This document shows, in pieces, positions 1 through 64,000 of a stretch of 64,000 nucleotides of DNA. Position 1 is the stretch's first letter. The number at the start of each line of letters is the position of its first letter. The translations under genes were made by a program, and so were the position numbers. The notes under the pieces are model-generated. The model saw nothing but the letters and a program-made list of their open reading frames with translations. It was not told the origin of the DNA and searched no databases. This DNA comes from Candidatus Staskawiczbacteria bacterium RIFCSPHIGHO2_02_FULL_42_22 (GTDB lineage Bacteria > Patescibacteriota > Minisyncoccia > Minisyncoccales > Staskawiczbacteraceae). The stretch is from positions 8,578 through 72,577 of the forward strand of contig MHOT01000010.1 in the NCBI GenBank assembly GCA_001820175.1, given 5' to 3'.

Positions 1-338
1 AGGTGGCACAGGCGCATATCCTCGGCTTCAATAAGATAGATGGTGTTTTTTCCTCGTTCTTTGCCCTGGACATTGTCATGAAACGAATCAATGCCTTGCA
101 CAAATACCCCCTTAACTTCATATTCTCCCGGGTTTTCTATTAAAAATGGAGTCCCCTTAATAGCTTTGGTTTCGTTGTGGTCCGCATGTCCATGGCTTAC
201 CAGCAAAATGTCAGCCGAAAAATTCGGCATTTTAAGGCCTATCTCGCCAAAGGGATCAATGACCACATCAGCTGAATGATCTTTTCCGTTTGACAGTGAT
301 ATATGGAAGCAGGACTGCCCCGCCCAGGTTATTTTCAT
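1..338 (-). CDS. MBL-fold metal-dependent hydrolase (UPF0173-like); C-terminal part lies outside the window
   Basis: Not in ORF track because it runs off the window. Hand translation from ATG (complement of 336-338): MKITWAGQSCFHISLSNGKDHSADVVIDPFGEIGLKMPNFSADILLVSHGHADHNETKAIKG...; HxHxDH metallo-beta-lactamase motif. Confidence 0.7.
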   Translation of the reverse strand, partial: MKITWAGQSCFHISLSNGKDHSADVVIDPFGEIGLKMPNFSADILLVSHGHADHNETKAIKGTPFLIENPGEYEVKGVFVQGIDSFHDNVQGKERGKNTIYLIEAEDMRLCH

Positions 339-344
339 AGAACA

Positions 345-420
345 TGGAACATGGAACATGGAACAAACGGAACATATTCGTTTGTTATGTGTTCTATGTT
401 ATGTGTTATATTCAACCATT
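345..420. repeat. Word-stutter hairpin (tandem GGAACAT words facing ATGTT-type words; apex aacaaacg/cgtttgtt)
   Basis: Read directly: gaacatggaacatggaacatggaacaaacggaacatattcgtttgttatgtgttctatgttatgtgtt. Confidence 0.6.
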
Positions 421-538
421 TTATCACACCATTTTTTATTATTCAACCATCATACATTTCTATCTATCCACACTTCCATGGTCATCCATCAAAGAAAGAC
501 ACGGGGGCGATAGAAGAAATACCGCTGAAAATTCCATT

Positions 539-574
539 TTCCACAAATTTTCACGATCGTGGAAATTTGTGGAA
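539..574. promoter_or_regulatory. 36-bp near-perfect palindrome centred on CGATCG, each arm carrying a TTTTCCACA word
   Basis: ttccacaaattttcacgatcgtggaaatttgtggaa; one mismatch between arms. Confidence 0.5.
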
Positions 575-585
575 AATAAATTTAA

Positions 586-619
586 ATAAAAAAATCCCGC
601 CGTGATTACACGAGCGGGA
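586..619 (-). terminator. Rho-independent terminator downstream of ORF 631-1242
   Basis: Stem tcccgc/gcggga with an A-run on + strand (T-run on - strand) directly after the stop. Confidence 0.65.
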
Positions 620-630
620 ATGGATCGGCC

Positions 631-1242
631 TTACTGGCCCCGCGGGGTGCCGATACCCTGTTTTTTTATAATATGCGAAATGAGCGCCGGCGTGGGGAAA
701 AAGACGTTGAACGCCCCTTGACCGTCGTGTTCAGGCACAGCATTGAGCAGGTTCCTGTCCAAAAGCTCACGGATGCCGGTAACCACATAGTCCGGCCCGA
801 ACAAGTAAATTCCACTAAAGGGAATGACTTCCGGTTGGTCAAGATCCGACTGACTGAATTTCGGTTTTTCGGCAAACCATCCCCAGATACCGAATGTCAG
901 AACATTCAGCCAGAACCAACGGTCCATCTGATTACCCCAGACGCGCCGACGGCCGGCATGCTTTTCCTTTGAAGCCGAAAATATTTCACAATCTCGCTTC
1001 ATCATTTCAACCAAAACTCTCCCGCTGACCCCGACCCACTGGTCGAGGTGTTGGGAAAACGAAATGATGCGGGCGGCGGCTTCCTCCTGTTCCGATCGCC
1101 CCAGCACACCGGCAATAAAGTAGTGTCCGATACGGATCTGGCGCGGAGTGCAGGGCATTTCTTCTTCTGCTAAATATAGACCGTCTTGAACACAACGCAT
1201 CGCAGTGTCTCCAAAAGGTACTGATTGGCAAAACGTCTCCAC
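631..1242 (-). CDS. Hypothetical protein (GC-rich orphan)
   Basis: 203-aa ORF with own terminator; no motif I recognise; GC visibly higher than neighbours. Confidence 0.5.
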   Translation of the reverse strand: METFCQSVPFGDTAMRCVQDGLYLAEEEMPCTPRQIRIGHYFIAGVLGRSEQEEAAARIISFSQHLDQWVGVSGRVLVEMMKRDCEIFSASKEKHAGRRRVWGNQMDRWFWLNVLTFGIWGWFAEKPKFSQSDLDQPEVIPFSGIYLFGPDYVVTGIRELLDRNLLNAVPEHDGQGAFNVFFPTPALISHIIKKQGIGTPRGQ

Positions 1243-1373
1243 ATTACTACATCAATTATTATTTGTCAATGTTGCACGATGCCAAAATTTAAGGTAGTAT
1301 TTTTGGTATTACTATTAATTAGCCAGCTGGGGAAATTTTAAAAATATTTTCCGCCTGGCTACATATATTTATT

Positions 1374-2525
1374 ATGAAAGAAGCAGTTTCCAAGCAAAAA
1401 ACGAGCGACTCGGTAATTCCCCCATCTATCGGTTCTATTGTAGAGGGAAAATTAATCGCCCGCGACCGGTCTTCTATTTTTATTGATTTAGGGCCGCAAG
1501 GAACCGGCATCATTTTTGGCCGAGAATTTTATGAGGTAAAAGATGCTATTAAAAACCTACAAATTGGCGATATTATCCACGCCAAAATCGTAGAACTGGA
1601 AAACGAAGAGGGCTACCGCGAATTATCACTGCAAGATGCCACTAAAGATATTAACTGGCAGAAATTACGCGAAATGAAAGATAATCAGGAAATTATCAAG
1701 GTGAAAATCACCGGGGTTAACAAAGGAGGACTGCTTACCAACATCAATAATATTGCGGCTTTCTTGCCGGTATCACAGTTATCTCCAGAAAATTATCCTA
1801 GGGTAACCGATGCCGATAAAGCCAAAATATTAAAAGAACTGCAAAAATTTATTGGCAAAACCTTGGAAGTAAAAGTGCTGGATTTGTTGGCTGAAGAAAA
1901 TAAGCTGATTTTGTCGGAAAAAGCCAAGACCGAACAGGCCATCAAGCAAATGCTCAATAACTACAAAAAGGGAGACGTGGTGGATGGAAAAATTACTGGC
2001 ATTGCTGATTTTGGAGTGTTTATTCGTTTTCCGCTCGCAGCGGAAAACGCGCAGAACAATGCGGAAATTAACCCTCCTTCGCCAGATGCTTCGGCGGGGC
2101 AAGGCGCGGAAAAACGCGGAAAAGACGATAGCATTGAAGGATTAATCCATATTTCTGAATTGGACTGGCAACTAGTTCAAAACCCCTCTGAAATTGTAAA
2201 AGTGGGAGAAATAATAAAAGCGCAGATTATTGATATTCACAATAACCAAGTATTTTTGTCGCTTAAATCGCTAAAAGAAAATCCTTGGGAAAAAATTGAA
2301 AAAGAGCATAAAAAGGGAGACATAATTAAGGGAAAAGTCATCAGTTTTAGCCCATTTGGCGCGTTTGTGGAAGTGATGCCAAAAATCCGGGGCCTCTGCC
2401 ACATTTCCGAATTTGCCAGCCAGAAGGAAATGGAGGACTCGCTAAAACCCGGCGAAATGTACGATTTTGAAATTTTGTTGATTGAACCAAAAGAGCACCG
2501 AATGAGCTTGAAATTGGTAAAATAA
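1374..2525 (+). CDS. rpsA: 30S ribosomal protein S1 (multi S1-domain)
   Basis: Repeated S1 RNA-binding domain signatures (G.IV.G.V..I....IFIDLG, GVFIRF...EGLIHISEL, FGAFVEV...GLCHISEF). Confidence 0.9.
   Translation: MKEAVSKQKTSDSVIPPSIGSIVEGKLIARDRSSIFIDLGPQGTGIIFGREFYEVKDAIKNLQIGDIIHAKIVELENEEGYRELSLQDATKDINWQKLREMKDNQEIIKVKITGVNKGGLLTNINNIAAFLPVSQLSPENYPRVTDADKAKILKELQKFIGKTLEVKVLDLLAEENKLILSEKAKTEQAIKQMLNNYKKGDVVDGKITGIADFGVFIRFPLAAENAQNNAEINPPSPDASAGQGAEKRGKDDSIEGLIHISELDWQLVQNPSEIVKVGEIIKAQIIDIHNNQVFLSLKSLKENPWEKIEKEHKKGDIIKGKVISFSPFGAFVEVMPKIRGLCHISEFASQKEMEDSLKPGEMYDFEILLIEPKEHRMSLKLVK
2031..2124 (+). repeat. In-frame repeat insertion inside an S1 domain (partner copy at 12258-12323)
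   Basis: Encodes AENAQNNAEINPPSPDASAGQGAEKRGKD between FIRFP and IEGLIHISEL; shares atgcggaaattaaccct and gcgcggaaa..cgcggaaaa with the copy in the MutY-like gene. Confidence 0.6.
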
Positions 2526-2578
2526 ATTTTAAGCCACCCACCAAAAAATCCGCTTCTGCGGATTTTTTGGTATAATGA
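2428..2578 (+). repeat. Direct repeat, left copy (authentic rpsA 3' end + terminator + TGGTATAAT)
   Basis: About 150 nt repeated at 3880-4029 with roughly 9 in 10 positions identical by eye. Confidence 0.85.
2543..2568 (+). terminator. rpsA terminator hairpin
   Basis: aaaaaatccgc ttct gcggatttttt. Confidence 0.75.
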
Positions 2579-2585
2579 TACATAT

Positions 2586-3446
2586 ATGAAAAATATTGTA
2601 ATTCCAAAGACAAATAACTCATCTCTTATTGCTCAATTAGGATCTTTTTATAATGCTTTTAAAAATATTACATTTGGAGAAAAAGTAATTATTGATGCAT
2701 CCTCATTGAATTGGGCACATCCTCTTTTAATATTACCTATAAGTGCTTATATTAACGAAACTCGAAGCGAAATCAATACGGATGACTGTAATGGTAATAT
2801 AAAATCATATTTAGAAATGATAAAATTCCCTAAGGGTGTGAATTCTATATCTTCTTTTCAAAAACAAATACAAAAATATAAGACATATATACCCATAAGC
2901 GTCTTACATAAGGAAAGCACTGTTGATAGGGAACGACTAGAATCACTATTTTCTGAAAAAATTTATGAAATTCTCGGGAATATACCAGGAGCCGAAAATG
3001 CAGTATTTTACCCAATATCAGAACTCATAACTAATATTTTTGAACATAGTAAAAAGGAACAGGGTTTTATTTTTGGACAATTTTATCCCAGTAAGAAATA
3101 TTTAGATGTCTGCATCGTTGATTGTGGCAGAGGATTTGCTAAGGCATACAAAGAAGAGCAAAACTTAGAATTATCAGATCAAGAAGCAATAATAGAAGCA
3201 ATGAAGGGTAATTCTATCAAAAAAGACAAAGAAAGAGGTTATGGTTTAAGAACTTCGAAAAACGTGATATGTAAGGCATTAAAGGGTGGAGGATTTATTC
3301 TTATTTCCGGTTCTTCTGCCCTTGTTTCTACAGAACAAGGGGAAAGATTAGTCTATTTAAAAGATTTCTATTGGCAAGGGACTATTATCGCCTATAGAAT
3401 ACCAAAACCCAATGGCCCCATTGACATATCTCCATACATAGAATAA
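2586..3446 (+). CDS. GHKL-type ATPase / RsbW-SpoIIAB-like serine kinase fold protein
   Basis: N-box ELITNIFEHS, G1 box DCGRGF, G2 box GYGLRTS in canonical order; about 27% GC over the first 60 nt. Confidence 0.65.
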   Translation: MKNIVIPKTNNSSLIAQLGSFYNAFKNITFGEKVIIDASSLNWAHPLLILPISAYINETRSEINTDDCNGNIKSYLEMIKFPKGVNSISSFQKQIQKYKTYIPISVLHKESTVDRERLESLFSEKIYEILGNIPGAENAVFYPISELITNIFEHSKKEQGFIFGQFYPSKKYLDVCIVDCGRGFAKAYKEEQNLELSDQEAIIEAMKGNSIKKDKERGYGLRTSKNVICKALKGGGFILISGSSALVSTEQGERLVYLKDFYWQGTIIAYRIPKPNGPIDISPYIE

Positions 3447-3489
3447 CAATATCTATTGTGGTATAATAACATTGAGCAATTAAAGATCT

Positions 3490-3858
3490 ATGAAAAATAA
3501 AAGCCATAATTTCATCACAATTAAGATAAGTAAATTATTGGCTCCTATTATAAGTTCTCGTGATGTAGCCAATGTATTGGAGGATAAAATAAATGAAACT
3601 GATACAACATCAGTAGTTTTGGATTTTAATAATATTAAATTCGTTTCTCGTTCAGCAACTCACTCATTGCTTGTATTGAAAGAAAAAATTGAAACCAATA
3701 TACCTAGGAGAGAATTGTCTTTCATTAATGCTAATAATGATGTTAAAGAAATGATTCGTACCGTAGCATCTAATAGGGCTTTCCCAAAAAAAGAAACGCC
3801 GGAATTTAATCCAGAAAAAACCGACATCGCTTCGCTATTAGAAGAAGCTGCCTTCTAA
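3490..3858 (+). CDS. STAS-like domain protein (DUF4325-like)
   Basis: SRDVANVLEDKI....VVLDFNNIKFVSRSATHSLL pattern typical of STAS-like DUF4325; sits directly after the GHKL gene. Confidence 0.55.
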   Translation: MKNKSHNFITIKISKLLAPIISSRDVANVLEDKINETDTTSVVLDFNNIKFVSRSATHSLLVLKEKIETNIPRRELSFINANNDVKEMIRTVASNRAFPKKETPEFNPEKTDIASLLEEAAF

Positions 3859-3879
3859 TTTTAGGACATTTTATTAAGG

Positions 3880-4029
3880 AGATGGAAGAATCCCTAAAAC
3901 CCGGCGAAACGTACGACTTTGAAATTTTATTGATTGAACCCAAAGAACACCGAATGAGCTTGAAATTGGTAAAATAATGCAATCCGCGCACCCAAAAAAT
4001 CCGCTTCTGCGGATTTTTTGGTATAATGA
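3880..4029 (+). repeat. Direct repeat, right copy (pseudo rpsA 3' end EMEESLKPGETYDFEILLIEPKEHRMSLKLVK* + terminator + TGGTATAAT)
   Basis: Aligns to 2428-2578; no upstream S1 coding sequence, so it is a gene-end remnant. Confidence 0.85.
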
Positions 4030-4033
4030 AACC

Positions 4034-4438
4034 ATGGAAAAAGAAATTATGTATACGGCAAAATTTGTAAGAGATCCTGAATTATTATTAAGAAAATTTC
4101 CACCAAAACATGTTCGTATATTTGCCCATCACTCCACAATTGCTTTTAAACCTAAAAATGTCGATGGCATAGAAATAGGTAGAAAATCGTTGATGAAAAT
4201 CATAGGCCGGGCTTACGATGAAAAAGGCGATGCCCTACTAGTTGAAAATCCCATATCAGAAAATGAATATCCCCACATTACTCTTTCCTGTGCCGATAAC
4301 GTGCCCCCTTTTTACTCAAATGAATTATTGAAAAAAGCTAGTGAAAATAACACGATAGAACATTTTGATGCACCGGAAGAAATTGAAGTGATTGAAGGAT
4401 ATTTCGATGGCAAAAACGAGGTTATTGAAAAAAAATAG
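4034..4438 (+). CDS. Possible 2H-phosphoesterase-like protein
   Basis: Two H-x-T/S-x motifs (AHHSTIAF and PHITLSC) spaced as in 2H/LigT-type enzymes. I start at ATG 4034 because the tracked ORF start (3977) lies in the duplicated terminator. Confidence 0.4.
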   Translation: MEKEIMYTAKFVRDPELLLRKFPPKHVRIFAHHSTIAFKPKNVDGIEIGRKSLMKIIGRAYDEKGDALLVENPISENEYPHITLSCADNVPPFYSNELLKKASENNTIEHFDAPEEIEVIEGYFDGKNEVIEKK

Positions 4439-4448
4439 TAAAATAATA

Positions 4449-4480
4449 CCCCGCCGATTCAACCGAATCAGCGGGGTTTT
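4449..4480. terminator. Bidirectional terminator hairpin between convergent genes
   Basis: ccccgc cgattcaaccgaatca gcgggg tttt. Confidence 0.6.
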
Positions 4481-4482
4481 GG

Positions 4483-5361
4483 TTACGAAACCTTCGAAAC
4501 ATTCACTATCTTGGGCGGGCTCCCATGCTTTTTGCCAAAGGAAACCGCTTCAAAGTAGGAGATCACGTCTCCCCTATGAAGTTGGACGATTCCTTCGGCA
4601 TCCGGCGGTTCCATGACGTCGATGCCATGAACCCATGTACTGGAACCGTCGTGGAGCTTGACAATGCCCTGGCCGGTTTGACCGCCAAAGCACGTATACC
4701 AATCCACGACTGCGAAACCACGATCGGGCACCGGCAGTGGCGGATCCAGTTCTTCGGCCACTCTTCTCCATGGCTGAAGTTCAGCGTCTTGCATAAGTTG
4801 CTGAAAATCAGGCACTTCCAAGATCATTTTACGGGATTCAAACGAACCCCACGTATGGTCTTTGGGCCGGCCGACGACACGAACGCCATCCTGGAAAAGC
4901 TTTCCCTTCCAGCGGTACTCACCGTGGAGCCGCCAGGTCTTGCCGTCGTCGTGGGTGATGATCCCTACTTGGAAAAGCCGGATTGAACCATCATGGTCCA
5001 AATGCCAGCAATCCAAACGGTTGGGATTGTCGCTATGCCAGTTGGTCCAGACGTTTTTTCCCGCGCGCTTGACCTGAATGGGATCGTGCATCATGCATAG
5101 ATCATACCGATCCACCAAATCAGGGAAGTCAGTCAAAGCGTTTTTACTGTAACCTCCCTTTTCCTGGCCGACGTTTTTCTGGACGACGACGGTTCTGCCA
5201 TGCTTTGGCAGGAGCACCGCCAGGTAGAACCCTGTGGGGTTGACACCCCTGGGGACCGAAATGATTCCCTGGTCGCTGACTTCAAGATACGTTTCGATCT
5301 TGTTGGCCAGCGAAACCGAAGCCCGAATATTTGGATCAGTAAAAAAGCGAATCGTTTCCAT
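4483..5361 (-). CDS. Hypothetical protein (GC-rich orphan)
   Basis: 292-aa ORF; about 57% GC in a 60-nt sample; no recognised motif. Confidence 0.5.
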   Translation of the reverse strand: METIRFFTDPNIRASVSLANKIETYLEVSDQGIISVPRGVNPTGFYLAVLLPKHGRTVVVQKNVGQEKGGYSKNALTDFPDLVDRYDLCMMHDPIQVKRAGKNVWTNWHSDNPNRLDCWHLDHDGSIRLFQVGIITHDDGKTWRLHGEYRWKGKLFQDGVRVVGRPKDHTWGSFESRKMILEVPDFQQLMQDAELQPWRRVAEELDPPLPVPDRGFAVVDWYTCFGGQTGQGIVKLHDGSSTWVHGIDVMEPPDAEGIVQLHRGDVISYFEAVSFGKKHGSPPKIVNVSKVS

Positions 5362-5484
5362 GGGAAACTCCTTAATGGCAAAAACTTTTTTGCAACAAGC
5401 AGAAAAGAATTTACCAAGCCAATTGTCAACGTGCTTTCATCCCCGCATTTGCATTTTTAAAAATGCAAACGCGGAGATGAAATA

Positions 5485-6453
5485 TTATGCCATATATCTG
5501 GGCAGGGCCTCTCTCATTGCCTCCTTAATTCTTGTAATAGAAATTTTAGTGGGCTCAACCCCTTTGGGATTGGCACCGCCATTCAGCAAGGAATTAGTTG
5601 CCCTATCATAGTACCATTCGGAAACACTTTCCAATTTCCCTGGTTTCATTAACTCAATTGGCGGATATTCTATATTTTTTCCCTTTAATTGCAACTCTTC
5701 GTCTCGTAAATAGGCCGCCAGCCATCGTAAATCAACTCTTTTAAATTGCTTAGTTAAAATATTAGTATAACCCGAAGTTTTTCTTTGGCACACCACATCG
5801 GCTTTTAACCCTATCGATGACTTAAGCCATCCGGGCATGCTTACATTATCGGATTCCAGTGCCACGATTTTTAATTTTTTCCCGCGTTGTTTTACCTCAA
5901 AAATTTCTGCCTTTCCAGCCCGTAAATATTTTTCGAATTCTTGAGGTAATTCGCTGGTTCTTTTTCTTTCTTCTAAGTAATGGGCCTCAAGCAACGGAAA
6001 AACGATATCAAGGATTCTTGCCGGACTTTCCGTGGTTTTATTTAAAGAAGAAATTAAACCCGATAATCCAAACGTTCTATCAAGCTGATCAGTAGAAATA
6101 GTCCCGACACCGTGCTTATCGTCTCGCTCAGCATATGCCAGCAATTTTAAAATGGCTGGATCTTCCATAACACCCACGTCCAAAGACACCAATTCAGAAA
6201 GTATTTTTCCTTTTTGGTGATGATCAAGATCGCCTCCGCCTACGTCCAAGCAGATAATACCCTTTTCTTTCAAAGAATCACTGGTTTCACCTTCTTGCAA
6301 TGCCTGACGTATTTCAATTTCCGCATTTTCAATTCCTGGATACTTGGTGCTACCAAATTTTTTTAGCAGGAAAATGCCCAAAATGGTATCGGGGTGTAGG
6401 GAGCTTGGAATAATGATTTTATAGTAATTGGGAACTGTCATATACTTTAACAT
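5485..6453 (-). CDS. MYG1/UPF0160-like metal-dependent hydrolase (tentative)
   Basis: SSLHPDTILGIFLL and CLDVGGGDLDHHQKG resemble the HxDE and DVGG...DHHQ motifs of the MYG1 family. Confidence 0.4.
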   Translation of the reverse strand: MLKYMTVPNYYKIIIPSSLHPDTILGIFLLKKFGSTKYPGIENAEIEIRQALQEGETSDSLKEKGIICLDVGGGDLDHHQKGKILSELVSLDVGVMEDPAILKLLAYAERDDKHGVGTISTDQLDRTFGLSGLISSLNKTTESPARILDIVFPLLEAHYLEERKRTSELPQEFEKYLRAGKAEIFEVKQRGKKLKIVALESDNVSMPGWLKSSIGLKADVVCQRKTSGYTNILTKQFKRVDLRWLAAYLRDEELQLKGKNIEYPPIELMKPGKLESVSEWYYDRATNSLLNGGANPKGVEPTKISITRIKEAMREALPRYMA

Positions 6454-6525
6454 ACTTTATCAAATAAAATTACTTTTGTCAATACCAAATTATTTGACAA
6501 TACCACTAATTAATTATACTATCAA

Positions 6526-7098
6526 ATGCAAAGAGGCGTTCTTTTACAATTTTTCTGGGGGCAAAAAGTGTCTAACAATATTGTTTTTCTGGGTGACTGG
6601 TCCAACCTCAAAAGAGGAGAACTGGACAATGATTACAAGCCAGCAGAGTATGATAAAGAGGCCGGTTTTAAGCGATTGAAAGATTTTCTTTTTGATATTG
6701 CTACGCCAACATTGTGTAGCATTTACACTCCGTTGCACGACATCTATGGCCATTTTGAGTTTTTGCGGGATCAGGGGTTTACCATTGTATTGTGCCCGAT
6801 AGTATGGTCAACCTCAACTGATACCACTGATCAAAAACTTACCATGGACGCTTTAAATTTAATAGAAAATTACGATATGCAATATCTTTGTTTGGGTAGC
6901 GGAGATGGTCACTTCAAGGATGTGCTCCAAGCCGCCAAAGCCAAAGGCATCAAAGTAGCGGTGGTATATGGAAGTGAACGATCGCTATCTGCAGAAATTC
7001 GGGCTATGGTAGACACATATCCCGAAGGCCATCCAAAAAAAGGGCAGAAAATGCTCCATATGTTTTCTCCCACCCGGCAGCCTTTATTGACAAGGTAG
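6526..7098 (+). CDS. NYN-domain (LabA/DUF88-like) putative ribonuclease
   Basis: TDQKLTMDAL and LGSGDGHFKDVLQAAKAKGIKVAVV motifs; true start may be GTG 6568. Confidence 0.6.
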   Translation: MQRGVLLQFFWGQKVSNNIVFLGDWSNLKRGELDNDYKPAEYDKEAGFKRLKDFLFDIATPTLCSIYTPLHDIYGHFEFLRDQGFTIVLCPIVWSTSTDTTDQKLTMDALNLIENYDMQYLCLGSGDGHFKDVLQAAKAKGIKVAVVYGSERSLSAEIRAMVDTYPEGHPKKGQKMLHMFSPTRQPLLTR

Positions 7099-7155
7099 CG
7101 AAATCGATACTCGCTGCTTTTTTTTGAAAAATATTACAAAAAATTGCACAGGGGA

Positions 7156-7184
7156 TTGACAAGTTATAAAATAAATCATAGAGT
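7156..7184 (+). promoter_or_regulatory. Sigma70-like promoter of the 590-aa orphan
   Basis: TTGACA, 17 nt spacer, TAGAGT. Confidence 0.5.
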
Positions 7185-7210
7185 GTACTTGGTTCTTTGA
7201 AATACTGTAA

Positions 7211-8983
7211 GTGGCTTGGCGCTACCTACAGTTTACACTGTTTTTTAGAAAGCGAAGGTGCTTGATGTCCAAACCGAAAATCCTGGCTGGTGGCCTGAAC
7301 AGCAACAATGGCAACATCCAGGAGGCCTATGACAGGGCCACCTCTGCTGGGGGTAACGCTCCAGTCAACGAGACCGTCTCTCCGCCGAACGGAAGCGTCG
7401 CTCCTACTCAAGGGGAGAGAACTGACACCCAACGCAAAAAAGGGGGTGCTCGCATCAGCGAGGCCCCGGTCTTCCAGATGGTGATTCCCAATATCTCCGT
7501 CACGGAGGATGGGAAAGCGGCATTCCAACTGGCCGCAGAGAAAATCCGACTCCGGGCCGAAGCCCGCGAGGAAGGGAAGCGACAGAAAAAGGCCTTCGTC
7601 CATCGTTTCATCGAATGGATGAATGCCCCTCTCCTGCTCGTCCTCGACATCCAGAACGAATGCAGGCGTCTCCGGGAGGAATACCCGAATCAGACCGCAG
7701 ACCAGGAGTTCCTGAACGAGGTCTACGAAGAGCACGAGAAGGATGGGAGGATGGTGACACTGACGTACCAGCAGCAGTGTGACGAAATCAACGGGGAGAT
7801 CGAGAGGAACGTCAACTGCGGCGACCCGATCATCGCTCTGCCGATCGTGGTAGCGCGAGAGGTCTTCTGGGTTTCGTTCCAGGTCCTGTCAATGAAGGAA
7901 CTGGTCCACAAGGTCCAGATGCTGGAAAAGGATGAAATCCTTCGGGATGATCCTCTGGGCAAGATCCGTCTGTCCGGGAAGCGGCGATTCTCTCTTTCCA
8001 AACGTCTGGAAGTACTAGACAAGGAGACCCAAGCAGAGCTGACTCTCGCCATCAACACAGCCATCCAGAACAAGCTTCTGGATATCCGGAAGAAGGCCGA
8101 ACAGAACAACAAACAGAAGATCGCCGATTGGCTCGCTCTCAAGGTGAGGCCGCTGGACATCTTCGACAATCACTGCGAGGGCAATGCAGATGGGAGCTAC
8201 TATCTGCCGCTCGCCGACAACGGTCATGTGCTCGTGGAGTTCACTCCCGAGTACCTTCACATCAAGGATGCTGTGGGTAGAGATGATCTGGTGGCTACGA
8301 TCCGAAGCCTCGAGGAGCACTACGAGATTCCGGTTCTCGTGGAGCGCCAGAGCATCAAAAACTCTTCGGGCCAACTCCGTCAAAAGAGCAACGCGCCCAA
8401 TTTCGGAGCGCCGAAGGCAGTCCACAGGGACGACCATCGGGACTGGGCGTCTGTCATGGAATTCACTTGGCACACGACCCGCGACGCGATCGAGAGGGTC
8501 CTGGGATACTCCATGAAGAACCCCAACGCCGCCCAGGACAACCTGTCGGATCCGGAGGCCAGTCGGCTCCTGGAACCGGTCAAGGTCAGGGACAAGCCGT
8601 CACCAGTCAAGGGAGGAGTGGCCGGTACTCCAGTGGTGGTCAAGAAAGACATGATCCAGACGCTCAAGGCCCACGAATTCCATGTCGCGTGCCTCGACGG
8701 ACGATACTCGGTAGAGATACCGGAGTGGAACTGGAGATTCGATGACAGTACTGAGGAAACTGTCAAGAATCTTCGAATGACCTTCGAACGGTTCGAAGAC
8801 AGTGACGGTGAGACCCGACTCAGGATAGTCGGATTCTCCCCGGAACACGAGAACTTCCTGAAAAAGGCCGGCTGCCTGAACAAGGACGGCTACCTGGACA
8901 AACCCAGGAAGTACGGCGGACGACTGAAGTTCTTTTCCAACCTACTGACTGCCGACTATAAACGGCACTGCGTAGGAAGATAA
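7211..8983 (+). CDS. Hypothetical large protein (GC-rich orphan); likely start ATG 7265
   Basis: 590-aa ORF; about 58% GC over 120 nt counted; several long antisense ORFs are the usual high-GC artefact. Confidence 0.55.
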   Translation: MAWRYLQFTLFFRKRRCLMSKPKILAGGLNSNNGNIQEAYDRATSAGGNAPVNETVSPPNGSVAPTQGERTDTQRKKGGARISEAPVFQMVIPNISVTEDGKAAFQLAAEKIRLRAEAREEGKRQKKAFVHRFIEWMNAPLLLVLDIQNECRRLREEYPNQTADQEFLNEVYEEHEKDGRMVTLTYQQQCDEINGEIERNVNCGDPIIALPIVVAREVFWVSFQVLSMKELVHKVQMLEKDEILRDDPLGKIRLSGKRRFSLSKRLEVLDKETQAELTLAINTAIQNKLLDIRKKAEQNNKQKIADWLALKVRPLDIFDNHCEGNADGSYYLPLADNGHVLVEFTPEYLHIKDAVGRDDLVATIRSLEEHYEIPVLVERQSIKNSSGQLRQKSNAPNFGAPKAVHRDDHRDWASVMEFTWHTTRDAIERVLGYSMKNPNAAQDNLSDPEASRLLEPVKVRDKPSPVKGGVAGTPVVVKKDMIQTLKAHEFHVACLDGRYSVEIPEWNWRFDDSTEETVKNLRMTFERFEDSDGETRLRIVGFSPEHENFLKKAGCLNKDGYLDKPRKYGGRLKFFSNLLTADYKRHCVGR

Positions 8984-8989
8984 CCCAAA

Positions 8990-9040
8990 GAGCGTTGCGT
9001 GCGCACACACAAGTGTGGCATGCAACGCTCTCTTTTTTTT
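8990..9040 (+). terminator. Terminator of the 590-aa orphan
   Basis: gagcgttgc...gcaacgctc stem followed by T8 run. Confidence 0.7.
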
Positions 9041-9210
9041 GCAAAAAATCGCCGAAACTCCTTCTTGAAATATATTTTTTAACGTGATACGATAATGCTA
9101 ATTCAAAATTTAAAAATCAAAATTCAAAGTTAATGCATCGCCTCCGGCGGTTATTTTTAATTTTACACTGCCATTTTGCATTTTGAGATTTGCATTTTGC
9201 ATTTATCATT

Positions 9211-11094
9211 ATGAAATTAAACCCTTTACTTAAAAATTTTATTTTCGTCATATTAATTCTGCTGGTCATCGGCGGTGTCTTTAGCTTGCTGTATTTACCG
9301 GCCGAAAAACAAAACCAAATATCCATTTCGCAACTAGTCCAAGACATTAATGCCGAAAAGGTGAAAAAAATCGATGTTTCCGGTGATGCCATTAAAATAA
9401 CCTATACCGATGATAAAACCGCCCAGTCCATGAAAGAATCGAATTCGGTCCTAGCCGATGTATTGACTAATTTGGGCGCCGACTCCGCCAAGCTGCAAAA
9501 AGTGGAAATAAGCGCTTCAACGGTTCAAGAAAGCGTTTGGTCATGGTTGCTTCCCGCACTACTGTATGGCATTTTGCCGCTGGTGTTAATTGGGTTTTTC
9601 TTGTGGACCATGATGCGACAGGCACGATCCGGAGCTGGCCAAGTATTTGACTTTACCCGATCAAAAGCTAGAATTTTTGGCGCGGATCCTAACAACAAAG
9701 AAAAAATCACCTTTAAAGATGTGGCGGGACTCAAAGAAGCTAAAGAAGAGTTAATGGAAATTGTGGACTTTTTAAAGTTCCCAAAAAAATACTTGGCCAT
9801 GGGAGCAAAGGTACCAAGGGGTGTTTTATTATTGGGTAGCAGCGGCGTTGGAAAAACAATGCTTGCAAGAGCAGTCGCCGGTGAAGCCAACGTGCCATTT
9901 TTTAGTATTTCCGGATCTGAATTCGTAGAAATGTTTGTGGGGGTAGGTTCGGCCAGAGTACGGGATTTGTTTTCCACCGCTAAAAAGGCCTCTCCTTCCA
10001 TTATTTTCATTGACGAACTAGATGCCATCGGCCGGCACCGCGGAGCCGGCATTGGCGGAGGCCACGACGAACGCGAACAAACCCTCAACATGATTTTAGT
10101 GGAAATGGACGGCTTCCAGAAAGATACGGGCGTTTTGGTGTTTGCAGCAACGAATCGCGGAGATATTTTAGACCCTGCGCTTTTGCGACCCGGGCGGTTT
10201 GACCGAAAAATTATTTTAGATAATCCTGATGTGCACGATCGCGAAGCTATTTTACAAATTCATTCAAAAGAAAAACCACTGGCTTCAAACATTAACTTTA
10301 AAGAAATTGCCGAACGCACACCTGGTTTTTCTGGTGCTGATTTGGCTAATGTAGCCAATGAAGCAGCATTACTAGCCGCGCGGCAAAATAAAACCCAGGT
10401 ATTCCAGGATGACTTTTTGGAAGCGATTGAAAAAGTGCTTTTGGGACCTGAAAGAAAAAGCCATATTTTATCCAAAAAAGAAAAAGAAATTACGGCTTAT
10501 CACGAAGCCGGTCACGCGCTGGTTTCTAGCAGCATTCCCGGAACCGACCCTATCAGAAAAATATCTATTATATCTCGAGGCATGGCGGGCGGATACACAT
10601 TTCAAGTGCCATCGGAAGACAATAAAATGCGCACCAAAACCCAATTTTTGGCTGAAATTGCAACGCTTATGGGAGGGTTTAGCGCCGAACGCCTGGTGTT
10701 TGGAGAAATGAGCACGGGGGCCAGCAATGACTTGGGGAAAGCGTCGCACCTGGCCCGCAAAATTGTCAAAGAATGGGGCATGTCTTCCCTGGGACCCATT
10801 TCATTTGGCGACAAAGAAGAAATGGTATTTTTGGGCCGGGAAATTTCAGAACAAAGAAATTACTCGGAAGCCGTGGCCGAAAAAATTGACAAAGAAATCG
10901 AAACCATTTTACGCAGCGCCGAAAAACGGGCGACTGAAATTGTGGCCAAGCGCCGTGATATGCTGGAAAAAATCGCCAAAATATTAGTGGAAAAAGAAAC
11001 GATAGAACGAGAAGAGTTTGAGAAGATTATCGGAAACGGAAAATCCCAAATTCCAAATCACAAATCCCAAATAAACTCCAAATCCAAAAAATAA
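9211..11094 (+). CDS. ftsH: ATP-dependent zinc metalloprotease FtsH
   Basis: Walker A GSSGVGKT, SRH region, HEAGHA zinc motif. ATG 9211 preferred over TTG 9190. C-terminal tail KSQIPNHKSQINSKSKK is encoded by word repeats. Confidence 0.95.
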   Translation: MKLNPLLKNFIFVILILLVIGGVFSLLYLPAEKQNQISISQLVQDINAEKVKKIDVSGDAIKITYTDDKTAQSMKESNSVLADVLTNLGADSAKLQKVEISASTVQESVWSWLLPALLYGILPLVLIGFFLWTMMRQARSGAGQVFDFTRSKARIFGADPNNKEKITFKDVAGLKEAKEELMEIVDFLKFPKKYLAMGAKVPRGVLLLGSSGVGKTMLARAVAGEANVPFFSISGSEFVEMFVGVGSARVRDLFSTAKKASPSIIFIDELDAIGRHRGAGIGGGHDEREQTLNMILVEMDGFQKDTGVLVFAATNRGDILDPALLRPGRFDRKIILDNPDVHDREAILQIHSKEKPLASNINFKEIAERTPGFSGADLANVANEAALLAARQNKTQVFQDDFLEAIEKVLLGPERKSHILSKKEKEITAYHEAGHALVSSSIPGTDPIRKISIISRGMAGGYTFQVPSEDNKMRTKTQFLAEIATLMGGFSAERLVFGEMSTGASNDLGKASHLARKIVKEWGMSSLGPISFGDKEEMVFLGREISEQRNYSEAVAEKIDKEIETILRSAEKRATEIVAKRRDMLEKIAKILVEKETIEREEFEKIIGNGKSQIPNHKSQINSKSKK

Positions 11095-11101
11095 AACATT
11101 C

Positions 11102-11209
11102 GTCATTGCGAGCCCGCAGGCGTGGCAATCTCCGTCGTTATGAGTGGAGATTGCTTCGCAGGGTGCAGTACTGTACCCTGCTTCGTCGCTGTGGCTCCTC
11201 GCAATGACG
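11102..11209. repeat. GTCATTGCGAG nested-palindrome repeat, copy R1
   Basis: cgtcattgcgag...gattgcttcg...ctcgcaatgacg. Confidence 0.8.
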
Positions 11210-11220
11210 AAAGTGAAAAT

Positions 11221-11292
11221 GCTCCCATAGCTCAACGGCAGAGCACCTCGCTTATATCGAGTAGGTTCCAGGTTCGAATCCTGGTGGGAGCA
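11221..11292 (+). tRNA. tRNA-Ile, anticodon UAU
   Basis: Hand fold: acceptor GCTCCCA/TGGGAGC, D GCTC/GAGC, anticodon stem CCTCG/CGAGT (one C-U pair), loop CTTATAT, T arm CCAGG-TTCGAAT-CCTGG; no encoded CCA. Confidence 0.7.
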
Positions 11293-11318
11293 CTATAACA
11301 ATTTTATCATTAATTATC

Positions 11319-11786
11319 ATGCCAGGAGAGAATCATAAAAACTTACCGGAGGAAAATCCACCAAACTCTGAATCGAGAATTGATGAATATGGACAAATAG
11401 TCCAAGAAGAAGAAAAGTTAGAAAAAAAAGATGAAAATCCGATTTTTAGATTATTGAACTTACGCGAAATAGTTCTTATTCAAAGCATACACCCAAACTA
11501 TGTAAAACAACCTGCCGACGCCTTATATTGGAGACCAGGGAGATTGGAACAAAATAAGAAAATTTTTGAGGAAATGAAAACGATAGCAAACCATTCTGGA
11601 ATTAATGCATTGACTCATCCTGCTACAGGCGAAAACATAGTTTTTAAGGATTTATTTAATCTTCTTGAAAAATCAATTGCATATTCAGAAGATATTAATC
11701 GGCAATTAATAACAGAGCCATCCGAACAAGCTGAAGGAAATACTGATCAAAAAGCCGCTCTAAGAAAAAAATTACTGGAAAAATAA
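11319..11786 (+). CDS. Hypothetical protein
   Basis: 155-aa ORF, no recognised motif. Confidence 0.4.
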   Translation: MPGENHKNLPEENPPNSESRIDEYGQIVQEEEKLEKKDENPIFRLLNLREIVLIQSIHPNYVKQPADALYWRPGRLEQNKKIFEEMKTIANHSGINALTHPATGENIVFKDLFNLLEKSIAYSEDINRQLITEPSEQAEGNTDQKAALRKKLLEK

Positions 11787-11788
11787 TA

Positions 11789-12676
11789 ATGCAAAAAGAA
11801 CGCATTAAAAAATTCCAGAAACTTGTTTGGGATTTTTATCAAAAAAACAAACGTGAGTTTGCCTGGCGCAAAACCCGTGATCCTTACAAAATCCTGGTTT
11901 CCGAAATCATGCTCCAGCAAACCCAGGCCGACAGGGTGATCAGATTCTATGAAAAGTGGATTAACCGCTTCCCTAACTTCAAGGTCCTTGCAAGTGCCAA
12001 ATTTAGCGAAATATACCCCTTCTGGCAGGGACTGGGTTACAACAGGCGCGCGCTTGCACTCAAGCGCGCGGCGGAAAAATCCGTCAAAGAATTTGACGGA
12101 AAACTACCGGCCGAAATTGAAAAACTGGAAGAATTTCCCGGCATTGGGCCATACACTGCCCGTGCCATCAGCATTTTTTCTTTTAATACACCTGTTGCTT
12201 GCATTGAAACGAATATTCGTCGGGTATTTATTCATCATTTTTTCGCTGAAAAAATATCGCGGAAAGATGCGGAAATTAACCCTTCGGCTCCGCTCAGGGC
12301 GAGCGCGGAAACGCGCGGAAAAAAGATAAACGACGAGCAGATTTTAGAAATTGCACAGCGGGCTTTGCCAGCTGGCAAAGCCCGTCAATGGCACTGGGCC
12401 TTAATGGACTACGGCGCTTATTTAAAGTCCACTGTGCCCAATCCCAACCGCCGCCATAAAAACTACAACGTCCAATCAAAATTCGAGGGCTCGTTACGCC
12501 AAATCCGCGGCACTGCGTTAAAGATACTTTCGGCCAAAAAAATGGACTGTGACGAGTTAGTTGAAAGATTAAAAAAAGCAACGTTGCAAACCAAGGAAAG
12601 AATCAAAAAAGTAATTTTAGCGCTAGAAAAAGAAGGGTTAATAAAGTCCCGTAAGAAAATTTATTCTTTAAAATAA
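11789..12676 (+). CDS. HhH-GPD DNA glycosylase, MutY/EndoIII-like
   Basis: DPYKILVSEIMLQQTQ, GLGYNRRA, FPGIGPYTARAI helix-hairpin-helix; no C-terminal Cys cluster visible. Confidence 0.75.
   Translation: MQKERIKKFQKLVWDFYQKNKREFAWRKTRDPYKILVSEIMLQQTQADRVIRFYEKWINRFPNFKVLASAKFSEIYPFWQGLGYNRRALALKRAAEKSVKEFDGKLPAEIEKLEEFPGIGPYTARAISIFSFNTPVACIETNIRRVFIHHFFAEKISRKDAEINPSAPLRASAETRGKKINDEQILEIAQRALPAGKARQWHWALMDYGAYLKSTVPNPNRRHKNYNVQSKFEGSLRQIRGTALKILSAKKMDCDELVERLKKATLQTKERIKKVILALEKEGLIKSRKKIYSLK
12258..12323 (+). repeat. In-frame repeat insertion (partner of 2031-2124)
   Basis: Encodes RKDAEINPSAPLRASAETRGKK; shares a 17-nt identical string atgcggaaattaaccct with the rpsA copy. Confidence 0.6.
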
Positions 12677-12680
12677 TAAC

Positions 12681-12809
12681 CCCTCACTCTCCTGCACGCA
12701 TCCGTCGTCATTGCGAGGAGCCACAGCAACGAAGCAATCTAGAGCAAAGCTATGCACATACCCTAGATTGCCACGCCTGCGGGCTCGCAATGACGAGAAG
12801 CGTGAGGGA
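12681..12809. repeat. GTCATTGCGAG repeat, copy R2 (outer arms ccctcac/gtgaggg)
   Basis: Read directly. Confidence 0.8.
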
Positions 12810-12824
12810 TTACTTAAAATAGGA

Positions 12825-12853
12825 TTGACAAGTACATATCCGTTGTATACACT
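12825..12853 (+). promoter_or_regulatory. Promoter of toxin-antitoxin operon
   Basis: TTGACA, 17 nt spacer, TACACT. Confidence 0.5.
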
Positions 12854-12881
12854 TATGGTATATTATAATTAACCACACATC

Positions 12882-12917
12882 ATACTCTAATTTTAACGAT
12901 CGTTAAAATTAGAGTAT
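12882..12917. promoter_or_regulatory. 36-bp perfect palindrome, probable TA operator
   Basis: atactctaattttaacgatcgttaaaattagagtat, 10 nt upstream of the antitoxin start. Confidence 0.6.
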
Positions 12918-12926
12918 ATCAAAACT

Positions 12927-13199
12927 ATGAAAACTACGATGCATATAAAAGTTGATAAGGATATTAAAGAAAAATCTGCCAAAATAGCCCGTAACTTGGG
13001 ATTATCTTTGAGTACTATTGTTAATGCCTCTTTGCGCAATTTCATTAAAACTGAAACTTTTAGCGTAAGCAATGCGGAACGAATGACTCCCTACATGGAA
13101 AGCTGGATTGCAGAAGTAGAAGAGGATATAAAACACAACAGAAATTTTAGTGGTCCCTTTCATTCTGTTGCTGAAATTAAAAAACACTTTGAAAAATGA
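12927..13199 (+). CDS. RelB/DinJ-family antitoxin
   Basis: N-terminal ribbon-helix-helix-like MHIKVDKDIKEKSAKIARNLGLSLSTIVN; ATGA overlap with the toxin gene. Confidence 0.7.
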   Translation: MKTTMHIKVDKDIKEKSAKIARNLGLSLSTIVNASLRNFIKTETFSVSNAERMTPYMESWIAEVEEDIKHNRNFSGPFHSVAEIKKHFEK

Positions 13200-13456
13200 A
13201 GATTCTATTCAACAAGAGGTTTGATAAAACATTTAAAAAGATGCCGCTAAAGCTGCGTATAAAATTCTATCAACAAATTGAATTATTTCAGGAAAATCCA
13301 ACCAACCAACAGCTAAACAATCACGCACTCTCGGGGCAATACTTTGGTTATCGAAGTATTGATGTAAGCGGTGATGTAAGAGCCATTTTTAAGGAAACAG
13401 ATATTAACACCGTCAGATTTATGGATATTGGCACCCATAGCCAACTATACGGATAA
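13196..13456 (+). CDS. RelE/YafQ-family mRNA interferase toxin
   Basis: 86 aa; F.K.FKK.P..L..K......F..NP....L..H.L.G....RSIDVSGDVRAIF pattern. Confidence 0.7.
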   Translation: MKILFNKRFDKTFKKMPLKLRIKFYQQIELFQENPTNQQLNNHALSGQYFGYRSIDVSGDVRAIFKETDINTVRFMDIGTHSQLYG

Positions 13457-13488
13457 AACTTACGGCTAATTCGTGCGAATTAGCCCAT

Positions 13489-13564
13489 GCGCGGTTAGCT
13501 CATTTAGCAGAGCGCATCGTTGACGTCGATGAGGTAATAGGTGCAATTCCTATACCGCGCACCA
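13489..13564 (+). tRNA. tRNA-Val, anticodon GAC (CCA encoded)
   Basis: Acceptor GCGCGGT/ACCGCGC, anticodon stem CATCG/CGATG, loop TTGACGT, T loop TGCAATT. Confidence 0.8.
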
Positions 13565-13584
13565 AAAAATATTTTTATAAAAAG

Positions 13585-14205
13585 ATGGAACACAATCTTT
13601 CAGAACCAAAATCAGAATTAGAAACACCGGAAAATTTCTTTTCGATAGATGAATTGGAAAAATTTCGAGAAGAGTTTTTTGAGAAAAATGACGTTCATTC
13701 GCAAGAGAATTCAAGAAAAGTGCATTTGGATTTCATAAAAGACCTCATTGATAATCGAGAAAGGTTTCAATACATTTTTGAAACGGAAAAGGGTTCCATT
13801 TATTTCGTTTTGCATTCAGGGGAAACAATGAGAATTAAAAAACACAAACCCGGTATTTGGCCAGGCGATTATCAAATTCAAAATTTCACGAAAAGAATAT
13901 TTTTTATTGATGCTTCAGAGGAAAATCGCTTAAAAGCAATGATATTGGAAGATAATAAAAAAGAAAACATCAACAAATTAGTCGGGAAAAAAATATTTTT
14001 AACAGAGCTGCGCGAAGGAGTTATCCCAATTGAAGTAGATGTAGTAGATTTATGGGAGGATGAAGAGCATGGAAGAAGGGCTATATTTGAATTTCGCGAT
14101 AATAAGATCGTTTTTAAGGGTGATAAAATCGGAGGTAGTATTAATGAAAAAAGCATTGGGCTTGTACACTTTGGTCATCCCATTTTTAAGATTATAAAAC
14201 AATAA
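13585..14205 (+). CDS. Hypothetical protein
   Basis: 206-aa low-GC ORF. Confidence 0.45.
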   Translation: MEHNLSEPKSELETPENFFSIDELEKFREEFFEKNDVHSQENSRKVHLDFIKDLIDNRERFQYIFETEKGSIYFVLHSGETMRIKKHKPGIWPGDYQIQNFTKRIFFIDASEENRLKAMILEDNKKENINKLVGKKIFLTELREGVIPIEVDVVDLWEDEEHGRRAIFEFRDNKIVFKGDKIGGSINEKSIGLVHFGHPIFKIIKQ

Positions 14206-14242
14206 GAAATATGTTAACCGGGTCGCAACAAATTAATATCCC

Positions 14243-14443
14243 ATGAAAACAACGTTTAAAAACCCAAAATTGGACTGGTGCAAGGATGAATTAAAGACAC
14301 TCTTAGAAAAACTAATCGAGAATAATTACCATACCACGGCGGAATTTGTGTTTGACCATATTGCCCACACCGGCGTGGACACTGACCTGCAGCCCGAATT
14401 AAAAAAAGAACCAGCGCTCGAAGAATTTTTAAAAAGCGAGTAA
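14243..14443 (+). CDS. Hypothetical small protein
   Basis: 66-aa ORF. Confidence 0.3.
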   Translation: MKTTFKNPKLDWCKDELKTLLEKLIENNYHTTAEFVFDHIAHTGVDTDLQPELKKEPALEEFLKSE

Positions 14444-14448
14444 GCACT

Positions 14449-14574
14449 ATGGATCTTCAAATACTATACGAAGATAGTGAAGCGATGGTAATATATAAGC
14501 CAGCGGGAGTGGTTTTTGAAGAAGGGGAAAATCCTTCGACAAACTTAAGTATAAACCAGGGGAAATTATTTTGA
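14449..14574 (+). pseudogene. Orphan 5' fragment of an RluA-family pseudouridine synthase gene
   Basis: Hand translation MDLQILYEDSEAMVIYKPAGVVFEEGENPSTNLSINQGKLF* parallels the N-terminus of the intact gene at 15860 (MELQIPYEDNDMLAIEKPAGVV). Confidence 0.6.
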
Positions 14575-14584
14575 CTCTAACTAT

Positions 14585-14746
14585 TAGACCTGTTGCGTAA
14601 TAAGATTAACAAGCGAAATGAAGCAATTTTGGCTAAAAAATCAGAAAAATAAGGAGGTTTGCCTAGAGGGCAAGCCGACGCATTTTTATGGTTTTTTAGA
14701 CGAAATTGCAAATTACAGCGTAAATTCTTATTACGCAACAGGTCTA
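14585..14746. mobile_element. MITE, TAGACCT family (A1)
   Basis: TIRs tagacctgttgcgtaataag / cttattacgcaacaggtcta; core gaggtttgcctagagggcaagccg shared in reverse with 19656-19862. Confidence 0.8.
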
Positions 14747-14764
14747 TTAAATAATAATTAAATT

Positions 14765-15682
14765 ATGAATCCGGAAAATCTAGAAACTAGAGACCGAAAT
14801 GAGTCCGACTTGGGGGTTATAGTATTTGAAATAGAAAATTTATTGCCTACTCAAAAATTTGATAAAAAAATATTTCCCAGGAACGAAAAACCGATTGGAG
14901 AAATGATGAAGCTTTCAAATGGACTAAGAGAATCAATACTGCCAGAGGGTGGGCTAAACATATCTTCTGCTGATCAGATAGATGAAATAACTTTAGACCT
15001 TTATAATTTATGGAGGGATGCCCAGTTTTCATTGGGATTTCAAAAAATATTAGAAAACAAAAAAATAATTCCACGGGAATCTTTTTTTATCGGAGATATT
15101 GGTTCAGCTCATTGCATATCAGTGGGATTGGCCATGATGAATAACAATATACCTTGTAATTTTGTTTTTAAAAAAGATATAGGACCCAGAGTAAAAGATA
15201 TGATGTTACTTATCGGTGACGAATTAAATAATAGAAATAAAATAACTGTTCCCGCAGGCGCCGCTACATTAACGGATTGCCATCGAAATGAACCCTATAA
15301 ACCGAGGGAGAAAAAATATAGTATTCAACCCTCGGATTTCCCTGCGCCAGAAGAATTAAAAAATAAGGGTATTACACAGATTGTGCTTCTTAAAGAAGTA
15401 GAAACTGGAAGGGAATTTCATAACTTTGAATATCCATCAGACGATAATTCGGTATTGAATCCATATAAATTAAGTGGAATGGAAATTATTACTATAGGAA
15501 TTGATGAGGTATGGCGATACAATTCCGTGCATGGCGGTGAAAAGGATCGCGAACTATTTGGAAGGGACATAAATTCACAGCGTTCTCTTAAAGAAGCATT
15601 AAAATCTATAATTACAGTAGGGGATCGCAAAAAATTATGTGATTTATTGTCTGGTAGAAATATTGAAAAAATTAATCCTTAG
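14765..15682 (+). CDS. Hypothetical protein (low-GC, bracketed by two MITEs)
   Basis: 305-aa ORF; stop codon lies inside the TIR of the next MITE. Confidence 0.5.
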   Translation: MNPENLETRDRNESDLGVIVFEIENLLPTQKFDKKIFPRNEKPIGEMMKLSNGLRESILPEGGLNISSADQIDEITLDLYNLWRDAQFSLGFQKILENKKIIPRESFFIGDIGSAHCISVGLAMMNNNIPCNFVFKKDIGPRVKDMMLLIGDELNNRNKITVPAGAATLTDCHRNEPYKPREKKYSIQPSDFPAPEELKNKGITQIVLLKEVETGREFHNFEYPSDDNSVLNPYKLSGMEIITIGIDEVWRYNSVHGGEKDRELFGRDINSQRSLKEALKSIITVGDRKKLCDLLSGRNIEKINP

Positions 15683-15840
15683 GCCTCGTCCGTAAATAAC
15701 GTCCACCTTTTCATCCAATCTGCCCGCCATCTTGGCTCCAAAAAATGCTCGGCATAACTTTATTATGCCTCACATTTTTTTGAGCCAAGGCGACAGGCAT
15801 CTTGGCGAAAATCCTGGACGTTATTTACGGACGAGGCCTT
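15681..15840. mobile_element. MITE (AGGCCTCGTCCGTAAATAACGTCC TIRs)
   Basis: aggcctcgtccgtaaataacgtcc...ggacgttatttacggacgaggcct. Confidence 0.75.
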
Positions 15841-15859
15841 AGATATTGAAGATATATAA

Positions 15860-16606
15860 ATGGAACTTCAAATACCATATGAAGACAATGATATGCTCGC
15901 CATAGAAAAGCCGGCGGGGGTGGTGGTTTTTAATGAAGCCGCCGCGCCCGCTGGCGCGGCGGCTAAAACAGTCATTGATATGCTTTTAGAAGCGCGTCCT
16001 AACCTAAAAAATGTAGGCGAAGCGCCGCGGTATGGGGTCGTGCATCGGCTCGATAAAGACACCTCCGGCATCCTTTTGGTGGCAAAAACGGCCGATGCCT
16101 TGATTTTTTTGCAAAAACAGTTTAAAAATAGAGAGGTAGAAAAGAAATACACCGCCTTGGTAGAGGGTATCATAAAAGAACCATGGGGTACCATTCATAC
16201 CTTGATGGGTAGGGCTAAAGGGGATCCGCGAAAGCAAAAGGCCTACGCATTGGAATTACCAATATCCAATACCCAATTTCCAAAAAATGTGGCGGGAAAA
16301 AGAGAAGCCATTACCGATTATAACGTATTGAAAAAATTTACTGGTTATGCGTTACTGGAAGTTAAGATAAAAACTGGCCGAAAACACCAGATACGCTGCC
16401 ATTTAGCGTATATTCATCATCCGGTAGCCGGAGACACATTGTATGGATTTAAAGATTCACCGGTGCCAAAGGGGTTAGCAAGACAATTTCTGCATGCATC
16501 ATATTTAAAAATTACATTACCAAGCGGAGAAACTAAAGAATTTAAGTCGGAATTACCAGAAGAGTTGCAAACAATAATTAAGAATATGGAATCTGGTATC
16601 TTGTAG
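15860..16606 (+). CDS. RluA-family pseudouridine synthase (no S4 domain)
   Basis: KPAGVVV, catalytic HRLDKDTSG, GRKHQIRCHL. Confidence 0.85.
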   Translation: MELQIPYEDNDMLAIEKPAGVVVFNEAAAPAGAAAKTVIDMLLEARPNLKNVGEAPRYGVVHRLDKDTSGILLVAKTADALIFLQKQFKNREVEKKYTALVEGIIKEPWGTIHTLMGRAKGDPRKQKAYALELPISNTQFPKNVAGKREAITDYNVLKKFTGYALLEVKIKTGRKHQIRCHLAYIHHPVAGDTLYGFKDSPVPKGLARQFLHASYLKITLPSGETKEFKSELPEELQTIIKNMESGIL

Positions 16607-16688
16607 CTGGAATAGAATGCGGAATAAAGAATTCTGAATTCAACATTCGATTCAAGCTACCAGATACAAGATTCAAGATACAAGTTTT

Positions 16689-17117
16689 ATGTCAATAAAA
16701 TTACAAACATTTAATAAGGCACAAGAAAAACAAATGCCGGATATCCGCCCTGGCGATACGGTTCGCGTACACCAAAAAATAAAAGAAGGCGACAAGGAAA
16801 GAATCCAAATTTTTGAAGGCATCGTTATTGCCCGAAAACATGGCAAGGGAATTTCCAGCACCATTACTGTGCGAAAAGTGGTTGACCAAGTTGGCGTGGA
16901 ACGGATTTTCCCAGTACACTCGCCATCGCTTGCCAAAATAGAAGTGACAAAATCCAGCAGCGTGCGCAGGTCAAAACTGTACTACCTCAGAACCGCCAAA
17001 GGCGCTAAAGGAAAATTAAAGAATAAAGAATTAGCCGCGGCTATTGCACCGGAAGAAAAACCGGTTATGGAAACACTTATGGAAGCTCCACAAGAATCAG
17101 CTCCAGAAACAAAATAA
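16689..17117 (+). CDS. rplS: 50S ribosomal protein L19
   Basis: [30 protein letters not shown]...T.TVRK. Confidence 0.9.
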
Positions 17118-17169
17118 ATAGCGGAGTCTGGTATACGCCGACACCTTGAGGTATAATAGAATAATATCT

Positions 17170-17814
17170 ATGAAACCTTTAGGAAAAGTTAAAATTATAT
17201 GGACGCCACAGTTTGCTTATGCGATAGGGTTATTGACTACTGATGGCAGTCTTTCAATTGACGGACGCCATATAAGTTTTACATCTAAAGACAAACAGCA
17301 GGTTGATAATTATAAGCTTTGCTTTGGTCTTGAAAATAAAATTGGAAAAAAGGCGAGAGGAGGAGAAACGGAAAAAAAATACTATGTATTACAGTTCGGA
17401 GATGTGAATTTTTACCGGTTTTTATTAGGCATTGGATTGACGCCAAACAAATCTAAAACACTTGGAAGTTTAAAGGTTCCCGAAAGATATTTCTTTGACT
17501 TTCTAAGAGGACATTTGGATGGGGACGGTTATTTTTATTCCTATTGGGATCCACGCTGGAAGTCGAGCTTCATGTTTTACATAGGTTTTATTTCTGCAAG
17601 TAAAAATCATATTGAATGGCTCAGGGATAATATTGCAAAAAAGTTGGGAATAAAGGGCCATATTACAGCGAGTATTAGTAGTTCAGTTTATCAGTTAAAG
17701 TACGCTAAAACTGAAACGCTAAAATTATTACCCAAATTATACTATAGCGAAAATGTCGTCTGTTTAGATAGGAAACGTAAAAAGATTGAAAAAGCTTTGT
17801 TGATTGTGAGATAA
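17170..17814 (+). CDS. LAGLIDADG homing endonuclease (free-standing)
   Basis: YAIGLLTTDGSL and LRGHLDGDGYF motifs; ATG 17170 preferred because GGTATAAT (-10) lies inside the tracked 5' extension. Confidence 0.8.
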   Translation: MKPLGKVKIIWTPQFAYAIGLLTTDGSLSIDGRHISFTSKDKQQVDNYKLCFGLENKIGKKARGGETEKKYYVLQFGDVNFYRFLLGIGLTPNKSKTLGSLKVPERYFFDFLRGHLDGDGYFYSYWDPRWKSSFMFYIGFISASKNHIEWLRDNIAKKLGIKGHITASISSSVYQLKYAKTETLKLLPKLYYSENVVCLDRKRKKIEKALLIVR

Positions 17815-17825
17815 AAATAAAATGC

Positions 17826-17910
17826 GCGCGGGTGGAGAAATTGGTAAACTCGCCAGCTTGAGGTGTTGGTGCCGCAAGGCATGCAGGTTCGACTCCTGTC
17901 CCGCGCACCA
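17826..17910 (+). tRNA. tRNA-Leu, anticodon GAG (CCA encoded)
   Basis: Acceptor GCGCGGG/CCCGCGC, anticodon stem CCAGC/GTTGG, loop TTGAGGT, long variable arm. Confidence 0.8.
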
Positions 17911-17959
17911 CGAATAGAACTTGGTACAATAAAGACACATGTTCTCCTATAAAATTTAC

Positions 17960-18032
17960 GGACGATTAGCTCAATTGGCAGAGCGACTGATTTACACTCA
18001 GTAGGTTGCAGGTTCGAGTCCTGCATCGTCCA
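17960..18032 (+). tRNA. tRNA-Val, anticodon UAC
   Basis: Acceptor GGACGAT/ATCGTCC, anticodon stem ACTGA/TCAGT, loop TTTACAC, T arm GCAGG-TTCGAGT-CCTGC. Confidence 0.85.
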
Positions 18033-18035
18033 CAA

Positions 18036-18162
18036 ATGCAGGAATCGAACCCAAATCACCCCGTGTAGGAAAATATTAAAAACCGAGGGTTTTTAAAGTC
18101 GGGGGTCGGGGTGATTTGAAAAGGTTCTAGCGAAGCGGAGTCCTGCATCGTCCACCCTTTTA
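18036..18162. repeat. Inverted-repeat element built from tRNA-Val T-arm/acceptor-like ends
   Basis: tgcaggaatcgaacccaaatcaccccg ... cggggtgatttgaaaaggttctagcgaagcggagtcctgcatcgtccac; the right end repeats the last 18 nt of the tRNA. Confidence 0.6.
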
Positions 18163-18215
18163 TTGTTAAACCGCTATGTTATAATATAAGCATAATATAA
18201 CTAACAGGTTTGATT

Positions 18216-18878
18216 ATGAAACTTGAAGAAAAAAATTTAGCAATACATTTACGAAAACTAGGATGGTCAATGAATGAAATCAAAAGTAAAATAGGGGTTT
18301 CCAAAAGTAGTGTTAGTTTGTGGGTAAGAGATATACAGCTCACCGATAATCAAAAAATGAAACTGTCCCAAAAAGGACTAACAAAAGAGTCAATTGAAAA
18401 AAGGAGAACAACCAGACTTGGCAGAGAAAACGCACGAAGACAAATTATTGTTGATGGTGCTAAAAAAGAAATACCTGGTTTATCAGACCAAGAGTTAAAG
18501 CTTGTAGGAATAGCTTTATATTGGGGAGAGGGAGGAAAAGCTAATCGTGGGTCGGTCCAATTATCAAACGGAGACCCCCGGATTATACAGTTGATGATGA
18601 AGTTTTTCAAAAGAGTTTGCAAAGTACCTAAAGAAAAATTTAGAGGACACATCCATATACATCCCCACCTTAACGTAAAAAAATCAGAACATTACTGGTC
18701 GTCCATCTCCGGCATTCCGTTAAACCAATTTTATAAAACCTACTCTAAGCCAAATAAAAGTAGTCAAAGCAAAAAGAATTCATTGCCATTTGGAACATTT
18801 GATATTTACGTACACAACACTGAACTATTTTTGAAAATTAAAGGGTGGATCGAAGCTGTATATGATAATGTTATTTAG
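18216..18878 (+). CDS. HTH + LAGLIDADG-like (GLYWGEGGK) endonuclease-like protein
   Basis: N-terminal HTH (LGWSMNEIKSKIGVSKSSVSLWV), LVGIALYWGEGGK motif; paralog at 52223-52912. Confidence 0.45.
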   Translation: MKLEEKNLAIHLRKLGWSMNEIKSKIGVSKSSVSLWVRDIQLTDNQKMKLSQKGLTKESIEKRRTTRLGRENARRQIIVDGAKKEIPGLSDQELKLVGIALYWGEGGKANRGSVQLSNGDPRIIQLMMKFFKRVCKVPKEKFRGHIHIHPHLNVKKSEHYWSSISGIPLNQFYKTYSKPNKSSQSKKNSLPFGTFDIYVHNTELFLKIKGWIEAVYDNVI

Positions 18879-18884
18879 AAATCC

Positions 18885-18956
18885 GCCGTGGTAGCTCATT
18901 GGTAGAGCAGACGCCTGAAGAGCGCCTGGTAGGGAGTTCGATTCTCCCCCGCGGCA
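18885..18956 (+). tRNA. tRNA-Phe, anticodon GAA
   Basis: Acceptor GCCGTGG/CCGCGGC, loop CTGAAGA, T arm GGGAG-TTCGATT-CTCCC; one A-C mispair in the anticodon stem. Confidence 0.7.
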
Positions 18957-19002
18957 CCCTTATTTTATAAGTGGATAGATTTATAAAAGAATTTTAGATA
19001 AT

Positions 19003-19073
19003 GCGGGTATAGCACAATGGTAGTGCATTTGGTTGCCAATCAAAGTACAGGGGTTCGATTCCCCTTACCCGCT
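19003..19073 (+). tRNA. tRNA-Gly, anticodon GCC
   Basis: Acceptor GCGGGTA/TACCCGC, loop TTGCCAA, T arm AGGGG-TTCGATT-CCCCT. Confidence 0.8.
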
Positions 19074-19174
19074 CAAAATTTTCCGAGAAAATTTTGAGCG
19101 AGGTTCGCCCTTTTTGGGCGACCCGCTCTCAATTAAAAAATTTGAGCACAAATTTTTGACCGAGAATTGTACTA

Positions 19175-19337
19175 TAGACCTACTGCGTAAAGATTTTTCT
19201 ACTGCGCCGCGCATATTTTGGCTGCGAAAAGCCAATCGCTCATCGACAGATTTAAGTTCAATATGCCTCTTCGCGCTTTGCTTTTCTCGCTACAAAATAT
19301 GCGCGGCTCGCTACGAAAACCTTTACGCAGTAGGTCT
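19175..19337. mobile_element. MITE, TAGACCT family (B1)
   Basis: tagacctactgcgtaaag...ctttacgcagtaggtct; reverse-oriented near-identical copy at 38291-38454 (both yield the same 40-aa pseudo-peptide in the ORF track). Confidence 0.85.
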
Positions 19338-19351
19338 TATCTATTTCCTGT

Positions 19352-19609
19352 ATGTTTTATATTTATATTCTCCAAAGTCTCAAAGATAGTAAAACTTACG
19401 TTGGATATACGAATAACCTGGAAAGAAGATTAGTTGAACATAATTCTGGAAAAAATATTACTACGAGAAATCGCACACCATTAGAATTGCTATTTTCTGA
19501 AAATTTTGAAACCTCAAAAGAGGCAAGAGAAAGAGAATTGTATTGGAAAAGCGGAGGCGGAAGAAGAAAGTTAAAAGAGTTTTTTGAAAAAGGTTTTCCA
19601 GTCACTTGA
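19352..19609 (+). CDS. GIY-YIG nuclease domain protein
   Basis: FYIYILQS..DSKTYVGYTNNLERRLVEHN. Confidence 0.8.
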   Translation: MFYIYILQSLKDSKTYVGYTNNLERRLVEHNSGKNITTRNRTPLELLFSENFETSKEARERELYWKSGGGRRKLKEFFEKGFPVT

Positions 19610-19655
19610 GTCGCCTTTTGGGCGATTTTTTAGTGGTTATTCTAAAATTTTACAA

Positions 19656-19862
19656 TAGACCTGTCCCTAAATAAGAATTTACGCTGCAATTTGCAGTTTT
19701 GGCCCGAGACGCAGGCGTAATTGGCCGCGGCCAATTCGCCCCGTCTGGAGCAAACCTGCTAAAATTCATCGGCTTGCCCTCTAGGCAAACCTCTTCATTT
19801 TATCAGATTTTCGCTCAAAACTGCTGCGTTTCGCTTGTTAATTTTATTTAGGGACAGGTCTA
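19656..19862. mobile_element. MITE, TAGACCT family (A2)
   Basis: tagacctgtccctaaataag...cttatttagggacaggtcta. Confidence 0.8.
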
Positions 19863-19983
19863 ATGTAAAACCGCGAGGCGCGACTTTTCGGAACGGACGG
19901 AACGGTTCCCCCCTTACAAAAACAATGGGCCGCGCTTCGCGCGGCCGTCCAACTCGTCGGTCGAAAATCAAAAAGTTTTATAG

Positions 19984-21539
19984 TGGAGTACATTTACAAC
20001 GAGGATCGAACCCATTTTATGGAGAACGAGTGAAGAACGCCGCGCGCCTGCGGGCGCGCGGCACGACGAACGAACGGCAACCGCACGGACAGGCAAAAAT
20101 TTTCTCCCCCAGACCAGAATTTTTGCGTGCTTGCCAAAAAACTTTTTGTGATTTTATGTTTTTTATGATAGTATCAAGGTAAAATTATGCCAGAAAATAT
20201 TGGGGAAAAATTGTCATCCGCGGACGAAAAAGAACCAACTACGAAAGAGTTGGAAATTCCAAAATCAGCTTCCGATGAAGTAAATCCGCGCAAAAAACGC
20301 ACAACCGATCTTGCCCCGCCCGTAGAAATACAGGCGAAATTGGAAAAGGAAGTAGAAGATCTTTCTAAAGAAGAAATAGAGAGGATTATGGAAAAGGTGG
20401 AAGACATTAATTCTATGGGAACAACGAGCCATGCAGTGCGAGAGGGTAGCGGTTATGTCTCAGCCAAATCTCCTGAGAGCAAAAAAAGGAGAAATTTTAA
20501 TATCCTTTCTAATATCCTTAACCATGGCATTATTGGTGGTCCAAGGAACTGGAATGATGCGGATTTTTTGAGTAACGAAAAAAGTATAAAAGCTATTTTT
20601 AAAAACCTATCATATGCTAGACGCGCGGGTCATGGTTGGCCTACTTTCGTTGTCGATATAAATGAATTGCCTTCCGATAGGCCATTTTCTAGAGTTGGGT
20701 GGATAGGAGAAAATGGTATTGCACTTATTGTTGATAAAGAATTTGCAAAAACCAAACGAGATAGGTTGTATAAAAAACGTATCTATAGTAGGGGTGGAAA
20801 GGAAAAGAGCGGTAATACTACAACTTCAACAAGAATTCCCCCGAGGTTTATTAAGGGTATTGTTATTAATCCCGTGGCCAGTGTTAAAGCTATAGAAGAA
20901 GAGTCAAAAATTTTAGAAAAACGAGAAAATATTATCAATGAAATATTGGAATTGCGAAAATTTCTGTATTCACAAGTAGAGAAGCAACTTGGAGATAAAA
21001 CAAAATTTATTGTATCTATCACGGATGAGGTCAAAAAAAGTCATAGTGATGTTATGTTGAAATTAAAGGAGTTAAATTTGCAAATTGCATTAGTTTATAA
21101 GGAAATTGAAAAGATTAACCCTGATCTCTATCATCAATTACATTATCCAAAAATTCTAAATCCGTTCACGCAGCCAGAAAATAAAGATGTACAGTCCTTT
21201 TTTGAGGAAGTTATAAAAACGGAACGACAAAGCAATGTACTGTTACCCATTTATAGTCTGGATGGTGATTTATTGTGGCCAAAAAAGATGAATTATGAAG
21301 AAGTAAAAAAGTTTGTTGAAGAAAGAGAAAAAGTAAAAGAGAAAGGCGAGCAGTAGAATAATTCCATAAAATCACAAAAAGTTTTTTGGCAAGCACGCAA
21401 AAATTCTGGTCTGGGGGAGAAAATTTTTGCCTGTCCGTGCGGTTGCCGTTCGTTCTTCGTGCCGCGCGCCCGCGGGCGCGCGGCGTTCGTCACTCGTTTT
21501 CCATAAAATGAGTTCGATCCTCGTTGTAAATGTACTCCA
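19984..21539. mobile_element. Single-ORF element bounded by 175-bp terminal inverted repeats (19984-20158 and 21365-21539)
   Basis: Arms differ at about 5 internal positions by eye; each arm holds the palindrome gccgcgcgcc(t/c)gcgggcgcgcggc; spurious ORFs 19835-20182(+) and 21293-21493(-) share the peptide ERQPHGQAKIFSPRPEFLRACQKTFCDFM. Confidence 0.8.
20187..21356 (+). CDS. Hypothetical protein carried between the 175-bp inverted repeats
   Basis: 389-aa ORF, acidic/lysine-rich N- and C-termini, no transposase motif I recognise. Confidence 0.55.
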   Translation: MPENIGEKLSSADEKEPTTKELEIPKSASDEVNPRKKRTTDLAPPVEIQAKLEKEVEDLSKEEIERIMEKVEDINSMGTTSHAVREGSGYVSAKSPESKKRRNFNILSNILNHGIIGGPRNWNDADFLSNEKSIKAIFKNLSYARRAGHGWPTFVVDINELPSDRPFSRVGWIGENGIALIVDKEFAKTKRDRLYKKRIYSRGGKEKSGNTTTSTRIPPRFIKGIVINPVASVKAIEEESKILEKRENIINEILELRKFLYSQVEKQLGDKTKFIVSITDEVKKSHSDVMLKLKELNLQIALVYKEIEKINPDLYHQLHYPKILNPFTQPENKDVQSFFEEVIKTERQSNVLLPIYSLDGDLLWPKKMNYEEVKKFVEEREKVKEKGEQ

Positions 21540-21571
21540 GTTTCTTTGTCATTTTACGATGAGGAAAAAAT

Positions 21572-21913
21572 ATGAAAATTCCAGAAAAAGTTCCACAAAA
21601 AGGTTTTTACTATCATTACAAGCACAATCAAAATGGCTTAGTGAATAACTACGCCTACGAGGTGATTGGTGTGGGTTGCCATACCGAAGATGAGTGTCGG
21701 CCAGAAGATGCCAATATGGTTGTTTATCGTCCACTCTACGAAACTTTTGTTTACACTGCAGGGAAATTGTTTGACCTGCGCCCCTTGGAAATGTGGATGG
21801 GTAATGTTTCCAAGGATGGAGCTACCGCTCCTCGATTCACAAAAATTACGGATCTTTCGGTAATTGGAAAACTTGAAGAAATAAAGAAACAAATGTACGG
21901 TTCTCATAATTAG
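21572..21913 (+). CDS. DUF1653-like protein
   Basis: GFYYHYKH......YEVIGVG.HTE.....MVVYRPLY pattern. Confidence 0.55.
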   Translation: MKIPEKVPQKGFYYHYKHNQNGLVNNYAYEVIGVGCHTEDECRPEDANMVVYRPLYETFVYTAGKLFDLRPLEMWMGNVSKDGATAPRFTKITDLSVIGKLEEIKKQMYGSHN

Positions 21914-22214
21914 ACCTGTTGCGTATTAAGGATTTGCTGCAAATTGCATATTGCACCTGCGGGGATGCCCTGCGGGTCAAGGGCTGAAAATTTGCTATAC
22001 CTAGTATAATTTGTCGCTCGTTCGAAAAAGAATAATTGCTATTCTTCTTTTTCTCTCTCGCTTAGCAAATTATAATTTTTCGGTCAAGATGTGGGTAAAT
22101 TTGTAGCAACAAATTTCCCCATCTCCGGGCCTATGGGCAAGCCGAAAAATTCTATCAAATTTGCAGCTCGAAATCTTGAATTTTCGTAACAAACCTTATT
22201 TAGGGACAGGTCTA
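21911..22214. mobile_element. Chimeric/nested MITE, TAGACCT family (A3)
   Basis: Left TIR of the gttgcgtattaag type, right TIR of the ccctaaataag type; carries an extra about 80-nt module that recurs inverted at about 44360-44440. Confidence 0.75.
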
Positions 22215-22223
22215 ATACTGTTT

Positions 22224-24911
22224 ATGAATACCATTTTCCCTCACACGCTTTCGGTTCCTGAAGTAATTGAGGCACTGCAAACTAATACCGCCACTGGGTT
22301 ATCTTCGCAAGAAACCCAATTACGGCTGGAAAAATTCGGCCCCAATCAACTGGTTGCCGCAGTTCGCGTTTCTCCCTTTGCGCTTCTTCTGGGGCAATTT
22401 AAAAATTCTCTTATCATTATTTTGCTAGCCGCTACGGTATTTTCAGGGGTTTTGGGGCACACCGTTGAAGCAATCGCCATAGGAGTCATTATTTTATTTT
22501 CCGTAATTCTGGGGTTTGTTCAGGAATTTCGGGCGGGGAGAGCCATGGAAGCCCTATCGAAACTTGCATCTCCCACAGCATTGGTGTTTCGCGATGGGCT
22601 TGAATTGGAAATCCTTGCTGGCGACATTGTTCCGGGAGATATTATTATTATTTCTACCGGAGACCGTTTTCCAGCCGATGCCCGATTAATTAAAAAAACA
22701 AATTTAAAAGCCGATGAAGCGTTGCTGACCGGAGAATCACTGCCCGTGGAAAAAGAAAGCGATATGGTGTGCAAAAAAGATGCTGCGCTGGGTGACCAGC
22801 GTAACATGGTATTTGCCGGCACCAGTTGCAGTTACGGCCGCGGTCTTGCGGTGGTTACCACTACCGGCATGCAGACGGAATTTGGACGCATCGCTGGCAT
22901 GCTGGAGAGCGTTAAAAAAGAAGAAACGCCACTGGAAAAAAACTTGGATGACTTAGTAAGATCGCTTACTAAAGTAGCTTTTGTGGTAGTAACCATCGTG
23001 GTGCTTCTGGGGGTGTTTCGGGGCCAGCCGCTCTTGGAAATGATCATATTTGGCATTGCCCTGGCCGTGGCGGTGGTTCCGGAAGCGCTACCGGCTGTGG
23101 TGACTATTTCCCTGGCTATTGGCGTTCAGCGCATGATTAGGCGCCATGCCTTGGTGCGGCATTTGCCCGCTGTAGAAACGCTGGGGTGCACCAGTATTAT
23201 TTGTTCTGATAAAACAGGAACGATCACCAAAGACGAAATGACCGTAAAAAATATTTTTGTGGACGGGAAGGTAATTATGGTTGGCGGCAGTGGATATGAA
23301 CCGGTGGGAGAATTTTTATTTGATAATGCCCCGTACCCTTTTACAGAAGCGTTCCGGCTACTGCTTCAATCAGCGGTTCTTGCCTCTGACGCCCGGGTTT
23401 TGGAAAAAGACGGTGTCTGGCATATAAACGGAGATCCTACCGAAGGCGCCTTGATAGTTGCCGCCCAAAAAGCGGGTATTAAAAAAGAAATTCTGGACGA
23501 ACAATTTGTGCGGCTTGCCGAAATATCTTTTACATCCGAAAGCAAACGCATGACGGTGCTATGCCAAGGAAAAGAGGAAACCGCAGCTTACTCAAAAGGA
23601 GCTCCTGAAATACTATTGCAATCGTGCAATCGCCACTACACCAATGATGGAGTACAGCCGCTCACTAAAGAAATGCGCGAGGCGGTTTTAGGGACCGCTC
23701 ATCAATTTGCCGGCCAGGCCCTGCGGGTTATTGGCGTGGCTTTCGCGCCGGCAGACGATATTAATAAAGCCCAGCACGATATGATTTTCTTGGGCCTGTT
23801 TGGAATGATAGACCCTCCGCGAAGCGAAGCCAAACCGGCCATTGCACTGTGCCGCCAAGCGGGGATAAAACTCATGATGATTACCGGAGACCACCCACTG
23901 ACCGCCAAGGCCATTGCAACCCAGGTAGGTCTTTTGTCTGAAGGAGGAAGGGTGATTACCGGCAGCGAATTATTCGATTTAACCGATGACGAGTTGGAGG
24001 AAGAAGTTGATCATATTGTCGTGGCCGCCCGGGTCTCGCCCGAACATAAGTTACGCATCGTGCAAGCCCTGCAAAAACACGGCCACATTGTGGCCATGAC
24101 CGGCGACGGGGTGAATGATGCGCCCGCCATTAAAAAAGCCAATATTGGAATAGCCATGGGAATTGCCGGAACCGATGTTTCGCGGGAAGCCGCCGCCATG
24201 ACACTGGTTGACGATAATTTCGCCTCCATCGTTGCGGCTGTGGAAGAGGGAAGGATTATCTTCGACAATATTAAAAAATACCTGATGTACCTATTATCTT
24301 CAAATATTGGGGAAATCGGGCTGATGGTGGCGGCCTCATTAGTTGGTTTGCCACTGCCCCTTTCTGCTGTGCAAATTTTGTATGTCAACCTTGCCACCGA
24401 TGGCTTGCCTGCTCTGGCCCTTGCCATGGATCCTCCCTCACACGATGTAATGAAAAAGTCCCCCCGGAAACTAGACCAAGGTATTTTTACGCGTTCCGTG
24501 GTATTGTTAATGGTAGTGGGAGGAGCGTGGTCTGCTTTAGTTAATGTGTTACTATTTGCATGGTCTTTACGCACCGGATACACCTTGAAAGAAAGCATGG
24601 CACTGGTGTTTGTTTCACTGATTTTAATTCAATTTTTTAAGGCCTATAATTTCCGTTCTGATAAAAATTCGGTTCTCCGCCGCCCCTTTGCCAATCATTG
24701 GCTTAACATGGCCATTGCTTGGGAATTACTCATATTAATACTGGTGATATATATTCCTTTCTTGCAAATACCTTTCAAGACGCACTCTTTTTCATATTAC
24801 GAATGGTTGCTGGTGGTTGGCATCGCCCTTACGATTATACCAGTATTAGAAGCAACCAAATGGTTTTTACGTAAAAAAACAAAAAACATGACCTTAATAA
24901 CAAAATCCTAA
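22224..24911 (+). CDS. Cation-transporting P-type ATPase (type IIA Ca2+-ATPase-like)
   Basis: CSDKTGTIT, MITGDH, MTGDGVNDAPAIKKA; ATG 22224 chosen because the tracked 5' extension lies in the MITE. Confidence 0.9.
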   Translation: MNTIFPHTLSVPEVIEALQTNTATGLSSQETQLRLEKFGPNQLVAAVRVSPFALLLGQFKNSLIIILLAATVFSGVLGHTVEAIAIGVIILFSVILGFVQEFRAGRAMEALSKLASPTALVFRDGLELEILAGDIVPGDIIIISTGDRFPADARLIKKTNLKADEALLTGESLPVEKESDMVCKKDAALGDQRNMVFAGTSCSYGRGLAVVTTTGMQTEFGRIAGMLESVKKEETPLEKNLDDLVRSLTKVAFVVVTIVVLLGVFRGQPLLEMIIFGIALAVAVVPEALPAVVTISLAIGVQRMIRRHALVRHLPAVETLGCTSIICSDKTGTITKDEMTVKNIFVDGKVIMVGGSGYEPVGEFLFDNAPYPFTEAFRLLLQSAVLASDARVLEKDGVWHINGDPTEGALIVAAQKAGIKKEILDEQFVRLAEISFTSESKRMTVLCQGKEETAAYSKGAPEILLQSCNRHYTNDGVQPLTKEMREAVLGTAHQFAGQALRVIGVAFAPADDINKAQHDMIFLGLFGMIDPPRSEAKPAIALCRQAGIKLMMITGDHPLTAKAIATQVGLLSEGGRVITGSELFDLTDDELEEEVDHIVVAARVSPEHKLRIVQALQKHGHIVAMTGDGVNDAPAIKKANIGIAMGIAGTDVSREAAAMTLVDDNFASIVAAVEEGRIIFDNIKKYLMYLLSSNIGEIGLMVAASLVGLPLPLSAVQILYVNLATDGLPALALAMDPPSHDVMKKSPRKLDQGIFTRSVVLLMVVGGAWSALVNVLLFAWSLRTGYTLKESMALVFVSLILIQFFKAYNFRSDKNSVLRRPFANHWLNMAIAWELLILILVIYIPFLQIPFKTHSFSYYEWLLVVGIALTIIPVLEATKWFLRKKTKNMTLITKS

Positions 24912-24982
24912 ATTCTAAACTCTAAATCCTAAACTCTAAAACGACGTTCGTTTAGAATTTAGATTTTAGTATTTAGAGTTTC
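24903..24982. repeat. Word-stutter hairpin (CTAAAYY words)
   Basis: aaatcctaaattctaaactctaaatcctaaactctaaaacgacgttcgtttagaatttagattttagtatttagagtttc. Confidence 0.75.
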
Positions 24983-25000
24983 TTTTACGAAGTAAAAGCT

Positions 25001-26038
25001 ATGGATAACAAAAAAATACGGCACTATTTTCTACTCACGCTATTGGGCGGCGCCATAATTGCCACGTTCTTTGTATTACGCCCCATTATGTATGCTACGA
25101 TATTGGCTCTGGTATGTGCCATCGTCTGCTATCCTGTCCACCAAAAAATATTGCATCTGGCGGGTAATCGCCAGCGCTTGGCGGCCCTTGTGACGACCCT
25201 GTTAATTGTTGTCATTGTTTTGGTGCCACTCATTTTTTTAGGGATAAAGGTGTTTGCAGAGGCCCAGCAGCTCTACCTGTTTCTTGCGCGGGGTACCGGA
25301 AAGCACGCATTGGTGAATATTTCAGAAGGCCTTTTACATGGCCTTAAAAACTATGTTCCTTTTGGGCAATGGGCCTCCGCTGATATCGACCAATACGTCC
25401 AGCAAGGATTGCGGTGGCTCCTTAACCACCTGGGGTATATTTTTGGGAGCGCCGCCAAATTATTGCTGAACTTTTTTATCTTTATCATGGTGGTCTATTA
25501 TGCGCTCAAAGATGGCCATATGTTTAAGAAAGGCCTGATGGAATTAAGCCCCTTAACTGCCGATGAAAACGCGGTGATTCTCAAAAAAATTAACTTGGCC
25601 ATTCACTCTGTTATTAAAGGCAGTTTGATTATTGCCCTTATCCAAGGGATATTGACGGGGATAGGGTTTGCGTTATTTGGAGTTCCTAATGCGATGCTGT
25701 GGGCGATCCTGGCCACCATAACCTCGCTGATTCCGGGTATTGGGACTACCATTGTATTATTGCCGGCGGTCGCCTTTGTATTTGCCACAAAAAGCATCTT
25801 TTTAGCGCTGGGTCTTCTGGCTTGGGGAGGGTTTCTGGTGGGCCTTATTGATAACTTTTTAAAACCCAACCTCATTGGCAAGGGGGCACATATCCACCCT
25901 TTAATCATCTTTCTTTCGGTATTAGGAGGCATAGCATTTCTAGGCCCGATAGGGTTTTTACTGGGCCCTTTAACCATAAGTATCCTCCTTGCGCTCTTGG
26001 AAATTTATACCTCGTGGAGAAATAACCAAGAGGAATAA
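25001..26038 (+). CDS. AI-2E family transporter (PerM/UPF0118)
   Basis: Multi-TM profile with the characteristic long C-terminal GxxG-rich TM bundle. Confidence 0.7.
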   Translation: MDNKKIRHYFLLTLLGGAIIATFFVLRPIMYATILALVCAIVCYPVHQKILHLAGNRQRLAALVTTLLIVVIVLVPLIFLGIKVFAEAQQLYLFLARGTGKHALVNISEGLLHGLKNYVPFGQWASADIDQYVQQGLRWLLNHLGYIFGSAAKLLLNFFIFIMVVYYALKDGHMFKKGLMELSPLTADENAVILKKINLAIHSVIKGSLIIALIQGILTGIGFALFGVPNAMLWAILATITSLIPGIGTTIVLLPAVAFVFATKSIFLALGLLAWGGFLVGLIDNFLKPNLIGKGAHIHPLIIFLSVLGGIAFLGPIGFLLGPLTISILLALLEIYTSWRNNQEE

Positions 26039-26064
26039 TAATTCTAAAATTTCATAAAATCACT

Positions 26065-26093
26065 AAAAAAAGCCCTAAATTAAGGGCTTTTTT
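26065..26093 (+). terminator. Rho-independent terminator
   Basis: aaaaaagccctaaattaagggctttttt. Confidence 0.75.
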
Positions 26094-26104
26094 AGGCAGT
26101 TTCG

Positions 26105-26292
26105 AGGGTAACCCCTCTGTTCACCACCGTCATTGCGAGGAGTCCTGAACCGGAGACGGGGCGAATTTGTTGCGACAAATTACGCCTCGCGTCTGGACAG
26201 TGAAGGGCGACGTGGCAATCTCGTCGTTGTGTACGGAGATTGCTTCGTCATCTGCGCCTTCCTCGCAATGACGGTAGGTGCGAGGGGGTTAC
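26105..26292. repeat. GTCATTGCGAG repeat, copy R3 (outer arms gggtaacccctc/gagggggttac)
   Basis: Read directly. Confidence 0.8.
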
Positions 26293-26353
26293 TTTTGAAG
26301 TAGTTGACACCTGTGGATAACCGTGGCATAACTATTGACAAGCTTGCTTATAT

Positions 26354-26917
26354 ATGCTAGTATTAAGGTATGCTCCAGAAATGGAGTTTTTAAGTGAAAA
26401 AGAGGCATTTGGTCATATTATTAATAGTAATTATATGTATAAATCCCTTATTATTCGCTCTATTATTACCAGCATTATATCCTTTATTGTTGTGGTGCTT
26501 GCGCTGGCTATTCCCCATACTATCCATGCCGACCTAAATAACCTAAAGCCCGAAGCAAAACAACCAACCCTGGTCCACAATGGCCATCTAACTCTTTGCA
26601 AGTTAAATAAGGAAAATTACCATGTGGTCAAAACCATTAAAACCATAGTGACCGCTTATTCAAGCACTCCCGATCAAACCGATGATACGCCATTTATTAC
26701 TGCTTCAGGAAAGCATGTGGCAAATGGTGTTATTGCCTATAATAAGTTACCATTTGGAACCAAGGTGAGGATTCCGGAACTCTACGGTAATAAAATTTTT
26801 ACCGTATGGGACCGGATGCACCAGAGGATGAAACACTTTGATATATGGTTTGCCGATACTCAGGAAGCAAAAAACTTCGGAGCTAAAATTACTACCATAG
26901 AAGTGGTAGAAAGCTAA
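26354..26917 (+). CDS. 3D (DPBB) domain protein, membrane anchored
   Basis: TAYSSTPDQTDDTPFITASG....G.IA.N.LPFGTKVRIP; start uncertain (ATG near 26436 also possible). Confidence 0.65.
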   Translation: MLVLRYAPEMEFLSEKEAFGHIINSNYMYKSLIIRSIITSIISFIVVVLALAIPHTIHADLNNLKPEAKQPTLVHNGHLTLCKLNKENYHVVKTIKTIVTAYSSTPDQTDDTPFITASGKHVANGVIAYNKLPFGTKVRIPELYGNKIFTVWDRMHQRMKHFDIWFADTQEAKNFGAKITTIEVVES

Positions 26918-27000
26918 GAATCAAATAAAAAAACCCGCTCAACATGCGGGTTTTTGGTTGCGAGAATCTTCAGAAACCGTGGGTGATTTCTGAAGATGCG

Positions 27001-27357
27001 CTAGAATTCTCTCAGGGCGTCTGCCTGAGTAGCGACGATCTTGAAGAGGTGGTGAAAACGAGTTATTTCAAAGACCTCATAGATTTGAGGAGGAATTTGG
27101 CACAATACCAATTTGCCTCCGCGATCCGAAATTCTTCTTTGAATCCTGATGAATTTGGCGATTGCGGCGCTGGACATGTATTCAATATTTTCAAAATTGA
27201 CCACCATTTCGTGGGCACCAACATCAATAAGTTTGACCAATTCTCGACCCATGGCGTCAATATCTTCCTTTTTCATGATTTGATTATCAGGAAAGATCAG
27301 GGTAACCAGAGCCACATTTCCATTAAAGGCACATTCGGTAAATCGTGGTGGCGCCAT
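27001..27357 (-). CDS. STAS-domain anti-sigma-factor antagonist (SpoIIAA/RsbV-like)
   Basis: VALVTL.........D.MGRELVKLID.GAHEMVVNFENIEYMSSAAIAKFIRIQRRI...GGKLVLC.I.PQIYEVFEIT. Confidence 0.7.
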   Translation of the reverse strand: MAPPRFTECAFNGNVALVTLIFPDNQIMKKEDIDAMGRELVKLIDVGAHEMVVNFENIEYMSSAAIAKFIRIQRRISDRGGKLVLCQIPPQIYEVFEITRFHHLFKIVATQADALREF

Positions 27358-27399
27358 GTACAGTACCTCGCTTTCTTGGTTGTTAAAGGACAGAGCTAG

Positions 27400-27471
27400 T
27401 GTCCTCAGCAGGATTCGAACCTACATTACAAGATCCGGAATCTTGCGTCCTATCCATTGGACGATGAGAGC
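27400..27471 (-). tRNA. tRNA-Arg, anticodon CCG
   Basis: Anticodon stem CAAGA/TCTTG, loop TTCCGGA, T arm GTAGG-TTCGAAT-CCTGC; one C-A mispair in the acceptor stem. Confidence 0.7.
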
Positions 27472-27499
27472 TGTTAAAATAAGAAATTTTTTTCTGAGA

Positions 27500-27585
27500 T
27501 GGTGCCGAGGGAGGGACTTGCACCCTCAAGAGCTTTCACTCGCAGGATTTTAAGTCCTGTGCGTTTTCTATTTCGCCACCCCGGC
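27500..27585 (-). tRNA. tRNA-Leu, anticodon UAA (CCA encoded)
   Basis: Acceptor GCCGGGG/CCTCGGC, stem CAGGA/TCCTG, loop CTTAAAA, long variable arm. Confidence 0.8.
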
Positions 27586-27602
27586 AATAATTTAAAATCC
27601 TG

Positions 27603-27673
27603 AGGCCCGGATGGGAATTGCACCCATGTACACGGTTTTGCAGACCGTTCTCTGGCTACTTGAGTACCGGGCC
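27603..27673 (-). tRNA. tRNA-Cys, anticodon GCA
   Basis: Acceptor GGCCCGG/CCGGGCC, stem ACGGT/ACCGT, loop CTGCAAA, T loop TGCAATT. Confidence 0.8.
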
Positions 27674-28438
27674 ATACATTTTTAATGTTTCGAGTATGTT
27701 GTTATCAATTTTTCGATTACGATTTTGAAAATACTTTATAAAATTATCTCTTTTTCTCTTAAGAAACAAAGTATCTCCTAATTGATTGCCATAAAAAACT
27801 TGAAACCATCGCATGCTTTCTGAGGTTGAGTATTTTAGACGATACGCTCGACTACCAAAATACATCTTTCCACTTCTAAATCCCATACTTTCAAATTTAT
27901 TACGTAATCCTTCTAAGAATACTTTGCTGCCACTGGTAAAAATAACTGCTAGTCCCCTAGAAATTTCTTGGCCGTACTTTCCCTTTCCTTTCATAATATG
28001 CACACAACCATCTCCATCAAAATATCCTCTGACAAAATGACTTAAGCAATCCACGGGAATATCGTGGGGGAACTCAGTTATTAAAGATTTTCTAGGTGTT
28101 AAACCTAGCTTTAATAAATCTGCAAACATTTCTCGACTGCCAATCCTTAACCTAAAAGCTTCTCTACTTTTGTATGCTCCATTTAAATGGACGGCTATTC
28201 TCTCGGGCTTAATTTGGATCTTGTGATTCGAAGACAATGCTATCTTTATCTTTTCTATAATCTCCTTATCGGCACTATCAAAACTTACATATTGGGTTCT
28301 GGAAATAACTGAATCCATAATATTTCCATCCGCATACATAAATCCTAAAACATACGCCATTTCTGGTGTCCATGTTTTGAAAAAATCCTTATTGAATTGA
28401 TAACGATTGTGACCTCCGCGATGGTCTAAAGAAAACAT
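27656..28438 (-). CDS. LAGLIDADG homing endonuclease (two motifs), 3' end overlaps tRNA-Cys
   Basis: MAYVLGFMYADGNI and VRGYFDGDGCV; the last codons GPVLK* are the tRNA-Cys 5' acceptor/D-arm. Confidence 0.8.
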   Translation of the reverse strand: MFSLDHRGGHNRYQFNKDFFKTWTPEMAYVLGFMYADGNIMDSVISRTQYVSFDSADKEIIEKIKIALSSNHKIQIKPERIAVHLNGAYKSREAFRLRIGSREMFADLLKLGLTPRKSLITEFPHDIPVDCLSHFVRGYFDGDGCVHIMKGKGKYGQEISRGLAVIFTSGSKVFLEGLRNKFESMGFRSGKMYFGSRAYRLKYSTSESMRWFQVFYGNQLGDTLFLKRKRDNFIKYFQNRNRKIDNNILETLKMYGPVLK

Positions 28439-28469
28439 AATAGTGTATTATATTTTCTTTAATTCTAAC

Positions 28470-28853
28470 TTATTTTTCCTCTTTTTTCAAGGTTGCTAAG
28501 ATTCCTTCAATCTTGGCGGCACTGGCGATTTGGGTGTCCTTTACAAACCTGATGCGTGGAATAGGGCGCATATTCAGCTTTTTATTAATCTGTTGCTGGA
28601 TATCGTACACCTGACCATTAAGTATCTTAATTACCTGGTCAGTTTTTTCCTCGGGTAATACAGAAATATACCCCTTAGCTTCAATTAAATTTGGGGTGGT
28701 TTCAACTTTAGTTAGGGTAATTATGGTTCCATGAAAATCCCGCCCATCTTTGGATGGGCGAGGCTCGCCAAGGGCGGCAAAATCCCGCACCATAATCTGG
28801 CTGATTTCTTGCTCCAGGAGGGAATTGACTTTGTCGGTGCGATTCCTTGACAT
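28470..28853 (-). CDS. rbfA: Ribosome-binding factor A
   Basis: R..KVNSLLEQEISQI......ITLTKVE.T.NL.EAKGYISV. Confidence 0.8.
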   Translation of the reverse strand: MSRNRTDKVNSLLEQEISQIMVRDFAALGEPRPSKDGRDFHGTIITLTKVETTPNLIEAKGYISVLPEEKTDQVIKILNGQVYDIQQQINKKLNMRPIPRIRFVKDTQIASAAKIEGILATLKKEEK

Positions 28854-28885
28854 ATAATGTAATTTATACTATAATTATATCGTGT
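28814..28885. repeat. Direct repeat, copy 1 (authentic rbfA 5' end + promoter region)
   Basis: ccaggagggaattgactttgtcg...tttgacata...attatat repeated at 29348-29417. Confidence 0.7.
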
Positions 28886-28929
28886 CAATTTTCGTCTGCT
28901 TTCAGGCACCTTCTGTGTAGGAAAAAGAA

Positions 28930-29289
28930 ATGAGTGAACTCAGGAAATGGATCGTAACGATCGGAATCGCACTGGGAGCGATTTTGATCTATGTGTTGTT
29001 CTGCACAACAATGATGTTGGCCCTAAGTTTTCATAAGGGTCACTGGATTATGGCGGCTTTGATGGTCGCTATAGCTGTGCTCATTGGATATCAGGGCTAC
29101 AGATACGCCATCATGACCTATGGGGCTTGGAGGGCAGAAAAATCGCCTGACTACGAGCCATGGATCTTCTACGCATCGTTCATTTTCGAAAAATGGTCGT
29201 GGCGGAAATGCCTCATGCGTGCCGTACTTTATAGCGCTGTGAGTGTGGTCATTATCGGACTTGCCGCTGCGCTGGTCATTTTCATGTAA
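28930..29289 (+). CDS. Small integral membrane protein (GC-rich orphan)
   Basis: 119 aa, about 4 hydrophobic spans; followed by hairpin gcccgagattggtatatctcgggctttt. Confidence 0.5.
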   Translation: MSELRKWIVTIGIALGAILIYVLFCTTMMLALSFHKGHWIMAALMVAIAVLIGYQGYRYAIMTYGAWRAEKSPDYEPWIFYASFIFEKWSWRKCLMRAVLYSAVSVVIIGLAAALVIFM

Positions 29290-29347
29290 CGAAAATTCTC
29301 CGCTCTGACCATTGCCCGAGATTGGTATATCTCGGGCTTTTCTTTTT

Positions 29348-29417
29348 CCAAGAGGGAATTGACTTTGTCGATACGGTTTGACATAATATTTAATTTTTGC
29401 TATTATATATCCGTGTT
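29348..29417. repeat. Direct repeat, copy 2 (pseudo rbfA 5' end: MSNRIDKVNSLLEKE on - strand)
   Basis: Aligns with 28814-28885. Confidence 0.7.
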
Positions 29418-29452
29418 ACACCCCTCCTTTCTCAATTTCGGAGTTCTGTATC

Positions 29453-29653
29453 ATGAAAACGATTTATGAAAACCGTCTCCTTTCGGTGAGAATTGAAGAA
29501 GATAATCCCGGCATTGTTTTCGTTCACACGGCCGGAAAGGAACAACTCTATGTGATGGTATGTGCTGTTCCCAATGGGCTAATGGTTCAGATACCCCAAG
29601 AGTCCAAGATGGAACAATTAAGTAAAACGCAGCTCATTATCGAAGAAAAATAG
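29453..29653 (+). CDS. Hypothetical small protein
   Basis: 66-aa ORF followed by hairpin gatccgtttcgctcgaacggatc. Confidence 0.35.
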   Translation: MKTIYENRLLSVRIEEDNPGIVFVHTAGKEQLYVMVCAVPNGLMVQIPQESKMEQLSKTQLIIEEK

Positions 29654-29794
29654 ATGATGCCAAAGTAAGATCCGTTTCGCTCGAACGGATCTTTTATATT
29701 ACTTGTCTAAATGTAAATTTTAAAGATTGCTTCGCTGCGGCTCGCAATGACGGTTTAGAATAATTAGGTCAATTAGTATAATTAGAATAATTCG

Positions 29795-31360
29795 CTACAA
29801 AACTCCCTTCTGCCTCTCCTCCACATACGCCACCAAAATATCTTGCGGTTCCACTTTTACGTTACCTTCAAATAAAATGCCGCATTCGTCGCCTTTGACT
29901 AGGCGATCCATATCTTTCTTATCGCGCTGTAAATTGATAATTCTGCCTCCGCCCACTTTTTCAACTCCGCGCATGACATCAAGTTTTAACCCTTTTTTAA
30001 TTTCACCCTCGGTAATTTTACCGCCCACAATCTGGCGGTTTTTTTCGGCAAAAAAGATGATAATCGCTTTGATTTTGCCAATATCGCGGCGCACCGTTTC
30101 GGCTTCCAGCGATTTTTCCATGCCACTGCGAATTTCCTGAATAAGTTCATAAATAATGTCAAATGTTTTAATTCTGACGCGCTTGGTAGAATCTTTGCTT
30201 AAAATTTGCGAAACCTTAGGTGTAATTTTGACCCTAAAACCAATAATCACCGCTTTTGAATATTCGGCCAATTTCACATCGGTTTCGTTAATATCCCCCA
30301 CTTCGGTTTTTAATATCCGCAAGATAACTTGGTCTTGGGGCAAACTTTTTAACATGCCTTCAATGGCTTCAATGGACCCAGCCACATCGCCTTTCAAAAT
30401 AACATTGACGATTTTTTTGTCACCGGCAACTTCAAGAACTGTTCCGGCACCAGCCCTTTTTTGCGCTTGATTTTTAAGGTGCAAAGCCGCATCTTCAGCG
30501 AATTTGTAAGTGGCAAATGTTTCCCCCACCGCCGGCACTTTTTCAAATCCAAGTACCACCACCGGTTGGCTTGGAAGTGCTTTGTCTATGATTTTACCCG
30601 AAAAATCCTGGAGTAATTTGATTTTGGCCATGGCCAAATCCGTGGCAATAATGTCTTTGCCATGCAAGGTGCCTTTTTCGACAATCACCGTGGCAATCGG
30701 GCCTTTTAGGGCGTCCATGCGCGATTCTATTACTAATCCTTGGGCCGGTACATCAAGGTCGGCGCTTAAGCCCTGCATGTCGGCTACCAGTAAAATCATT
30801 TCCAGTAATTCGTCAATGCCGGTTTTATCTTTGGCAGAAACCTCCACTGAAGGAATAACACCGCCCATGCTTTCTACTAACACATCAATTTTTGCCAATT
30901 CCCGTTTTATTTTTTCCGGATCGGCGGTGGGTAAATCAATTTTGTTGAGCACCACGATCATGGGAATTTCTGCTTTTTTAATGGCGTTAATGGCTTCTTT
31001 AGTTTGGGGCTGGACACTTTGGGCGGCATCAACTACCAGCAGGGCAATGTCGGCGACGGAAGCCCCGCGTGTGCGCATAGCCGAAAACGCTTCGTGACCA
31101 GGGGTGTCAATAAAGGTAATTTTTTTACCAGTGTGTTCTACTTCGTAAGCCCCAATATGCTGGGTAATCCCACCCGATTCTTTTTTGGTGATATTAAAAT
31201 CCTTAATGGCTTCCAGGAGCGAGCTTTTGCCATGATCCACGTGCCCCAAAACCACCACTACGGGTGGCCGTTGCCATACCTGCTCAATTATTTTTTTTTC
31301 CGTGGCAGTAGGACGTTTTGGTTTTGCTGCGGGTTTTTGTTTTACCTGTTTTTTAACCAT
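29795..31360 (-). CDS. infB: Translation initiation factor IF-2 (short form)
   Basis: G-domain VVVLGHVDHGKSSLL, DTPGHEAF, NKID. Confidence 0.95.
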   Translation of the reverse strand: MVKKQVKQKPAAKPKRPTATEKKIIEQVWQRPPVVVVLGHVDHGKSSLLEAIKDFNITKKESGGITQHIGAYEVEHTGKKITFIDTPGHEAFSAMRTRGASVADIALLVVDAAQSVQPQTKEAINAIKKAEIPMIVVLNKIDLPTADPEKIKRELAKIDVLVESMGGVIPSVEVSAKDKTGIDELLEMILLVADMQGLSADLDVPAQGLVIESRMDALKGPIATVIVEKGTLHGKDIIATDLAMAKIKLLQDFSGKIIDKALPSQPVVVLGFEKVPAVGETFATYKFAEDAALHLKNQAQKRAGAGTVLEVAGDKKIVNVILKGDVAGSIEAIEGMLKSLPQDQVILRILKTEVGDINETDVKLAEYSKAVIIGFRVKITPKVSQILSKDSTKRVRIKTFDIIYELIQEIRSGMEKSLEAETVRRDIGKIKAIIIFFAEKNRQIVGGKITEGEIKKGLKLDVMRGVEKVGGGRIINLQRDKKDMDRLVKGDECGILFEGNVKVEPQDILVAYVEERQKGVL

Positions 31361-31443
31361 GCCATCATATTACTTCAATGCGGACCAAAATTCAACCTTG
31401 AACTGCTCCCTCTCTGTAATAATGCATTTAGGGGCCTAAGAAT

Positions 31444-31478
31444 AAAAAAGCCCCTCTCTGTTTTAGTACAGCGAGGGG
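31444..31478 (-). terminator. Rho-independent terminator of ORF 31494-31817
   Basis: cccctc...gagggg stem with T-run on the - strand. Confidence 0.7.
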
Positions 31479-31493
31479 TCTGCTGGAGTATGT

Positions 31494-31817
31494 CTAGAAC
31501 AATCCATAGTTTTCTTTCCATGTGGTAAGTGACTCACCATCAAGAACGGTAATAACATCCATCCGCCTTTTTTTAAGGACAATTAAGTATATTGGGTATG
31601 GCTTCCCATTGCTTTGAAGAGTTGCTTTTATAATTACCGTGGATCTTTTGGGGGATGGAAACTCTCGGGTAGCATTACGGACAAGACCACGTATCATTCG
31701 TCGAATTTCTTCATTGGTGAGATCGTCACCACCAAGGCACTGAAACCTCTCGCGAAACCTCATAACGGCGTGATCTGAGACAACAATTCCTCTCGGGTGT
31801 CGCGGAATACTTCTCAT
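31494..31817 (-). CDS. Hypothetical protein (GC-rich orphan)
   Basis: 107-aa ORF with own terminator; SDHAVMRFRER is faintly DUF4258-like, not asserted. Confidence 0.4.
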   Translation of the reverse strand: MRSIPRHPRGIVVSDHAVMRFRERFQCLGGDDLTNEEIRRMIRGLVRNATREFPSPKRSTVIIKATLQSNGKPYPIYLIVLKKRRMDVITVLDGESLTTWKENYGLF

Positions 31818-31892
31818 TGGAACTCCCTACTGAGTTTGAAAGGGCTAAAACAACTATATAATAAAATTATAAATTAGTCAAATTGCTCGGCG

Positions 31893-33340
31893 GTAACTGC
31901 TCACAACCCCGAGTGAAATCACAGGCAAATATGTGGATAAAAAAACGTCATTTTCCCTCGTAAAACGTGGTAAAATGAAGCCATGCCACGAGGTAAATTA
32001 AGCAACGAAAGCAGGCTTCAAATCAGGGTTACCAGACTCCAGAATAGTGTTAGAATCCTCCAAGAAAAAGTATCAAACCTGCAACGTCAAAACAAAGTTA
32101 AGGATAGAAAAATCGAAATCCTGGAAGCATTGCTGGTCAACAAAGAAGCCCAGCGCAAGGAGTTGCTTTCGTATTTGTACAAACCAGGCAAGAAAGATGG
32201 CCCAGTCAAACCCAAAGGCAAAAAACCTGGCAGTCCCGCCCATCACCGCCCAATTCCCAAAGAAGAAGATGTCAGTGAGCGCCATGAGTACCGCCTTAAC
32301 AAATGTCCCATGTGCACCCACCCTGTTGGCGATGCGGTTGATACGGTAGTTAAGTGGGAAGAAGATATCGACTTAAAACCCCGGCCGATCATCAAAAAAC
32401 ATACCATCACTCGCCACTGGTGCGGCCACTGTGAAACATATGTGAAAGCCAAGAATATTCCCGACACCTCCCGTATCGGTATCAATGTGATGGGGTACAT
32501 TTTGTACGCAAGGTATAGGCTCCGCCTGCCACTCAACAAAATCCAAGAAAGTTTAAGGGATTTGTATAACTTCAAGATATCTGAAAATGAAATCGTCCAA
32601 AAACTCAAAGAAACCCAAACCCTGTTCGGTAAAGACTACGAAGCCATCACCATTTTAATCCAAGAGGCCACGAAGGTTTATGCCGATGAAACTGGTTGGA
32701 AGATGGAAGGAAAAAGCTGGTGGCTGTGGGTGTTTGTCACTAACCGGGGCGTCCAATACGTCATTGAAGACACGCGTGGCAAAGGCGTGGTTCAAAAAGC
32801 TTTGGGAGACAAGAAAGACCGAGTTATCATTTCTGACGGTTATGCTGCTTACCAAAACCTCCCCGGCGACAAACAGCAGTGCTGGGTGCACCTGTTGCGA
32901 AAAGCCAAACTGCATTCCTTGATGCTCTACGAAGATTTAGTGGTTTTGTACAAGAAACTACTCCTTGAATTGGAAAAACCGATACCAGAAAGACAATCTG
33001 AAAAATTACTCCAAGACTTCGACCTTCTTTTAAAAAAAGAGTATTCAGATATTGAAGTCCACCTAGTCAAACAACGAATGCAAAAACACCGGCCATTTCT
33101 TTTCACGTGCTTAAAGTACGAAGGAGTTTTGCCCGAAAACAATACAGCTGAACGTGCTATTCGATTGCAGGTGGTCATGCGAAAAATCTTTGGGAGCTCA
33201 CGTTCGCTGGCAGGCGTGCAAGCACATCAAGTCAATTCTTCGGTCGTTGAAACTCTGCGCCGCCAGAATCCAGACGCTTCTTTTTTCGATGTAGTCCTGC
33301 CCTTGCTTCAGAAACGTCGCTCGGGGTTGTGAGCAGTTAC
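31893..33340 (+). mobile_element. IS66-family insertion sequence (single-ORF type) with 8-bp target-site duplication
   Basis: IRL gtaactgctcacaaccccgag / IRR ctcggggttgtgagcagttac; gctcggcg at 31885-31892 and 33341-33348. Confidence 0.85.
31983..33332 (+). CDS. IS66-family DDE transposase
   Basis: Zn-finger CPMC...CGHC, YADETGW, ISDGYAAY, QQCWVHLLR, NNTAERAIR. Confidence 0.85.
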   Translation: MPRGKLSNESRLQIRVTRLQNSVRILQEKVSNLQRQNKVKDRKIEILEALLVNKEAQRKELLSYLYKPGKKDGPVKPKGKKPGSPAHHRPIPKEEDVSERHEYRLNKCPMCTHPVGDAVDTVVKWEEDIDLKPRPIIKKHTITRHWCGHCETYVKAKNIPDTSRIGINVMGYILYARYRLRLPLNKIQESLRDLYNFKISENEIVQKLKETQTLFGKDYEAITILIQEATKVYADETGWKMEGKSWWLWVFVTNRGVQYVIEDTRGKGVVQKALGDKKDRVIISDGYAAYQNLPGDKQQCWVHLLRKAKLHSLMLYEDLVVLYKKLLLELEKPIPERQSEKLLQDFDLLLKKEYSDIEVHLVKQRMQKHRPFLFTCLKYEGVLPENNTAERAIRLQVVMRKIFGSSRSLAGVQAHQVNSSVVETLRRQNPDASFFDVVLPLLQKRRSGL

Positions 33341-33365
33341 GCTCGGCGGTAACTGCTCACTGGCC

Positions 33366-33550
33366 AAATCGTCATTGCGGGGTGCACCGAAGCAGGGTAC
33401 AATACTGCACCCTGCGAAGCCAGGCATAGTATTGTGCCTGGCGAAGCAATCCCATCGTCACTCTTGTTTAGATTGCCGCGTCGTCCACGATTGCGATCGG
33501 GACTCCTCGCAATGACGGCCGGAAGGCGCACGAGGTGTGAGGGGTTACGC
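33366..33550. repeat. GTCATTGCGAG repeat, copy R4
   Basis: cgtcattgcgggg...cgaagcaatc...ctcctcgcaatgacgg. Confidence 0.75.
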
Positions 33551-33814
33551 TCGGCGGACGTTATCTTATTGAATTGTTTTCCACATAAATACTTTTCTTA
33601 TTGTAAAGGGTATGTGGTACAATTAATAAAAGTGGCGATCCGAATAATCCGAATTTGCATCCGAATGTTCCGAATACGTCGTTACGTTATTAGGATCATT
33701 CGGATGATATTCGTCCCGATGTCCCGACTTCGGTCGCGGACATACGGGATCCCGTATAAATTTAATGAAATTAAATTTATCGGGATAAATTAGGATCGCC
33801 CTCGCGAAGCGACT

Positions 33815-35569
33815 ATGAAGGTTGACCCTGACAAATTATTAAAATTTATTTTGGAAGCGGGCCTCATTACCGAAAAGCAGTTTGCCGATGTCCTGGCAAA
33901 GAGCAAAAAGTCCAACCAAGAAGTGGCAGACATCTTGGTTTCTGACAAATTAATTACCCAAAAAGAACTGATAAAAATAGAGGCCTATATTTTGGGAATT
34001 CCTTTTATCAATTTGGAAGGCGAAGTCATCGCCCCCGCTATTTTAAAAATTATTCCCGAATCCATTGCCCGGGCCCACAACATTGTGGCGTTTCGAAAAA
34101 ATGACAACAACTTGGAAGTGGCCATGGTAGACCCCGAGGATTTACGCACCATTGCCTTTATTGAAAAAACCATGCCGTCGATAAAAATTCTGCCCCGATT
34201 AACTACTCCAGAAAGCATTAAAAATGTCTTGGGCCAGTACCAAAAAACCCTGGAAACGGAATTTAAAGATATTATCCAGTCAAGCGACCAAACGGAAATT
34301 AAGCACATTAAGGAGGGGGACCTATACGAGGGGAAAGAAGAAATAAAAAAAGCGGCTGAAGATGTGCCAATTATAAAAATTGTCGATACCCTACTCAAGC
34401 ACGCTATTTTGCAAGATACCTCCGATATCCATATTGAGCCGCTCGAAAAAGAAGTAATCGTGCGTTACCGGGTTGACGGCATTTTGCACGATGTGATGAC
34501 TTTGCCCATTTCCACGGCGCTTGGCATTGTGGCCCGCATCAAAGTGCTTTCCAATTTAAAGCTCGACGAACATCGCCTACCCCAAGACGGCCGTTTTAAA
34601 ATTGAAACTAATGAATTTAAATATTCAGTGAGGGTTTCGGTATTGCCGGTGTTTAATGGTGAAAAAATTGTGATGCGGCTCTTGGCTGAAAACACCAAGT
34701 CCGCCTCGTTGGATAAATTGGGTTTTTCAGGGAAGGTATTAAAACAAATTCAGGATAACTTACAAAAATCCTCAGGTATGATATTGATTACCGGTCCTAC
34801 GGGGTCGGGAAAAACCACTACCTTGTATGCCATGATGGAAATTCTTAATACCCCCGAGGTGAATATTTCCACCGTAGAAGACCCCATTGAATACCGAATG
34901 CCTCGGGTTAATCAAACCCAGGTCAATGCCCAGATTGGCTTGACGTTTGCGGCGGGACTGCGTGTTTTGGTGCGGCAAGACCCGGATATTATCATGGTGG
35001 GAGAAATCAGAGACGATGAAACCGCGGGCCTGGCCATTAACGCCGCGCTGACCGGGCACCTGGTGCTTTCTACCCTGCACACCACTGAAGCGGCGGGTGC
35101 CATTCCGCGCCTGATTGACATGAAAGCTGAGCCATTTTTAATTTCCTCAACCGTGGATTTAATTATTGCCCAGCGACTGGTACGGAAATTCGCCGGTGAA
35201 AAAGAAAAATATACATTAAATGCTTCTGAATTAGCCAATGTGCAAAAATATTGCAACCTGGAAAAGATTTTGAAAATTTTAAAAGAGGATAAAATAGTAA
35301 AACCAAAGGCGGCCGTAAAAGACATTGAATTTTATCGGCCCAAGCCGGGAAAGGATTCAAGCGATGGATACAAAGGGCGGCTGGGGATTGTGGAGGTTTT
35401 GAGGGTGAGTGAGCCCATTCGCGAATTAATTATAAAAAGATCCAGCACCCGCGAAATTGCCAATCAGGCCATACAAGAGGGCATGCGTACCATGGTGGAA
35501 GACGGATTTGTTAAAGCGGCGCTGGGACTGACATCGATTGAGGAAATCTTGAGAGTGATCACCGAATAA
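33815..35569 (+). CDS. pilB: Type IV pilus assembly ATPase PilB/GspE
   Basis: Walker A GPTGSGKTTT, Asp box, His box, Walker B IIMVGEIRD. Confidence 0.9.
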   Translation: MKVDPDKLLKFILEAGLITEKQFADVLAKSKKSNQEVADILVSDKLITQKELIKIEAYILGIPFINLEGEVIAPAILKIIPESIARAHNIVAFRKNDNNLEVAMVDPEDLRTIAFIEKTMPSIKILPRLTTPESIKNVLGQYQKTLETEFKDIIQSSDQTEIKHIKEGDLYEGKEEIKKAAEDVPIIKIVDTLLKHAILQDTSDIHIEPLEKEVIVRYRVDGILHDVMTLPISTALGIVARIKVLSNLKLDEHRLPQDGRFKIETNEFKYSVRVSVLPVFNGEKIVMRLLAENTKSASLDKLGFSGKVLKQIQDNLQKSSGMILITGPTGSGKTTTLYAMMEILNTPEVNISTVEDPIEYRMPRVNQTQVNAQIGLTFAAGLRVLVRQDPDIIMVGEIRDDETAGLAINAALTGHLVLSTLHTTEAAGAIPRLIDMKAEPFLISSTVDLIIAQRLVRKFAGEKEKYTLNASELANVQKYCNLEKILKILKEDKIVKPKAAVKDIEFYRPKPGKDSSDGYKGRLGIVEVLRVSEPIRELIIKRSSTREIANQAIQEGMRTMVEDGFVKAALGLTSIEEILRVITE

Positions 35570-35570
35570 A

Positions 35571-35643
35571 ACATTTGACAATTGACATTTGACAATTGAC
35601 CAGCGTTTCGTTGGTCAAATGTCAATGGTTAATGGTCAATGGT
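35571..35643. repeat. Word-stutter hairpin (TTGACA/ATTGAC words)
   Basis: acatttgacaattgacatttgacaattgaccagcgtttcgttggtcaaatgtcaatggttaatggtcaatgg. Confidence 0.8.
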
Positions 35644-35651
35644 AGTTTAAC

Positions 35652-36866
35652 GTGCCCAACTATTTTTACACCGCCAAATCATTTGACGGCCAAACCAAAA
35701 CCGGAACCCTATTTGCCAACGATATTATGCAGCTTGCCAAGGCCTTAAAAGCCGAAAATATGCTGCTGATTAAGGCAATTTCTTCTGACCAAAAAAAGAA
35801 GGGGTCTTGGAATATGCTAATCCCCTCGTTTGGCGTAAGCACCAAGGAAAAAATCATGATGACAAGGAATTTATGGATCATGTTTTCAGCGGGACTGTCT
35901 TTGGTAAAAATTTTCGACATTTTATCGGCTCAAACAAAAAACACCAAGTTAAAAAATATTATGCTCAATGTGAATGTTATGCTTAATAAAGGGGAATCGT
36001 TTTCTGACGCTTTGGCAAGGTATCCCAAGGTCTTCAATGACTTTTTTTTAAGCATGGTAAAGATTGGGGAAGAATCAGGAACGCTTGAGGCAACATTTGA
36101 AATATTGTCCAACCACATGGACCGCGACTGGGAACTAAAATCGAAAATACGGGGGGCGCTCATTTATCCTTGCATCATTTTAATTGTCATGGGCGGAATT
36201 GGCATTGTGGTCTCAACTTTCGTGTTGCCGAAATTTTCTTCTTTTTTACTGGGCATGAATATCCCCCTGCCTCTTTACACTAGAATTTTAATTGGCCTTG
36301 GCACCTATTCACAGCGGTATTGGTATTTGTCGCTGGTGATTCCCGTGGTTTTGGCATACGCCTTTTTTATGGCCATGAAGACCCGGACGGGGCGATTGAC
36401 CCGGGATACCATACTCTTGCGCGTACCACTGCTTTCTTCTTTTATTAAAAAGTCCAACGCTACAATCATTATAAGATCCTTAAGTTCATTGAATAGTTCT
36501 GGCATTTCTTTGGTGCGGTCATTGGAAATTACGGGTGCTACGGCACCAAACATTTACTTTAAAAATGCCCTCAATAATGCCATAGAAAAAGTAAAAAAGG
36601 GAGAAAAATTATCCAATGCGTTAAAACCCTACGCAAAAATTTTTCCTTTTGGGGCGATTGATATGATGGAGGTGGGTGAAGAAACGGGAAAAACGTCACT
36701 GGTATTAAAAAAACTGGCTGAATTTTATGAGCAAGAAGTGATTGAAGAGACCAAGAATTTTTCTGTTATCATTGAGCCGCTCTTGTTGATTTTTCTGGGG
36801 CTCGTAGTGGCCTTCTTTGCCATTTCAATTATTGAACCGATGTATTCGTCATTAAAAAGCATTTGA
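35652..36866 (+). CDS. pilC: Type IV pilus platform protein PilC/GspF
   Basis: Two T2SS-F repeats, 3 TM segments, GTG start. Confidence 0.85.
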   Translation: MPNYFYTAKSFDGQTKTGTLFANDIMQLAKALKAENMLLIKAISSDQKKKGSWNMLIPSFGVSTKEKIMMTRNLWIMFSAGLSLVKIFDILSAQTKNTKLKNIMLNVNVMLNKGESFSDALARYPKVFNDFFLSMVKIGEESGTLEATFEILSNHMDRDWELKSKIRGALIYPCIILIVMGGIGIVVSTFVLPKFSSFLLGMNIPLPLYTRILIGLGTYSQRYWYLSLVIPVVLAYAFFMAMKTRTGRLTRDTILLRVPLLSSFIKKSNATIIIRSLSSLNSSGISLVRSLEITGATAPNIYFKNALNNAIEKVKKGEKLSNALKPYAKIFPFGAIDMMEVGEETGKTSLVLKKLAEFYEQEVIEETKNFSVIIEPLLLIFLGLVVAFFAISIIEPMYSSLKSI

Positions 36867-36935
36867 CCATTGACATTTGACTTTTGACTGACGAAAACGA
36901 GCAGCATTTGATAATTGACATTTGGCTTATGGCTT

Positions 36936-37310
36936 ATGAAAAAATTTAGATTCCGACAATTTCAAATCTATAAAGATGCCCTACAATTTCAAAAAGAATT
37001 AAAGAATTTGAGCCGGGAAAAATTTCCAAGGGAGGAGCAATTTTGTTTAACTTCTCAATTATGGCGCGCATTAGATTCTATTATTTTAAATATCGCGGAG
37101 GGCGCCGATAGAGGAACCGATAAAGACTTTGCGCATTTTTTAAATATTTCACATACCTCGCTAAATGAAGTTGTGGCTTGTTTGGACTTAGCAGTGAGTA
37201 ACAGTTATATTCCCGAAAATGAAAATAATATCTTCTTAATAAGAGCAGAGAATCTGGCAAATCAAATTACCGCCTTTAGAAGAAAATTATTAAAAGAACC
37301 CACTAAATAG
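36936..37310 (+). CDS. Four-helix-bundle protein (23S rRNA intervening-sequence protein family)
   Basis: F.IYKDAL.F......L.....FP.EE...LTSQL.RA..SI.LNIAEG...GTDKDF..FL.IS..SL.E. Confidence 0.75.
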   Translation: MKKFRFRQFQIYKDALQFQKELKNLSREKFPREEQFCLTSQLWRALDSIILNIAEGADRGTDKDFAHFLNISHTSLNEVVACLDLAVSNSYIPENENNIFLIRAENLANQITAFRRKLLKEPTK

Positions 37311-37358
37311 AAGATAACAATTGACGTTTAACTATTAACAGGTGACTAAAAAACATCT

Positions 37359-38276
37359 GTGAATAGTCAAAGGTCGATTGTCAAAGGTCAAATGTCAAAT
37401 GTCAAATGTTCCATGTTTTATGCGTCTGGTTTTACCTTACTTGAGTTAATGATTGTCTTAACTATTTTAGTCACGGTGGGGGCCGTTGTTATTCCTTCCG
37501 TCGCGCTGCTGCAAAAAAACCCAAAACTGACCAATACGGCCGAGGAGGTCATTGGCGCACTAACAACGGCTCAAAATAAAACCGTATCATCGGAGGGAAA
37601 TAGCCAATACGGTGTTTTCATTAAAACCACGGCCTCTCCTCACCAATATATTTTATTTAAGGGAGCAAGCTATGCTTCACGCGAGACCTCTTTTGATCAA
37701 CCGTTTTCTATTCCTGCCACAGTTGAATTTTATACGATTGACGGAGGAGTCGGGGAGGTGGTATTTGATAAATTAACTGGCGCTACTGCCAATGTTGGAA
37801 ATATTTCTTTACGCTTAAAGGATGCGCCCGCTCAAACCAAAATTATTTACATAAGCGAAGCAGGGACGACAAGTTATACGGCGCCTTCAATTCCCTTGGA
37901 TACCCGCACCAAGGATTCCCGCCATGTGGATTTTAATTATAGTCGAACTATCAATACTGTTACTGAAAATATCGTCCTAACATTCAATGGTAATTTTGTG
38001 CAAACTATTCCTGTGAATGATAACATAAACGATGGTCAGATTGACTGGCAAGGGACTTTTAATATTGGTGGACAAAACCAAACGGTGGTAATTCATACCT
38101 TAAGATTAAACAATCCCGACACCCGTTTTTCGGTATTTCGAGATCGAAGATTGAACACCAAAACCCTTGCTATAACCCTTTCTGGCGATGCAACAGGCAC
38201 TTTGGCAGAATATTCGGCCGATGGTTTAACCACCAGCTTCGATTCCATTTACGTTGATAATTTTGAGTGGCAATAA
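37359..38276 (+). CDS. Prepilin-type N-terminal domain protein (pilin-like 1)
   Basis: G|FTLLELMIVLTILVTVGAVV class III signal; real start probably an ATG in the word repeat (MSNVKCSMFYASG). Confidence 0.75.
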   Translation: MNSQRSIVKGQMSNVKCSMFYASGFTLLELMIVLTILVTVGAVVIPSVALLQKNPKLTNTAEEVIGALTTAQNKTVSSEGNSQYGVFIKTTASPHQYILFKGASYASRETSFDQPFSIPATVEFYTIDGGVGEVVFDKLTGATANVGNISLRLKDAPAQTKIIYISEAGTTSYTAPSIPLDTRTKDSRHVDFNYSRTINTVTENIVLTFNGNFVQTIPVNDNINDGQIDWQGTFNIGGQNQTVVIHTLRLNNPDTRFSVFRDRRLNTKTLAITLSGDATGTLAEYSADGLTTSFDSIYVDNFEWQ

Positions 38277-38290
38277 CACCATTTTTACTA

Positions 38291-38454
38291 AAGACCTACT
38301 GCGTAAAGGTTTTCGTAGCGAGCCGCGCATATTTTGTAGCGAGAAAAGCAAAGCGCGAAGAGGCATATTGAACTTAAATCTGTCGATGAGCGATTGGCTT
38401 TTCGCAGCCAAAATATGCGCGGCGCAGTAGAAAAATCTTTACGCAGTAGGTCTT
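38291..38454. mobile_element. MITE, TAGACCT family (B2), inverted copy of 19175-19337
   Basis: aagacctactgcgtaaag...ctttacgcagtaggtct, begins 15 nt after the pilin stop. Confidence 0.85.
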
Positions 38455-38553
38455 AAGTAAAAATGAAATTTCAAATTTCTAATTTCTAATTTCTAATAAT
38501 AAGGTGTCGAAATTTTCACAAAGGAAAATTTCGACGGATTTAATCATTTCAAA

Positions 38554-39069
38554 TTGATTTCAAATTTCAAATTTCAAATTACAAATTCCAGCAGAGGGTC
38601 TATTCTTTTGGAGGCGTTCATTGCCGTGATGGTCATCGGTATTGTTTTTGCGCTGCTGCTGGATGTCGCCGCCCTGTCACTTAAAACATCCACATTTGTG
38701 CGCCAGAGCAGCCAGGCCAATTTTATGGCCAAGGAGTCCATGGAAACCGTGCGGAGCTTTCGAGATGGAACAACTTGGGCCTCAAATGGTCTTGGAACTT
38801 TAAACACCGGAGCTGCCAATCCGTACTATTTTATCCTTAACACTGGGACAAACCCCGCAACCTGGACATTATCATCCGGAACAGAAACCGTAGGAATTTT
38901 TACCCGGAACATTGTTTTTGACAAAGTGTCGCGCGATCCTACCACTCAACACATTGAAAGCATCTATAATGCTTCTCATGATGACCCTAATACCCGGAGG
39001 GCTACCGTTACCGTCAGTTTTTTGTCAAAAACACTGACGTTAGTTAGCTATTTTACTAATTGGAAATAA
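38554..39069 (+). CDS. Pilin-like protein 2
   Basis: RG|SILLEAFIAVMVIGIVFALLL hydrophobic N-terminal helix with Glu5. Confidence 0.6.
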   Translation: MISNFKFQITNSSRGSILLEAFIAVMVIGIVFALLLDVAALSLKTSTFVRQSSQANFMAKESMETVRSFRDGTTWASNGLGTLNTGAANPYYFILNTGTNPATWTLSSGTETVGIFTRNIVFDKVSRDPTTQHIESIYNASHDDPNTRRATVTVSFLSKTLTLVSYFTNWK

Positions 39070-39070
39070 C

Positions 39071-39197
39071 AAAATAACCATTAACAATTAACATTTGACA
39101 ATTAACCATTAACCGAAAGCGAAGTCGGTGTTAAAGGTCAAATGTCAATGGTTAAATGTTTTAATGGTCAATGGTCAAATGTCAAAGGTTAAATGTT
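39071..39197. repeat. Word-stutter hairpin (TTAAC/TTGAC words)
   Basis: Left arm aaccattaacaattaacatttgacaattaaccattaacc; right arm ggtcaaatgtcaatggttaaatgttttaatggtcaatggtcaaatgtcaaaggttaaatg. Confidence 0.8.
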
Positions 39198-39697
39198 CAC
39201 AAAGCGGGTTTACCTTGCTGGAAATAATTATTTACTTTGCCGTTGTTTCATTGGTACTACTATTAACTAGTTCTTTTATCTTTTACTTTATGCGGGCCGA
39301 CTACCAAACTCAGGGCAATCGGGAAGTGCTGGACAACGCCAGGCGGGCCTTGGAGATAATATCCTTTGAAGTCAACGGCGCCACCGGCATTTATACCCCC
39401 ACTACCGCCGCCACCCAGCTTTCCCTGGAAACACCCCGCTATTTGCCCCAAGGAGAAACCACTACATACATTGATTTTTTTGTATGTGGCACACGCCTTT
39501 GTTTAAAAAAAGAGTCACAAAGTCCCATATTTTTAACTTCAGATACCGTCCAGGTCAACAGCATTGCCTTTACCCAAATTTCTATTAATGGCGCCATGTC
39601 AATTAGAACAAACCTTGCCCTTCAATACAAAAATACCCTCGGCGCTCTTCAACCAGCAGTAACGTTGTATTCGACGGCCTCGTTAAGAAAATATTAA
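39128..39697 (+). CDS. Prepilin-type N-terminal domain protein (pilin-like 3)
   Basis: MSKVKCSQSG|FTLLEIIIYFAVVSLVLLL. Confidence 0.7.
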   Translation: MLKVKCQWLNVLMVNGQMSKVKCSQSGFTLLEIIIYFAVVSLVLLLTSSFIFYFMRADYQTQGNREVLDNARRALEIISFEVNGATGIYTPTTAATQLSLETPRYLPQGETTTYIDFFVCGTRLCLKKESQSPIFLTSDTVQVNSIAFTQISINGAMSIRTNLALQYKNTLGALQPAVTLYSTASLRKY

Positions 39698-39698
39698 A

Positions 39699-39900
39699 TA
39701 GACCTGTTGCGTATTAAGGATTGTCGCGAAAATTGAAGATTTTGGATCAGAAATTTGATAGAATTTTTCGGCTTGCCTCCAGGCCCGGAGATGGGGAAAT
39801 TTGTTGCTACAAATTTACCCACATCTTGACCGAAAAATTATTGAAAATTTCTGGCCAAAAGATGCAATTTGCAGCAAATCCTTAATACGCAACGGGTCTA
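39699..39900. mobile_element. MITE, TAGACCT family (A4); inverted relative to A3 and lacking its nested module
   Basis: tagacctgttgcgtattaagg...ccttaatacgcaacgggtcta; starts 2 nt after the pilin stop. Confidence 0.8.
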
Positions 39901-39998
39901 ATATAGGACTTGCGCGCTTGCGCCGCTCCTTGAGATTGCTTCGCTGCGGCTCGCAATGACGCAAATACGCAAACCCCAAAATCGTAACATCGTGAATT

Positions 39999-41249
39999 AT
40001 GTTCAACAACACACTAAAAAATCAGCGAGGGTTTATTGCTTCTATTACCACCTTATTGGTTTTGATATTTATATTAAGCATTGCCACAAGTATGAGCGTA
40101 TTGGTGTTTGGCCGCCAACGAATTTCCACCAATACCGTAAACTCCACCCAGTCATATTACACCGCCGAGGCGGGTGTCGAGGATTCACTGTTGCGGCTAA
40201 AAAACAATCCCCAAATGTCCCCCTTGTCGTATAGTTTAACCATTAATAATTCGACGGCCAATGTGGTTATTCCCGCTATTGTGGGGGGGTCCCGAACCAT
40301 TTCTTCTCTGGGGAGCAAGATTGGCCTCACTAAAAAAACCGAGGTGGTGTATACCCTAGATAGCGAAGGCGTTTCTTTCTTTTACGGTGCTCAAATAGGC
40401 GAAGGAGGGTTGCAAATGTCCAATAGCAGCCGGATCAATGGCAGCGTATTTTCTAATGGCAACGTTGCGGGCTCGGGAAGCGCAACCATTGAAAATGATG
40501 TCATTGTTGCCGGTAATGGACACACCTTAAGCGGCATGCGCGTAAAAGGAAATGCCACGGTATACAGTTGCCTTAATTCTACGATTGACGGCAATTTAAC
40601 GTATGTCAGCGGAGGAACCAATACCTGTACCGTAGGTGGCAGCATTGTGGTGCAAAGCGATGAAATTGAGTCGCAGCCCATGCCGATTTCCCAGAGCCAA
40701 ATCACCGAATGGAAAAACGATGCCCTTGCCGGCGGCACCATGGGAAACGTCACCCTTTCAGGGAGCCAAACCATGTCGTTGGGCCCTAAAAAAATTAACG
40801 GCAATTTATCTATTAGCAATAGCGCGGTACTCACCTTGACGGGAACTGTGCATGTTACCGGTAACATTACCATAAGCAATAGCGCAAAAATAAAGTTAGC
40901 CAGTTCCTATGGCTCTTTGAGCGGGGTTATTATTGCCGATGGAACTATTTCCCCCAGTAACTCTTCTGCATTGCAAGGGTCCGGCCAAACCGGAAGCTAC
41001 CTATTAGTGCTTTCCACCAATACATCGAATTCAGCCATTGCGGTGGGCAATAGTGCTTCGGGAGCCATTTTTTACACCTCCGCCGGAGGCATTAGCGTAT
41101 CTAACAGTTTCAGCGCCCGCGAAGTAACGGGTTATAAATTAATTATGAGCAACAGCGCTACCATTACCTACGAAAGCGGACTAGCAAATGTCTTTTTCTC
41201 TAGTGGACCGACTGGCGGTTGGAAGGTCACTGATTGGCAGGAAAAGTGA
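39999..41249 (+). CDS. PilX-like minor pilin / pilus tip-associated protein
   Basis: QRGFIASITTLLVLIFILSIA N-terminus, YYTAEAGVEDSL, Gly/Ser/Asn-rich beta-helix-like C-terminus. Confidence 0.55.
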   Translation: MFNNTLKNQRGFIASITTLLVLIFILSIATSMSVLVFGRQRISTNTVNSTQSYYTAEAGVEDSLLRLKNNPQMSPLSYSLTINNSTANVVIPAIVGGSRTISSLGSKIGLTKKTEVVYTLDSEGVSFFYGAQIGEGGLQMSNSSRINGSVFSNGNVAGSGSATIENDVIVAGNGHTLSGMRVKGNATVYSCLNSTIDGNLTYVSGGTNTCTVGGSIVVQSDEIESQPMPISQSQITEWKNDALAGGTMGNVTLSGSQTMSLGPKKINGNLSISNSAVLTLTGTVHVTGNITISNSAKIKLASSYGSLSGVIIADGTISPSNSSALQGSGQTGSYLLVLSTNTSNSAIAVGNSASGAIFYTSAGGISVSNSFSAREVTGYKLIMSNSATITYESGLANVFFSSGPTGGWKVTDWQEK

Positions 41250-41298
41250 CATTCCCCGGATTTCTTTATCAAGTATTTTAATGGTACAATAAAAAGAA

Positions 41299-41483
41299 AC
41301 TCTAAATTCTAAATCCTAAACTCTAAACAAATCACAAATTCCAATGTTCTAAATTTCAAACCGTTTTAGAATTTAGAGTTTAGAATTTAGAATTTCGTTT
41401 TCTTTTTAGGATTTAGAGTTTAGAATTTAGAATTTCGTTTTCTTTTTAGGATTTAGAGTTTAGAATTTAGGATTTCTTTTACG
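41299..41483. repeat. Word-stutter hairpin whose right arm is a roughly 40-bp unit repeated three times
   Basis: ttagRatttagagtttagaatttagRatttc(gttttc)ttt x3 facing ctctaaattctaaatcctaaactctaaac. Confidence 0.8.
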
Positions 41484-41486
41484 AAT

Positions 41487-42578
41487 ATGGCTAGATTTTT
41501 ATCATTGGAAAAAGAAGTATTTGGGTTGGACATCAGTGATTTGTCGTTGAAAATTATAAAACTTAAAAAAAGGGGGGATTTTTTTAGTGTAACATCATAT
41601 AACCACATGGATATACCGTCCGGAATCATAGAAAAAGGGGTGATTAAAAAAGAAGACGACTTAGTGAAAATAATTATCGCGGCATGTAAAAACGCGAAGG
41701 GGCAAAAACTGAATACGCGCTACGTTATATCTTCCTTGCCGGAAGAACGATCTTTTTTACAGGTAATCCAGATGCCAACCATGGAGCCGGAAGAATTGCG
41801 TCTGGCTGTTCCCTTTGAAGCGGAAAATTACATCCCTTTGCCAATGGACGATGTGTACCTTGATTTTGAAATTACTACCCCTGCTAAAAATCACGTAAAC
41901 CACCTTGATGTGCTGATTGCCGCCATGCCAAAAAAAATTGTAAATTCGTACGTATCGTGCCTTAAAAAAGCGGGCCTGGTGCCCGTGGCGCTTGAGGTTG
42001 AAGGGGAAGCAATCGCTCGCGCCCTAATAAAAGATGACAACAGCATTGCCCCGGTAGTCCTCATTGATTTTGGAAAAAACGGTACCGATTTTATTGTCTT
42101 TGCGGGGCACTCCATACAATTTACCTGCTCAATTCCTATTTCAAGCCACCAACTGACCCAAGTCATTGCCAAAGCGCTGCAGATAGAAACCAGAAAGGCC
42201 GAAAAATTAAAAATGAAATTTAACCTTGATATACCGGCCAAAGATGCCCGATCAAAAAAAATCTTTCTTGCCATGGAGCCGATACTTAACGAATTAACAA
42301 ATCAGATTAAAAAATACCTTAATTTTTACCAGGAACACGCTTCCCACGGACACCGCGATGTGCCGGAAACAATACAAAAAATTTTTATTTGCGGTGGCGG
42401 AGCAAACTTGCAGGGCTTAACCGGATTCCTCTCCCAAAAGTTGCACGTTACTGCGGAGCTTAAGGATTTTTGGGCCAATGTTTCTTCTCGACAACTGCAA
42501 GACGGGGTAAATAAAAATTTTTTATCGTTTGCCACTGCGCTAGGGCTTGCCCTGCGGGGCTTCAAGAATAGCGAATAG
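41487..42578 (+). CDS. pilM: Type IV pilus assembly protein PilM (actin-like ATPase fold)
   Basis: FGLDISDLSLKIIKLKK start, size and position before the PilN-like gene. Confidence 0.75.
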   Translation: MARFLSLEKEVFGLDISDLSLKIIKLKKRGDFFSVTSYNHMDIPSGIIEKGVIKKEDDLVKIIIAACKNAKGQKLNTRYVISSLPEERSFLQVIQMPTMEPEELRLAVPFEAENYIPLPMDDVYLDFEITTPAKNHVNHLDVLIAAMPKKIVNSYVSCLKKAGLVPVALEVEGEAIARALIKDDNSIAPVVLIDFGKNGTDFIVFAGHSIQFTCSIPISSHQLTQVIAKALQIETRKAEKLKMKFNLDIPAKDARSKKIFLAMEPILNELTNQIKKYLNFYQEHASHGHRDVPETIQKIFICGGGANLQGLTGFLSQKLHVTAELKDFWANVSSRQLQDGVNKNFLSFATALGLALRGFKNSE

Positions 42579-42631
42579 TAAATTAGTGAGTAGTTTGTAC
42601 TCGTTCTACTCACTACCAACTACCAACTAAC

Positions 42632-43177
42632 ATGATCAACCTTCTTCCTCCCGGGGAAAAACAAAAATTAATCACCGAAACCAACCAGAAAGTGATTATT
42701 ATTCTGGGTCTTGTCGCCCTAGTGCCTTTAGTGTGCGTTATGTTGGTACTGTTATCACTGAACTTTTATCTGTTGGGAGAAATTAATTCAAAAAACATTA
42801 TTTTGGCTCAAGCCCAAAAAACCTACCAGACCCCGGATTTTTTAATGGTTACAAATGAGATGAAAAAAAAGAATGCCACCATGATTTGGTTATCATCTTT
42901 TTATAATAAAGAAATGAATATGTCAGATGTTTTACAGCAAGTATCGGGATTTGCTTTTCCCGAAGAAGTATACTTAACCAACCTTTCTATCATCCGTCAA
43001 GACGATGAAATATTAAAAATATCGGCAACGGGCTTTAGCCAATCCCGGGACGATCTTTTGGTATTCCAAAAAAAGATCCAAGAACATCCGGCCATTAAGG
43101 AACTCTCTTTTTCCCCTGAAAGCTGGGTAAACGCGCAAAACGCCACGTTTCAATTAACATTTCAAGTACAACAATAA
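42632..43177 (+). CDS. pilN: PilN-like fimbrial assembly protein
   Basis: MINLLP motif followed by a single TM segment. Confidence 0.65.
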   Translation: MINLLPPGEKQKLITETNQKVIIILGLVALVPLVCVMLVLLSLNFYLLGEINSKNIILAQAQKTYQTPDFLMVTNEMKKKNATMIWLSSFYNKEMNMSDVLQQVSGFAFPEEVYLTNLSIIRQDDEILKISATGFSQSRDDLLVFQKKIQEHPAIKELSFSPESWVNAQNATFQLTFQVQQ

Positions 43178-43215
43178 TTCTTTTTTCACTAATTGAGTTT
43201 GGTAGATAATGCGAT

Positions 43216-43306
43216 GTCGTCATTGCGAGGAGTCCCGATCGCAATCGTGGACGACGAAGCAATCTTAAGGGCGAACTGAGATTGCTTCGCTGTGGCTCGC
43301 AATGAC
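43216..43306. repeat. GTCATTGCGAG repeat, copy R5
   Basis: gtcgtcattgcgaggagtcccgatcgcaatcgtggacgacgaagcaatc...gattgcttcgctgtggctcgcaatgac. Confidence 0.8.
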
Positions 43307-43337
43307 AAGGAAAAACTATTATTTTAAGCCCATAATT

Positions 43338-43880
43338 ATGCGTACGTTATCGCTTAGTAAAATACGTATTACCTTGATTGCATGTTGCCTTGCAATGCTT
43401 CTTGCAGTGTTTTTTATTTGGCTACTGTGGATCAATGTTTCCAAGAACACCGGTCAGTTAGTTGCCATAAAAAATAGTACCGTAGAGCTGCAAATGCAAA
43501 ATGACGAAATTGAACGTTTTAAGAAAAATTACAACACCTATAAACCAAATCTGGATGCGATTGAAAAGTTGTTTGTGGATCCAAGAAATCCGGTGGATTT
43601 TATTGAATTCTTGGAAGATACTGCCGCGTCCTCCAATTTACAGTTTTATGTTTCCCTGGCAAAAGACGCCAAACTTGAGGCAAACGGCATTGGGTTTCGA
43701 ATTTCAGTGTCCGGTAATTTTTTTGATATAGTACGTTTTACCAATAACATGGAACATGGGCCGTACCTTATTAGTATTAAAACCGTCACTTTGGGCCAGC
43801 TTTCAGGCAAAGATGAGGCAACGCAGTTGTCGGGAAACATAGACGCTAATTTTTTAATACAGGTATTTACATCAATATGA
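43338..43880 (+). CDS. pilO: PilO-like pilus assembly protein
   Basis: TM + coiled-coil + C-terminal ferredoxin-like region, position after pilN; ATG 43338 chosen because the tracked start lies in repeat R5. Confidence 0.5.
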   Translation: MRTLSLSKIRITLIACCLAMLLAVFFIWLLWINVSKNTGQLVAIKNSTVELQMQNDEIERFKKNYNTYKPNLDAIEKLFVDPRNPVDFIEFLEDTAASSNLQFYVSLAKDAKLEANGIGFRISVSGNFFDIVRFTNNMEHGPYLISIKTVTLGQLSGKDEATQLSGNIDANFLIQVFTSI

Positions 43881-44188
43881 AATTCAACGTGTCAGAATTA
43901 TTTAAAGCAAAAAAAGATGCTATACGGAAAATTCCCTTTACTTTGGCATCCCATGCTTTTTTAATCATGGTATTTTTTATTTTTTTAGTTATAATGGTAG
44001 GAGCGCTTTTATTTTACCAACACGGCGTATGGTTGGCGCGAAAAGTACCGGAACCTGCCGGAACTATTGTTCGGTTCAACGAAGCGGCATACAAAGCCAT
44101 ATTGCAAGAATGGCAGGGTCGCCAACAATCCCTTGGCGAGCCCCTGGGCGAGAAATATATAAATCCTTTCTATAGCGTCACGCCATAA
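43877..44188 (+). CDS. Small membrane protein, pilus-cluster associated
   Basis: 103 aa, one TM segment, ATGA overlap with the preceding gene. Confidence 0.45.
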   Translation: MKFNVSELFKAKKDAIRKIPFTLASHAFLIMVFFIFLVIMVGALLFYQHGVWLARKVPEPAGTIVRFNEAAYKAILQEWQGRQQSLGEPLGEKYINPFYSVTP

Positions 44189-44261
44189 TAGAAAATCTAA
44201 ATCCTAAATTCTAAACTCTAAATTCTAAAACGGTTAGAGTTTAGAATTTGTTTGCAAACCG

Positions 44262-44498
44262 TGAATCACGAAATGCTTTCGAGGGATTTTCTCCAAATTT
44301 TGAGCGAAAATGTGATAGAATTCTGAGGCATAGCAAGCTCTGCCGAAGAATTATAATTTGCTAAGCGAGAGAGAAAAAGAAGAATAGCAATTATTCTTTT
44401 TCGAACGAGCGACAAATTATACTAGGTATAGCGCATTTGCAGCCAAAATTTGGAGAAAAGACCCGAAAAGTCTTTTCAAACTGGCATTTCGTGATTCA
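44262..44498. mobile_element. MITE (TGAATCACGAAATGC TIRs) sharing an internal module with 21911-22214
   Basis: tgaatcacgaaatgc...gcatttcgtgattca; the internal ataatttgctaagcgagagagaaaaagaagaatagcaattattc... is the reverse complement of 22000-22080. Confidence 0.75.
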
Positions 44499-44517
44499 AG
44501 GTTTAAGCAAAAGTATT

Positions 44518-44892
44518 ATGAATAAAGTCAATAAAAAAGTGTTAATTGTAGAAGACGATGAGGACTTCATTTTTATCCTTGAAAAAAAGTTTACCATGGA
44601 GGGGTTTTCGGTTCTGAAAGCAAAAGATGGCGAAGAAGGGATGGCGGTGGCTAAAAAAGAAAAACCGGATTTGGTTATCACCGATATCTTAATGCCTAAA
44701 ATGGACGGCATCGTTATGGCAAAAAAAATACGGGAAACAGATCCTGATGTACCCATTATTTTTTTAACCAACATTAAGGATGTTGACTACACTATCCCTG
44801 TGCAAAAGTCAGACAAATTTGAATACCTAATCAAGTCCGACACCCGGATTGACGACATCGTTGCCAAAGCAAAAGCCACCCTGAAAGTATAA
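44518..44892 (+). CDS. Single-domain response regulator (CheY-like receiver)
   Basis: VLIVEDDED....DLVITDILMPKMDG....K; ATG 44518 because the tracked 5' extension is MITE sequence. Confidence 0.8.
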   Translation: MNKVNKKVLIVEDDEDFIFILEKKFTMEGFSVLKAKDGEEGMAVAKKEKPDLVITDILMPKMDGIVMAKKIRETDPDVPIIFLTNIKDVDYTIPVQKSDKFEYLIKSDTRIDDIVAKAKATLKV

Positions 44893-45174
44893 CAAAAAAG
44901 ACATTCGCAAAATGTCTTTTTTGGTACATGGCCGGCGGACTTTGTCTGTCGAGCCCACTATGGCAGTCGAAGGCGGAGAGTAGTGGATGACGTTAGAACC
45001 TATTTCCAAAGCACCACCGACCGCTTCTTTATTCCAATGCTATCATTGGAAACAGCTAAAATCAATTAGAATTTTTACTATCCTACGCTACTACTCACTA
45101 TTGTTTTGTAATAAAAAGCCCCAGAAGTCCAAAGGACGACTGGGGTCTATTGTTTTTATTATTTTGAAAGGACT

Positions 45175-45402
45175 TTATTTGCTCTGCTGCATTTTTTCCT
45201 TCGCCTCTTTAAGGTAGCCATCGTAAGTGGCAAGTTCAATGGTGCTATACAGAGTTGCGGAAACTTCGGGCAGCTCATTCTTAATCAGAGTGAGCATAGC
45301 AATGAGGCAGGCTTCGGGGTTTTCTCGTGCCTTTTTCATTTTTTCTTCACCAAAGTGTCCCATCACTTCTTCCACCAGTTGAGCTGTCGCTTTGGTAAGC
45401 AT
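45175..45402 (-). CDS. Hypothetical protein (third gene of GC-rich 3-gene operon)
   Basis: 75 aa; followed by - strand terminator ccccag...ctgggg with T-run near 45115-45150. Confidence 0.45.
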   Translation of the reverse strand: MLTKATAQLVEEVMGHFGEEKMKKARENPEACLIAMLTLIKNELPEVSATLYSTIELATYDGYLKEAKEKMQQSK

Positions 45403-45436
45403 AGCGTTCTCCTTTCAGAGTGGGTTGGAAACCTGA

Positions 45437-45823
45437 TTAAACAGGTTTGGTCGGTTTGACCACATTCAACACTAAATCAAACAAGCTCGTAACCCAGATT
45501 TCGTCTTCTCTCATTTCCTCTCTCACTACCCTTTTCCAAAAATTCCTAACAAGGTAGCAAAAGACGAATATCTCCCGATTGTCTAACCACTTACCCGTTT
45601 CAATCGCAATGTCGGGGTAGTATTTTTTAGCAAAGATTTCTTTCTTTTTCGGCCAAGGCTTGTGCCTTGCCATAAACTGGGCTTGTTCCTCTTTGCCCCA
45701 CACCTTGTGGTCATAAAGACGACCGTGCTGGGAGATAATCCAGAAGAGAATGGCTCGCAAAACATCAGAGCACTCTTCGTCAGCCGCTTGCTTGGCGAAC
45801 GAACTCTCAAAGCGGAACATCAC
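45437..45823 (-). CDS. Hypothetical protein (second gene of the operon)
   Basis: 128 aa, no recognised motif. Confidence 0.45.
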   Translation of the reverse strand: MMFRFESSFAKQAADEECSDVLRAILFWIISQHGRLYDHKVWGKEEQAQFMARHKPWPKKKEIFAKKYYPDIAIETGKWLDNREIFVFCYLVRNFWKRVVREEMREDEIWVTSLFDLVLNVVKPTKPV

Positions 45824-45855
45824 CCGAACTACTTGGGTCGCCTCCTCTATGAGTT

Positions 45856-46218
45856 CTACCGGGTTTTACTTTCGTCAAACCATACGCCGTCAACGGAGTA
45901 GGTTGACCAACCCGTGAAAGGAGATTTATACATCTCAATTCTTTCAAGGGCTTCGTCCACAGAGGGCAAGGTGCGACTAAACTTAGGAAAAGTATAGCGA
46001 CTGGGCTTGAACAAATCGGGAAAAGCCTGAAATTCATTTATCAGTTTTTCCACATTGTCTTGCAAATATCTTTTGACCAGATTTTCGTCGTGTCCTTTGC
46101 GTAGAGCATTAAAGATTGCTCCGTAGTAAGCCGCTCTCTTGGGAAAGTAAATTTCAACAAACAATCCTCGTTCGCTTGAATTGAAGAAATAAACCTTTTC
46201 TGGTGCTGGCATACACAC
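45856..46218 (-). CDS. Hypothetical protein (first gene of the operon)
   Basis: 120 aa; upstream on the - strand TTGACT, 17 nt spacer, TATAAG and an AAAGGA RBS. Confidence 0.45.
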   Translation of the reverse strand: MCMPAPEKVYFFNSSERGLFVEIYFPKRAAYYGAIFNALRKGHDENLVKRYLQDNVEKLINEFQAFPDLFKPSRYTFPKFSRTLPSVDEALERIEMYKSPFTGWSTYSVDGVWFDESKTR

Positions 46219-46302
46219 ATCCTTTCTTTGGGAAAAGTGAATTTCACTATGTCAAAGACCTGCCTGTCTTATATCAATTTTATAGCATAAAGTCAAAAAT
46301 GG

Positions 46303-46716
46303 CTATGCGATTTTATTTAAGTCGCCATTTAGAACCATATTGGTCATAGCACTGATTTCATCGGAATAAGAAAGGTATGGCACAGGATTAAGTAAAAATA
46401 CTTTCTTGTTATGGACGTGAGCAAACCCCATTTCCATTAAAGAATTTCCACCGATATAGTTTTTAACACCTTTTTTATCGTAATTTAACACTAAAATAGC
46501 ATCTGAATTAGTTATGAGTTCATAATGCTTACGGATAAAATTATTGGCTATTTTCCTTTCTGCACTTTCAGAACCGCTTACTTTTTCCATTTTGCCTTCC
46601 GCATAGTTATCAGTGCTTTCGGGGATAAAACAAATATGCCCCAGTTTTTCTAATTGGTTTTTTGTGTCCAACATTTCTTTAGCAAAAGCCATACTACCGC
46701 AAATGGTTATTTTCAT
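46303..46716 (-). CDS. Nucleoside 2-deoxyribosyltransferase-like protein
   Basis: ITICGSMAF N-terminus and IGGNSLMEMGFAHVHNKKVFLL C-terminal motif. Confidence 0.5.
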   Translation of the reverse strand: MKITICGSMAFAKEMLDTKNQLEKLGHICFIPESTDNYAEGKMEKVSGSESAERKIANNFIRKHYELITNSDAILVLNYDKKGVKNYIGGNSLMEMGFAHVHNKKVFLLNPVPYLSYSDEISAMTNMVLNGDLNKIA

Positions 46717-46724
46717 AGTTTCTT

Positions 46725-47174
46725 TTAGCTATCCAGAGATTTATTAGCGTAAAATTTTACCGCATTATTGATATTAAATTCTGCTTTTTCTAAATCATCC
46801 TTGCTAAACCAGCGAATATCGTTATGCTCTTCTTTGTTATGGATAAATTTATCTGATTTGGCTTTTGCAAAATACACCAGCCCGATGTGCTTGTGGGTGT
46901 CTGATATTTTATGGATGTCTAAAAAGGATGGTGTGTATAAAAACTTAGTATCTTGTGCTTCAATCGTTGGTTTTTCATTTAATACTTCTATTTCTAATCC
47001 GCATTCTTCCTGCACTTCCCTAAATAGTGCTTGGTCAGTATCTTCATTAAGTTCTATGTGCCCGCCGATTGCCAGCCATCTGTTGAGTTTCTTGTGGTGT
47101 ATCAAAAGAACCTTATCGTTGTAGATGATAAATACATTAACCACAAAATCTATTTGCTCGTGGATGTGTGCCAT
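46725..47174 (-). CDS. NUDIX hydrolase
   Basis: Nudix box GGHIELNEDTDQALFREVQEECGL. Confidence 0.85.
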   Translation of the reverse strand: MAHIHEQIDFVVNVFIIYNDKVLLIHHKKLNRWLAIGGHIELNEDTDQALFREVQEECGLEIEVLNEKPTIEAQDTKFLYTPSFLDIHKISDTHKHIGLVYFAKAKSDKFIHNKEEHNDIRWFSKDDLEKAEFNINNAVKFYANKSLDS

Positions 47175-47223
47175 ATATTGTTTTACTATACTATAACAAA
47201 AATCTCCCGTTTCTGGGAGTTTT

Positions 47224-47446
47224 TATGGAGTAGCACTCTTGGTGCACCCGTAAGCCACCGCCCTTTGCGGAGGGTGGGATTTCCCTCCGGTAAATTTCCT
47301 GACGGAAATTTCCTTCGGGTCTGCCCTCACAGCCCTCGCCTTTCGTCCCGTCCCCAGGCGGGACTCAAACTCGCGCTTTGCTCCGGGCTTCAAATCCCAC
47401 CAATTTAAAATGTTAGCCAGAAAAAATCTGGCTAACATTATTAAAG
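47224..47446. other. GC-rich structured non-coding segment containing a pseudo 3' end of tRNA-Ser
   Basis: gcggagggtgggatttccctccgg (47268-47290) mimics the tRNA-Ser 3' end; ggtgggattt/aaatcccacc long-range pairing; hairpin aatgttagccag...ctggctaacatt. Confidence 0.4.
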
Positions 47447-47531
47447 CGGAGAGGGTGGGATTTGAACCCACGAGACCCTTGCGGGCCATAGTTTTCGAAA
47501 CTATTCCGTTAAGCCGCTCCGGCACCTCTCC
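47447..47531 (-). tRNA. tRNA-Ser, anticodon CGA
   Basis: Acceptor GGAGAGG/CCTCTCC, stem ATAGT/ACTAT, loop TTCGAAA, long variable arm, T arm GTGGG-TTCAAAT-CCCAC. Confidence 0.8.
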
Positions 47532-47602
47532 ATTATCATAGATAATACTACATTGTTAACAAAAAACGGCAGAGAGCCGTATTTTTGTTGAAAATTCGAA
47601 AT

Positions 47603-47992
47603 TTAATTTGTAGCGGTTTCCTCTTTTTTTGTAATTACCTTATACCAATCGTTGTAGTCATAAATATCCTGAATAATAATGCCAGAAATAATTCCTAAAA
47701 GAAATGTGGGCAGGTAATAGCGATCAATAACCCATATAATTCCCAAAAGGACAATTCCAATGATCCAGTGGTGGAGGTGAATTTCCCATTTGCCAAAGTC
47801 CAAAAATATTCCGTCTATTTTGCCATTGTGAACAAACGCGGTGCAAAAAACCTTGCAAAGGAGATATCCGATGATAACCCCCCCCGTAAAAGATAGAGAG
47901 TAGTAAAAAGAGGTGACAAGAACGACGGCCGGCAGCATCATTTTAACTTTCGGCCGCTTATTTTCAGAAGAATAATGATTGAGTTCGGTCAT
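47603..47992 (-). CDS. Small integral membrane protein
   Basis: 129 aa, 4 hydrophobic spans. Confidence 0.5.
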   Translation of the reverse strand: MTELNHYSSENKRPKVKMMLPAVVLVTSFYYSLSFTGGVIIGYLLCKVFCTAFVHNGKIDGIFLDFGKWEIHLHHWIIGIVLLGIIWVIDRYYLPTFLLGIISGIIIQDIYDYNDWYKVITKKEETATN

Positions 47993-48251
47993 AATTATTG
48001 CTTTGTTGATCTCCTAAAAATGCTGTAAATTAATCTATTTTAAGCTCAAAATCGAGTATTTTCAAGATATCCACTATTCCTTAATGATACTCATTTTTGG
48101 GGACTAAGTCAATATTGGCAAGATCACTTATCCACAAGGCCAAAAACCCCGCTTTTTTGGTAAAAAAACGGGGTTTTTAGGATAGCAAATGACATTAAGA
48201 GTTGTGCCCGAGTCCAAATCTTATCACGATTTTTAAGGACCTAAACCATAT

Positions 48252-48312
48252 ATGGAACAAACATTATGAAACCGCACTAAAGTTGCCCGCGGTTTCATAA
48301 TGTTTGTTCCAT
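48252..48312. repeat. Perfect 24-bp-stem hairpin with GAAACCGCACTAAAGT core
   Basis: atggaacaaacattatgaaaccgc / gcggtttcataatgtttgttccat. Confidence 0.85.
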
Positions 48313-48365
48313 AGCTATAGTAAAGGAGAAGTTGACTGAAATAAGGCAATTGAGAGTTTAATTTC

Positions 48366-49748
48366 TCACAATCCTTCATAATCGGGATCATCAGTAAAAA
48401 ATCTTTTTCTGACTTCCTGATTTGGCATTGAGAAAAGCTTTTCCCATTTTTTTATTTTACTCAAATCTACTTTCAAAGCCCACTCATACCCACGTTGATG
48501 AATTAAAGCTTCTGATCGTCTGTCGCGCACCATCTGGATTACTCTTTCTGCCTTGATAATATTAGGATCATTTTCCGACATTGATTGCTTCCAGTCGCCC
48601 ACAATATCTTCCATAAGCTCGGCATTTTTACGTAAGGCTCCTGTTAATTTTAGGGCTTGTTTTTTTGGCATGACCTTTCTTTGATTATCTTCATACATTG
48701 CTAAGCTAGAATGATCTTTTACTGATTGTTCGAATAGTCTTCTGCCCAAAAAACCAAAGAACTCTTCGGTTATTAGTTCATCAGTTACCTTATCTGATTC
48801 AGGACGAAGATGCTCTCTATAAAAATGAGCTAACTCTTCTGACATTGAACTACCTCTCACTATATCTTCCAGATCTCTCGCGGCAATGATATTTGCTTCC
48901 ACTACTTCGCCAGTATCTCTGTCCATACCCTTTCTTGCATACATTGTTCGTCCTTTTGCATTAGCTTCATTTTTTGAATCAACAATAACTCTTGGTAAAT
49001 CTTCAGCGGAAAATGAAAAACCATAACGTTCAGTGAAATCCATATTAATTTGATCTATAACAATTGTTCCCACCTGACCAGATGCGGTATCAACATCGAT
49101 TCCTCGGCTTTCAGATTCTTTTCTAATTTTTTCAACAAGTAAAGACTGTAAAGGAGATAGCGGCTCTTCCCCATAATCTTTCTCAATATCAGTGCTCATT
49201 CTTTCTATTTTTGCACTTTGATTTTGCCACTCCTCAAGTTTTGATTTTTTATCTTTTTCTCTAACTATTACTGGTTCTTGTTCCAATACCTTCACCTCTC
49301 CCTTATTTTTCATTGCTTGAACTACCGTCTCGTTTCTATCATCAATATCCTGTCTCTCCTCATCAGTTAATCCTTGATACCAATCATAGTATTTATTAAT
49401 TTCTTCTTGAGTCGCATTTTCATTAAGACCCAATCCTAAAGCAGCTCTTCTGCGCGATTCCTCCCTATCCGCATCAACTCGCTGCCTATCCTCATCGGAT
49501 AAATTCTTATACCACTCAAGCGTTTTATTGATTTGTTCTTCGGTTGCATTTTTGTAGAGACCGAACCCCAGAGCTTTTTCCCTGAACTCATTTTCAGCTT
49601 GTTCTTTTTCAATTCTTTTTTTAATTTCTTGTGGGATTTCCTCATTTTCTGCGTTTGCAGCTATCTTCTTCAATTCTTCCGATATTTTTCTTTGTTCAGG
49701 CGTTTCTTCTTCATGGCCTTCATTTTCTAATTTTTCTATATTTATCAT
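48366..49748 (-). CDS. Hypothetical protein with internal tandem motif
   Basis: 460 aa; repeated GLG(L/F)..NAT.E.INK...WY..L.DE.RQ..D unit twice in the N-terminal third. Confidence 0.5.
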   Translation of the reverse strand: MINIEKLENEGHEEETPEQRKISEELKKIAANAENEEIPQEIKKRIEKEQAENEFREKALGFGLYKNATEEQINKTLEWYKNLSDEDRQRVDADREESRRRAALGLGLNENATQEEINKYYDWYQGLTDEERQDIDDRNETVVQAMKNKGEVKVLEQEPVIVREKDKKSKLEEWQNQSAKIERMSTDIEKDYGEEPLSPLQSLLVEKIRKESESRGIDVDTASGQVGTIVIDQINMDFTERYGFSFSAEDLPRVIVDSKNEANAKGRTMYARKGMDRDTGEVVEANIIAARDLEDIVRGSSMSEELAHFYREHLRPESDKVTDELITEEFFGFLGRRLFEQSVKDHSSLAMYEDNQRKVMPKKQALKLTGALRKNAELMEDIVGDWKQSMSENDPNIIKAERVIQMVRDRRSEALIHQRGYEWALKVDLSKIKKWEKLFSMPNQEVRKRFFTDDPDYEGL

Positions 49749-49826
49749 ATTCCTATATTATTACTTTCATTGAAATTATACCAAAAAATCGCCCGAAAGG
49801 CGATTTTTATACTAACAATCAGGTGA

Positions 49827-49898
49827 TGCCCTCGGTAGGAATCGAACCTACATCAGAGATTTAGGAAACCTCCGTCCTGTCCATTGAACGACGAGGGC
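49827..49898 (-). tRNA. tRNA-Arg, anticodon CCU
   Basis: Acceptor GCCCTCG/CGAGGGC, stem GAGGT/ATCTC, loop TTCCTAA. Confidence 0.8.
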
Positions 49899-49910
49899 CA
49901 GTTATGATGG

Positions 49911-50086
49911 AATTATTCTAATTGCTCTAATTAACCTAATTATTCTAATCAATCCGCCGGCTGGCGGACCAAATAAGTGAATGCCTAATTTCTAAACCGT
50001 TTTAGAATTTAGAGTTTAGAATTTAGAGTTTCAAACTTGGGATTTGATTAGGTCAATTAGTATAATTAGGTTAATTAGAAATTAAC
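49911..50086. repeat. Nested word-stutter hairpin (AATTAG words outside, CTAAA words inside)
   Basis: aattattctaattgctctaattaacctaattattctaatc ... gattaggtcaattagtataattaggttaattagaaatt. Confidence 0.8.
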
Positions 50087-50156
50087 TATACTCTATCCCA
50101 AAAATTGTATATTTTCAATAAAGTTGATAAAATATAAGTAATCCAAAGTAAATAGT

Positions 50157-51191
50157 ATGTCAAGATTTCCCATTATAAAAATTGCCAAGAAAGTGTGTCC
50201 GGCGGTAATTAGCGTTATCGTTTCCAAAGATCTTCCCAAGGTGGAGGACTTTTACAGTTTTCCCTATGGCGGCAAAGAGTACATTATGCCCATGATCCAA
50301 AAAGATGGTTCCGGGGTGGTGGAAAAAACTCAAATTGGCGGCGGTTCGGGGTTTATTATCTCTTCCAACGGCTATGTATTAACTTCAAATCATGTGGTGG
50401 CCGATATGACCGCTGAATACACGGTAATTGTTGATCCGGAACACAAATATCCGGCCAAAATTTTGTCACGAAACCCCATTAATGATGTGGCAGTGTTAAA
50501 AATAGAAGGAAAGAACTTTCCGTTTATCCCGCTTGCTAATTCCGACCATATTCAAATAGGTGAAGACGTGGTGGCCGTAGGTAACCCTTTGGGAGAATTT
50601 ACCGATACCTTGTCGGCTGGCATTGTTTCTGGCCTTTCCCGCTACATTACCGCTTTTGGGGGAACTGATCACCAAATGCAAAACCTGCGGGGATTAATAC
50701 AGACCGATGCGGCTATAAATCCTGGTAATTCTGGAGGGCCGCTGGTAAACATGAAAGGGCAGGTCATTGGCATTAACACCGCCATGATTATGGGTGCGCA
50801 AAATATTGGTTTTGCTATTCCTATTAATTATGCCAAAAAGGATTTAGACCAAGTAAGAAAATATGGCAAAATTGTGGTGCCTTTCCTAGGTATAAAATAC
50901 GTGATTATTTCCAAGGAAATGGCCAAGGCCAACAAATTATCTGTTGAGGATGGCGCTTTGGTGGTACGCGAGGCCTTGGGTGAGCATCCGGTCATTAAGG
51001 GTTCGGCTGCTGATAGGGCTGGCATTAAGGAATTTGATATTTTAGTGGAATGCAACGGAGAAAAAATTACGACTCAAAATCCGCTGATGCAAGCATTACA
51101 AAAATGCAAAATTGGGGAAGAGACCGTATTTAAGGTCTTGCGCGATGGGAAGGAGTTAATACTGAAGGCGGTGCTTTCGGAAAAGGAGTAG
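50157..51191 (+). CDS. HtrA/DegP-family serine protease with PDZ domain
   Basis: GSGFIISSNGYVLTSNHVV, D.AVLKI, GNSGGPLVN. Confidence 0.9.
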   Translation: MSRFPIIKIAKKVCPAVISVIVSKDLPKVEDFYSFPYGGKEYIMPMIQKDGSGVVEKTQIGGGSGFIISSNGYVLTSNHVVADMTAEYTVIVDPEHKYPAKILSRNPINDVAVLKIEGKNFPFIPLANSDHIQIGEDVVAVGNPLGEFTDTLSAGIVSGLSRYITAFGGTDHQMQNLRGLIQTDAAINPGNSGGPLVNMKGQVIGINTAMIMGAQNIGFAIPINYAKKDLDQVRKYGKIVVPFLGIKYVIISKEMAKANKLSVEDGALVVREALGEHPVIKGSAADRAGIKEFDILVECNGEKITTQNPLMQALQKCKIGEETVFKVLRDGKELILKAVLSEKE

Positions 51192-51200
51192 AAAGGTTTT

Positions 51201-51252
51201 AGGCCAGCCGAGGCAAAGAAATGTTGCAACATTTCTTTGCCTCGGCTGGCCT
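51201..51252 (+). terminator. 24-bp perfect hairpin after the protease gene
   Basis: aggccagccgaggcaaagaaatgt tgca acatttctttgcctcggctggcct. Confidence 0.6.
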
Positions 51253-51295
51253 TTGCAAACCTTGGTGGCTCATTAACAATGAAAGAGGGTTAACT

Positions 51296-51790
51296 GTGAT
51301 ACAAAATCTCAAAAGGGCGCCGTATATTTGCGGAGGATTAACCGGATTACGCGAGGGAATAAAAAAATCAGCGAAAGTATTTTACGAAAGAGTCGCAGAG
51401 GCGCTTGAGGACATTACCGGACAAAGGCCGTTTGTGCCCCATAAGCATTATGATCCCGAAGAACATAAGGATTTTACTCCGGCCCAAGTGGATGCGGCAG
51501 AGCGGCAACAGGTATGCTGTCATACTTCGGTGGTAATCGCCGTAACTCTGGCGCCTTCATGGGGTGGTGGCATTGAGGTGGAAATGGCCAATCACGCCGG
51601 AGTACCGGTCATTTTGCTATGCCAGGAATACATGCTCGACCAACGGTTAATTTCGCGGCTCTTGCGTGGAAACCCCGCCGTCAAAATGGTTATATTATAC
51701 GCCAACGAAAGTCAAGCGATTGCCAAGTTGCTACTTGCCCGAGAAGAAATAAACGCCCTTATCAATCACAACAATGCGGTAGTTATTTAA
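51296..51790 (+). CDS. Nucleoside 2-deoxyribosyltransferase-like protein (GC-rich)
   Basis: APYICGGLTG and SWGGGIEVEMANHAGVPVILL; GTG 51296 with GAAAGAGGG RBS; the tracked 5' extension is the hairpin. Confidence 0.45.
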   Translation: MIQNLKRAPYICGGLTGLREGIKKSAKVFYERVAEALEDITGQRPFVPHKHYDPEEHKDFTPAQVDAAERQQVCCHTSVVIAVTLAPSWGGGIEVEMANHAGVPVILLCQEYMLDQRLISRLLRGNPAVKMVILYANESQAIAKLLLAREEINALINHNNAVVI

Positions 51791-51914
51791 ACAAAACAGC
51801 CCAACCGAAAGGTCGGGCTATTTTTTGGATAATTCTTTATACTCTATACCTTGAATTACGAAATTCCAAACGAAATTGTCATGCCGCCCGCCGCGGCGGG
51901 CGGCTCGCAATGAC

Positions 51915-52098
51915 ATATGGACATCACATCCAGAAACCGCACTAAAGTCGCCGGCGGTTTGGCAATCTTGGGCGGCTTGGAACAAAAAATATGCGAGGCG
52001 TAGCCGAATCTACGCCGAACATATTTTTTGTGAAAACTGCCCAAGATTGGCAAATCCGGCAAGAGTTGGAGTGCGGTTTCTGGATGTGATGTCCATAT
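51915..52098. repeat. 184-bp nested palindromic element with GAAACCGCACTAAAGT core
   Basis: Outer 28-bp perfect arms atatggacatcacatccagaaaccgcac / gtgcggtttctggatgtgatgtccatat; inner nested inverted repeats. Confidence 0.85.
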
Positions 52099-52148
52099 TT
52101 ACCTAAATCAACCAAAAATCGCCTTAAAAAAGGGCGATTTTTTATTTG

Positions 52149-52220
52149 AGCGGGTAAGGAGAGTCGAACTCCTATCTACTGGTTGGAAACCAGTAGTAAT
52201 GGCCGTTATACTATACCCGC
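52149..52220 (-). tRNA. tRNA-Gly, anticodon UCC
   Basis: Acceptor GCGGGTA/TACCCGC, stem ACTGG/CCAGT, loop TTTCCAA. Confidence 0.8.
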
Positions 52221-52222
52221 AA

Positions 52223-52912
52223 TTATGTTATATTTAATTTATTTACTTGATTTAAACTAGATTCTATCCATCCCATTATTCGTCTATGAAGCATTCTCCC
52301 AAATTCTTTTTCGCCACAACTTCTGATACATACATGCATTGTTCCATAAGGCAAGGTTTTTCTTTTTACCGTTGATTTATTATCCCTCCTATCAATGTAG
52401 ATTTTGGCGAACTGTTTTTCATGAATTCCGGTTACCCTTGACCAATAATTAAGGGTTTCTTCGATATTGTTATCTGGATAACAATGAATAGCTAGACTGA
52501 AATTCTCATCTTTTAGTTTGCAAATTTCCCTAAACCATACCATAGCAACTTTTATCATTTCTGGGTTAGAATTAGAAAACCTAATCTGCTCAAACGCTTT
52601 AGTTCCTTCTCCTAAATAAAGCCCGATCCCTAAAAGCCACAAATCTCTTTTTGTTAATGTTCCCAGTTCCTCACGAGCCAATTCTCTCATTTCATTTATT
52701 TCTGAAATCTTCTGATTGTGCTTAAATGAAGCTGACTTTAATTTTGCCAACCCGATTCTTTTTATAAGTTCTGCATTGGGAGAAAAGGGGATTCCACTGA
52801 GCCAATTGCTCAACGTACTTTTATTTACCTCTATTTTACTGCTAATCATGTTATAAGAATAACCCTTTTTCCTGTAATATATAGCCTTTTCTTTAATGCT
52901 TAAATTTTTCAT
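52223..52912 (-). CDS. HTH + LAGLIDADG-like (GLYLGEGTK) endonuclease-like protein, paralog of 18216-18878
   Basis: KGYSYNMISSKIEVNKSTLSNWL HTH, LLGIGLYLGEGTK; stop codon 2 nt from the tRNA-Gly 5' end. Confidence 0.45.
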   Translation of the reverse strand: MKNLSIKEKAIYYRKKGYSYNMISSKIEVNKSTLSNWLSGIPFSPNAELIKRIGLAKLKSASFKHNQKISEINEMRELAREELGTLTKRDLWLLGIGLYLGEGTKAFEQIRFSNSNPEMIKVAMVWFREICKLKDENFSLAIHCYPDNNIEETLNYWSRVTGIHEKQFAKIYIDRRDNKSTVKRKTLPYGTMHVCIRSCGEKEFGRMLHRRIMGWIESSLNQVNKLNIT

Positions 52913-52977
52913 GGTTGTATTAAACCTACAACTATATTATATCAAACAATGCATAGGGGTTCAATCCACAACCCTTC

Positions 52978-54507
52978 CTACAACTCTTTGGCCGTTAGAT
53001 ATTCTACCGGGGAAAAGTCGTCGGTCAGCAAGGGAAACAGCGAAAGGTCAAATTGACCGATATTAATCTCTTTTTGAGATAAACCGGCGATGATGGGGTT
53101 TGAATTGCCCCGTACCCTTGACGAGGCAACATCTATCTTCTCCGTGCCATTATAACCAATAAAAATGATATTTTGCAAGTCCGTGCCGTGGGGCGAGCGG
53201 ACGGCAAAAAAGTAACTGTTATCAAACACCCTTTTAAATGTTTTTATTTCGGACAACAATAAAGAAGGTGGGGTTTTCGATAAACTTCCAATGACATTAG
53301 CCACAAATACGCCGTTGGCGCTTAATTTACTTTTGGCAAGAGAAAAAAATTCCCGGGTAGTCAAATGGCTGGGCGTTGAATACACCGAAGAAAAAGCGTC
53401 GGAAAATATGAGATCGTATTTTTTTGGGGAATCATGTAACAACCTTCTGCCATCCTCGACCACATTATGAATCCTTGTATCATCGGGTACGCTAAAGTAT
53501 TGCCGGGCCAAATCAAACAGCGACGGTTCTATTTCAGCCACATCAATTTGTACATTTGGCGCATCTTCCAACAATGCTTTCGGCACAGAATATGCCCCGC
53601 CCCCTATCATGAGCGCATTTTGTATATTAGGATTAAAAATTTTATACGCTGCGTAATATTTAGTGTATTCAAACACCAGATCATCTGATGTTAAAAACCC
53701 TGCCGCGGAGGGATTGCGATCTTGCATCAAAAACCTGGCGCCTTGGCCGCTATATAATCCGTCGTATATGACAATTCGTTGGTAGAGGCCGTCTTGGCTA
53801 TACACCGCATTTTGTATTGTAGGCCCACTCAACGAAATAGTGCGGTGCAAGTAAAAAAAGAAGCTGGTAAGCAAAAGAACCAAGAGTATTTTATACCAGA
53901 TAGATATCTTAAATAAAAAAATGAGGCCCAGGCACATCAGTAAAAAACCCACCCCTATCATGATGGTATTAATTCCCAGGCGCGGAATCAGAAAAAACCC
54001 GGCCGACAAGCTGCCGGCAATACTCCCCAGGGTTGACCAAAAAAATATCACTCCCGATGCGCTCCCCACGCCAATGCTTTCTTGGCGCATGGTTTGGAGT
54101 TTTATGGCAAAGGGAGACAACATACCCAATAAAAAACTTTGGAAAAAGAATAGAAGGAGCGAAGAAACCATAGGCCCTTCTACCATGGAAAGCGAGTAAC
54201 CAAAGGTTGGTAAGAAAAGAGCGCCCACAAGGTGTAAAAAAATAATACTGGCGCCACTGACAACAATAATACCGTAAAATAGTGTTTCGCGGGGATATGT
54301 GTCAGACAGTTTGCCGCCCACATAGTACCCCAAACTCAACGCCGCTAATACCACGCTAATGACGCTGGAAACCGCAAAAATGGTGTTGCCAAAATAGGGA
54401 GCCAAAATACGGATGGCCAATATTTCGACAATCAACACACAGGCCCCGGTAATAAATACCACAAAAGGGAGGGTGGATTTTTTAAAAAAAAGAGAAAAAA
54501 AATACAT
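52978..54507 (-). CDS. Fused membrane domain / spermidine synthase-like aminopropyltransferase
   Basis: About 7 N-terminal TM segments; GGGAYSVPK, DVAEIEP, DLIFSDAF methyltransferase-fold motifs. Confidence 0.7.
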   Translation of the reverse strand: MYFFSLFFKKSTLPFVVFITGACVLIVEILAIRILAPYFGNTIFAVSSVISVVLAALSLGYYVGGKLSDTYPRETLFYGIIVVSGASIIFLHLVGALFLPTFGYSLSMVEGPMVSSLLLFFFQSFLLGMLSPFAIKLQTMRQESIGVGSASGVIFFWSTLGSIAGSLSAGFFLIPRLGINTIMIGVGFLLMCLGLIFLFKISIWYKILLVLLLTSFFFYLHRTISLSGPTIQNAVYSQDGLYQRIVIYDGLYSGQGARFLMQDRNPSAAGFLTSDDLVFEYTKYYAAYKIFNPNIQNALMIGGGAYSVPKALLEDAPNVQIDVAEIEPSLFDLARQYFSVPDDTRIHNVVEDGRRLLHDSPKKYDLIFSDAFSSVYSTPSHLTTREFFSLAKSKLSANGVFVANVIGSLSKTPPSLLLSEIKTFKRVFDNSYFFAVRSPHGTDLQNIIFIGYNGTEKIDVASSRVRGNSNPIIAGLSQKEINIGQFDLSLFPLLTDDFSPVEYLTAKEL

Positions 54508-54514
54508 TTTTTTG

Positions 54515-54585
54515 TCGGGGTGCCGAGATTCGAACTCGGACTAAATCGTCCCAAACGATTCGTGCTACCGTTGCACTACACCCCG
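54515..54585 (-). tRNA. tRNA-Pro, anticodon UGG
   Basis: Acceptor CGGGGTG/CACCCCG, stem AATCG/CGATT, loop TTTGGGA. Confidence 0.8.
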
Positions 54586-54687
54586 TATTTTTGAAATCCT
54601 AAATCCTAGATACTAAATCGCTTTAATACTATCTAAAAAAACGTAACTTGTCAAAGGGTAAAATTCGTGATAGGATTCCAGTTGATT

Positions 54688-54764
54688 GTCCCCGTAGCTC
54701 AACTGGATAGAGCGACTCTCTTCTAAGGAGTAGGTTGTGTGTTCGACTCACACCGGGGACACCA
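54688..54764 (+). tRNA. tRNA-Arg, anticodon UCU (CCA encoded)
   Basis: Acceptor GTCCCCG/CGGGGAC, stem ACTCT/GGAGT, loop CTTCTAA. Confidence 0.8.
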
Positions 54765-54827
54765 CCTCAGATTTATTCCACAGATTGATTGATTGCCCTT
54801 CCCTGACTGGCATAATATAATAATCCT

Positions 54828-55325
54828 ATGCCAATAGTTAAATGTAAAAAATGCCAAAAGGAATTTTATGCAAAACCCCATTGGTTAAAAAGGGGGTGGG
54901 GGAAATACTGTTCTCGCAATTGCCAATACAAAGGTCAATTAACAGGAGAATTTGTAAAATGCTACATTTGCAAAAAGAAGACTTGGAAAACCCCGCGCCA
55001 ATTAAAAAACTCCAAAAGTGGTAAATATTTTTGCAATAAATCATGCCAGACCTTATGGCGCAATAGCATCGTTTATGTCGGCCAAAACCACCCTAATTGG
55101 AAAAACGGCGATAGTGTGTACAGGAAAACTTTAAAAAGAAGCCAAAGAAAAGAAGTTTGTTCTTTATGTAAGACAGTGGATAAGCGAATACTAGCAGTTC
55201 ATCATTTGGATAAAAATAGAAAAAATTCCAAATTAGAAAATCTTATATGGCTTTGCCATAATTGTCACTTTTTAGTTCATCACGACCCAGAAACAACAAA
55301 AAAACTTATGGAGGCCATAGTGTAG
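54828..55325 (+). CDS. HNH endonuclease with N-terminal zinc ribbons; 3' end overlaps tRNA-His
   Basis: CKKC..., CSLCK...VHHLDKNRKNSKLENLIWLCHNCHFLVHH. Confidence 0.8.
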   Translation: MPIVKCKKCQKEFYAKPHWLKRGWGKYCSRNCQYKGQLTGEFVKCYICKKKTWKTPRQLKNSKSGKYFCNKSCQTLWRNSIVYVGQNHPNWKNGDSVYRKTLKRSQRKEVCSLCKTVDKRILAVHHLDKNRKNSKLENLIWLCHNCHFLVHHDPETTKKLMEAIV

Positions 55326-55384
55326 CAGCAACACAACACTCTGTGGCAGTGTTATCGGGAGTGCAACTCTCCTTGGCCTCCCCA
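55310..55384 (+). tRNA. tRNA-His, anticodon GUG, with G-1 and encoded CCA
   Basis: 8-bp acceptor GGAGGCCA/TGGCCTCC, stem ACACT/AGTGT, loop CTGTGGC, T loop TGCAACT; the D loop lacks GG, so somewhat atypical. Confidence 0.7.
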
Positions 55385-55474
55385 AAAGCACAGTTACAAA
55401 GACACCTATCTTTTAAAAGATGGGTGTTTTTGTTATAATAAGATACAATATAGATATATTAATATACACGACCT

Positions 55475-55990
55475 ATGAATGAATTTAATGCACTCTACGA
55501 ATTTATCAATTTAGCCCAGAAAAATAGGAAATATCCCGCCAATACCGCCCATGGGAGGAGGGCGGCTTTAAAGTTATTTGAAACAGTATTGCATCCCGAT
55601 GAACTAGAAGACCTGCGCTTAATAGAAGAAAAAATGAAGGAGATTTATCTGGATTTAATCAGTAAACACAGAGACACTTTTAGCATTGCATCGTTAAATA
55701 CCTACAAAGGAAGATTCTTAAAAGTTATATCTGACTACAAAAAATACGGTAATCCTCAATCTTTTGCCCATTGGGAAACAAAAATCCGCAGGTACAAGAA
55801 TAAAAACACAGAAAAAGATAGTAAAAAAGATATATATTTATCTGACGTATCTTTGCCAATTCACAGCCCTGTGAATAAGATTAAGATATCTTTTGATAGC
55901 GAAAGAAATTGCGTCATAGAATTACCACCTAAGCTCACCAAAGAAGATGCCTCTATCATAATAAAGATTATCGAATCATTGGCCGATTAG
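55475..55990 (+). CDS. Hypothetical protein
   Basis: 171-aa low-GC ORF. Confidence 0.4.
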   Translation: MNEFNALYEFINLAQKNRKYPANTAHGRRAALKLFETVLHPDELEDLRLIEEKMKEIYLDLISKHRDTFSIASLNTYKGRFLKVISDYKKYGNPQSFAHWETKIRRYKNKNTEKDSKKDIYLSDVSLPIHSPVNKIKISFDSERNCVIELPPKLTKEDASIIIKIIESLAD

Positions 55991-56087
55991 ATAATCTGTG
56001 GAAAACTTTCTTTAATTTAAATTGACAAATGAGGAAAATATGATAAATTACTTATAGTTCGTTGACATCAGGATATCACCCGTTTCA

Positions 56088-57197
56088 ATGGAGGAAAATA
56101 TGGAAAACTTCCATGACATTCAAGACACATGGAAAAAATTGAAAGAGCAGGAGCAACGCATCGCCTCCCAGCAAGGTAATCTGCACCACGAACTTTCCAA
56201 GATTGACGGTAATCAGCATGCCATTGAAAAAAGGCGACTGAAAAAAAGCTGCAAAGAACTGCGGAATCAAATTGATCACCACGAAGAGTGCATCCGCCGA
56301 AGGATTGTCTTTATCAATCGATGGGATCGTTTCTTTGGGGAAATGTGGAGAGCTTTCATATTTTCCTTTGTGTACATTCTGGAATGGATCAAAGGAAGCG
56401 CAGAAAATGTTGTGAACGAACAATGTGATGACTTGATTGTAGCCCAGCAAGTAGCCGCCTACAAAAGAAAGAATGCAAAAGAAAGAAAAGAAATAGAAAA
56501 CCTGACAGCCGTGCTTCATGCTGCCGTAGAAAAAATCGCTGAAATTGATAAAACCCAAGATCGAGCGCGAGAATCTTTAGAAAAAACGCTACTAGAGGTT
56601 CGCCAAGCAATGGCAATACACCGAGAAGCTATGCTGCAATGGGCAACCGAATATGAAGAAAATCTTCGTTGGGTGCTCGAACACAATCCTTCTTGGCGCC
56701 AGGCGCTTGAAAATCATTGGCGACAATTCAGAGGCGGCAATTTACCCGGGTTCCTCTTAAAAGGTATTCCCGAGCCACAAAGCTCAAAAATGGCGCCCAA
56801 AAAACCTGTGAGAAGGAACGTGAAACCTGAAAACAGCCGCGTAAAAGATGATGTAAAGCTACAGCAACAACCATGGACGTTTCTTGTAGCGGTTAACACA
56901 CAGGAAAACTATTTCCTATTAACCCAAGACCGCGCTCAGTTCACCGGGAAATTAAGCGCGATGTTCCAAAAAAATAACTACCATGGACTCGGGGCTAACA
57001 CGGTGTATAAAAAAATCATTGCCATCAGCAATATGGGCGTTCAGCGGCGCCAACACATAAAAGAGGTTTCCCACAACCCCGAATTTGCAGGTTGGAAAAT
57101 TGTAAGAATCGGCCGGCATCGTATTTTATTTTCCATTGATGAAACGAATCGCCAAATACGTCTGGTCATCCGCCCTCGGAAAAAGGCATACGATTGA
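56088..57197 (+). CDS. Coiled-coil protein with RelE/ParE-like C-terminal domain
   Basis: The C-terminus WKIVRIGRHRILFSIDETNRQIRLVIRPRKKAYD matches the RelE/ParE beta-sheet signature; the N-terminal 270 aa are charged and helical. Confidence 0.5.
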   Translation: MEENMENFHDIQDTWKKLKEQEQRIASQQGNLHHELSKIDGNQHAIEKRRLKKSCKELRNQIDHHEECIRRRIVFINRWDRFFGEMWRAFIFSFVYILEWIKGSAENVVNEQCDDLIVAQQVAAYKRKNAKERKEIENLTAVLHAAVEKIAEIDKTQDRARESLEKTLLEVRQAMAIHREAMLQWATEYEENLRWVLEHNPSWRQALENHWRQFRGGNLPGFLLKGIPEPQSSKMAPKKPVRRNVKPENSRVKDDVKLQQQPWTFLVAVNTQENYFLLTQDRAQFTGKLSAMFQKNNYHGLGANTVYKKIIAISNMGVQRRQHIKEVSHNPEFAGWKIVRIGRHRILFSIDETNRQIRLVIRPRKKAYD

Positions 57198-57301
57198 ACC
57201 AATCCACAACACCAATTTATTTTGGTGTTTTTTTATACAAACGCCGCGGGCTGCAGCCCGCGGCGTTTTGGTTCTATTCACTACTCACTATCAACTACAA
57301 A

Positions 57302-58834
57302 CTAGCGCGCGTACTCCACCACCCGGTTTTCCCGAATCACCGTCACCTTAATCTCTCCTGGATACTTTAATTCTTCTTCAATATTGGCGGCAATTTGACG
57401 GGCCATTTTTTGCACAGCTAAATCATCTACTTTGTCGGCCTTCACAAACACGCGAATCTCCCTGCCGGCCTGAATGGCATACGCCCGGTCTATTCCTTCA
57501 AATTTATTAGCAATGTCTTCAAGGGCTTTTAATCGTTGTAAATAATTTTCGATGCTATCTTTGCGGGCCCCCGGACGGCTAGCCGAAATAGAATCCGCCA
57601 CAATCACAATGGCGCCTTCAACCGAATCCACCGGATAGTCGCCATGATGGGCTCGCATGGCATGAATAATTTCTTCTTTTTCGCCAAACTTTTCTAAAAT
57701 TTTAATACCAATTTCAATGTGACTTCCCTCCATTTGCTGATCCAGGGCCTTTCCAATATCGTGAAATAACCCTGCACGTTTGGCAATCGGAGCATTAGCT
57801 CCAATTTCTTCAGCAATGGTCTCGGCAATTAATGCCACCTCCATGGAATGCTGCAAGACATTTTGGCCATACGAAGTCCTATAATAGAGCCGTCCTAAAA
57901 TTTGCACCAATTTATCTTGTACGCCCAAGATATTCATGTCATATAGGGTTTTTTCCCCTGCATCTTTTATCACCTTTGAAATCTCCTGCTTTGCCTCTTC
58001 TACCTTTTCCTCAATTTTTGCCGGCTGAATTCTACCATCCTGGATTAATTTATTAAGCGCCATGGTGGCAATTTGACGGCGCACCGGATTAAAGCAGGAA
58101 ATGACCACGGAATCGGGCGTATCATCAATTAATACTTCGACTCCCGTTATTTTTTCAAAGGTTTTAATATTCCGGCCTTCCTTGCCGATAATTCTTCCTT
58201 TAATATCTTCGCTGGCCAAGTGAATGGTGGTGGTAGAAAGTTCCAAGGTGTGATTGATCGCGCATTTTTGAATGGCCAGCGTTACAATTTCCCGGGCCTT
58301 TACAGCCAAGGCATCCTGTCCCGACTGCTCTAATTTTTTTATTCTTTCCAAAATGTCTTTTTCTGAGTCCTTTTCTACCAGCACCAGCAATTCTTTTTTA
58401 GCATCTTCGCGGGATAAGCTGGCCACTTTTTCTAATTTCGTTTCGGCTTCCTGGCGCAACGCTTCTAAATTTTCTTTTACCGTTTTTAATTTTTCAACTT
58501 TTTCTTCAAGCTCGACTTCTTTTTTATCAAAACCGGCTATTTTTGTTTCCAGCAGTTTTTCCCGGTCCAATAATACTTGCTGGGCTTTCAAAAATTCTCG
58601 TCGCCGCTGGTCAATTTCTTTTTGGGCGGCCTCGATAATTTGAGCGGCCTTGGTTTCAGAGGTCTTTAGCAATTCCGTGGTTTCTTCTTTGGTTTGCTGG
58701 ACTTTTTTGACAAGTTTAGCCTCCAAAGAACCGGCCCGTTTTTTGGCCAGTGATTGACGCACATAGTAGCCAGTAATACATCCGATTATCAGCGCCACCG
58801 TGGCACCGATAAATGTGATAATTATTTGATCCAT
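57302..58834 (-). CDS. rny: Ribonuclease Y
   Basis: N-terminal TM, coiled coil, KH (IIGKEGRNIK), HD domain (HDIGKA). Confidence 0.9.
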   Translation of the reverse strand: MDQIIITFIGATVALIIGCITGYYVRQSLAKKRAGSLEAKLVKKVQQTKEETTELLKTSETKAAQIIEAAQKEIDQRRREFLKAQQVLLDREKLLETKIAGFDKKEVELEEKVEKLKTVKENLEALRQEAETKLEKVASLSREDAKKELLVLVEKDSEKDILERIKKLEQSGQDALAVKAREIVTLAIQKCAINHTLELSTTTIHLASEDIKGRIIGKEGRNIKTFEKITGVEVLIDDTPDSVVISCFNPVRRQIATMALNKLIQDGRIQPAKIEEKVEEAKQEISKVIKDAGEKTLYDMNILGVQDKLVQILGRLYYRTSYGQNVLQHSMEVALIAETIAEEIGANAPIAKRAGLFHDIGKALDQQMEGSHIEIGIKILEKFGEKEEIIHAMRAHHGDYPVDSVEGAIVIVADSISASRPGARKDSIENYLQRLKALEDIANKFEGIDRAYAIQAGREIRVFVKADKVDDLAVQKMARQIAANIEEELKYPGEIKVTVIRENRVVEYAR

Positions 58835-58840
58835 GGTCGT

Positions 58841-58982
58841 GAATTTGAAATTTGAAATTTACAATTTGAAATCAATACTAAATGTTTCAATGTTTTAATT
58901 TGAAAACACGACGTATTTAAACATTTTAAATTTCAAATATTTCAAATTGACTTCAAATTTCAAATTGTAAATTTCAAATTTT
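58841..58982. repeat. Word-stutter hairpin (GAAATTT/CAAATTT words)
   Basis: gaatttgaaatttgaaatttacaatttgaaatc ... gacttcaaatttcaaattgtaaatttcaaatt. Confidence 0.8.
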
Positions 58983-59054
58983 AATATTTTGTAAACAAAC
59001 AAAACTCAACTAACATGGTGAGTTTGACATACTTTCACGAATCTTAGAAAGATT

Positions 59055-59639
59055 TTATTTACTAGCTCCTATAACTTCATCAATAAGCCCGTACTTCTGG
59101 GCTTCAACAGCGGTCATATAAAAATCGCGGTCGGTATCTCTTTCAATCGTTTCCTTTGGCTGACCGGTGTGGCTGGCCAAAATCTCATTTATCTTGCCTT
59201 TGATTTTTAATATTTGCTTAGCCGCAATTTCAATTTCCGTAGCTTGACCTTGGGCTCCGCTAGAAACTTGGTGGAGCATTATTTCGGCATTTGGCAGAGC
59301 AAATCGCTTGCCCTTACTGCCGCACGCCAACAAAACCGCACCCATGGAAGCCGCCAAACCTATGCAAATGGTTGACACCGGACACTTGATAAACTGCATG
59401 GTGTCGTAAATTGCCAAGCCAGCCGTAACCGAACCGCCGGGGCTGTTGATGTAAAGCTTAATGTCTTTTTTCGGGTCCTTTGATACCAAATACAGCATTT
59501 GTGCAATAACCACATTTGCATTCATATCGGTAACGGAACCCGCCAAAAAAACGATCCGCTCTTCTAAAAGCCGTGAAAATATGTCATATACGCGCTCACC
59601 GCGTTGTGATTTTTCTACAATAGTTGGTACTATTGGCAT
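59055..59639 (-). CDS. clpP: ATP-dependent Clp protease proteolytic subunit
   Basis: [15 protein letters not shown], catalytic GLAASMG, MLHQ. Confidence 0.95.
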
Positions 59640-59646
59640 CTTTGTA

Positions 59647-59777
59647 AATTATTCTAATTATTCTAATTTCTAATTGACCTAAATAAATCCCAAAAAACTA
59701 AGCCCCGAAACGTCTTAGAAATTAGACATTTTCGCATTGGGATTTGATTAGAATAATTAGGTTAATTAGTATAATTA
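59647..59777. repeat. Word-stutter hairpin (AATTAG/TTCTAA words)
   Basis: aattattctaattattctaatttctaattgacc ... gattagaataattaggttaattagtataattagaa. Confidence 0.8.
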
Positions 59778-61043
59778 GAAATTCGAAAGATTTTCCAAAA
59801 ATTTGAAAATCTTTTCGTTAAATATCGCACCTTTACTATACTCCTTTAACTGATTGATGTCAATTTTCGCCAATTGTTCTTGGGTGTAATTTTTTATGAG
59901 TTTTGGCAGATCTTGGGCTATTTCCTCTTGGGTTACTTCAATATGTTCGGCTTTGCCAATTTGGCGCAATACCAAGAAGTTTTTAATCCTTTTTTCCGCT
60001 TCCAGACGATACGATTTTTTAATTTCTTCCTCGGTTTTTTTTACCTGGGCCAAATATTCTTCAAAGGGAATTTTAAATTGGCTTTGCACCTGTTGTTTCA
60101 ATTCTTCAAATAGCCGCGCCTCTTCAAAATCCACCATTTTTTGCGGAATATCAAATGTAATTTGGCTAGAAATCTTTTCCAACATTTCACCCCGAACACG
60201 CTGTTTTTCTGTTTCTTTTTTCTCCAACGCTATGCCTTCTTTTAAGTTTTCCTTTAAAGCAACCAAGGTATCGAATGCCCCCAACGCCTTGGCGAATTCA
60301 TCATTTAATTCGGCTAATTCCATCTTTTGCACCGATAGCATTTTTACCTTAAAGTTTCCTTCCTTTCCACCTAAATTATTTGGGGTATTTTCGGGGAATT
60401 TAGCCATGAAGTCCTTTTGATCACCGGCTTTCATACCCAAAATGTTATTTTCAAAATCCGGTAAAAATCCGGCTTCACCTAAAATAAAGCGATCTTTAAT
60501 AACTTTACCGCCATTAATGTGTTCGTTTTGGTATTCAATTTCCACAAAATCCTTATCTTCAGCACCGCGCAGAACTTCTGAAAACTTCGCGCGGCTTTTT
60601 TGCAAATAATCCAAGGTGTCTTGCAGTTCTTTTTGGTCAACCGAAATTTCTTTACTCTTCACCTTGCCGGCAATTCCTTTGTAATCGGGTAACTTAATAT
60701 CCGGCAGCACCGTCACCTTCACGGTAAACAAAAATTCACTGCCTTTTGCTATCTTTTTAATTTGCACTTCCGGATCGCCAATGGGTTCTAGTTTTTGCTC
60801 TTCAATAAATGCGGGGTAAACAGCTTTTACGGCAATATCTCCGGCTTCCATGAGCACATTTTCTTTGCCAATTCTTTCTTCCACCATATTAGCTGGCACG
60901 TGTCCCTTGCGAAATCCATCCATTTTTACATGGTCCTTTAAATGCAGCAATGCCTTCTCAAAATGCTTAGCAAACTCTTCGGCCGTTAATTCAAATTCAA
61001 TCCCAATTTCCGAATTCTTAAGTTTTTTTAGTTCAGTTTTCAT
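59775..61043 (-). CDS. tig: Trigger factor
   Basis: N-terminal ribosome-binding GFRKGHVP motif, FKBP-like middle domain, C-terminal arm. Confidence 0.9.
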   Translation of the reverse strand: MKTELKKLKNSEIGIEFELTAEEFAKHFEKALLHLKDHVKMDGFRKGHVPANMVEERIGKENVLMEAGDIAVKAVYPAFIEEQKLEPIGDPEVQIKKIAKGSEFLFTVKVTVLPDIKLPDYKGIAGKVKSKEISVDQKELQDTLDYLQKSRAKFSEVLRGAEDKDFVEIEYQNEHINGGKVIKDRFILGEAGFLPDFENNILGMKAGDQKDFMAKFPENTPNNLGGKEGNFKVKMLSVQKMELAELNDEFAKALGAFDTLVALKENLKEGIALEKKETEKQRVRGEMLEKISSQITFDIPQKMVDFEEARLFEELKQQVQSQFKIPFEEYLAQVKKTEEEIKKSYRLEAEKRIKNFLVLRQIGKAEHIEVTQEEIAQDLPKLIKNYTQEQLAKIDINQLKEYSKGAIFNEKIFKFLENLSNF

Positions 61044-61091
61044 ATAAAAGTAAAACTCAGATAAATCTGAGGCATGAATAATTATTGCTAA

Positions 61092-61454
61092 CTATTTCTT
61101 TAAAGAAACGATACTTGCGGGAAAATTAATTGTCAGAATATAGCCAAATTTTTTCAATAATCCAACTCCAATAATAGGCATTCCATCACTAATGAGAACT
61201 TCCATCGTTTTTTGAGTGCCTTCCATGGAAACCAAAGCTAGTCCCGCAGCCATATCCACCATTTTTTCGTCAGCTAAAGTTACCGGTTCAGTATGGGTAA
61301 CCTGAACGCCTAGTTCGTTAGCTTCTTTTTGAGATATCTTCAACTCTCCTGTAAAGCCGGTATCTATTAACGCGGTAACATCTTGAGTTTTTGACTTCCA
61401 ACCTATGGTCAAGGATACTAGGGGCCTATTATTGTAAACTGCTCCATGAATCAT
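61092..61454 (-). CDS. Retropepsin-like aspartyl protease
   Basis: ALIDTGFTG (D-T-G active-site motif), IIGVGLL flap-like motif, 120 aa. Confidence 0.65.
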   Translation of the reverse strand: MIHGAVYNNRPLVSLTIGWKSKTQDVTALIDTGFTGELKISQKEANELGVQVTHTEPVTLADEKMVDMAAGLALVSMEGTQKTMEVLISDGMPIIGVGLLKKFGYILTINFPASIVSLKK

Positions 61455-61723
61455 ACATTATCTCTCTTTAATCTAGAAAAAATTTCGTTCACAGAAAAGC
61501 CAATTTTTACCACATAAAAAACTTTGCGGGGATATTTCTTTTTTGCGGTTTCCACGGCCTCGACACTTGAGTCCGCCAAAAAAACATCTTTGCTATCAAC
61601 CTCTATGGCCAAAAACTTACCATTATATTGTGGTTGATATTTAGATTTTATCTTTTTGTATATCCTCTTCCCCTTATCGGCGATTTTCCCTATATCAACA
61701 GTTTTTACTAAATTTTCTTCCAT
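61451..61723 (-). CDS. DUF5678-like small protein
   Basis: YNGKFLAIEVDSKDVFLADSSVEAVETAKKKYPRKVFYVVKIG; ATGA overlap with the protease gene. Confidence 0.45.
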   Translation of the reverse strand: MEENLVKTVDIGKIADKGKRIYKKIKSKYQPQYNGKFLAIEVDSKDVFLADSSVEAVETAKKKYPRKVFYVVKIGFSVNEIFSRLKRDNV

Positions 61724-61732
61724 AATTATTTT

Positions 61733-61870
61733 CTAAATTAATTGAGTTTTCGATTTTTCAAATTCCTTGAGAATGGAAAATTCTTTCGCATTCCAACGAT
61801 TATCCCCACCCATTTTATGGGGTTTGCATAAGGGACAACTTCTTTTTTTATGTTTTAATCTTTTACGCAT
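61733..61870 (-). CDS. Possible 45-aa basic protein with CPLCKPHK motif
   Basis: Hand translation MRKRLKHKKRSCPLCKPHKMGGDNRWNAKEFSILKEFEKSKTQLI*; below the ORF-track cutoff; 9 nt upstream of the next gene. Confidence 0.3.
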   Translation of the reverse strand: MRKRLKHKKRSCPLCKPHKMGGDNRWNAKEFSILKEFEKSKTQLI

Positions 61871-62182
61871 GACTAATTTAATAGTATAACTTACGACGTT
61901 AAAAATCAAACTTAATTACCATTAGACCTGTTTTTGCCTTATCTTTTTTGGGCACTCAGATCATTTTCCCGACGTCGGGAAAATGATAATTTATATCGTT
62001 TTGTTGGCGTCGGCAAAACGATTAAGGGCGTGGCACAATCCTCAAAATTTTTATGTAATTTGACGATTATTTCCTTGTCCATACATTTTAGCCAACTATT
62101 TTAAAATGGTGGCTGTCCCCCATTTACCATTTACTTGTCCCCATTTACTCCATTTACTCGACTTCATTTTCCTTTTAATCTT

Positions 62183-62605
62183 TTATTTTTGTTTAACTGG
62201 AAATCTTTTAGCTAACCAAAAACCAAGCAAAACACAGAGAATGCCAAATATAAAAGTAAAAATTAGAGAAACTACTGCAATCTGCCAATTCTCAGATAAA
62301 CGATAAAACCAGTTTGCAATAACTTCAAATAGCCATGAACAAAGTGAGAATATTTCTTTCCGATATATAATGACAAGCAATAGAGCGTAGAATTCAAAAA
62401 TTAAAAAAATAATTCTATTAATAGTCCTTAGTAAATATTTAAATGTATTATCAATCCAATCAAAGCGGTCCCCAACTCTACTTGTAAATGTTTCCATAAT
62501 GCTAACCATTTCACTAGTTACTTCAACGTGCTTCCCCGTCGCCTCAATAGTTGTTTCAGCGGCTTTTTCTAGTATTTTTATTCTTTCTTCGTAACTATTT
62601 TCCAT
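62183..62605 (-). CDS. Hypothetical membrane protein
   Basis: 140 aa, soluble N-terminus followed by 3 TM segments. Confidence 0.45.
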   Translation of the reverse strand: MENSYEERIKILEKAAETTIEATGKHVEVTSEMVSIMETFTSRVGDRFDWIDNTFKYLLRTINRIIFLIFEFYALLLVIIYRKEIFSLCSWLFEVIANWFYRLSENWQIAVVSLIFTFIFGILCVLLGFWLAKRFPVKQK

Positions 62606-62609
62606 AAAT

Positions 62610-62954
62610 TTACCAACTTAATATCTTTATAATCGCCATAATCCAAATAATAAAATTTCCTGTAGCAGCTATATAAAACTTAACTTGTTCTTTTTTTAAA
62701 ATTTTATTTGCTTCTTGAATATCATCTGAATCCATTGAGTTATCCTTCCCTTCAGAGATTTTCCCGTACATAAAAAATATTTGTTTCGCACTATTAAGAG
62801 CGACACCTGCAAATCCCTGATTAACGCTAGACCAAATTATAACCAATACAGCCACAACAACAATTTCAAAGTAGCCATCGAATTGATTCATTAAACCTAT
62901 TGAGAAAAGGACAGAAACTATTGTCCAAATAATTGTGCCAATATATTTCACCAT
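62610..62954 (-). CDS. Hypothetical membrane protein
   Basis: 114 aa, 3 TM segments. Confidence 0.45.
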   Translation of the reverse strand: MVKYIGTIIWTIVSVLFSIGLMNQFDGYFEIVVVAVLVIIWSSVNQGFAGVALNSAKQIFFMYGKISEGKDNSMDSDDIQEANKILKKEQVKFYIAATGNFIIWIMAIIKILSW

Positions 62955-62997
62955 ATTAAGTTAAGCGGCGGGCGAGAGCCCGCCGCAGAAATAATTA

Positions 62998-64000
62998 CTA
63001 GACTAAGAACGTGACAATAAGCAGGGCGACAATATTCAACACTTTAATCATCGGGTTAATGGCTGGGCCGGCGGTGTCTTTGTATGGGTCTCCCACGGTA
63101 TCTCCTGTAACCGCTGCCTGGTGCGTGAAACTGCCCTTCCCGCCGTGGTTGCCTTCTTCAATGTACTTTTTAGCATTATCCCAAGCAGCTCCTCCCGTGG
63201 TCATAGAAATGCCTACAAACAGGCCCGTAACCGTGGCTCCAATTAATAGCCCCCCGAGCGCTTCAACCCCCAAAAAGAGGCCCACTAAAATGGGTGCGGC
63301 CACGGGAATTAACGCCGGAACCATCATTTCTTTAATGGCGGCCTTGGTTACAATATCAACGCATTTTCCGTATTCTGGTTTTGCGGTGCCCTCCATTAAA
63401 CCGGTAATCGTTTTAAATTGTCGGCGCACTTCTTCCACTACTTTGCCAGCCGTTTTTCCTACCGCGCCCATTAAAAAGCTGGCAAATAAATAGGGGAGCA
63501 GTCCTCCGATCAACAACCCCGCAACTACTTTAGGATCAGATAAAATAAAGGTTGCGACGCTACCTGATATATTGGTAACTTCTTGAGTATAAGCAGAAAA
63601 TAATACCAATGCCGCCAATCCCGCCGAAGCAATGGCATACCCTTTCGTTACGGCTTTAGTGGTATTACCAACCGCATCCAATGCATCGGTAATTTTTCTG
63701 ACCTCTTCTGGCATACCGGACATTTCGGCAATTCCACCGGCATTATCGGTAATGGGCCCGTAGGCGTCAACTCCTACAACAATACCCGAAATTGACAACA
63801 TGGATACAACAGCAAGCGCTACGCCATAAATTCCTGCCAGCCAAAAACTGATAATCGTGCCAAAAGCAATTAATAAAATAGGAAAGGCCGTGGATTGCAT
63901 GCCAAGTCCAATGCCGCGGATAATATTAGTGGCGTGCCCCGTTTCAGAGGCCTTGGCAATTGACCGCACCGGCATATACTTTTTTGAGGTGTAGTATTCG
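62998..64000 (-). CDS. hppA: Membrane-bound proton/sodium-translocating pyrophosphatase, C-terminal part (N-terminus outside the window)
   Basis: [34 protein letters not shown]; the reading frame continues past 63975 to the window edge. Confidence 0.9.

Follow-up and report, generated by a model that had tools for sequence, protein, structure and literature searches.

Palindromic repeats with AGACCT ends in a Candidatus Staskawiczbacteria scaffold: probable non-autonomous relatives of an IS5-family insertion sequence

Elements in the window

The window analysed here is a stretch of 64,000 nt from Candidatus Staskawiczbacteria bacterium RIFCSPHIGHO2_02_FULL_42_22 (MHOT01000010.1:8578-72577). 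Among its genes, which include pilin-like ORFs, a DUF1653 gene, an ATPase gene and a GIY-YIG gene, lie eight bounded elements, E1 to E8, that an earlier note had placed from the sequence and that are present where it put them (Table 1). They are 160-302 nt long and non-coding, the ORFs of about 40-70 codons that cross them being spurious. Six (E1 and E3-E7) have AGACCT...AGGTCT ends, and E2 and E8 are two further palindromic elements. The inverted terminal arms match over 20-45 nt, with the exception of E5, which carries two end variants. A family profile, for which 32 relatives from other genomes were used, matches E1 and E3-E7 with E values from 2e-33 to 3e-8; the match of E1 covers positions 1-158 (E = 1.8e-33), E3, of a divergent subfamily, matches at E = 3e-8, and E2 has no match to the profile. 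The octamer WAGACCTR occurs 16 times in the window versus 3.9 ± 2.0 times in shuffled sequence, and 0 of 100 shuffles attain 16. Twelve of these sites mark both ends of E1, E3, E4, E5 and E6, and one end of E7; the opposite end of E7 deviates and reads GACCCG. Isolated octamers at 4934, 23926, 46255 and 55608 are at chance level. So is the one at 61923, once read as a solo end: it matches only TAGACCTGTT and yields no blastn or profile match.

Table 1. Positions of the elements in the window, with their ends and bordering repeats
Feature	Position	Strand	Description	Ends	Bordering repeats
E1	14586..14745	+	160-nt MITE, canonical family length	AGACCTGTTGCGTAATAAG	ATT (14583-14585, 14746-14748)
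E2	15681..15840	.	160-nt near-perfect palindrome	AGGCCTCGTCCGTAAATAACG	ambiguous; TTA/TTA only with GGCC taken as element start
E3	19176..19337	-	162-nt MITE, divergent subfamily	AGACCTACTGCGTAAAG	TAT each side
E4	19657..19861	-	205-nt MITE	GTCCCTAAATAAG type at both ends	AAT each side
E5	21912..22213	-	302-nt chimeric MITE	left GTTGCGTATTAAGG type, right GTCCCTAAATAAGG type	ATT versus AAT
Nested palindromic module in E5	21982..22083	.	102 nt (blastn)		
E6	38292..38453	+	162-nt MITE, identical to E3		TAA each side
E7	39700..39899	.	200-nt MITE	AGACCTGTTGCGTATTAAGG and AGACCCGTTGCG	AAT each side
E8	44259..44501	.	243-nt member of a second MITE family	CCTTGAATYACGAAATGC	

The copies are related to one another in a patchwork fashion. 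E1 shares 82-86% identity with copies from another MAG and 83% with E4 across 104 nt. At 19700-19760, E4 has a GC-rich palindrome of about 60 nt in place of the roughly 16 nt found there in E1, and this extra segment is similar by blastn to 26154-26194 of the window. E5 is 88% identical to E7 across 144 nt; its nested module is missing from E7, its nearest relative, and shares 96% identity with 44343-44444 inside E8. The arms of E2 (80 nt each) are 79% complementary, its ends lie near the GTCCCTAAATAAG variant with one extra base, and it has one other copy (locus L028, 4637-4840). E3 and E6, previously described as nearly identical, are in fact 100% identical across 162 nt in opposite orientation and have similar flanks (TTGTACTAT versus TTTTACTTA), an identity that lends support to recent activity. 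E8 had been called a related MITE with other terminal repeats. By its ends it belongs to a different family, and its interior is homologous to the AGACCT core (profile positions 19-102 align to 44275-44356, E = 6e-7). Ten of 13 members of the E8 family match the AGACCT-family core (E = 3e-12 to 2e-4). A 7-bp duplication, usual in relatives and perfect in six of 14 E8-type elements, is missing from E8 itself.

Target-site duplication and a transposase-bearing partner

The ends were originally read as TAGACCT. The element starts with AGACC, and the leading T or A is the final base of a 3-bp target-site duplication, so that the apparent TAGACCT...AGGTCTA arises from the duplicated target. Identical triplets flank five of the six AGACCT-ended copies in the window, all but E5; a clean duplication is missing from E2, E5 and E8. 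A 20-nt end pattern scanned in one genome per species detects the same ends in at least 95 loci, mostly in MAGs of Patescibacteria/CPR and also in cyanobacteria. Restriction of the copies to the window, named earlier as an outcome that would speak against a mobile family, is thus not observed. Among the matches listed, element lengths group at 139-141 nt and at 157-162 nt, five further elements measure 1,023-1,057 nt, and the end motif of the family is (A/G)G(A/G)CCTGTT, the element ends being also written AGACCTGTTGC. An identical 3-bp flank is present in 60 of the 74 paired elements among the matches listed (AAT 28, ATT 26, AGT 4), whereas flanks of 2, 4 or 5 bp match in none of the 74. Several window copies also permit a reading in which TA flanks each end (TA/GACC...GGTC/TA), as expected of Stowaway-like MITEs of the IS630/Tc1-mariner type inserting at TA. 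However, E3 and E6 are incompatible with TA, and the partner transposase described below belongs to DDE_Tnp_4 and is not of the mariner type. The duplication count and the transposase family together refute this reading, which has next to no probability left.

A search for an autonomous element with the same ends, proposed in the earlier note, was successful and identifies an insertion sequence of about 1 kb encoding a DDE transposase. The five long elements among the matches listed (about 1.03-1.06 kb) encode proteins of 305-312 aa with DDE_Tnp_4 and HTH_Tnp_4 domains. Their ends are AGACCTGT(T/C)(G/C)C..AATAAG, and elements of 1,022-1,055 bp with these ends have AAT or ATT duplicated. The match to DDE_Tnp_4 is strong (E = 1e-21 to 5e-24; 77-85 bits against a Pfam curated cut-off of 24.8), and in one of the transposases (L087) HTH_Tnp_4 reaches 40 bits, above its cut-off of 27. 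Candidate catalytic residues D147, D222 and E268 are invariant across six transposases. Relatives of the protein form more than 7,000 clusters (90% identity) at E <= 1e-10, mostly on contigs of about 1 kb. With the NCBIfam IS5 equivalog models the transposase scores 50-70 bits (transpos_IS5_4), below the cut-off of 140. It would belong to a distinct IS5 subgroup, and a guess from the 3-bp repeat is that this is ISL2-like or IS1031-like. The identification of an insertion sequence of Nostoc punctiforme (L106) as ISNpu3 is withdrawn.

The partner occurs close to the host of the window. Sample ERZ28563803, from which the scaffold of the window (scaffold_881) derives, also contains, on scaffold_2835, an intact copy of 1,054 bp that has these ends and a duplicated AAT; the common origin does not assign the two to the same genome. 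Another copy, in a Patescibacteria assembly, disrupts a gene and is flanked by duplicated AAT. The GTCCCTAAATAAG end variant of E4 also closes a partial transposase-bearing insertion sequence in a Staskawiczbacteria MAG (L088). As previously remarked, the window itself has no such transposase by tblastn, and none was found in the 7.5 kb of scaffold upstream of it. The interior of the MITEs is unrelated to that of the insertion sequence, the ends alone being held in common. This IS5-family element of about 1 kb, present in the aquifer sample from which the window also comes, is probably able to mobilise the MITEs.

The same evidence bears on two other proposals. The elements are palindromes placed immediately behind stop codons, and GTTGCGT and ACGCAAC within their ends loosely resemble, by eye, the core sites of integron attC. 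This could suggest REP/BIME-like palindromes served by a RAYT (an IS200/IS605-type tyrosine transposase), or attC-like sites following gene cassettes. Such an identity is most improbable: target duplications flank the elements, their ends are common to a DDE insertion sequence, they measure 160-300 nt and not 20-40, the copies are dispersed between unrelated housekeeping genes, and a non-exhaustive Pfam scan of 10 window ORFs gave no tyrosine transposase or integrase. The second proposal is a local duplication or assembly artefact limited to the scaffold of the window. Short contigs from several assemblies do break within E3, which is the expected effect of genuine dispersed identical repeats. 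The same arrangement recurs in independent assemblies from several samples and the family is found in dozens of other genomes, observations that refute an artefact and leave it a negligible chance.

Hairpin core and possible host function

Copies of about 160 nt fold along their whole length into a hairpin, in which compensatory variation is strong. In the family alignment 94.1% of cells are paired versus 35-43% when the partners are slid; double changes are seen in 26 of 41 hairpin pairs, and the covariation score is 0.439 versus 0.05-0.09. The predicted RNA folds reach -77.3 kcal/mol for E1 (z = -14.6) and -71.6 kcal/mol for E3 (z = -9.3). The centre of E2 has a terminator-like hairpin on both strands (15751-15769) and resembles a bidirectional terminator.

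These properties raise the possibility that the elements, or their hairpin core of about 90-120 nt, are kept for a function in the host or its transcripts, for example as bidirectional transcription terminators or 3′-end stabilisers between tightly packed genes, transposition serving for delivery only. The compensatory variation extends beyond the transposase-binding ends, into helices 2 and 3. The core is 82-89% identical across MAGs labelled as different candidate phyla, and one core is combined with two unrelated sets of ends. Elements follow genes, convergent pairs outnumbering divergent ones by 13 to 4. A hairpin-plus-T-run rule is satisfied by the core of E4 and the centre of E2, and under a relaxed rule a terminator-like site is present in 29 of 73 elements versus 8.6 ± 2.6 in shuffles. 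The standard rule, however, yields only 10 of 73 versus 5.3 ± 2.2, and any palindrome exceeds shuffles on hairpin counts. Next to tandem genes the elements point either way equally often (11 to 11). This random orientation speaks against an RNA specific to one strand, but a symmetric terminator would be compatible with it. The downstream gene mostly begins only 10-19 nt past the element, as fits the passive filling of spacers. With the covariance models of Rfam 15 only tRNAs attain the gathering score in the window, and no match at E <= 1 falls within 19600-21700. The covariation itself could stem from a DNA process that symmetrises palindromes, or transposition could demand it. A retained host function is therefore unlikely, although it keeps considerably more weight than the other alternatives to a transposon-derived family.

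Stop codons, recombination and known relatives

The association of the elements with stop codons holds up well. Of twenty long ORFs that enter element ends, six stop at a TAG at the junction, two at -2 and nine at +12 or +15, with three ending deeper. In the window the TAG of the DUF1653 gene (21911-21913) joins the final base of the bordering repeat to the opening AG of E5; the TAG that closes ORF 14765-15682 runs into the start of E2; and the TAA (39695-39697) of a pilin-like ORF ending at 39697 overlaps the left AAT copy of E7. E6 begins 15 nt past the stop of another pilin-like ORF at 38276, and the GIY-YIG gene starts 14 nt from the end of E3. Apparent gene starts are extended by elements, as had been suspected: the TTG 'starts' at 22161 and 44437 fall inside E5 and E8. 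The ATPase gene called downstream of E5 has an ATG at 22224, 10 nt beyond the element, and the first in-frame ATG past E8 is at 44519. Two of the three frames meet a stop codon in the element ends, and this accounts for genes terminating at the border of an element or a little way in. These built-in stops, together with the survival of insertions into very short spacers, suffice for the link, and targeting of stop codons is not required.

Neither an empty site nor an excision footprint was found. Each contig of the same population bears the copies, so insertion polymorphism cannot be demonstrated as an empty site, and in the nearest relatives (75-77% ATPase identity) the upstream region is not syntenic and offers no empty site. 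A strain variant (L209) breaks exactly at E7, where a chimeric copy has a new left neighbour and unequal triplets. Together with the identity of E3 and E6, this copy at a strain breakpoint supports mobility indirectly. E5, with its hybrid ends, is a second chimera. As each derives from two copies, the elements also serve as substrates for recombination.

A single DDE_Tnp_4 and HTH_Tnp_4 transposase in an insertion sequence of about 1 kb resembles the IS5 type related to PIF/Harbinger. Like the MITEs of IS5/PIF-Harbinger (plant Tourist and mPing), the present ones are short non-coding derivatives that share only ends with the insertion sequence and duplicate 3 bp of A/T target. Tourist ends are of the GGCCTTGTT type, which the (A/G)G(A/G)CCTGTT motif recalls; the PIF/Harbinger target is TWA and that of the present family A(A/T)T. 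Unlike in Tourist and mPing, the core is a conserved long hairpin unrelated to the interior of the insertion sequence. No description of these MITEs was found in the literature on this group of bacteria with tiny genomes (Patescibacteria/CPR).

Among bacterial repeats, the MITE Nezha of cyanobacteria (Zhou et al. 2008, summarised in PMC3184786 and PMC6042816) is similar in its size of 130-170 bp, stable predicted hairpin and A+T-rich insertion sites. Its hosts are cyanobacteria of the Nostoc/Anabaena type, where relatives of the present family occur too. The direct repeat given for its reference copy is 10 bp (CATTATCTAC; PMC6042816) and not 3 bp, which sets it apart as far as that description goes. 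Correia of Neisseria and RUP, BOX and SPRITE of Streptococcus pneumoniae are likewise hairpin MITEs of 100-160 nt that cluster and nest; they are located at gene ends and can bear terminator-like hairpins (PMC10969869). They differ in ends, target duplication and host phyla, and for the present family a matching autonomous insertion sequence is identified. REP/BIME sequences are also extragenic palindromes in many copies, but their size (20-40 bp), missing target duplication and link to a tyrosine transposase, as given in PMC3733652, do not apply here.

The flagged repeats are thus genuine miniature transposons, an ordinary kind of element, and their assignment as non-autonomous MITEs of an IS5-family insertion sequence has a probability of roughly 0.87. 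The one gene of the autonomous partner encodes a transposase in which an N-terminal helix-turn-helix accompanies a DDE_Tnp_4 catalytic domain. This protein would bind the inverted ends of about 20 bp in any element bearing them, mobilise the MITEs in trans and insert them at A/T targets of 3 bp, usually AAT or ATT, that become duplicated on each side. The interior of the MITE is a separate core of about 120 nt, folding with the ends into a single long hairpin kept by compensatory changes. Mobility in this lineage is deduced from these features, as are its timing and whatever influence it has on adjacent genes. Reading inward, two of three frames are closed within about 15 nt, by T plus AG at the junction and by TAA in GCGTAA or GCGAAATAA. 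Surviving insertions would be those that fall within the short gap separating a stop codon from the following start, or that trim a gene's final codons and provide a new stop. In a compact genome, copies with stops in their ends may thus survive at gene ends and come to abut or supply stop codons, and the dispersed copies recombine with one another to give chimeric copies and strain-level rearrangements.

Elements of the window and their target sites

The motif WAGACCTR occurs at 16 sites in the window compared with 3.9 ± 2.0 in dinucleotide shuffles, none of which reaches 16. Twelve of these sites are element ends and the remaining four are isolated, at chance level. The eight bounded elements described in the earlier note lie where it placed them. 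The leading T/A that it counted into the repeat is target DNA, because reading from AGACC, where the elements start, gives identical flanking triplets. The supposed solo end at 61923 is not an element end; it has only TAGACCTGTT in common with the family, with neither a blastn nor a family-profile match. Copies do occur in both orientations, E3 and E6 being inverted relative to each other and 100% identical by blastn against the window. By the same comparison E1 shares 83% identity with E4 (104 nt) and E5 shares 88% with E7 (144 nt). E5 also holds a 102-nt insert with 96% identity to the inner part of E8, which is a member of a second MITE family. Each element matches its own reverse complement over its full length (70-77%, blastn), and the window elements are long imperfect palindromes, more than inverted ends alone. 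The fold of E1 has -77 kcal/mol (z = -14.6) and that of E3 -72 kcal/mol (z = -9.3).

Features of the window, with flanking triplets read from AGACC
Feature	Position	Flanks	Character
E1	14586-14745	ATT / ATT	AGACCT family
E2	15681-15840		palindrome, ends near the GTCCCTAAATAA variant
E3	19176-19337	TAT / TAT	AGACCT family
E4	19657-19861	AAT / AAT	AGACCT family
E5	21912-22213	ATT / AAT, unequal	AGACCT family
E6	38292-38453	TAA / TAA	AGACCT family
E7	39700-39899	AAT / AAT	AGACCT family
E8	44259-44501		second MITE family
Third palindromic element	51915-52098		184 nt, perfect 29-nt ends ATATGGACATCACATCCAGAAACCGCACT
Fourth family, copies	11102-11208, 12707-12794, 26129-26272, 43219-43306		bounded by CGTCATTGCGAG...CTCGCAATGACG
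Fourth family, single ends	29742, 33507, 39951, 51905		
Pilin-spacer tracts	36856-37419, 38470-38600, 39070-39200, 41288-41480, 44200-44250		short tandem motifs
Short ORF	14450-14575		41 codons
ORF before E2	14765-15682		
Pseudouridine synthase gene	15860-16606		
LAGLIDADG-type ORF	17146-17814		
HTH ORF	18210-18878		weak match
GIY-YIG ORF	19352-19609		free-standing nuclease, 85 aa
GC-rich segment	19864-19988		125 nt
Cassette inverted repeats	19984-20158 / 21365-21539		175 nt, 97% complementary
Cassette ORF	20187-21356		389 aa
DUF1653 gene stop	21911-21913		

The target-site duplication that the earlier note proposed to look for is 3 bp long. Among the matches listed in a wider scan, 74 paired elements have both ends (three mismatches allowed), and 60 of them carry the same triplet on either side (AAT 28, ATT 26, AGT 4, GGT 1, ATA 1). 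None of the 74 fits a direct repeat of 2, 4 or 5 bp. The A-N-T target preference is real because the search pattern fixes just one of the three target bases per element. An initial reading as a TA duplication (IS630-like) was ruled out by the flank count; the elements are neither mariner-type MITEs with a TA duplication nor REP/RAYT elements, and no Rfam family matches them. In E5 the two ends also differ (left GTTGCGTATTAAGG, right GTCCCTAAATAAGG). The interpretation as MITEs is supported, every feature of such elements having been found but a demonstrated empty site: copies are present on every contig of this population that several samples and assemblers yielded, and exact-protein look-ups around the elements returned colinear contigs of that population only. 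The ATPase next to E5 has its nearest metagenome relatives at 75-77% identity, and these are not syntenic upstream.

Distribution of the family and its autonomous partner

The window belongs to scaffold_881 of a Rifle aquifer metagenome (sample ERZ28563803). Confinement of the copies to this stretch, which the earlier note held would count against its reading, was not found: a scan with TAGACCTGTYSCKWAWTAAG of one genome per species (596 Gb) places the family in at least 95 genome stretches elsewhere. Roughly 30 matches to this pattern are estimated to arise by chance in a search space of that size, and inverted pairs with a spacing of 140-160 nt cannot come about in this way. Many matches fall in Patescibacteria MAGs (Staskawiczbacteria, Saccharibacteria, Falkowbacteria, Nealsonbacteria, Roizmanbacteria, Gracilibacteria and Parcubacteria), others in cyanobacteria (Aphanocapsa, Nostoc, Leptolyngbya and Acaryochloris) and in a few bins with labels of other phyla. 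Among the matches listed, a single Staskawiczbacteria MAG has 15 loci with at least 15 complete copies, and the copies closest to those of the window are in Parcubacteria-type MAGs. The lengths of the paired elements listed cluster around 139-141 nt in cyanobacteria and 157-162 nt in Patescibacteria (more than 40); some are of 180-264 nt and five of 1,023-1,057 nt.

Each long element carries one protein of 305-312 aa with Pfam domains DDE_Tnp_4 (E = 1e-21 to 5e-24) and HTH_Tnp_4, which matches the NCBIfam IS5-family models solely below their cut-offs. The search for an autonomous element with the same ends thus succeeded, including in the window's own sample, where an intact IS on scaffold_2835 encodes the transposase P0040. 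This IS is 1,054 bp long, reads AGACCTGTTGCTTAATAACGAT...GAATTCTTATTAAGCAACAGGTCT between two AAT triplets and has housekeeping genes on either side. Residues D147, D222 and E268 (P0040 numbering) are invariant in all six transposases aligned. An IS copy in a Patescibacteria assembly interrupts a gene with AAT duplicated, and a Staskawiczbacteria IS fragment ends in the GTCCCTAAATAA variant, as do E4 and the right end of E5. Relatives of the transposase form more than 7,000 clusters (90% identity) at E <= 1e-10 in a protein search. Most members lie on contigs of about 1 kb, typical of assembly-breaking repeats, and some are named Patescibacteria transposases.

The window itself lacks a matching transposase, as had been noticed (tblastn best E = 1.1), and so do the 7.5 kb of scaffold upstream of it. 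The 389-aa ORF was rejected as the missing transposase: Pfam gives no match, homologues are almost absent and its ends are of another kind. MITEs and IS match over only ~20-35 nt at each end, with dissimilar interiors, and an origin of the MITEs by internal deletion of the IS was rejected since the ends alone match. These observations support the view that the elements behave as classical MITEs served by a transposase of the IS5 family, related to PIF/Harbinger. Identity with Nezha/ISNpu3, assumed from a related IS on a Nostoc punctiforme plasmid, was dropped: the account of the reference Nezha copy in PMC6042816 gives a 10-bp direct repeat, in contrast to the 3-bp duplication of the AGACCT family. 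By blastn, neither E1 nor a cyanobacterial copy matches any of 72,556 plasmids.

Hairpin core, further repeats and the 14-22 kb stretch

One similarity cluster holds 53 short elements including E1, E4, E5 and E7, and a profile of 32 copies of ~160 nt also finds E3 and E6 (E = 3e-8). The alignment fits a single hairpin from the ends through to a central stem-loop, with 94.1% of hairpin cells paired; sliding the 3′ partners by 1-3 columns lowers this to 35-43%. Two-sided changes are seen in 26 of 41 hairpin pairs. Covariation scores 0.439, compared with 0.05-0.09 after sliding the partners and 0.149 after shuffling. Compensatory changes peak in the central helices, away from the ends that the transposase binds. 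Two accounts would fit: the fold is important, to transposition or to the host, or the symmetry of the arms is maintained by a process acting on the DNA. G.U cells outnumber A.C cells by 82 to 22, a count dominated by two columns. Copies share 82-89% identity even between MAGs with labels of different candidate phyla, which is far above neutral expectation at such distances and suggests horizontal spread or constraint.

The E8 family, with ends CCTTGAATTACGAAATGC, is common in the same MAGs and usually ~171 nt long. A 5-bp duplication read by eye gave way on systematic counting to one of 7 bp, perfect in 6 of 14 copies. Ten of 13 members have a match to positions ~34-125, the inner part of the AGACCT-family profile (E = 3e-12 to 2e-4), and therefore one core of ~90-120 nt carries either AGACCT ends with a 3-bp duplication or CCTTGAAT ends with a 7-bp duplication. 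The joining of one core to two unrelated end sets is the least ordinary result. That the core is a selected module with at least two end sets, spread horizontally across the ultra-small candidate phyla and acting as a symmetric terminator or an RNA-processing and insulation signal between packed genes, is an unlikely reading, to which roughly one chance in eight may be given.

At least four families of small palindromic repeats occupy the short spacers of this one 64-kb stretch. The ends of E2 are near the GTCCCTAAATAA variant, its target duplication is ambiguous, and just one further copy of it was found. The third palindromic element has an 89% identical copy in a Staskawiczbacteria MAG (L061 763-946) and no clear target duplication. 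In the fourth family the 10-mer TCGCAATGAC occurs 12 times (0.08 expected). Two copies flank a 155-aa ORF and a HhH-GPD glycosylase gene, single ends adjoin E7 and the third element, and the interior of the third copy in the table resembles an extra segment in E4. Short tandem motifs, among them GTCAAATGTCAAA, TTTCAAATT and TCTAAATTCTAAA, fill the spacers of the pilin-like genes, with inverted blocks flanking the genes.

The stretch at 14-22 kb is a general hotspot of selfish elements. Long inverted repeats enclose the 389-aa ORF; contig L005 has this segment in the opposite orientation with respect to the DUF1653 gene, and in contig L007 its left neighbour is another one, with the junction exactly at 19986. 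The segment (19984-21539) looks like an invertible or mobile cassette. The GC-rich segment between E4 and this cassette is 94% identical to L053 3954-4078, directly after a tRNA-Gly in a Saccharibacteria-labelled MAG; one of its stems shows a compensatory change (GGCCGCGCG vs GGCGGCGCG), with a fold z of about -1.5 and no Rfam match. The 41-codon ORF just before E1 resembles the N-terminus of the pseudouridine synthase gene (MDLQILYEDSEAMVIYKPAGVV vs MELQIPYEDNDMLAIEKPAGVV), and E1, an unknown 305-aa ORF and E2 separate this fragment from the full gene, a layout (14450-16606) that suggests an old rearrangement or insertion. The LAGLIDADG-type, HTH (E = 0.0012, below the Pfam cut-off) and GIY-YIG ORFs occur within a row of tRNA genes and between E3 and E4.

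Gene context, recombination and meaning

The proposed link to stop codons is borne out. The stop of the DUF1653 gene is the junction TAG of E5, that of the ORF before E2 overlaps the E2 start, and the E7 duplication overlaps a TAA stop. On entry into an element, whichever the side, one reading frame is closed by T+AG at the junction and a second by the TAA of GCGTAA or GCGAAATAA, which lies at +12 or +15. Among the matches listed, open frames of at least 80 codons enter the element at 20 of 146 ends, stopping at the junction TAG (6), at -2 (2), at +12/+15 (9) or deeper (3). The downstream gene starts 10-19 nt past E1, E2, E3, E5 and E8, and the elements therefore fill nearly the whole spacer. 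Across genomes the gene context is tandem in 22 cases, convergent in 13 and divergent in 4, and element orientation relative to tandem genes is split 11 to 11 (both among the matches listed). This pattern fits targeting of A/T triplets followed by survival of insertions sparing genes and promoter regions, and it speaks against a strand-specific RNA; such a function was rejected because element orientation is random with respect to transcription. The standard hairpin-plus-T-run rule is satisfied by 10 of 73 elements (5.3 ± 2.2 in shuffles), a weak indication of a terminator role.

Contig L209 (ERZ27254767 k141_2439332) is colinear with the window from 39690 onward, and in its positions 1-4700 UvrA and PaaX (PaaX_M) genes replace the pilin-like cluster of the window. 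The break coincides with the left edge of E7. The L209 copy has seven differences from E7 in the left ~60 nt and is identical over the right ~140 nt, with ATT as its left flank and AAT as its right flank, a pattern that marks an exchange by recombination between dispersed copies. E5, in which hybrid ends go with ATT/AAT flanks, seems to be an earlier product of the same process.

The concept of a MITE is unchanged by any of these findings. Patescibacteria (CPR) are regarded as streamlined, with genomes of ~1 Mb, and full-text searches of open-access papers and bioRxiv preprints yielded no account of MITEs from Patescibacteria or from the candidate phyla radiation. The main points are how densely a small genome is packed with elements, the core common to two end types and the spread over lineages, together with the tie of the AGACCT family to a very widespread IS5-type transposase. 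The MITEs fragment metagenome assemblies (several short contigs end within E3), give rise to false ORF starts and short pseudo-peptides, provide genuine stop codons and mediate strain rearrangements. Their high likeness across distant lineages could trace the exchange of DNA among these organisms.

Follow-up and report, generated by a model that had tools for sequence, protein, structure and literature searches.

The window, the whole 64-kb stretch of DNA analyzed here, contains a single open reading frame (ORF) enclosed by two long inverted repeats. This arrangement raises the question of what the unit is, whether the gene or the repeats define it, and how it came to occupy its place. The answer proposed here, with moderate confidence, is that the unit is a recombinase-less gene cassette with ~180-bp inverted arms that occupies, in related groundwater Patescibacteria, a variable slot lying downstream of tRNA-Gly(gcc). 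Its mobilization would depend on a recombinase encoded elsewhere.

The arms and the enclosed gene

The original prediction described 175-bp inverted repeats with about five internal mismatches, a description borne out by repeat search, self-BLAST, and alignment. The arms, at 19984-20158 and 21365-21539, are reverse complements of 175 nt that are 97% complementary and lie 1206 nt apart (repeat search). Exactly five mismatches are present in their alignment, at left-arm positions 20012, 20024, 20034, 20049, and 20067, and the inner 91 nt of the left arm (20068-20158) are identical to their right-arm counterpart. Self-BLAST of the window returns the arms as its sole copy pair (E = 2e-80), with the arm present only twice. 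The peptide said to be common to both spurious arm ORFs is indeed found in each.

Each arm is composed of three palindromes (H1, H2, and H3) in fixed order, followed by a conserved 38-nt tip. The features of the locus are, in window coordinates:

19003-19074, plus strand: tRNA-Gly(gcc), whose orthologue is the exact insertion point of a homologous element in a sister species (L058 vs L047)
19845-19983, minus strand: flankT, a conserved block of ~140 nt that adjoins the primary-arm tip in most lineages
19984-20158, minus strand: left arm, with H1, H2, H3, and the tip block in order from inner edge to tip
19984-20021, minus strand: conserved tip block of the left arm, ending ...GTAAATGTACTCCA
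~20005-20033, minus strand: left-arm H3
20039-20062, minus strand: left-arm H2, the GC palindrome
20093-20126, minus strand: left-arm H1
20131-20160, plus strand: weak sigma-70-like site (TTGCCA-18-TATGTT) on the inner margin of the left arm; the ORF begins 27 nt downstream
20187-21356, plus strand: cargo ORF of 389 aa, a divergent member of a CPR-wide uncharacterized family
21365-21539, plus strand: right arm, the inverted copy of the left arm
21397-21430, plus strand: right-arm H1, an AT-rich stem of 11-13 bp with loop GGTCTGGGGG
21461-21484, plus strand: right-arm H2, a perfect 24-nt palindrome
~21490-21518, plus strand: right-arm H3
21502-21539, plus strand: right-arm tip block
21540-21571, plus strand: right flank, extending to the start codon of DUF1653

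H2 is the GC-rich perfect palindrome that had been claimed for each arm. It is present in both, where the chance expectation is none. The tip terminates in ...GGTTCGA(G/T)CCTCGTTGTAAATGTACTC(C)A and resembles a tRNA T-loop plus the terminal CTCA/CTCCA. A T-arm-like tip had also been pointed out, and it proved informative in that it imitates the tRNA 3' end where the element sits.

Beyond the left tip, flankT has a minus-strand intrinsic terminator (GGCCGCGCGAAGCGCGGCC + CATTGTTTTT, 19946-19928). The right flank resembles the first ~25 nt of flankT only weakly, in inverted orientation (AAAATGACAAAG vs AAAATCAAAAAG). This suggests that the ancestral repeat once extended slightly beyond the tip, as it still does in two other loci (L063 and L060/L061), where it continues for 8-25 nt. 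The tip is thus not always the repeat boundary.

The enclosed 389-aa gene does not define the element; the arms are the conserved part. The protein has no significant match in Pfam, PHROG, NCBIfam, or PADLOC, and none among PDB sequence profiles. Two AlphaFold runs reached a pLDDT of 55 and, with 111 sequences, 68, and a Foldseek search of the predicted structure against the PDB returned coiled-coil noise only. The protein belongs to a large CPR family of 719 representatives and is not a recombinase, in line with the earlier statement that the ORF has no recognizable recombinase motif. It retains the family motifs EEIERIMEKVEDI, RIPPRFIKGIV, and LPIYSLDGDLLWPKKMNYEEVKKFVEERE, lacks the motif FNIVGR, and has additional helical sequence inserted at about residues 233-330. 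The family was not found in phage and plasmid collections, and relatives of the gene normally lack such flanking repeats.

Arms in other lineages and the tRNA-Gly(gcc) site

Other arm loci were found by scanning metagenomes for the tip motif. The arm occurs at nine loci in total in the metagenome collection, nearly all of the same locus type. An exact 26-mer of the arm core had no match in that collection, the arm DNA had none in phages, plasmids, or viral contigs, and the spurious arm ORF, used as a protein query for other contexts, also had none.

The search for repeat copies elsewhere led to homologous arms in other lineages, bracketing unrelated cargo. L058/L065 has 184-nt arms (97.8% identical) around a CorA-like 393-aa gene and ORFs of 305 and 177 aa. 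The 186-nt arms of L063 (99.5% identical) enclose three small membrane proteins. L060 and L061, which overlap at 100% over 418 nt, have arms 94% identical, and their cargo is HicB/HicA with a 124-aa ORF (the HicA call scores 34 bits vs a cut-off of 27). The paired arrangement with outward tips recurs around four unrelated cargos: conservation lies in the arms, and one cargo can stand in for another. Within a genome the arms are 94-99% identical (96-99% in a pairwise matrix, 94% in L060/L061) vs 75-87% between lineages, which indicates concerted evolution in which paired arms keep exchanging sequence.

The setting of the arm is also variable. Across lineages, the tip adjoins at least five different flanks. 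The order in L064 is tRNA-Thr...CTCCA, flankT, tip...CTCCA, with flankT directly 3' of the tRNA-Thr. L059 has a cargo-less foldback of ~140 nt. Tip or tRNA-end orientation alternates in L058, L059, and L022, and the window shows just two inverted tips.

A sister species provides both the empty and the occupied form of the site. The empty sites that were looked for are found in L047, L050, and L052, where tRNA-Gly ...CCGCTCA/TTGCAAC (slashes mark junctions) is followed by a hairpin and then a 3D-domain gene. The occupied site in L058 reads ...CCGCTCA/ATTTTTTCTTAAAAAATT/GAGTAC...arm-cargo-arm...GTACTCA/TTGCAAC. L058 and L047 differ by a 3.2-kb insertion/deletion at the tRNA-Gly(gcc) 3' end, with CTCA at both junctions and the flanks otherwise collinear. 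The single repeat is CTCA, which the tRNA end also carries; one side has a 17-nt filler in addition. This direct repeat at the L058 ends is just 4 nt, and the right tip loosely resembles the tRNA end (GGTTCGA...CTCA). The whole unit has come or gone in one piece, bounded exactly by its tips, at a tRNA 3' end. Among the readings first offered was a non-autonomous cargo element, which is supported by this block insertion/deletion and extended by the swapped cargo elsewhere.

In the window, 910 nt separate tRNA-Gly(gcc) from the element, and two MITE-like (miniature inverted-repeat) elements and a GIY-YIG gene lie between. The same arrangement, with arm-specific SNPs, is found at 100% identity in at least six independent assemblies (L024-L029 and L032), among them a 78-kb scaffold, two JGI contigs, and several MEGAHIT k141 contigs crossing both arms. 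This recurrence shows that the repeat is no assembly artefact. Among the sequences compared, no empty site of the window lineage was found, and no excised form, circular junction, or second location within one genome was seen; these results, like the 910-nt distance to the tRNA, count against the proposed cassette. L046 carries the left flank of the window element, then unrelated sequence instead of the right flank.

L030 connects the window element to the sister-species flank. It may be an assembly chimera formed via a 47-nt stretch common to both.

Mechanism and competing explanations

Integrated elements of large serine recombinases offer a parallel: an attP site is an imperfect palindrome, so an integrated element carries inverted half-sites at its ends. 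For the recombinase-less cassette, the two outward tips would be half-sites of one palindromic attachment site, which a recombinase encoded elsewhere would exchange with a tRNA-3'-end-like target. No recombinase gene is present in or beside the window element (~10 kb examined on each side). The most plausible enzyme candidate would be a serine recombinase, judging from the layout of L022. There, the tRNA end comes first, then a large serine recombinase enclosed by an inverted repeat, and then cargo enclosed by an inverted repeat. The recombinase thus separates the tRNA end from the first tip of an analogous cassette. The tRNA terminal hexamer is found at all three boundaries. Similarity between the L022 arms and the window-type arms is not significant against shuffles, so the recombinase analogy is one of architecture. 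To our knowledge, arms of 180 nt far exceed the length needed by any known recombinase site, which counts against the proposal; their length is 4-5 times that of known attP half-sites.

The two arms would be homogenized by homologous exchange with each other, which could also occasionally flip the cargo. The window cargo is one accessory copy of a gene from a CPR family, with its own weak predicted promoter at the inner arm edge, and the right-arm hairpins are proposed to serve as its terminator.

A more tentative reading takes the unit as a member of an undescribed class of CPR mobile cassettes. When excised, the arms would lie head to head, forming a perfect palindrome of ~370 bp whose center holds the recombination site, and a host or helper recombinase would insert this structure at a tRNA-3'-end-like sequence. 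The tip-to-tip junction expected of the excised circular or palindromic form would be ...GTACTCCA/TGGAGTAC..., where a short AT spacer may separate the two tips.

Two further candidates and a general recombination site were considered. An integron of the attC/intI type was rejected, there being no integrase gene and no array. IS200/IS605-type ends, which have hairpins and no target duplication, were rejected because the non-palindromic tips are inverted and not on one strand. No match to the general dif consensus ATAATRTAYATTATGTHAANT was found in the window when up to 3 mismatches were allowed, and this consensus may not be the dif of these CPR bacteria.

The arms could instead be a passive inverted segmental duplication, or two REP/BIME/MITE-like repeats, gene-converted, flanking a fast-evolving locus with no dedicated mobility. 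Cargo would then differ because genes turn over in the ordinary way, or because homologous replacement follows DNA uptake. The genome is rich in palindromic MITE-like intergenic repeats, some 100% identical at distant sites, and the arms themselves are made of palindromes. A repeat boundary that differs among lineages and the absence of a nearby recombinase fit this account as well, as does the junction of the lone inverted scaffold, obtainable only by homologous exchange in the inner 91 nt. However, few copies of the arm exist (two per window and the nine metagenome loci, nearly all of one locus type), and its paired, outward-tipped arrangement is repeated with four unrelated cargos. The sister-species insertion/deletion, which has its ends precisely at the tips and at the final tRNA base, with CTCA repeated, is a signature of site-specific insertion and not of drift. 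A passive origin is, on this evidence, unlikely.

Distinctly improbable is a non-autonomous DDE-type transposon, with long terminal inverted repeats and passengers, mobilized in trans (MIC or cargo-carrying MITE). The inverted ends are best conserved at the very tip, passenger genes lie inside with no transposase, L059 would be a cargo-less miniature version, and the window does contain an IS66-family transposase. That gene (31983-33332, 10 kb from the element) is the sole transposase in the window, but its copy has other ends, namely 24-nt terminal repeats GTAACTGCTCACAACCCCGAGTGA (ends GTAACTGCTCAC...) unrelated to the arm tips, and an 8-bp target duplication, GCTCGGCG. No target-site duplication is found at the window element, whose flanks ...TTTTATAG/TGGAG and CTCCA/GTTTCTTT have no direct repeat, and L058 vs L047 offers just CTCA and the filler. 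The unit is also single-copy per window and keeps the same genomic neighborhood in most lineages.

Less probable again is a programmed invertible segment, a phase-variation switch in which the arms are inversion sites and flipping alters expression of the gene or its neighbor. A gene flanked by inverted repeats suggests it. The H1 hairpin loop is inverted in L062, cargo orientation relative to flankT varies among lineages, and in scaffold L004/L037 the ORF faces the other way with respect to DUF1653 and the ATPase gene. The original prediction had listed inversion, and L004 allows for it, but this one scaffold carries a private SNP and a tail of 89 nt that is unrelated, and all other assemblies carry the reference orientation. 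Neither the L004 tail nor that of L046 has a match among the sequences compared. Short-read assemblers can mis-thread an identical stretch of 91 nt. An invertase gene lies next to the cassette only in L022, an analogous and non-homologous locus, and none lies beside the window element. Moreover, because the arms are symmetric, a flipped gene keeps the same upstream and downstream sequence and nothing obvious is switched, which counts against this explanation.

The last explanation is set at the RNA level. Each arm folds as three hairpins, a canonical terminator lies beyond the primary-arm tip on the minus strand, and promoter-like sites are present as mirror images. The inward promoter-like stretch claimed earlier is present at both arms, but as a weak match (9/12 of the consensus for TTGCCA-18-TATGTT, in a region with 11 such sites vs 5.8 +/- 2.6 expected) that other lineages do not conserve in their arms. 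The right arm holds the mirror copy of the site, which points into the ORF 3' end. With the candidate promoter at the inner edge of the left arm, the mRNA would not include that arm. Folding z-scores are just -1.8 to -2.1, and an alignment fold of the arms gives local hairpins only, with almost no covariation. The arms have no Rfam match at gathering thresholds or at E = 10, and ARAGORN finds no tRNA or tmRNA in them. H2 is a perfect palindrome through its center in most lineages, a property of DNA and not of RNA. An arm-encoded structured small RNA is very unlikely on these grounds, as is an mRNA clamped by the 175-bp stem with right-arm antisense transcription, an idea of the original prediction that is unsupported. 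An arm promoter working in either orientation was considered separately and rejected; there is no conserved -35 element, and in L058 the promoter of the cargo is located outside the arm.

Known systems and significance

The recombinase-less cassette has parallels in several known systems. The dif modules of Acinetobacter plasmids are Xer-dependent and have inversely oriented sites and interchangeable cargo, including toxin-antitoxin pairs (PMC13141974, PMC6449649). Common to dif modules and arm cassettes are inverted boundary sites, orientation alternating along arrays, swappable cargo, toxin-antitoxin cargo, inverted modules between relatives, and no recombinase within the module. The pdif sites (plasmid-borne dif-like sites) are 28 bp, whereas cassette arms are ~180 bp with three palindromes. 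Furthermore, dif modules are located on Rep_3 plasmids and arm cassettes in a chromosomal slot beside a tRNA in CPR bacteria.

CIMEs are cis-mobilizable, integrase-less integrative elements that are att-flanked and often located at tRNA genes (PMC5704250, PMC7563491). Arm cassettes are CIME-like in having no recombinase of their own, a position at or near a tRNA 3' end, and one tRNA-3'-end-like end, and in L058 also the short direct repeat CTCA at both junctions. CIMEs have direct att repeats, whereas arm cassettes end in long near-identical inverted repeats. CIMEs derive from ICEs or IMEs, and no integrase-bearing parent is known for the cassette arms.

Mobile insertion cassettes and cargo-carrying MITEs have inverted ends around passengers without a transposase, and cargo-less miniatures (PMC4337579, PMC5444012). 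Arm cassettes are alike in all of these traits. They differ in having no target-site duplication and ends unlike those of the window IS, and in being low-copy and confined to one locus. The arms also recall the yeast 2-micron plasmid and the chloroplast, where long inverted repeats are kept identical by recombination.

CPR bacteria (Patescibacteria) have tiny genomes, and little is known of how they acquire accessory genes. This locus is a compact, recurrent architecture of long symmetric arms, tRNA-like tips, and a swappable slot, and it behaves as a unit of gene gain and loss without its own enzyme. If exchange is site-specific, the locus would represent a new type of recombination site, probably with a partner recombinase, in organisms that are not yet genetically manipulable. 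If exchange is purely homologous, it would be a clear natural cassette-exchange locus, held together by concerted evolution of its inverted repeats. Should the head-to-head palindrome reading be true, tRNA-mimicking "landing arms" would move accessory genes, such as toxin-antitoxin pairs, transporters, and CPR-specific proteins, among ultra-small genomes otherwise poor in mobile elements. Either way, the arms are a searchable marker of accessory genes in these genomes.

Inverted repeat and arm anatomy

The window element is bounded by a 175-nt inverted repeat (19984-20158 and 21365-21539) at exactly the positions first given, with 97% complementarity (self-BLAST, E = 2e-80). The five mismatches fall at left-arm positions 20012, 20024, 20034, 20049, and 20067, and the inner 91 nt of the arms are identical. 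An arm profile scan of the 64-kb window detects these two copies only. The first description also holds for the GC palindrome, the ORF, and the peptide shared by the spurious ORFs. The promoter-like site is present but is only a weak consensus match. The inverted-repeat structure is not an assembly artefact, because many independent assemblies, retrieved by look-up of the ORF and its two neighbours, span both arms (a 78-kb scaffold, two JGI contigs, and several MEGAHIT k141 contigs) and match the window at 100%, arm-specific SNPs included.

All arms have the same order of parts, H1 to tail, and a further block adjoins the tip.

H1: AT-rich stem GCAAAAATTTTCT / AGAAAATTTTTGC with a 10-nt G-rich loop
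H2: GC-rich palindrome
H3: CTCACTCGTT...AATGGGTTCGAG
Tail: CCTCGTTGTAAATGTACTC(C)A
flankT (window 19845-19983): conserved block of ~140 nt that adjoins the tip of one arm in most lineages

H2 varies in sequence and length by lineage, yet five of six lineages keep it perfectly palindromic, centre included. In one contig (L062), the loop of H1 is inverted. FlankT carries a canonical terminator on the minus strand. A structured RNA gene is disfavoured because the alignment fold consists only of local hairpins H1-H3, covariation is almost nil, and the arms have no Rfam match. The hairpins are read as DNA-level features or plain terminators.

Conserved arms and interchangeable cargo

The arms are the conserved entity of these elements. 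The lead to a sister organism, in which arm-like sequence adjoins a 3D-domain gene, came from contig L030, whose left flank differs from that of the window and meets the arm precisely at its tip. A scan for the conserved tip GTTCGANCCTCGTTGTAAATGTACTC across metagenome contigs yields nine loci, three of which (L058, L065, L063) have a pair of tips facing outward, as in the window. Two overlapping contigs combine into a fourth case. The cargo is wholly different from case to case.

L058/L065: arms of 184 nt, 97.8% identical, 2.8 kb apart; CorA-like 393-aa protein plus 305-aa and 177-aa ORFs
L063: arms of 186 nt, 99.5% identical, 2.0 kb apart; three small membrane proteins
L060 + L061 (100% overlap over 418 nt): arms 94% identical; HicB/HicA plus a 124-aa ORF

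Arm identity is 94-99% within a genome and 75-87% between lineages. This is the pattern of concerted evolution, in which the two copies keep exchanging sequence. Unrelated cargos between homologous arms, together with block gain and loss at the tips, support the cargo-element reading, one of those first proposed.

The cargo of the window element is the 389-aa gene (20187-21356, plus strand). Its protein has no match in Pfam, PHROGs, NCBIfam, or PADLOC, and neither the structure prediction proposed for it (pLDDT 68) nor Foldseek against the PDB provides a functional lead. By profile search, its family has 719 representatives at 50% clustering. The family is present in 18 species-level Patescibacteria genomes of several classes and has the conserved motifs LSPEVIEKIMEKVxDI, FFNIVGR, RIPPRxFxGIV, and LPIYDxxGNLLWPKxMxYEEVKKFVEER. 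The window copy is divergent, lacking FNIVGR and carrying a long helical insertion. Relatives lie at diverse chromosomal positions that lack long inverted repeats, the sole exception being contig L022.

Gain and loss at tRNA ends, and possible inversion

In the sister species, the empty site (L047, L050, L052) has the tRNA-Gly(gcc) end ...CCGCTCA joined directly to TTGCAACTAAAAACC, with a hairpin and then the 3D-domain gene. At the occupied site in L058, ...CCGCTCA is followed by ATTTTTTCTTAAAAAATT, then GAGTAC..arm-cargo-arm..GTACTCA, then TTGCAACTAAAAACC. By BLAST, this is a 3.2-kb insertion with collinear flanks, and the four bases CTCA are at both of its junctions. The right tip (GGTTCGA..CTCA) is a loose copy of the tRNA end. 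The left tip, the inverse of the right one, combines with the last bases of the tRNA into an 11-bp palindrome. In L064, the order is a tRNA-Thr with CTCCA at its end, flankT, and a tip that likewise closes with CTCCA. The Hainich groundwater contig L059 contains the array tip(+), flankT, tip(-), GC hairpin, tip(+) at 76-436, and one tip pair encloses just ~55 nt. The array is in effect a foldback form of the element without cargo (~140 nt), from a more distant lineage. The same tRNA-Gly(gcc) is also present in the window, 910 nt left of the element, with two MITE-like elements and a GIY-YIG gene in between. L064, L059, and the window tRNA proximity point toward block gain and loss at the tRNA end.

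Blocks are present or absent at the tips, cargo is interchangeable, and arms are homogenised; for the movement itself, we infer a site-specific recombinase. The attachment site of such an enzyme is an imperfect palindrome, so integration places its half-sites at either end of the element as an inverted pair. The tips would be these half-sites, and CTCA would be the crossover core in common with the tRNA end. Neither the element nor about 10 kb on either side of it encodes a recombinase, so the putative enzyme would have to act in trans. By Pfam coverage, the rest of the window has only an IS66-family transposase (449-aa DDE, 31983-33332). The ends of its insertion sequence (31893-33340), which are 24-nt terminal repeats GTAACTGCTCACAACCCCGAGTGA, are unrelated to the arm tips, and the target duplication is GCTCGGCG (8 bp). 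An extra solo end is located at 33349-33360. A recombinase site by itself does not account for the length and near-identity of the arms.

The L022 locus (3678-6976, JBAZBX010000001.1) belongs to a different Patescibacteria lineage and has a tRNA-Gln followed by two repeat-bounded units. Unit 1 consists of a 495-aa large serine recombinase between the arms of a perfect 75-nt inverted repeat. Unit 2, directly after it, has a 123-nt inverted repeat (99%) enclosing an XRE regulator together with a member of the window-ORF family. The tRNA terminal CAGCCA is found at all three boundaries in alternating orientation. The layout of tRNA end, short palindrome, and then cassette parallels L058, and the arms have no detectable homology to window-type arms. 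By analogy, L022 is a lead on the enzyme type for window-type cassettes, not evidence.

An invertible element, also proposed originally, agrees with one scaffold (L004/L037), in which the right flank is joined to the 5' end of the ORF via an arm with all five right-arm SNPs, giving an inverted ORF; every other assembly is in the reference orientation. The only possible sources of this junction are exchange within the inner 91 identical nt or assembler error there, and recombination at the tips is ruled out. The scaffold also has a private SNP and a terminal 89 nt without a match among the sequences compared. Flipping of the cargo would be expected to accompany arm exchange but probably does not serve as a switch, because the symmetric arms leave the sequence upstream and downstream of the gene unchanged.

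Two short contigs, both from sample ERZ4903185, may be either chimeras or real variants. In L030 (1-760), the window element (100% identity) passes into the sister-species flank precisely at the tip. Here, an assembly chimera is as likely as real transfer between lineages, because the two arms have an identical 47-nt stretch at the joined end. In L046 (778-818), the window left flank continues into 41 unrelated nt in place of the arm.

Neighbouring repeats and known systems

The genome is rich in palindromic MITE-like intergenic repeats, and free-standing homing-endonuclease-like genes are found among the tRNA genes (window positions below).

19176-19338 and 38291-38453: 163-nt foldback, 100% identical, opposite orientation, 19 kb apart
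51201-51252: perfect 52-nt palindrome
14582-14749, 15678-15842, 41290-41480, 51915-52098, 58842-58980: further palindromic repeats
19648-19870 and 21909-22216: MITE-like elements with ends TTTTACAATAGACCTGTCCCTAAATAA, one each side of the cassette region
11100-11210 and 12705-12796: TCGTCATTGCGAG...CTCGCAATGACGA foldback repeat, either side of tRNA-Ile and two genes; related piece at 33370-33517
17146-17814: LAGLIDADG gene
18210-18878: HTH 'WVRDI' family gene
19352-19609: GIY-YIG gene
27656-28438: second LAGLIDADG gene

The motif TTATTTAGGGACAGGTCTA occurs three times, versus 0.01 expected by chance, and parts of 21982-22214 are found again at 39699-39902 and 44343-44444. A paralogue of the HTH 'WVRDI' family gene is itself an insertion/deletion between sister contigs L047 and L058. 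In L003 (11858-11935), ARAGORN calls an unusual tRNA-His with anticodon ATG.

The closest functional analogues are Acinetobacter dif modules, CIMEs, and mobile insertion cassettes. The dif modules resemble the arm-bounded cassettes in being delimited by inverted sites, forming arrays of alternating orientation, carrying toxin-antitoxin cargo, and relying on an enzyme whose gene lies outside the module. The general dif consensus does not occur in the window at up to 3 mismatches. CIMEs are integrase-less integrative elements at tRNA genes; in the arm-bounded cassettes, direct att repeats do not exceed 4 nt. Unlike mobile insertion cassettes, it has neither a target duplication nor a matching transposase. 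The window element is filed as a variant of non-autonomous cassette that may differ from each of these analogues in defining features.

Follow-up and report, generated by a model that had tools for sequence, protein, structure and literature searches.

The question raised by this window, a stretch of 64,000 nt from Candidatus Staskawiczbacteria, a groundwater Parcubacterium of the Rifle aquifer, is what the long imperfect hairpins between its genes are and how they came to be there. At about 16 intergenic sites, inverted tandem arrays of a short word form imperfect hairpins of 60-190 nt. The nine that the earlier note had listed were all recovered (337-411, 24903-24982, 35571-35643, 39071-39197, 41288-41483, 44192-44250, 49911-50086, 58841-58984 and 59647-59778), and their assignment to one structural class is supported: degenerate tandem repeats of period 7 (period 9 at 49911 and 59647; TRF) make up each arm, the words of the two arms are complementary, and CG-containing apices of the AAACG...CGTTT type are found. 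These intergenic word-repeat hairpins are real. They fold better than dinucleotide shuffles on both strands (RNA z = -3 to -9; DNA folds z = -3.3 to -7.4), and 25 of the 33 arrays of period 6-10 fall in the non-coding 18% of the window (binomial p ~1e-12). Low-complexity repeats are prone to mis-assembly in metagenomes. However, assemblies made independently, from different samples and with different assemblers, agree across the hairpins at 100% or 99.99% identity; the hairpins are therefore not assembly noise, and with the strong z-scores and enrichment statistics this leaves an assembly or chance artefact next to no probability. Dozens of related contigs, and finished plasmids too, show this architecture. 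In relatives, about 0.9 Mb of sequence yielded 44 hairpin units, nearly all intergenic, whose 3' edge usually lies 1-21 nt from the next start.

Word and context vary between sites. The hairpin at 337-411 has the words GGAACAT/ATGTTMY and an AAACG..CGTTT apex (z -6.2 on the forward strand; DNA z -6.0), and that at 24903-24982, of the TCTAAAY class, lies in the P-type ATPase/AI-2E transporter spacer (z -5.6). The tract at 16607-16688, listed earlier among single-arm or related tracts, is not single-armed; it is a full hairpin (C, GAATCTK/CAAGATWC) at 16584-16684 in the rluA-like/rplS spacer (z -8 to -9; -7.9/-9.1), which runs over the last codons of the gene upstream. The site at 33640-33800 is a composite of three hairpins, that at 42583-42630 (pilM/pilN spacer) a short hairpin with ACTACCA x2.6 (z -3.7), and that at 57262-57300 mainly a GC-rich terminator-like stem. 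Unpaired arrays include a solo arm of the 9-nt AATTAG class (29755-29792), AAATCCT x3.7 between two tRNA genes (54594-54619) and AAATCCC x4.6 (11041-11072, forward strand); the last encodes the C-terminal tail of FtsH, GKSQIPNHKSQINSKSKK up to the stop, confirming that a repeat has been read into this protein.

A PF05635 gene between inverted arrays

The main lead to the nature of these elements is a gene within a hairpin, which was absent from the earlier note. This PF05635 / TIGR02436 gene (36936-37310, forward strand; E 1.3e-26) encodes a 23S rRNA IVS protein, a four-helix-bundle, Avd-like protein with structural relatives PDB 2GSC and 2RLD, and forms the loop of a cassette at 36860-37409. 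The left array, CATTTGAC... (36860-36888, forward strand), pairs across about 480 nt with positions 37380-37408 of the right array, GTCAAAK x6.3 (37366-37409, forward strand), so that the gene is enclosed; in MFE and centroid folds the cassette is closed by its own two arrays (z -4.07), the right one overlapping the start and leader of the pilin-like gene that follows. Its TTGACA/TTAACA word class also includes two ORF-less hairpins, one filling the pilB-pilC spacer from 1 nt past the stop to 8 nt short of the start (35571-35643; z -8.4), the other lying between two pilin-like genes (39071-39197; z -3.1/-6.2). TTGACA-class arrays form the two ends, inverted to each other, of a small PF05635 cassette that is apparently mobile, and over all loci PF05635 is enclosed by five of the six best long-range inverted array pairs.

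Across CPR classes, the TTGACA-type PF05635 subfamily (68-85% identity) was found in seven unrelated, co-oriented operon contexts (pilin, GT/AsnB, def/fmt, PPDK/Ham1, PilB-like/pilin, GT/MreB) in Staskawicz-, Uhr-, Wolfe-, Gracili- and Peregrinibacteria, with ACAWTTGAC/ACAATTAAC ... GTCAAWTGT/GTTAATTGT on its flanks in every case. In two further subfamilies the flanks are GTAGAA/TTCTAC 9-mers and AGTTTAAAAG/TAAAACTAT, respectively; TTTCGGG/AAACCCG (L014) and GGTGATC-type words (L015/16) are also linked to PF05635. On cyanobacterial and Riemerella plasmids, word arrays abut nine of ten PF05635 genes, mostly as complementary pairs (e.g. AGTAGGG/TCCCTAC, ACAGGTG/CTGTCAC, AGGAGATA/ATCTCCTA, GGTTTAA/TAAACCT). 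In the window, the direct gene link is limited to the TTGACA class: as related Parcubacteria, searched with a profile over about 0.9 Mb, gave no further PF05635 gene except one pseudogene, the link for TCTAAAY, AATTAG, GAAATTT, GAATCTK and CAAAATK is an extrapolation.

The reading that we favour, with a probability of roughly 0.55, is that the sites are IVS-like palindromic cassettes and their ORF-less, MITE-like derivatives, grown by slippage and with stems that would, by analogy, serve as RNase III substrates. All would be copies of one class of palindromic intergenic elements with arms of 7-nt, sometimes 9-nt, words; the ORF-less TTGACA-class hairpins, and by extension the other word classes, would be non-autonomous derivatives or solo stems, standing to the cassettes as MITEs do to insertion sequences or REPINs to RAYT genes. 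Such elements would colonise AT-rich spacers, typically ending a few nt short of the next start codon, and displace one another over evolutionary time, whilst replication slippage would lengthen and shorten their arms. Transcribed arms would pair into an imperfect stem of ~30 bp which, judging from the 23S rRNA IVS, is probably an RNase III substrate, and cleavage may leave the cassette or hairpin excised or insulated from neighbouring cistrons. No RNase III was located in this genome.

Comparison with mobile and repeated elements

The 23S rRNA IVS of Coxiella and Leptospira has terminal inverted repeats, a stem of ~28-29 bp and an S23p/PF05635 ORF of ~120 aa, and resembles the cassette at 36860-37409 in total length (~430-550 nt) and fold. 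In Coxiella the terminal stem is of 28 bp, with the PF05635 ORF in the loop, and RNase III cuts mid-stem; these IVS are regarded as selfish and horizontally acquired (PMC4990558). Unlike them, the window cassette sits in mRNA operon spacers and not in 23S helix 25/45, its stem consists of tandem 7-nt words, there are many ORF-less copies, and RNase III cleavage is putative. REP/REPIN sequences and their RAYT genes offer a second parallel: short palindromic intergenic repeats in many copies, a gene flanked by inverted cognate repeats, gene subfamilies with different repeats, and vertical persistence with turnover of loci. However, RAYT is a Y1 HUH transposase whereas PF05635 is a four-helix bundle without known nuclease or transposase fold, and REP/REPIN is a single imperfect palindrome of 20-40 nt whereas the window arms are tandem word arrays and lack the GTAG/CGTC tag. 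MITEs such as the Neisseria Correia elements likewise lack an ORF, carry inverted repeats, measure 70-190 nt and occupy intergenic and co-transcribed sites; they are present or absent between relatives, and some are RNase III substrates. In contrast, the terminal repeats of the window elements are internally repetitive, and no target-site duplication, precise or defined ends, or transposase, cognate IS transposases included, were found for them, the sole transposase of the window being that of IS66. To our knowledge, no mechanism of movement is known for a four-helix-bundle protein.

Word structure and growth of the arms

Each word comprises a conserved core of 5-6 nt, paired with the other arm, and a phase-locked spacer of 1-3 nt that is variable and unpaired; mismatches between arms are locked to the word phase, and arm-to-arm comparison gave no compensatory change or covariation at the unpaired spacer positions. 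Period 7 predominates in the window and its relatives (166 arrays, against 40 of period 6 and 45 of period 8), with a copy number that is flat up to ~5.5 units and then drops. A conserved core and variable spacer in both arms, and such a copy-number profile, might be expected if the arrays were bound, as DNA or RNA, by an oligomeric protein, each subunit holding one core and the hairpin potential being secondary. The PF05635 protein itself, a pentamer, would be one candidate, and a nucleoid protein or one of ribbon-helix-helix type another; the omega protein of plasmid pSM19035 binds 7-bp heptads, and Avd, a relative of PF05635 proteins, binds nucleic acid and reverse transcriptase. The homology of the family with Avd has been noted (PMC10053308), crystals of PF05635 relatives contain five chains (2GSC, 2RLD), and the words co-vary with PF05635 subfamily. 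Nevertheless, arrays beside PF05635 genes range from 2 to 17 units, several word classes accompany a single PF05635 gene in 64 kb, and a pairing constraint alone would also explain conserved cores and free spacers, so that protein binding appears a very improbable basis for the arrays.

Growth by slippage, as the earlier note had suggested, gains support from the arms themselves. Perfect tandem duplications of 14 nt and 40 nt are confined to one arm, and therefore indicate slippage on the arms; arm lengths are unequal and unit numbers differ between copies. The TCTAAAY-class hairpin at 41288-41483 (z -5.3/-7.5), ending 3 nt short of the pilM start, has a right arm made of a triplicated 40-nt unit (x3, 96%), and that at 44192-44250 (z -5.3) has arms of 5 and 2 units. 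At the 'nested' site 49911-50086 (element K; z -5.8/-8.3), outer 9-nt AATTAG arms are combined with a GC stem, TCCGCCGGCTGGCGGA, and an inner hairpin (TCTAAA/TTTAGAR, 49994-50032). Rather than by insertion, the nesting may have arisen by expansion of an inner array within one element family.

One-sided duplications and unequal arms would also follow from a purely local origin, in which a short duplication in an AT-rich spacer, or in an A-tract/T-tract flank of a small bidirectional terminator, is expanded by slippage and mirrored from arm to arm by template switching in quasi-palindromes, with no mobility and no PF05635 link beyond the TTGACA class. Consistent with this, 208 of 277 arrays lack an inverted partner, the words, like the empty spacers, are AT-rich, some low-complexity words (AAATTTC, CAAAAT) could have arisen more than once in spacers of this kind, and heptamers, which no other long simple repeat exceeds in frequency in bacteria, have been attributed to polymerase slippage (Mrazek 2007, summarised in PMC4679880). 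A GC stem-loop with an A-rich array on its left and a T-rich array on its right, moreover, is seen in K, L018, L019 and element B (9100-9204; AATTCAA and CATTTTG arrays). The latter ends 6 nt short of the FtsH start at 9211 and has a homologous copy in L018 (94% identity); its long stem is weak and energetically not significant (z -0.7 to -1.2, RNA and DNA folds).

Dispersal and turnover among relatives

We nevertheless consider a purely local origin unlikely, as specific word orders, and inner parts outside the repeats, are found again at non-orthologous sites of species whose trigger factors (Tig) are only 63-70% identical. Hairpin C matches L057:1771-1812 (95% over 42 nt) at such a site. 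Element G (38467-38590; z -4.5), in which AAATTTC-class arrays enclose a perfect inner hairpin, GTCGAAATTTTC..GAAAATTTCGAC, matches L020:11326-11417, after tig (84% over 92 nt), inner hairpin included; its outer stem is energetically not significant and absent from the DNA fold. The AATTAG class recurs with its AAATCCCAA/TTGGGATTT core, which forms the inner stem of the 9-nt-word hairpin filling the tig-clpP spacer of the window (59647-59778; z -7.5). Matches to other species at non-orthologous sites were obtained for 7/12 window hairpins versus 3/32 other non-tRNA spacers. Unit-shuffled controls still gave some cross-species hits (16/46, against 34/46 for the real sequences). The word classes themselves recur between species at non-orthologous sites, no other non-coding DNA is as conserved across species as the hairpins, and the PF05635 cassette keeps its words in seven unrelated contexts. 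The spread implied by an earlier suggestion of self-propagation is thus supported. The words also turn over: at the orthologous junctions, relatives have either nothing or a different word class. The tig-clpP spacer is empty (9-35 nt) in seven species and filled by different word classes in at least ten others, and the clpP-rny junction and the site upstream of the H+-PPase gene show similar turnover.

Position relative to transcription and translation signals

These three junctions are occupied in many species, and hairpins take up whole spacers, ending ~7 nt before start codons, as might be expected of RNA elements selected by the host: intercistronic processing sites, mRNA-end stabilisers, terminators/insulators or 5'-UTR structures. 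Their upkeep would be explained by a genome without Shine-Dalgarno sequences (present in 10/72 genes only) and with very short leaders; -10-like boxes lie at most 25 nt from the ATG. TAACTGA heptamer repeats, which are distributed over Beggiatoaceae, Cyanobacteria and Bacteroidetes, also lie a few nt upstream of the start codons of SD-less genes in Beggiatoaceae (PMC4679880); those of marine Beggiatoaceae, unlike the window arrays, are direct (one indirect case in 170), of a single word and without a hairpin. Host selection is, however, distinctly unlikely to account for the sites. Terminator-like consensus sites are at shuffle level, contrary to a terminator role, as are sigma-70-like sites, and no -10 lies at promoter spacing from the TTGACA words, which had been thought to multiply a promoter box. 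The hairpin at 58841-58984 (GAAATTT class; z -6.4), upstream of rny, lies downstream of a conserved terminator-like hairpin that clpP already possesses. Boxes of the -10 type are equally frequent with or without a hairpin (44% vs 50% of genes), and the tig-clpP spacer can be empty, as described above. Sense and antisense fold equally well (n=39, p=0.96; G-U pairs 88 vs 94), so the functional RNA strand, which mispairs were expected to reveal, is not inferable; with neither strand bias nor compensatory spacer change, RNA-level selection is not demonstrated. Single copies appear to be tolerated rather than required.

Relation to known heptamer repeats

The earlier view that such repeats lack a formal description holds only in part, since heptamer arrays have been reported in Xanthomonas and in the Nostoc trnL intron. 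A Xanthomonas genome has 70-75 sites with convergent inverted pairs capable of forming stem-loops (PMC4692102). In the P6b region of the Nostoc tRNA-Leu(UAA) intron, a stem-loop of 50-126 nt is built on one of two 7-nt motifs (TDNGATT/NNTGAGT), with 7-/14-nt indels, side stem-loops made by insertion and, at a single site, recurrent exchange of one motif class for the other (PMC4476775); unlike the window elements, this is one locus inside a cyanobacterial group I intron, described neither as a genome-wide family nor with a protein link. Intergenic 7-nt arrays are shared with cyanobacterial STRR, the long simple sequence repeats of Mrazek, Xanthomonas GGGAATC and Nostoc GGGGAYT, whereas the words of the window are AT-rich and fall into several classes per genome. 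Such arrays have been seen as G-quadruplex or simple repeats without a PF05635 connection; the PF05635 cassette connects bacterial 7-letter tandem repeats with a protein family.

Structure and setting of the hairpins

The gene content of the window agreed with that given in the earlier note, namely FtsH, a type IV pilus block (PilB, PilC, pilin-like genes and PilM/N/O), RNase Y, ClpP and trigger factor (Tig), and also includes an IS66 transposase and 15 tRNAs. The "stutter" hairpins reported there, imperfect hairpins in which each arm is a tandem array of a short word and the opposite arm carries its complement, were found to exist: TRF detected period-7 arrays in both arms of every hairpin listed, with period 9 at two sites, and the arms were paired as inverted repeats by a repeat finder. 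Their intergenic placement was likewise upheld: non-coding sequence makes up 18% of the window and holds 25 of the 33 arrays (p ~1e-12). Period 7 was the commonest when the window was taken together with ~0.9 Mb of related contigs (166 arrays, against 40 of period 6 and 45 of period 8). Being built of head-to-tail 7-nt units and mainly intergenic, the window hairpins match heptamer simple sequence repeats (STRR/LSSR), and they also have the terminal inverted repeats by which MITEs are defined.

The suggestion that these are genuine structures held when folding was compared with controls, as 13 of 15 tested sites beat dinucleotide shuffles as RNA on both strands (z -3 to -9) and 8 of 10 did so as DNA (z -3.3 to -7.4; 0-2 of 200 shuffles equally good). 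The exceptions were the all-A/T outer pairing of hairpin B (9100-9204) and the outer stem of hairpin G (38467-38590). Assembly noise can be ruled out, since JGI and megahit contigs from other samples run through the hairpins and are identical over 23815-45569 and 99.99% identical over 51210-64000. Between same-population assemblies the hairpins are identical and the sole differences fall within the IS66 copy; the nearest relative has a Tig only 76% identical. The IS66-family transposase region (31983-33332) differs at 14-24 positions in two other same-population assemblies (L007 and L008), which suggests several diverged copies, and is followed by a composite hairpin region (33640-33800) that includes TCCGAAT words.

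When each 5' arm was aligned to the reverse complement of its 3' arm, mismatches recurred at the same 1-3 positions of every word (positions 8, 0 and 1 of each 9-mer in hairpin K, 49911-50086; 3-4 of each heptamer in D, 24903-24982; 4 in C, 16584-16684), and the core was conserved and identical across all units of both arms. The mismatches are phase-locked to the word, so that each stem consists of perfect 5-6-bp helices in a row, split by regular small internal loops. Perfect duplications occur on one side only, such as ACATTTGACAATTG x2.1 and TTTAGAATTTAGAG x2.2, both at 100% (TRF), and in the TCTAAAY-class hairpin before pilM (41288-41483) a 40-nt unit is present three times at 96% in the right arm alone. 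Unit number and order also vary between copies of one word class. The proposal of slippage is thereby supported, these duplications and unit differences being the trace expected of slippage or unequal exchange that affects one arm independently of the other. Over all CPR loci, the copy number of period-7 arrays stays more or less level between 2 and ~5.5 units, beyond which it drops sharply, about fivefold; for periods 6, 8 and 9 it declines monotonically without such a plateau. In ~27 of 39 hairpins at co-directional junctions the 5' arm is C-rich and the 3' arm G-rich, a strand-symmetric excess; A/T polarity of the arms relative to transcription was dropped as meaningless for palindromes.

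Array sequence has in places been recruited into coding regions (L102:2878-, L106:2884-, window 37359-37409 and 11041-11094). Arms of the type (ATGTCAA)n, which offer an ATG in every unit and in all three frames, supply fmt and pilin-like genes with N-terminal extensions or leader peptides, and an AAATCCC array does indeed encode the FtsH tail, GKSQIPNHKSQINSKSKK, as had been claimed.

Turnover and dispersal

A genome and metagenome scan with trigger factor gave 83 loci from relatives, with Tig identities of 22-75%. Inverted partners within 220 nt were found for 69 of 277 arrays, above the 99th percentile of a positional null. Once merged, they make up 44 hairpin units, of which nearly all are intergenic even though 85% of the DNA is coding; 38 of the 44 stand at co-directional junctions, their 3' edge usually 1-21 nt before the next start codon. 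The comparison of orthologous intergenic regions for word turnover, recommended in the earlier note, showed that word classes do turn over and that many relatives have no hairpin at the same junction. The tig-clpP spacer is an empty 9-35 nt in seven species and is 96-154 nt with a stutter hairpin in at least 10 others, the word class differing in almost each; the clpP-rny spacer and that upstream of the H+-PPase gene follow the same empty/filled pattern.

Species whose Tig proteins are only 63-70% identical carry the same classes, including their non-repetitive inner parts, at sites that are not orthologous. Hairpin C is 95% identical over 42 nt to a sequence in the related locus L057, and G is 84% identical over 92 nt to one in L020, including the inner hairpin GTCGAAATTTTC...GAAAATTTCGAC, whilst the AATTAG class with a AAATCCCAA/TTGGGATTT core is found at three sites in the window, two in L020 and also in L057. 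Cross-species matches of this kind were obtained for 7 of 12 window hairpins as against 3 of 32 other non-tRNA spacers. The earlier description of a self-propagating or slippage-generated class is thus supported on both counts, slippage signatures and dispersal to non-orthologous sites, but local slippage alone is insufficient because this recurrence shows that the sequences have been dispersed. A CRISPR array was ruled out, the units being contiguous 7-9-nt words without spacers, and DNA uptake sequences were rejected, since each genome has several words and coding DNA has none of them.

Tests of RNA, promoter and terminator roles

Folding both strands and comparing mispairs had been put forward as a means of identifying the strand of function, and no difference was seen for the 39 hairpins at co-directional junctions, either in sense versus antisense folding (Wilcoxon p = 0.96) or in G-U pairs (88 vs 94). 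The proposed role as terminators fared no better: a scan of 33000-51000 gave 21 consensus sites against 19.4 expected, with no whole stutter hairpin hit, and instead of a short GC-rich stem and U-tract most stems are AT-rich, 30-45 bp and without a T-run, a GC stem being embedded only in B and K. The idea that TTGACA words multiply the -35 box found no support in the 48 sigma-70 sites (-10 hexamer 16-18 nt downstream) obtained versus 43.5 expected, none of them sense-oriented within hairpins E (35571-35643) or H (39071-39197); in addition, TTGACA arrays lie 3-20 nt from start codons and so leave no room for a -10 box. Shine-Dalgarno sequences are essentially absent from the genome (10 of 72 genes). 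TATAAT-like boxes cluster in the ~25 nt before start codons, a position suggestive of mRNAs that are leaderless or have very short leaders. These -10-like boxes are equally frequent upstream of hairpin-preceded and other genes.

The clpP gene has its own conserved terminator-like hairpin, upstream of stutter hairpin L (58841-58984). Given this and the null outcomes of the strand, consensus and -10-box tests, there is no positive evidence of host need for the hairpin structures, and many relatives lack them at the same junctions. Rfam 15 covariance models returned 15 tRNAs from the window and no other family at gathering score, and a HutP/TRAP-like UAG periodicity was discarded, as it fitted only two word classes. 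The clpP hairpin itself (ACTCACCATGTTrGnTGAGTTTTTTTGTTTG, 3' of the gene, ~58985-59054 on the minus strand) is kept in all relatives, the clpP-rny spacers concerned being those of L011, L012, L017-L021, L023, L027 and L057; in several it is followed by a second hairpin with a covarying stem (GGCTGCGCGC / GTCCCGCTC / GAAAATAATTG) and then by a conserved motif, AAAAAGTCTTAA.

A PF05635 gene enclosed by inverted arrays

Between pilC and a pilin-like gene, the TTGACA-class array at 36860-36888 has no local pairing and instead pairs in phase with that at 37380-37408 (26/29 by our own reading; aligner score 21.5). When 36852-37416 is folded, the whole cassette is closed by these arrays, in the MFE structure as well as in the centroid (z -4.07). 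The enclosed gene matches PF05635 (Pfam E 1.3e-26), the 23S rRNA intervening sequence (IVS) or four-helix-bundle protein family, members of which are homologous to Avd of diversity-generating retroelements (PMC10053308). The segment 36860-37409 is thus laid out as an IVS-type element, a PF05635 ORF enclosed by complementary termini forming a stable stem, but insertion into an rRNA helix is not seen, there being no rRNA in the window, and homologous cassettes also lie between protein-coding genes. REP/REPIN elements, in which repeats flank a cognate RAYT, do not fit, as the flanked gene is PF05635 and the genes called in the window include no Y1_Tnp/RAYT and no transposase other than IS66. IS66, the only nearby transposase, has no end similarity to the elements, and no consistent target duplication was found at the ends of AATTAG-class copies, which are fuzzy since the arms are repeats.

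Other Staskawiczbacteria, as well as Uhr-, Wolfe-, Gracili- and Peregrinibacteria, have homologues that are 68-85% identical to the cassette protein. In each of six further contexts (pilin/pilin, glycosyltransferase/AsnB, def/fmt, PPDK/Ham1, PilB-like/pilin and glycosyltransferase/MreB) the gene lies between co-oriented host genes and the same words flank it, with ACAWTTGAC/ACAATTAAC on its upstream side and GTCAAWTGT/GTTAATTGT on its downstream side. As the same TTGACA words bracket the gene in all contexts, hairpins E and H are read as ORF-less versions of the cassette ends, presumably derived from cassettes.

Generality of the association

The link extends beyond this subfamily. A second subfamily (the frameshifted copy L045, with L112 and L114 at tig-clpP) is bracketed by GTAGAA/TTCTAC 9-mers, and a 58%-identical relative between EF-Ts and PSP1 by AGTTTAAAAG/TAAAACTAT. 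On L014-L016, which are unrelated contigs, PF05635 genes are enclosed by arrays of TTTCGGG/AAACCCG or of GGTGATC-type words, and five of the six best long-range inverted array pairs across all loci (250-1000 nt apart) enclose a PF05635 gene. Of 10 PF05635 genes inspected on finished plasmids, 9 directly adjoin word arrays, for the most part in complementary pairs: AGTAGGG/TCCCTAC between nrdB and nrdA in Nostoc edaphicum, ACAGGTG/CTGTCAC between cas6 and cas4 in Anabaena 90, AGGAGATA/ATCTCCTA between cas10 and cmr3 in Picosynechococcus, GGTTTAA/TAAACCT in Riemerella and GTCAGGA/CTTCTGA in N. punctiforme and Aulosira. A profile search of ~0.9 Mb of relatives gave no PF05635 gene beyond L045, and neither a protein nor an alignment query matched one in viral contigs. 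Five chains are present in the PF05635 crystal entries 2GSC (Xanthomonas campestris) and 2RLD. Contigs L013-L016, which carry PF05635 genes, are labelled as Rhizobium, Chitinophaga and Bacteroidia MAGs (GC 0.42-0.44) and have very long arrays (TTGGTCY x28, GGTGATC x7-17); they are probably mis-binned and from another lineage.

Relation to known elements

The 23S rRNA IVS of Coxiella has the same plan as the window cassette, a 28-bp terminal stem with an ORF of this family in the loop, and is regarded as selfish and cut mid-stem by RNase III (PMC4990558). Because the cassette shares this plan, the stutter hairpins may be read as IVS-like palindromic elements in operon spacers, with few ORF-bearing and many ORF-less copies whose arms would evolve by slippage. 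By analogy, their stems are likely RNase III substrates. The ORF-less copies would derive from cassettes, the PF05635 protein may act in recognition or spread, and the other word classes would have cognate PF05635 genes elsewhere, none having been seen in the ~0.9 Mb of relatives.

More broadly, it is possible that PF05635 proteins and short-word arrays form one functional unit across CPR, Cyanobacteria and Bacteroidota, in which each subfamily travels with, and probably recognises, its own 7-9-nt inverted word, and that many bacterial heptamer repeats are the non-autonomous offspring of such cassettes; we would give this tentative reading a probability of about one in three. To our knowledge, records of heptamer repeats in cyanobacteria, xanthomonads, Beggiatoaceae and Bacteroidetes go back more than 30 years, with no agreement on their origin or function, and PF05635 is, as far as we know, a very common family with a known role only in diversity-generating retroelements. 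The subfamily-specific association offers a testable handle on both problems, through word binding, spread and RNase III stem cutting, and would also establish a novel type of small selfish cassette that inserts between the genes of operons. If true, the offspring would include the cyanobacterial STRR, the Xanthomonas GGGAATC pairs, the Nostoc trnL P6b repeats and the CPR junction hairpins, and it is this cross-phylum link that matters most, should it hold. In CPR genomes the elements account for a large part of the non-coding sequence between adjoining genes and are a likely cause of assembly breaks.

Among the long simple repeats of bacteria, heptamers are the most frequent kind (Mrazek 2007, as cited in PMC4679880), and GGGAATC arrays form 70-75 inverted pairs per Xanthomonas genome (PMC4692102). 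The P6b stem-loop of the Nostoc trnL intron is made of 7-nt motifs and shows class replacement and 7/14-nt indels (PMC4476775), and TAACTGA repeats lie just upstream of SD-less genes (PMC4679880). Among the papers searched, no account was found that ties heptamer arrays to PF05635 or describes them in CPR bacteria.

Other repeats and ORFs

A ~165-nt palindromic element (57-nt arms, 88% complementary) occurs at 38280-38465 and, in inverted orientation, at 19176-19338, one copy directly abutting stutter hairpin G. Dispersed repeats of 100-175 nt and 88-97% identity pair 19984-20158 with 21365-21539, 2424-2578 with 3876-4029, 39699-39841 with 22072-22214 and 44343-44444 with 21982-22083; the first pair is inverted and brackets an ORF at 20187-21356, and related sequence is found at L011:12020-12190 in a relative. 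An inverted repeat at 15678-15842 that is not of the stutter type (80-nt arms, 79% complementary, 5-nt loop) lies between a 305-aa unannotated ORF and a pseudouridine synthase gene. Three perfect inverted repeats are likewise not built of tandem words, these being a 26-nt palindrome at 51201-51252, 29-nt arms 126 nt apart at 51915-52098 and 25-nt arms 13 nt apart at 48251-48313. ORFs resembling LAGLIDADG and GIY-YIG homing endonucleases adjoin the tRNA clusters (17146-17814, 19352-19609 and 27656-28438).
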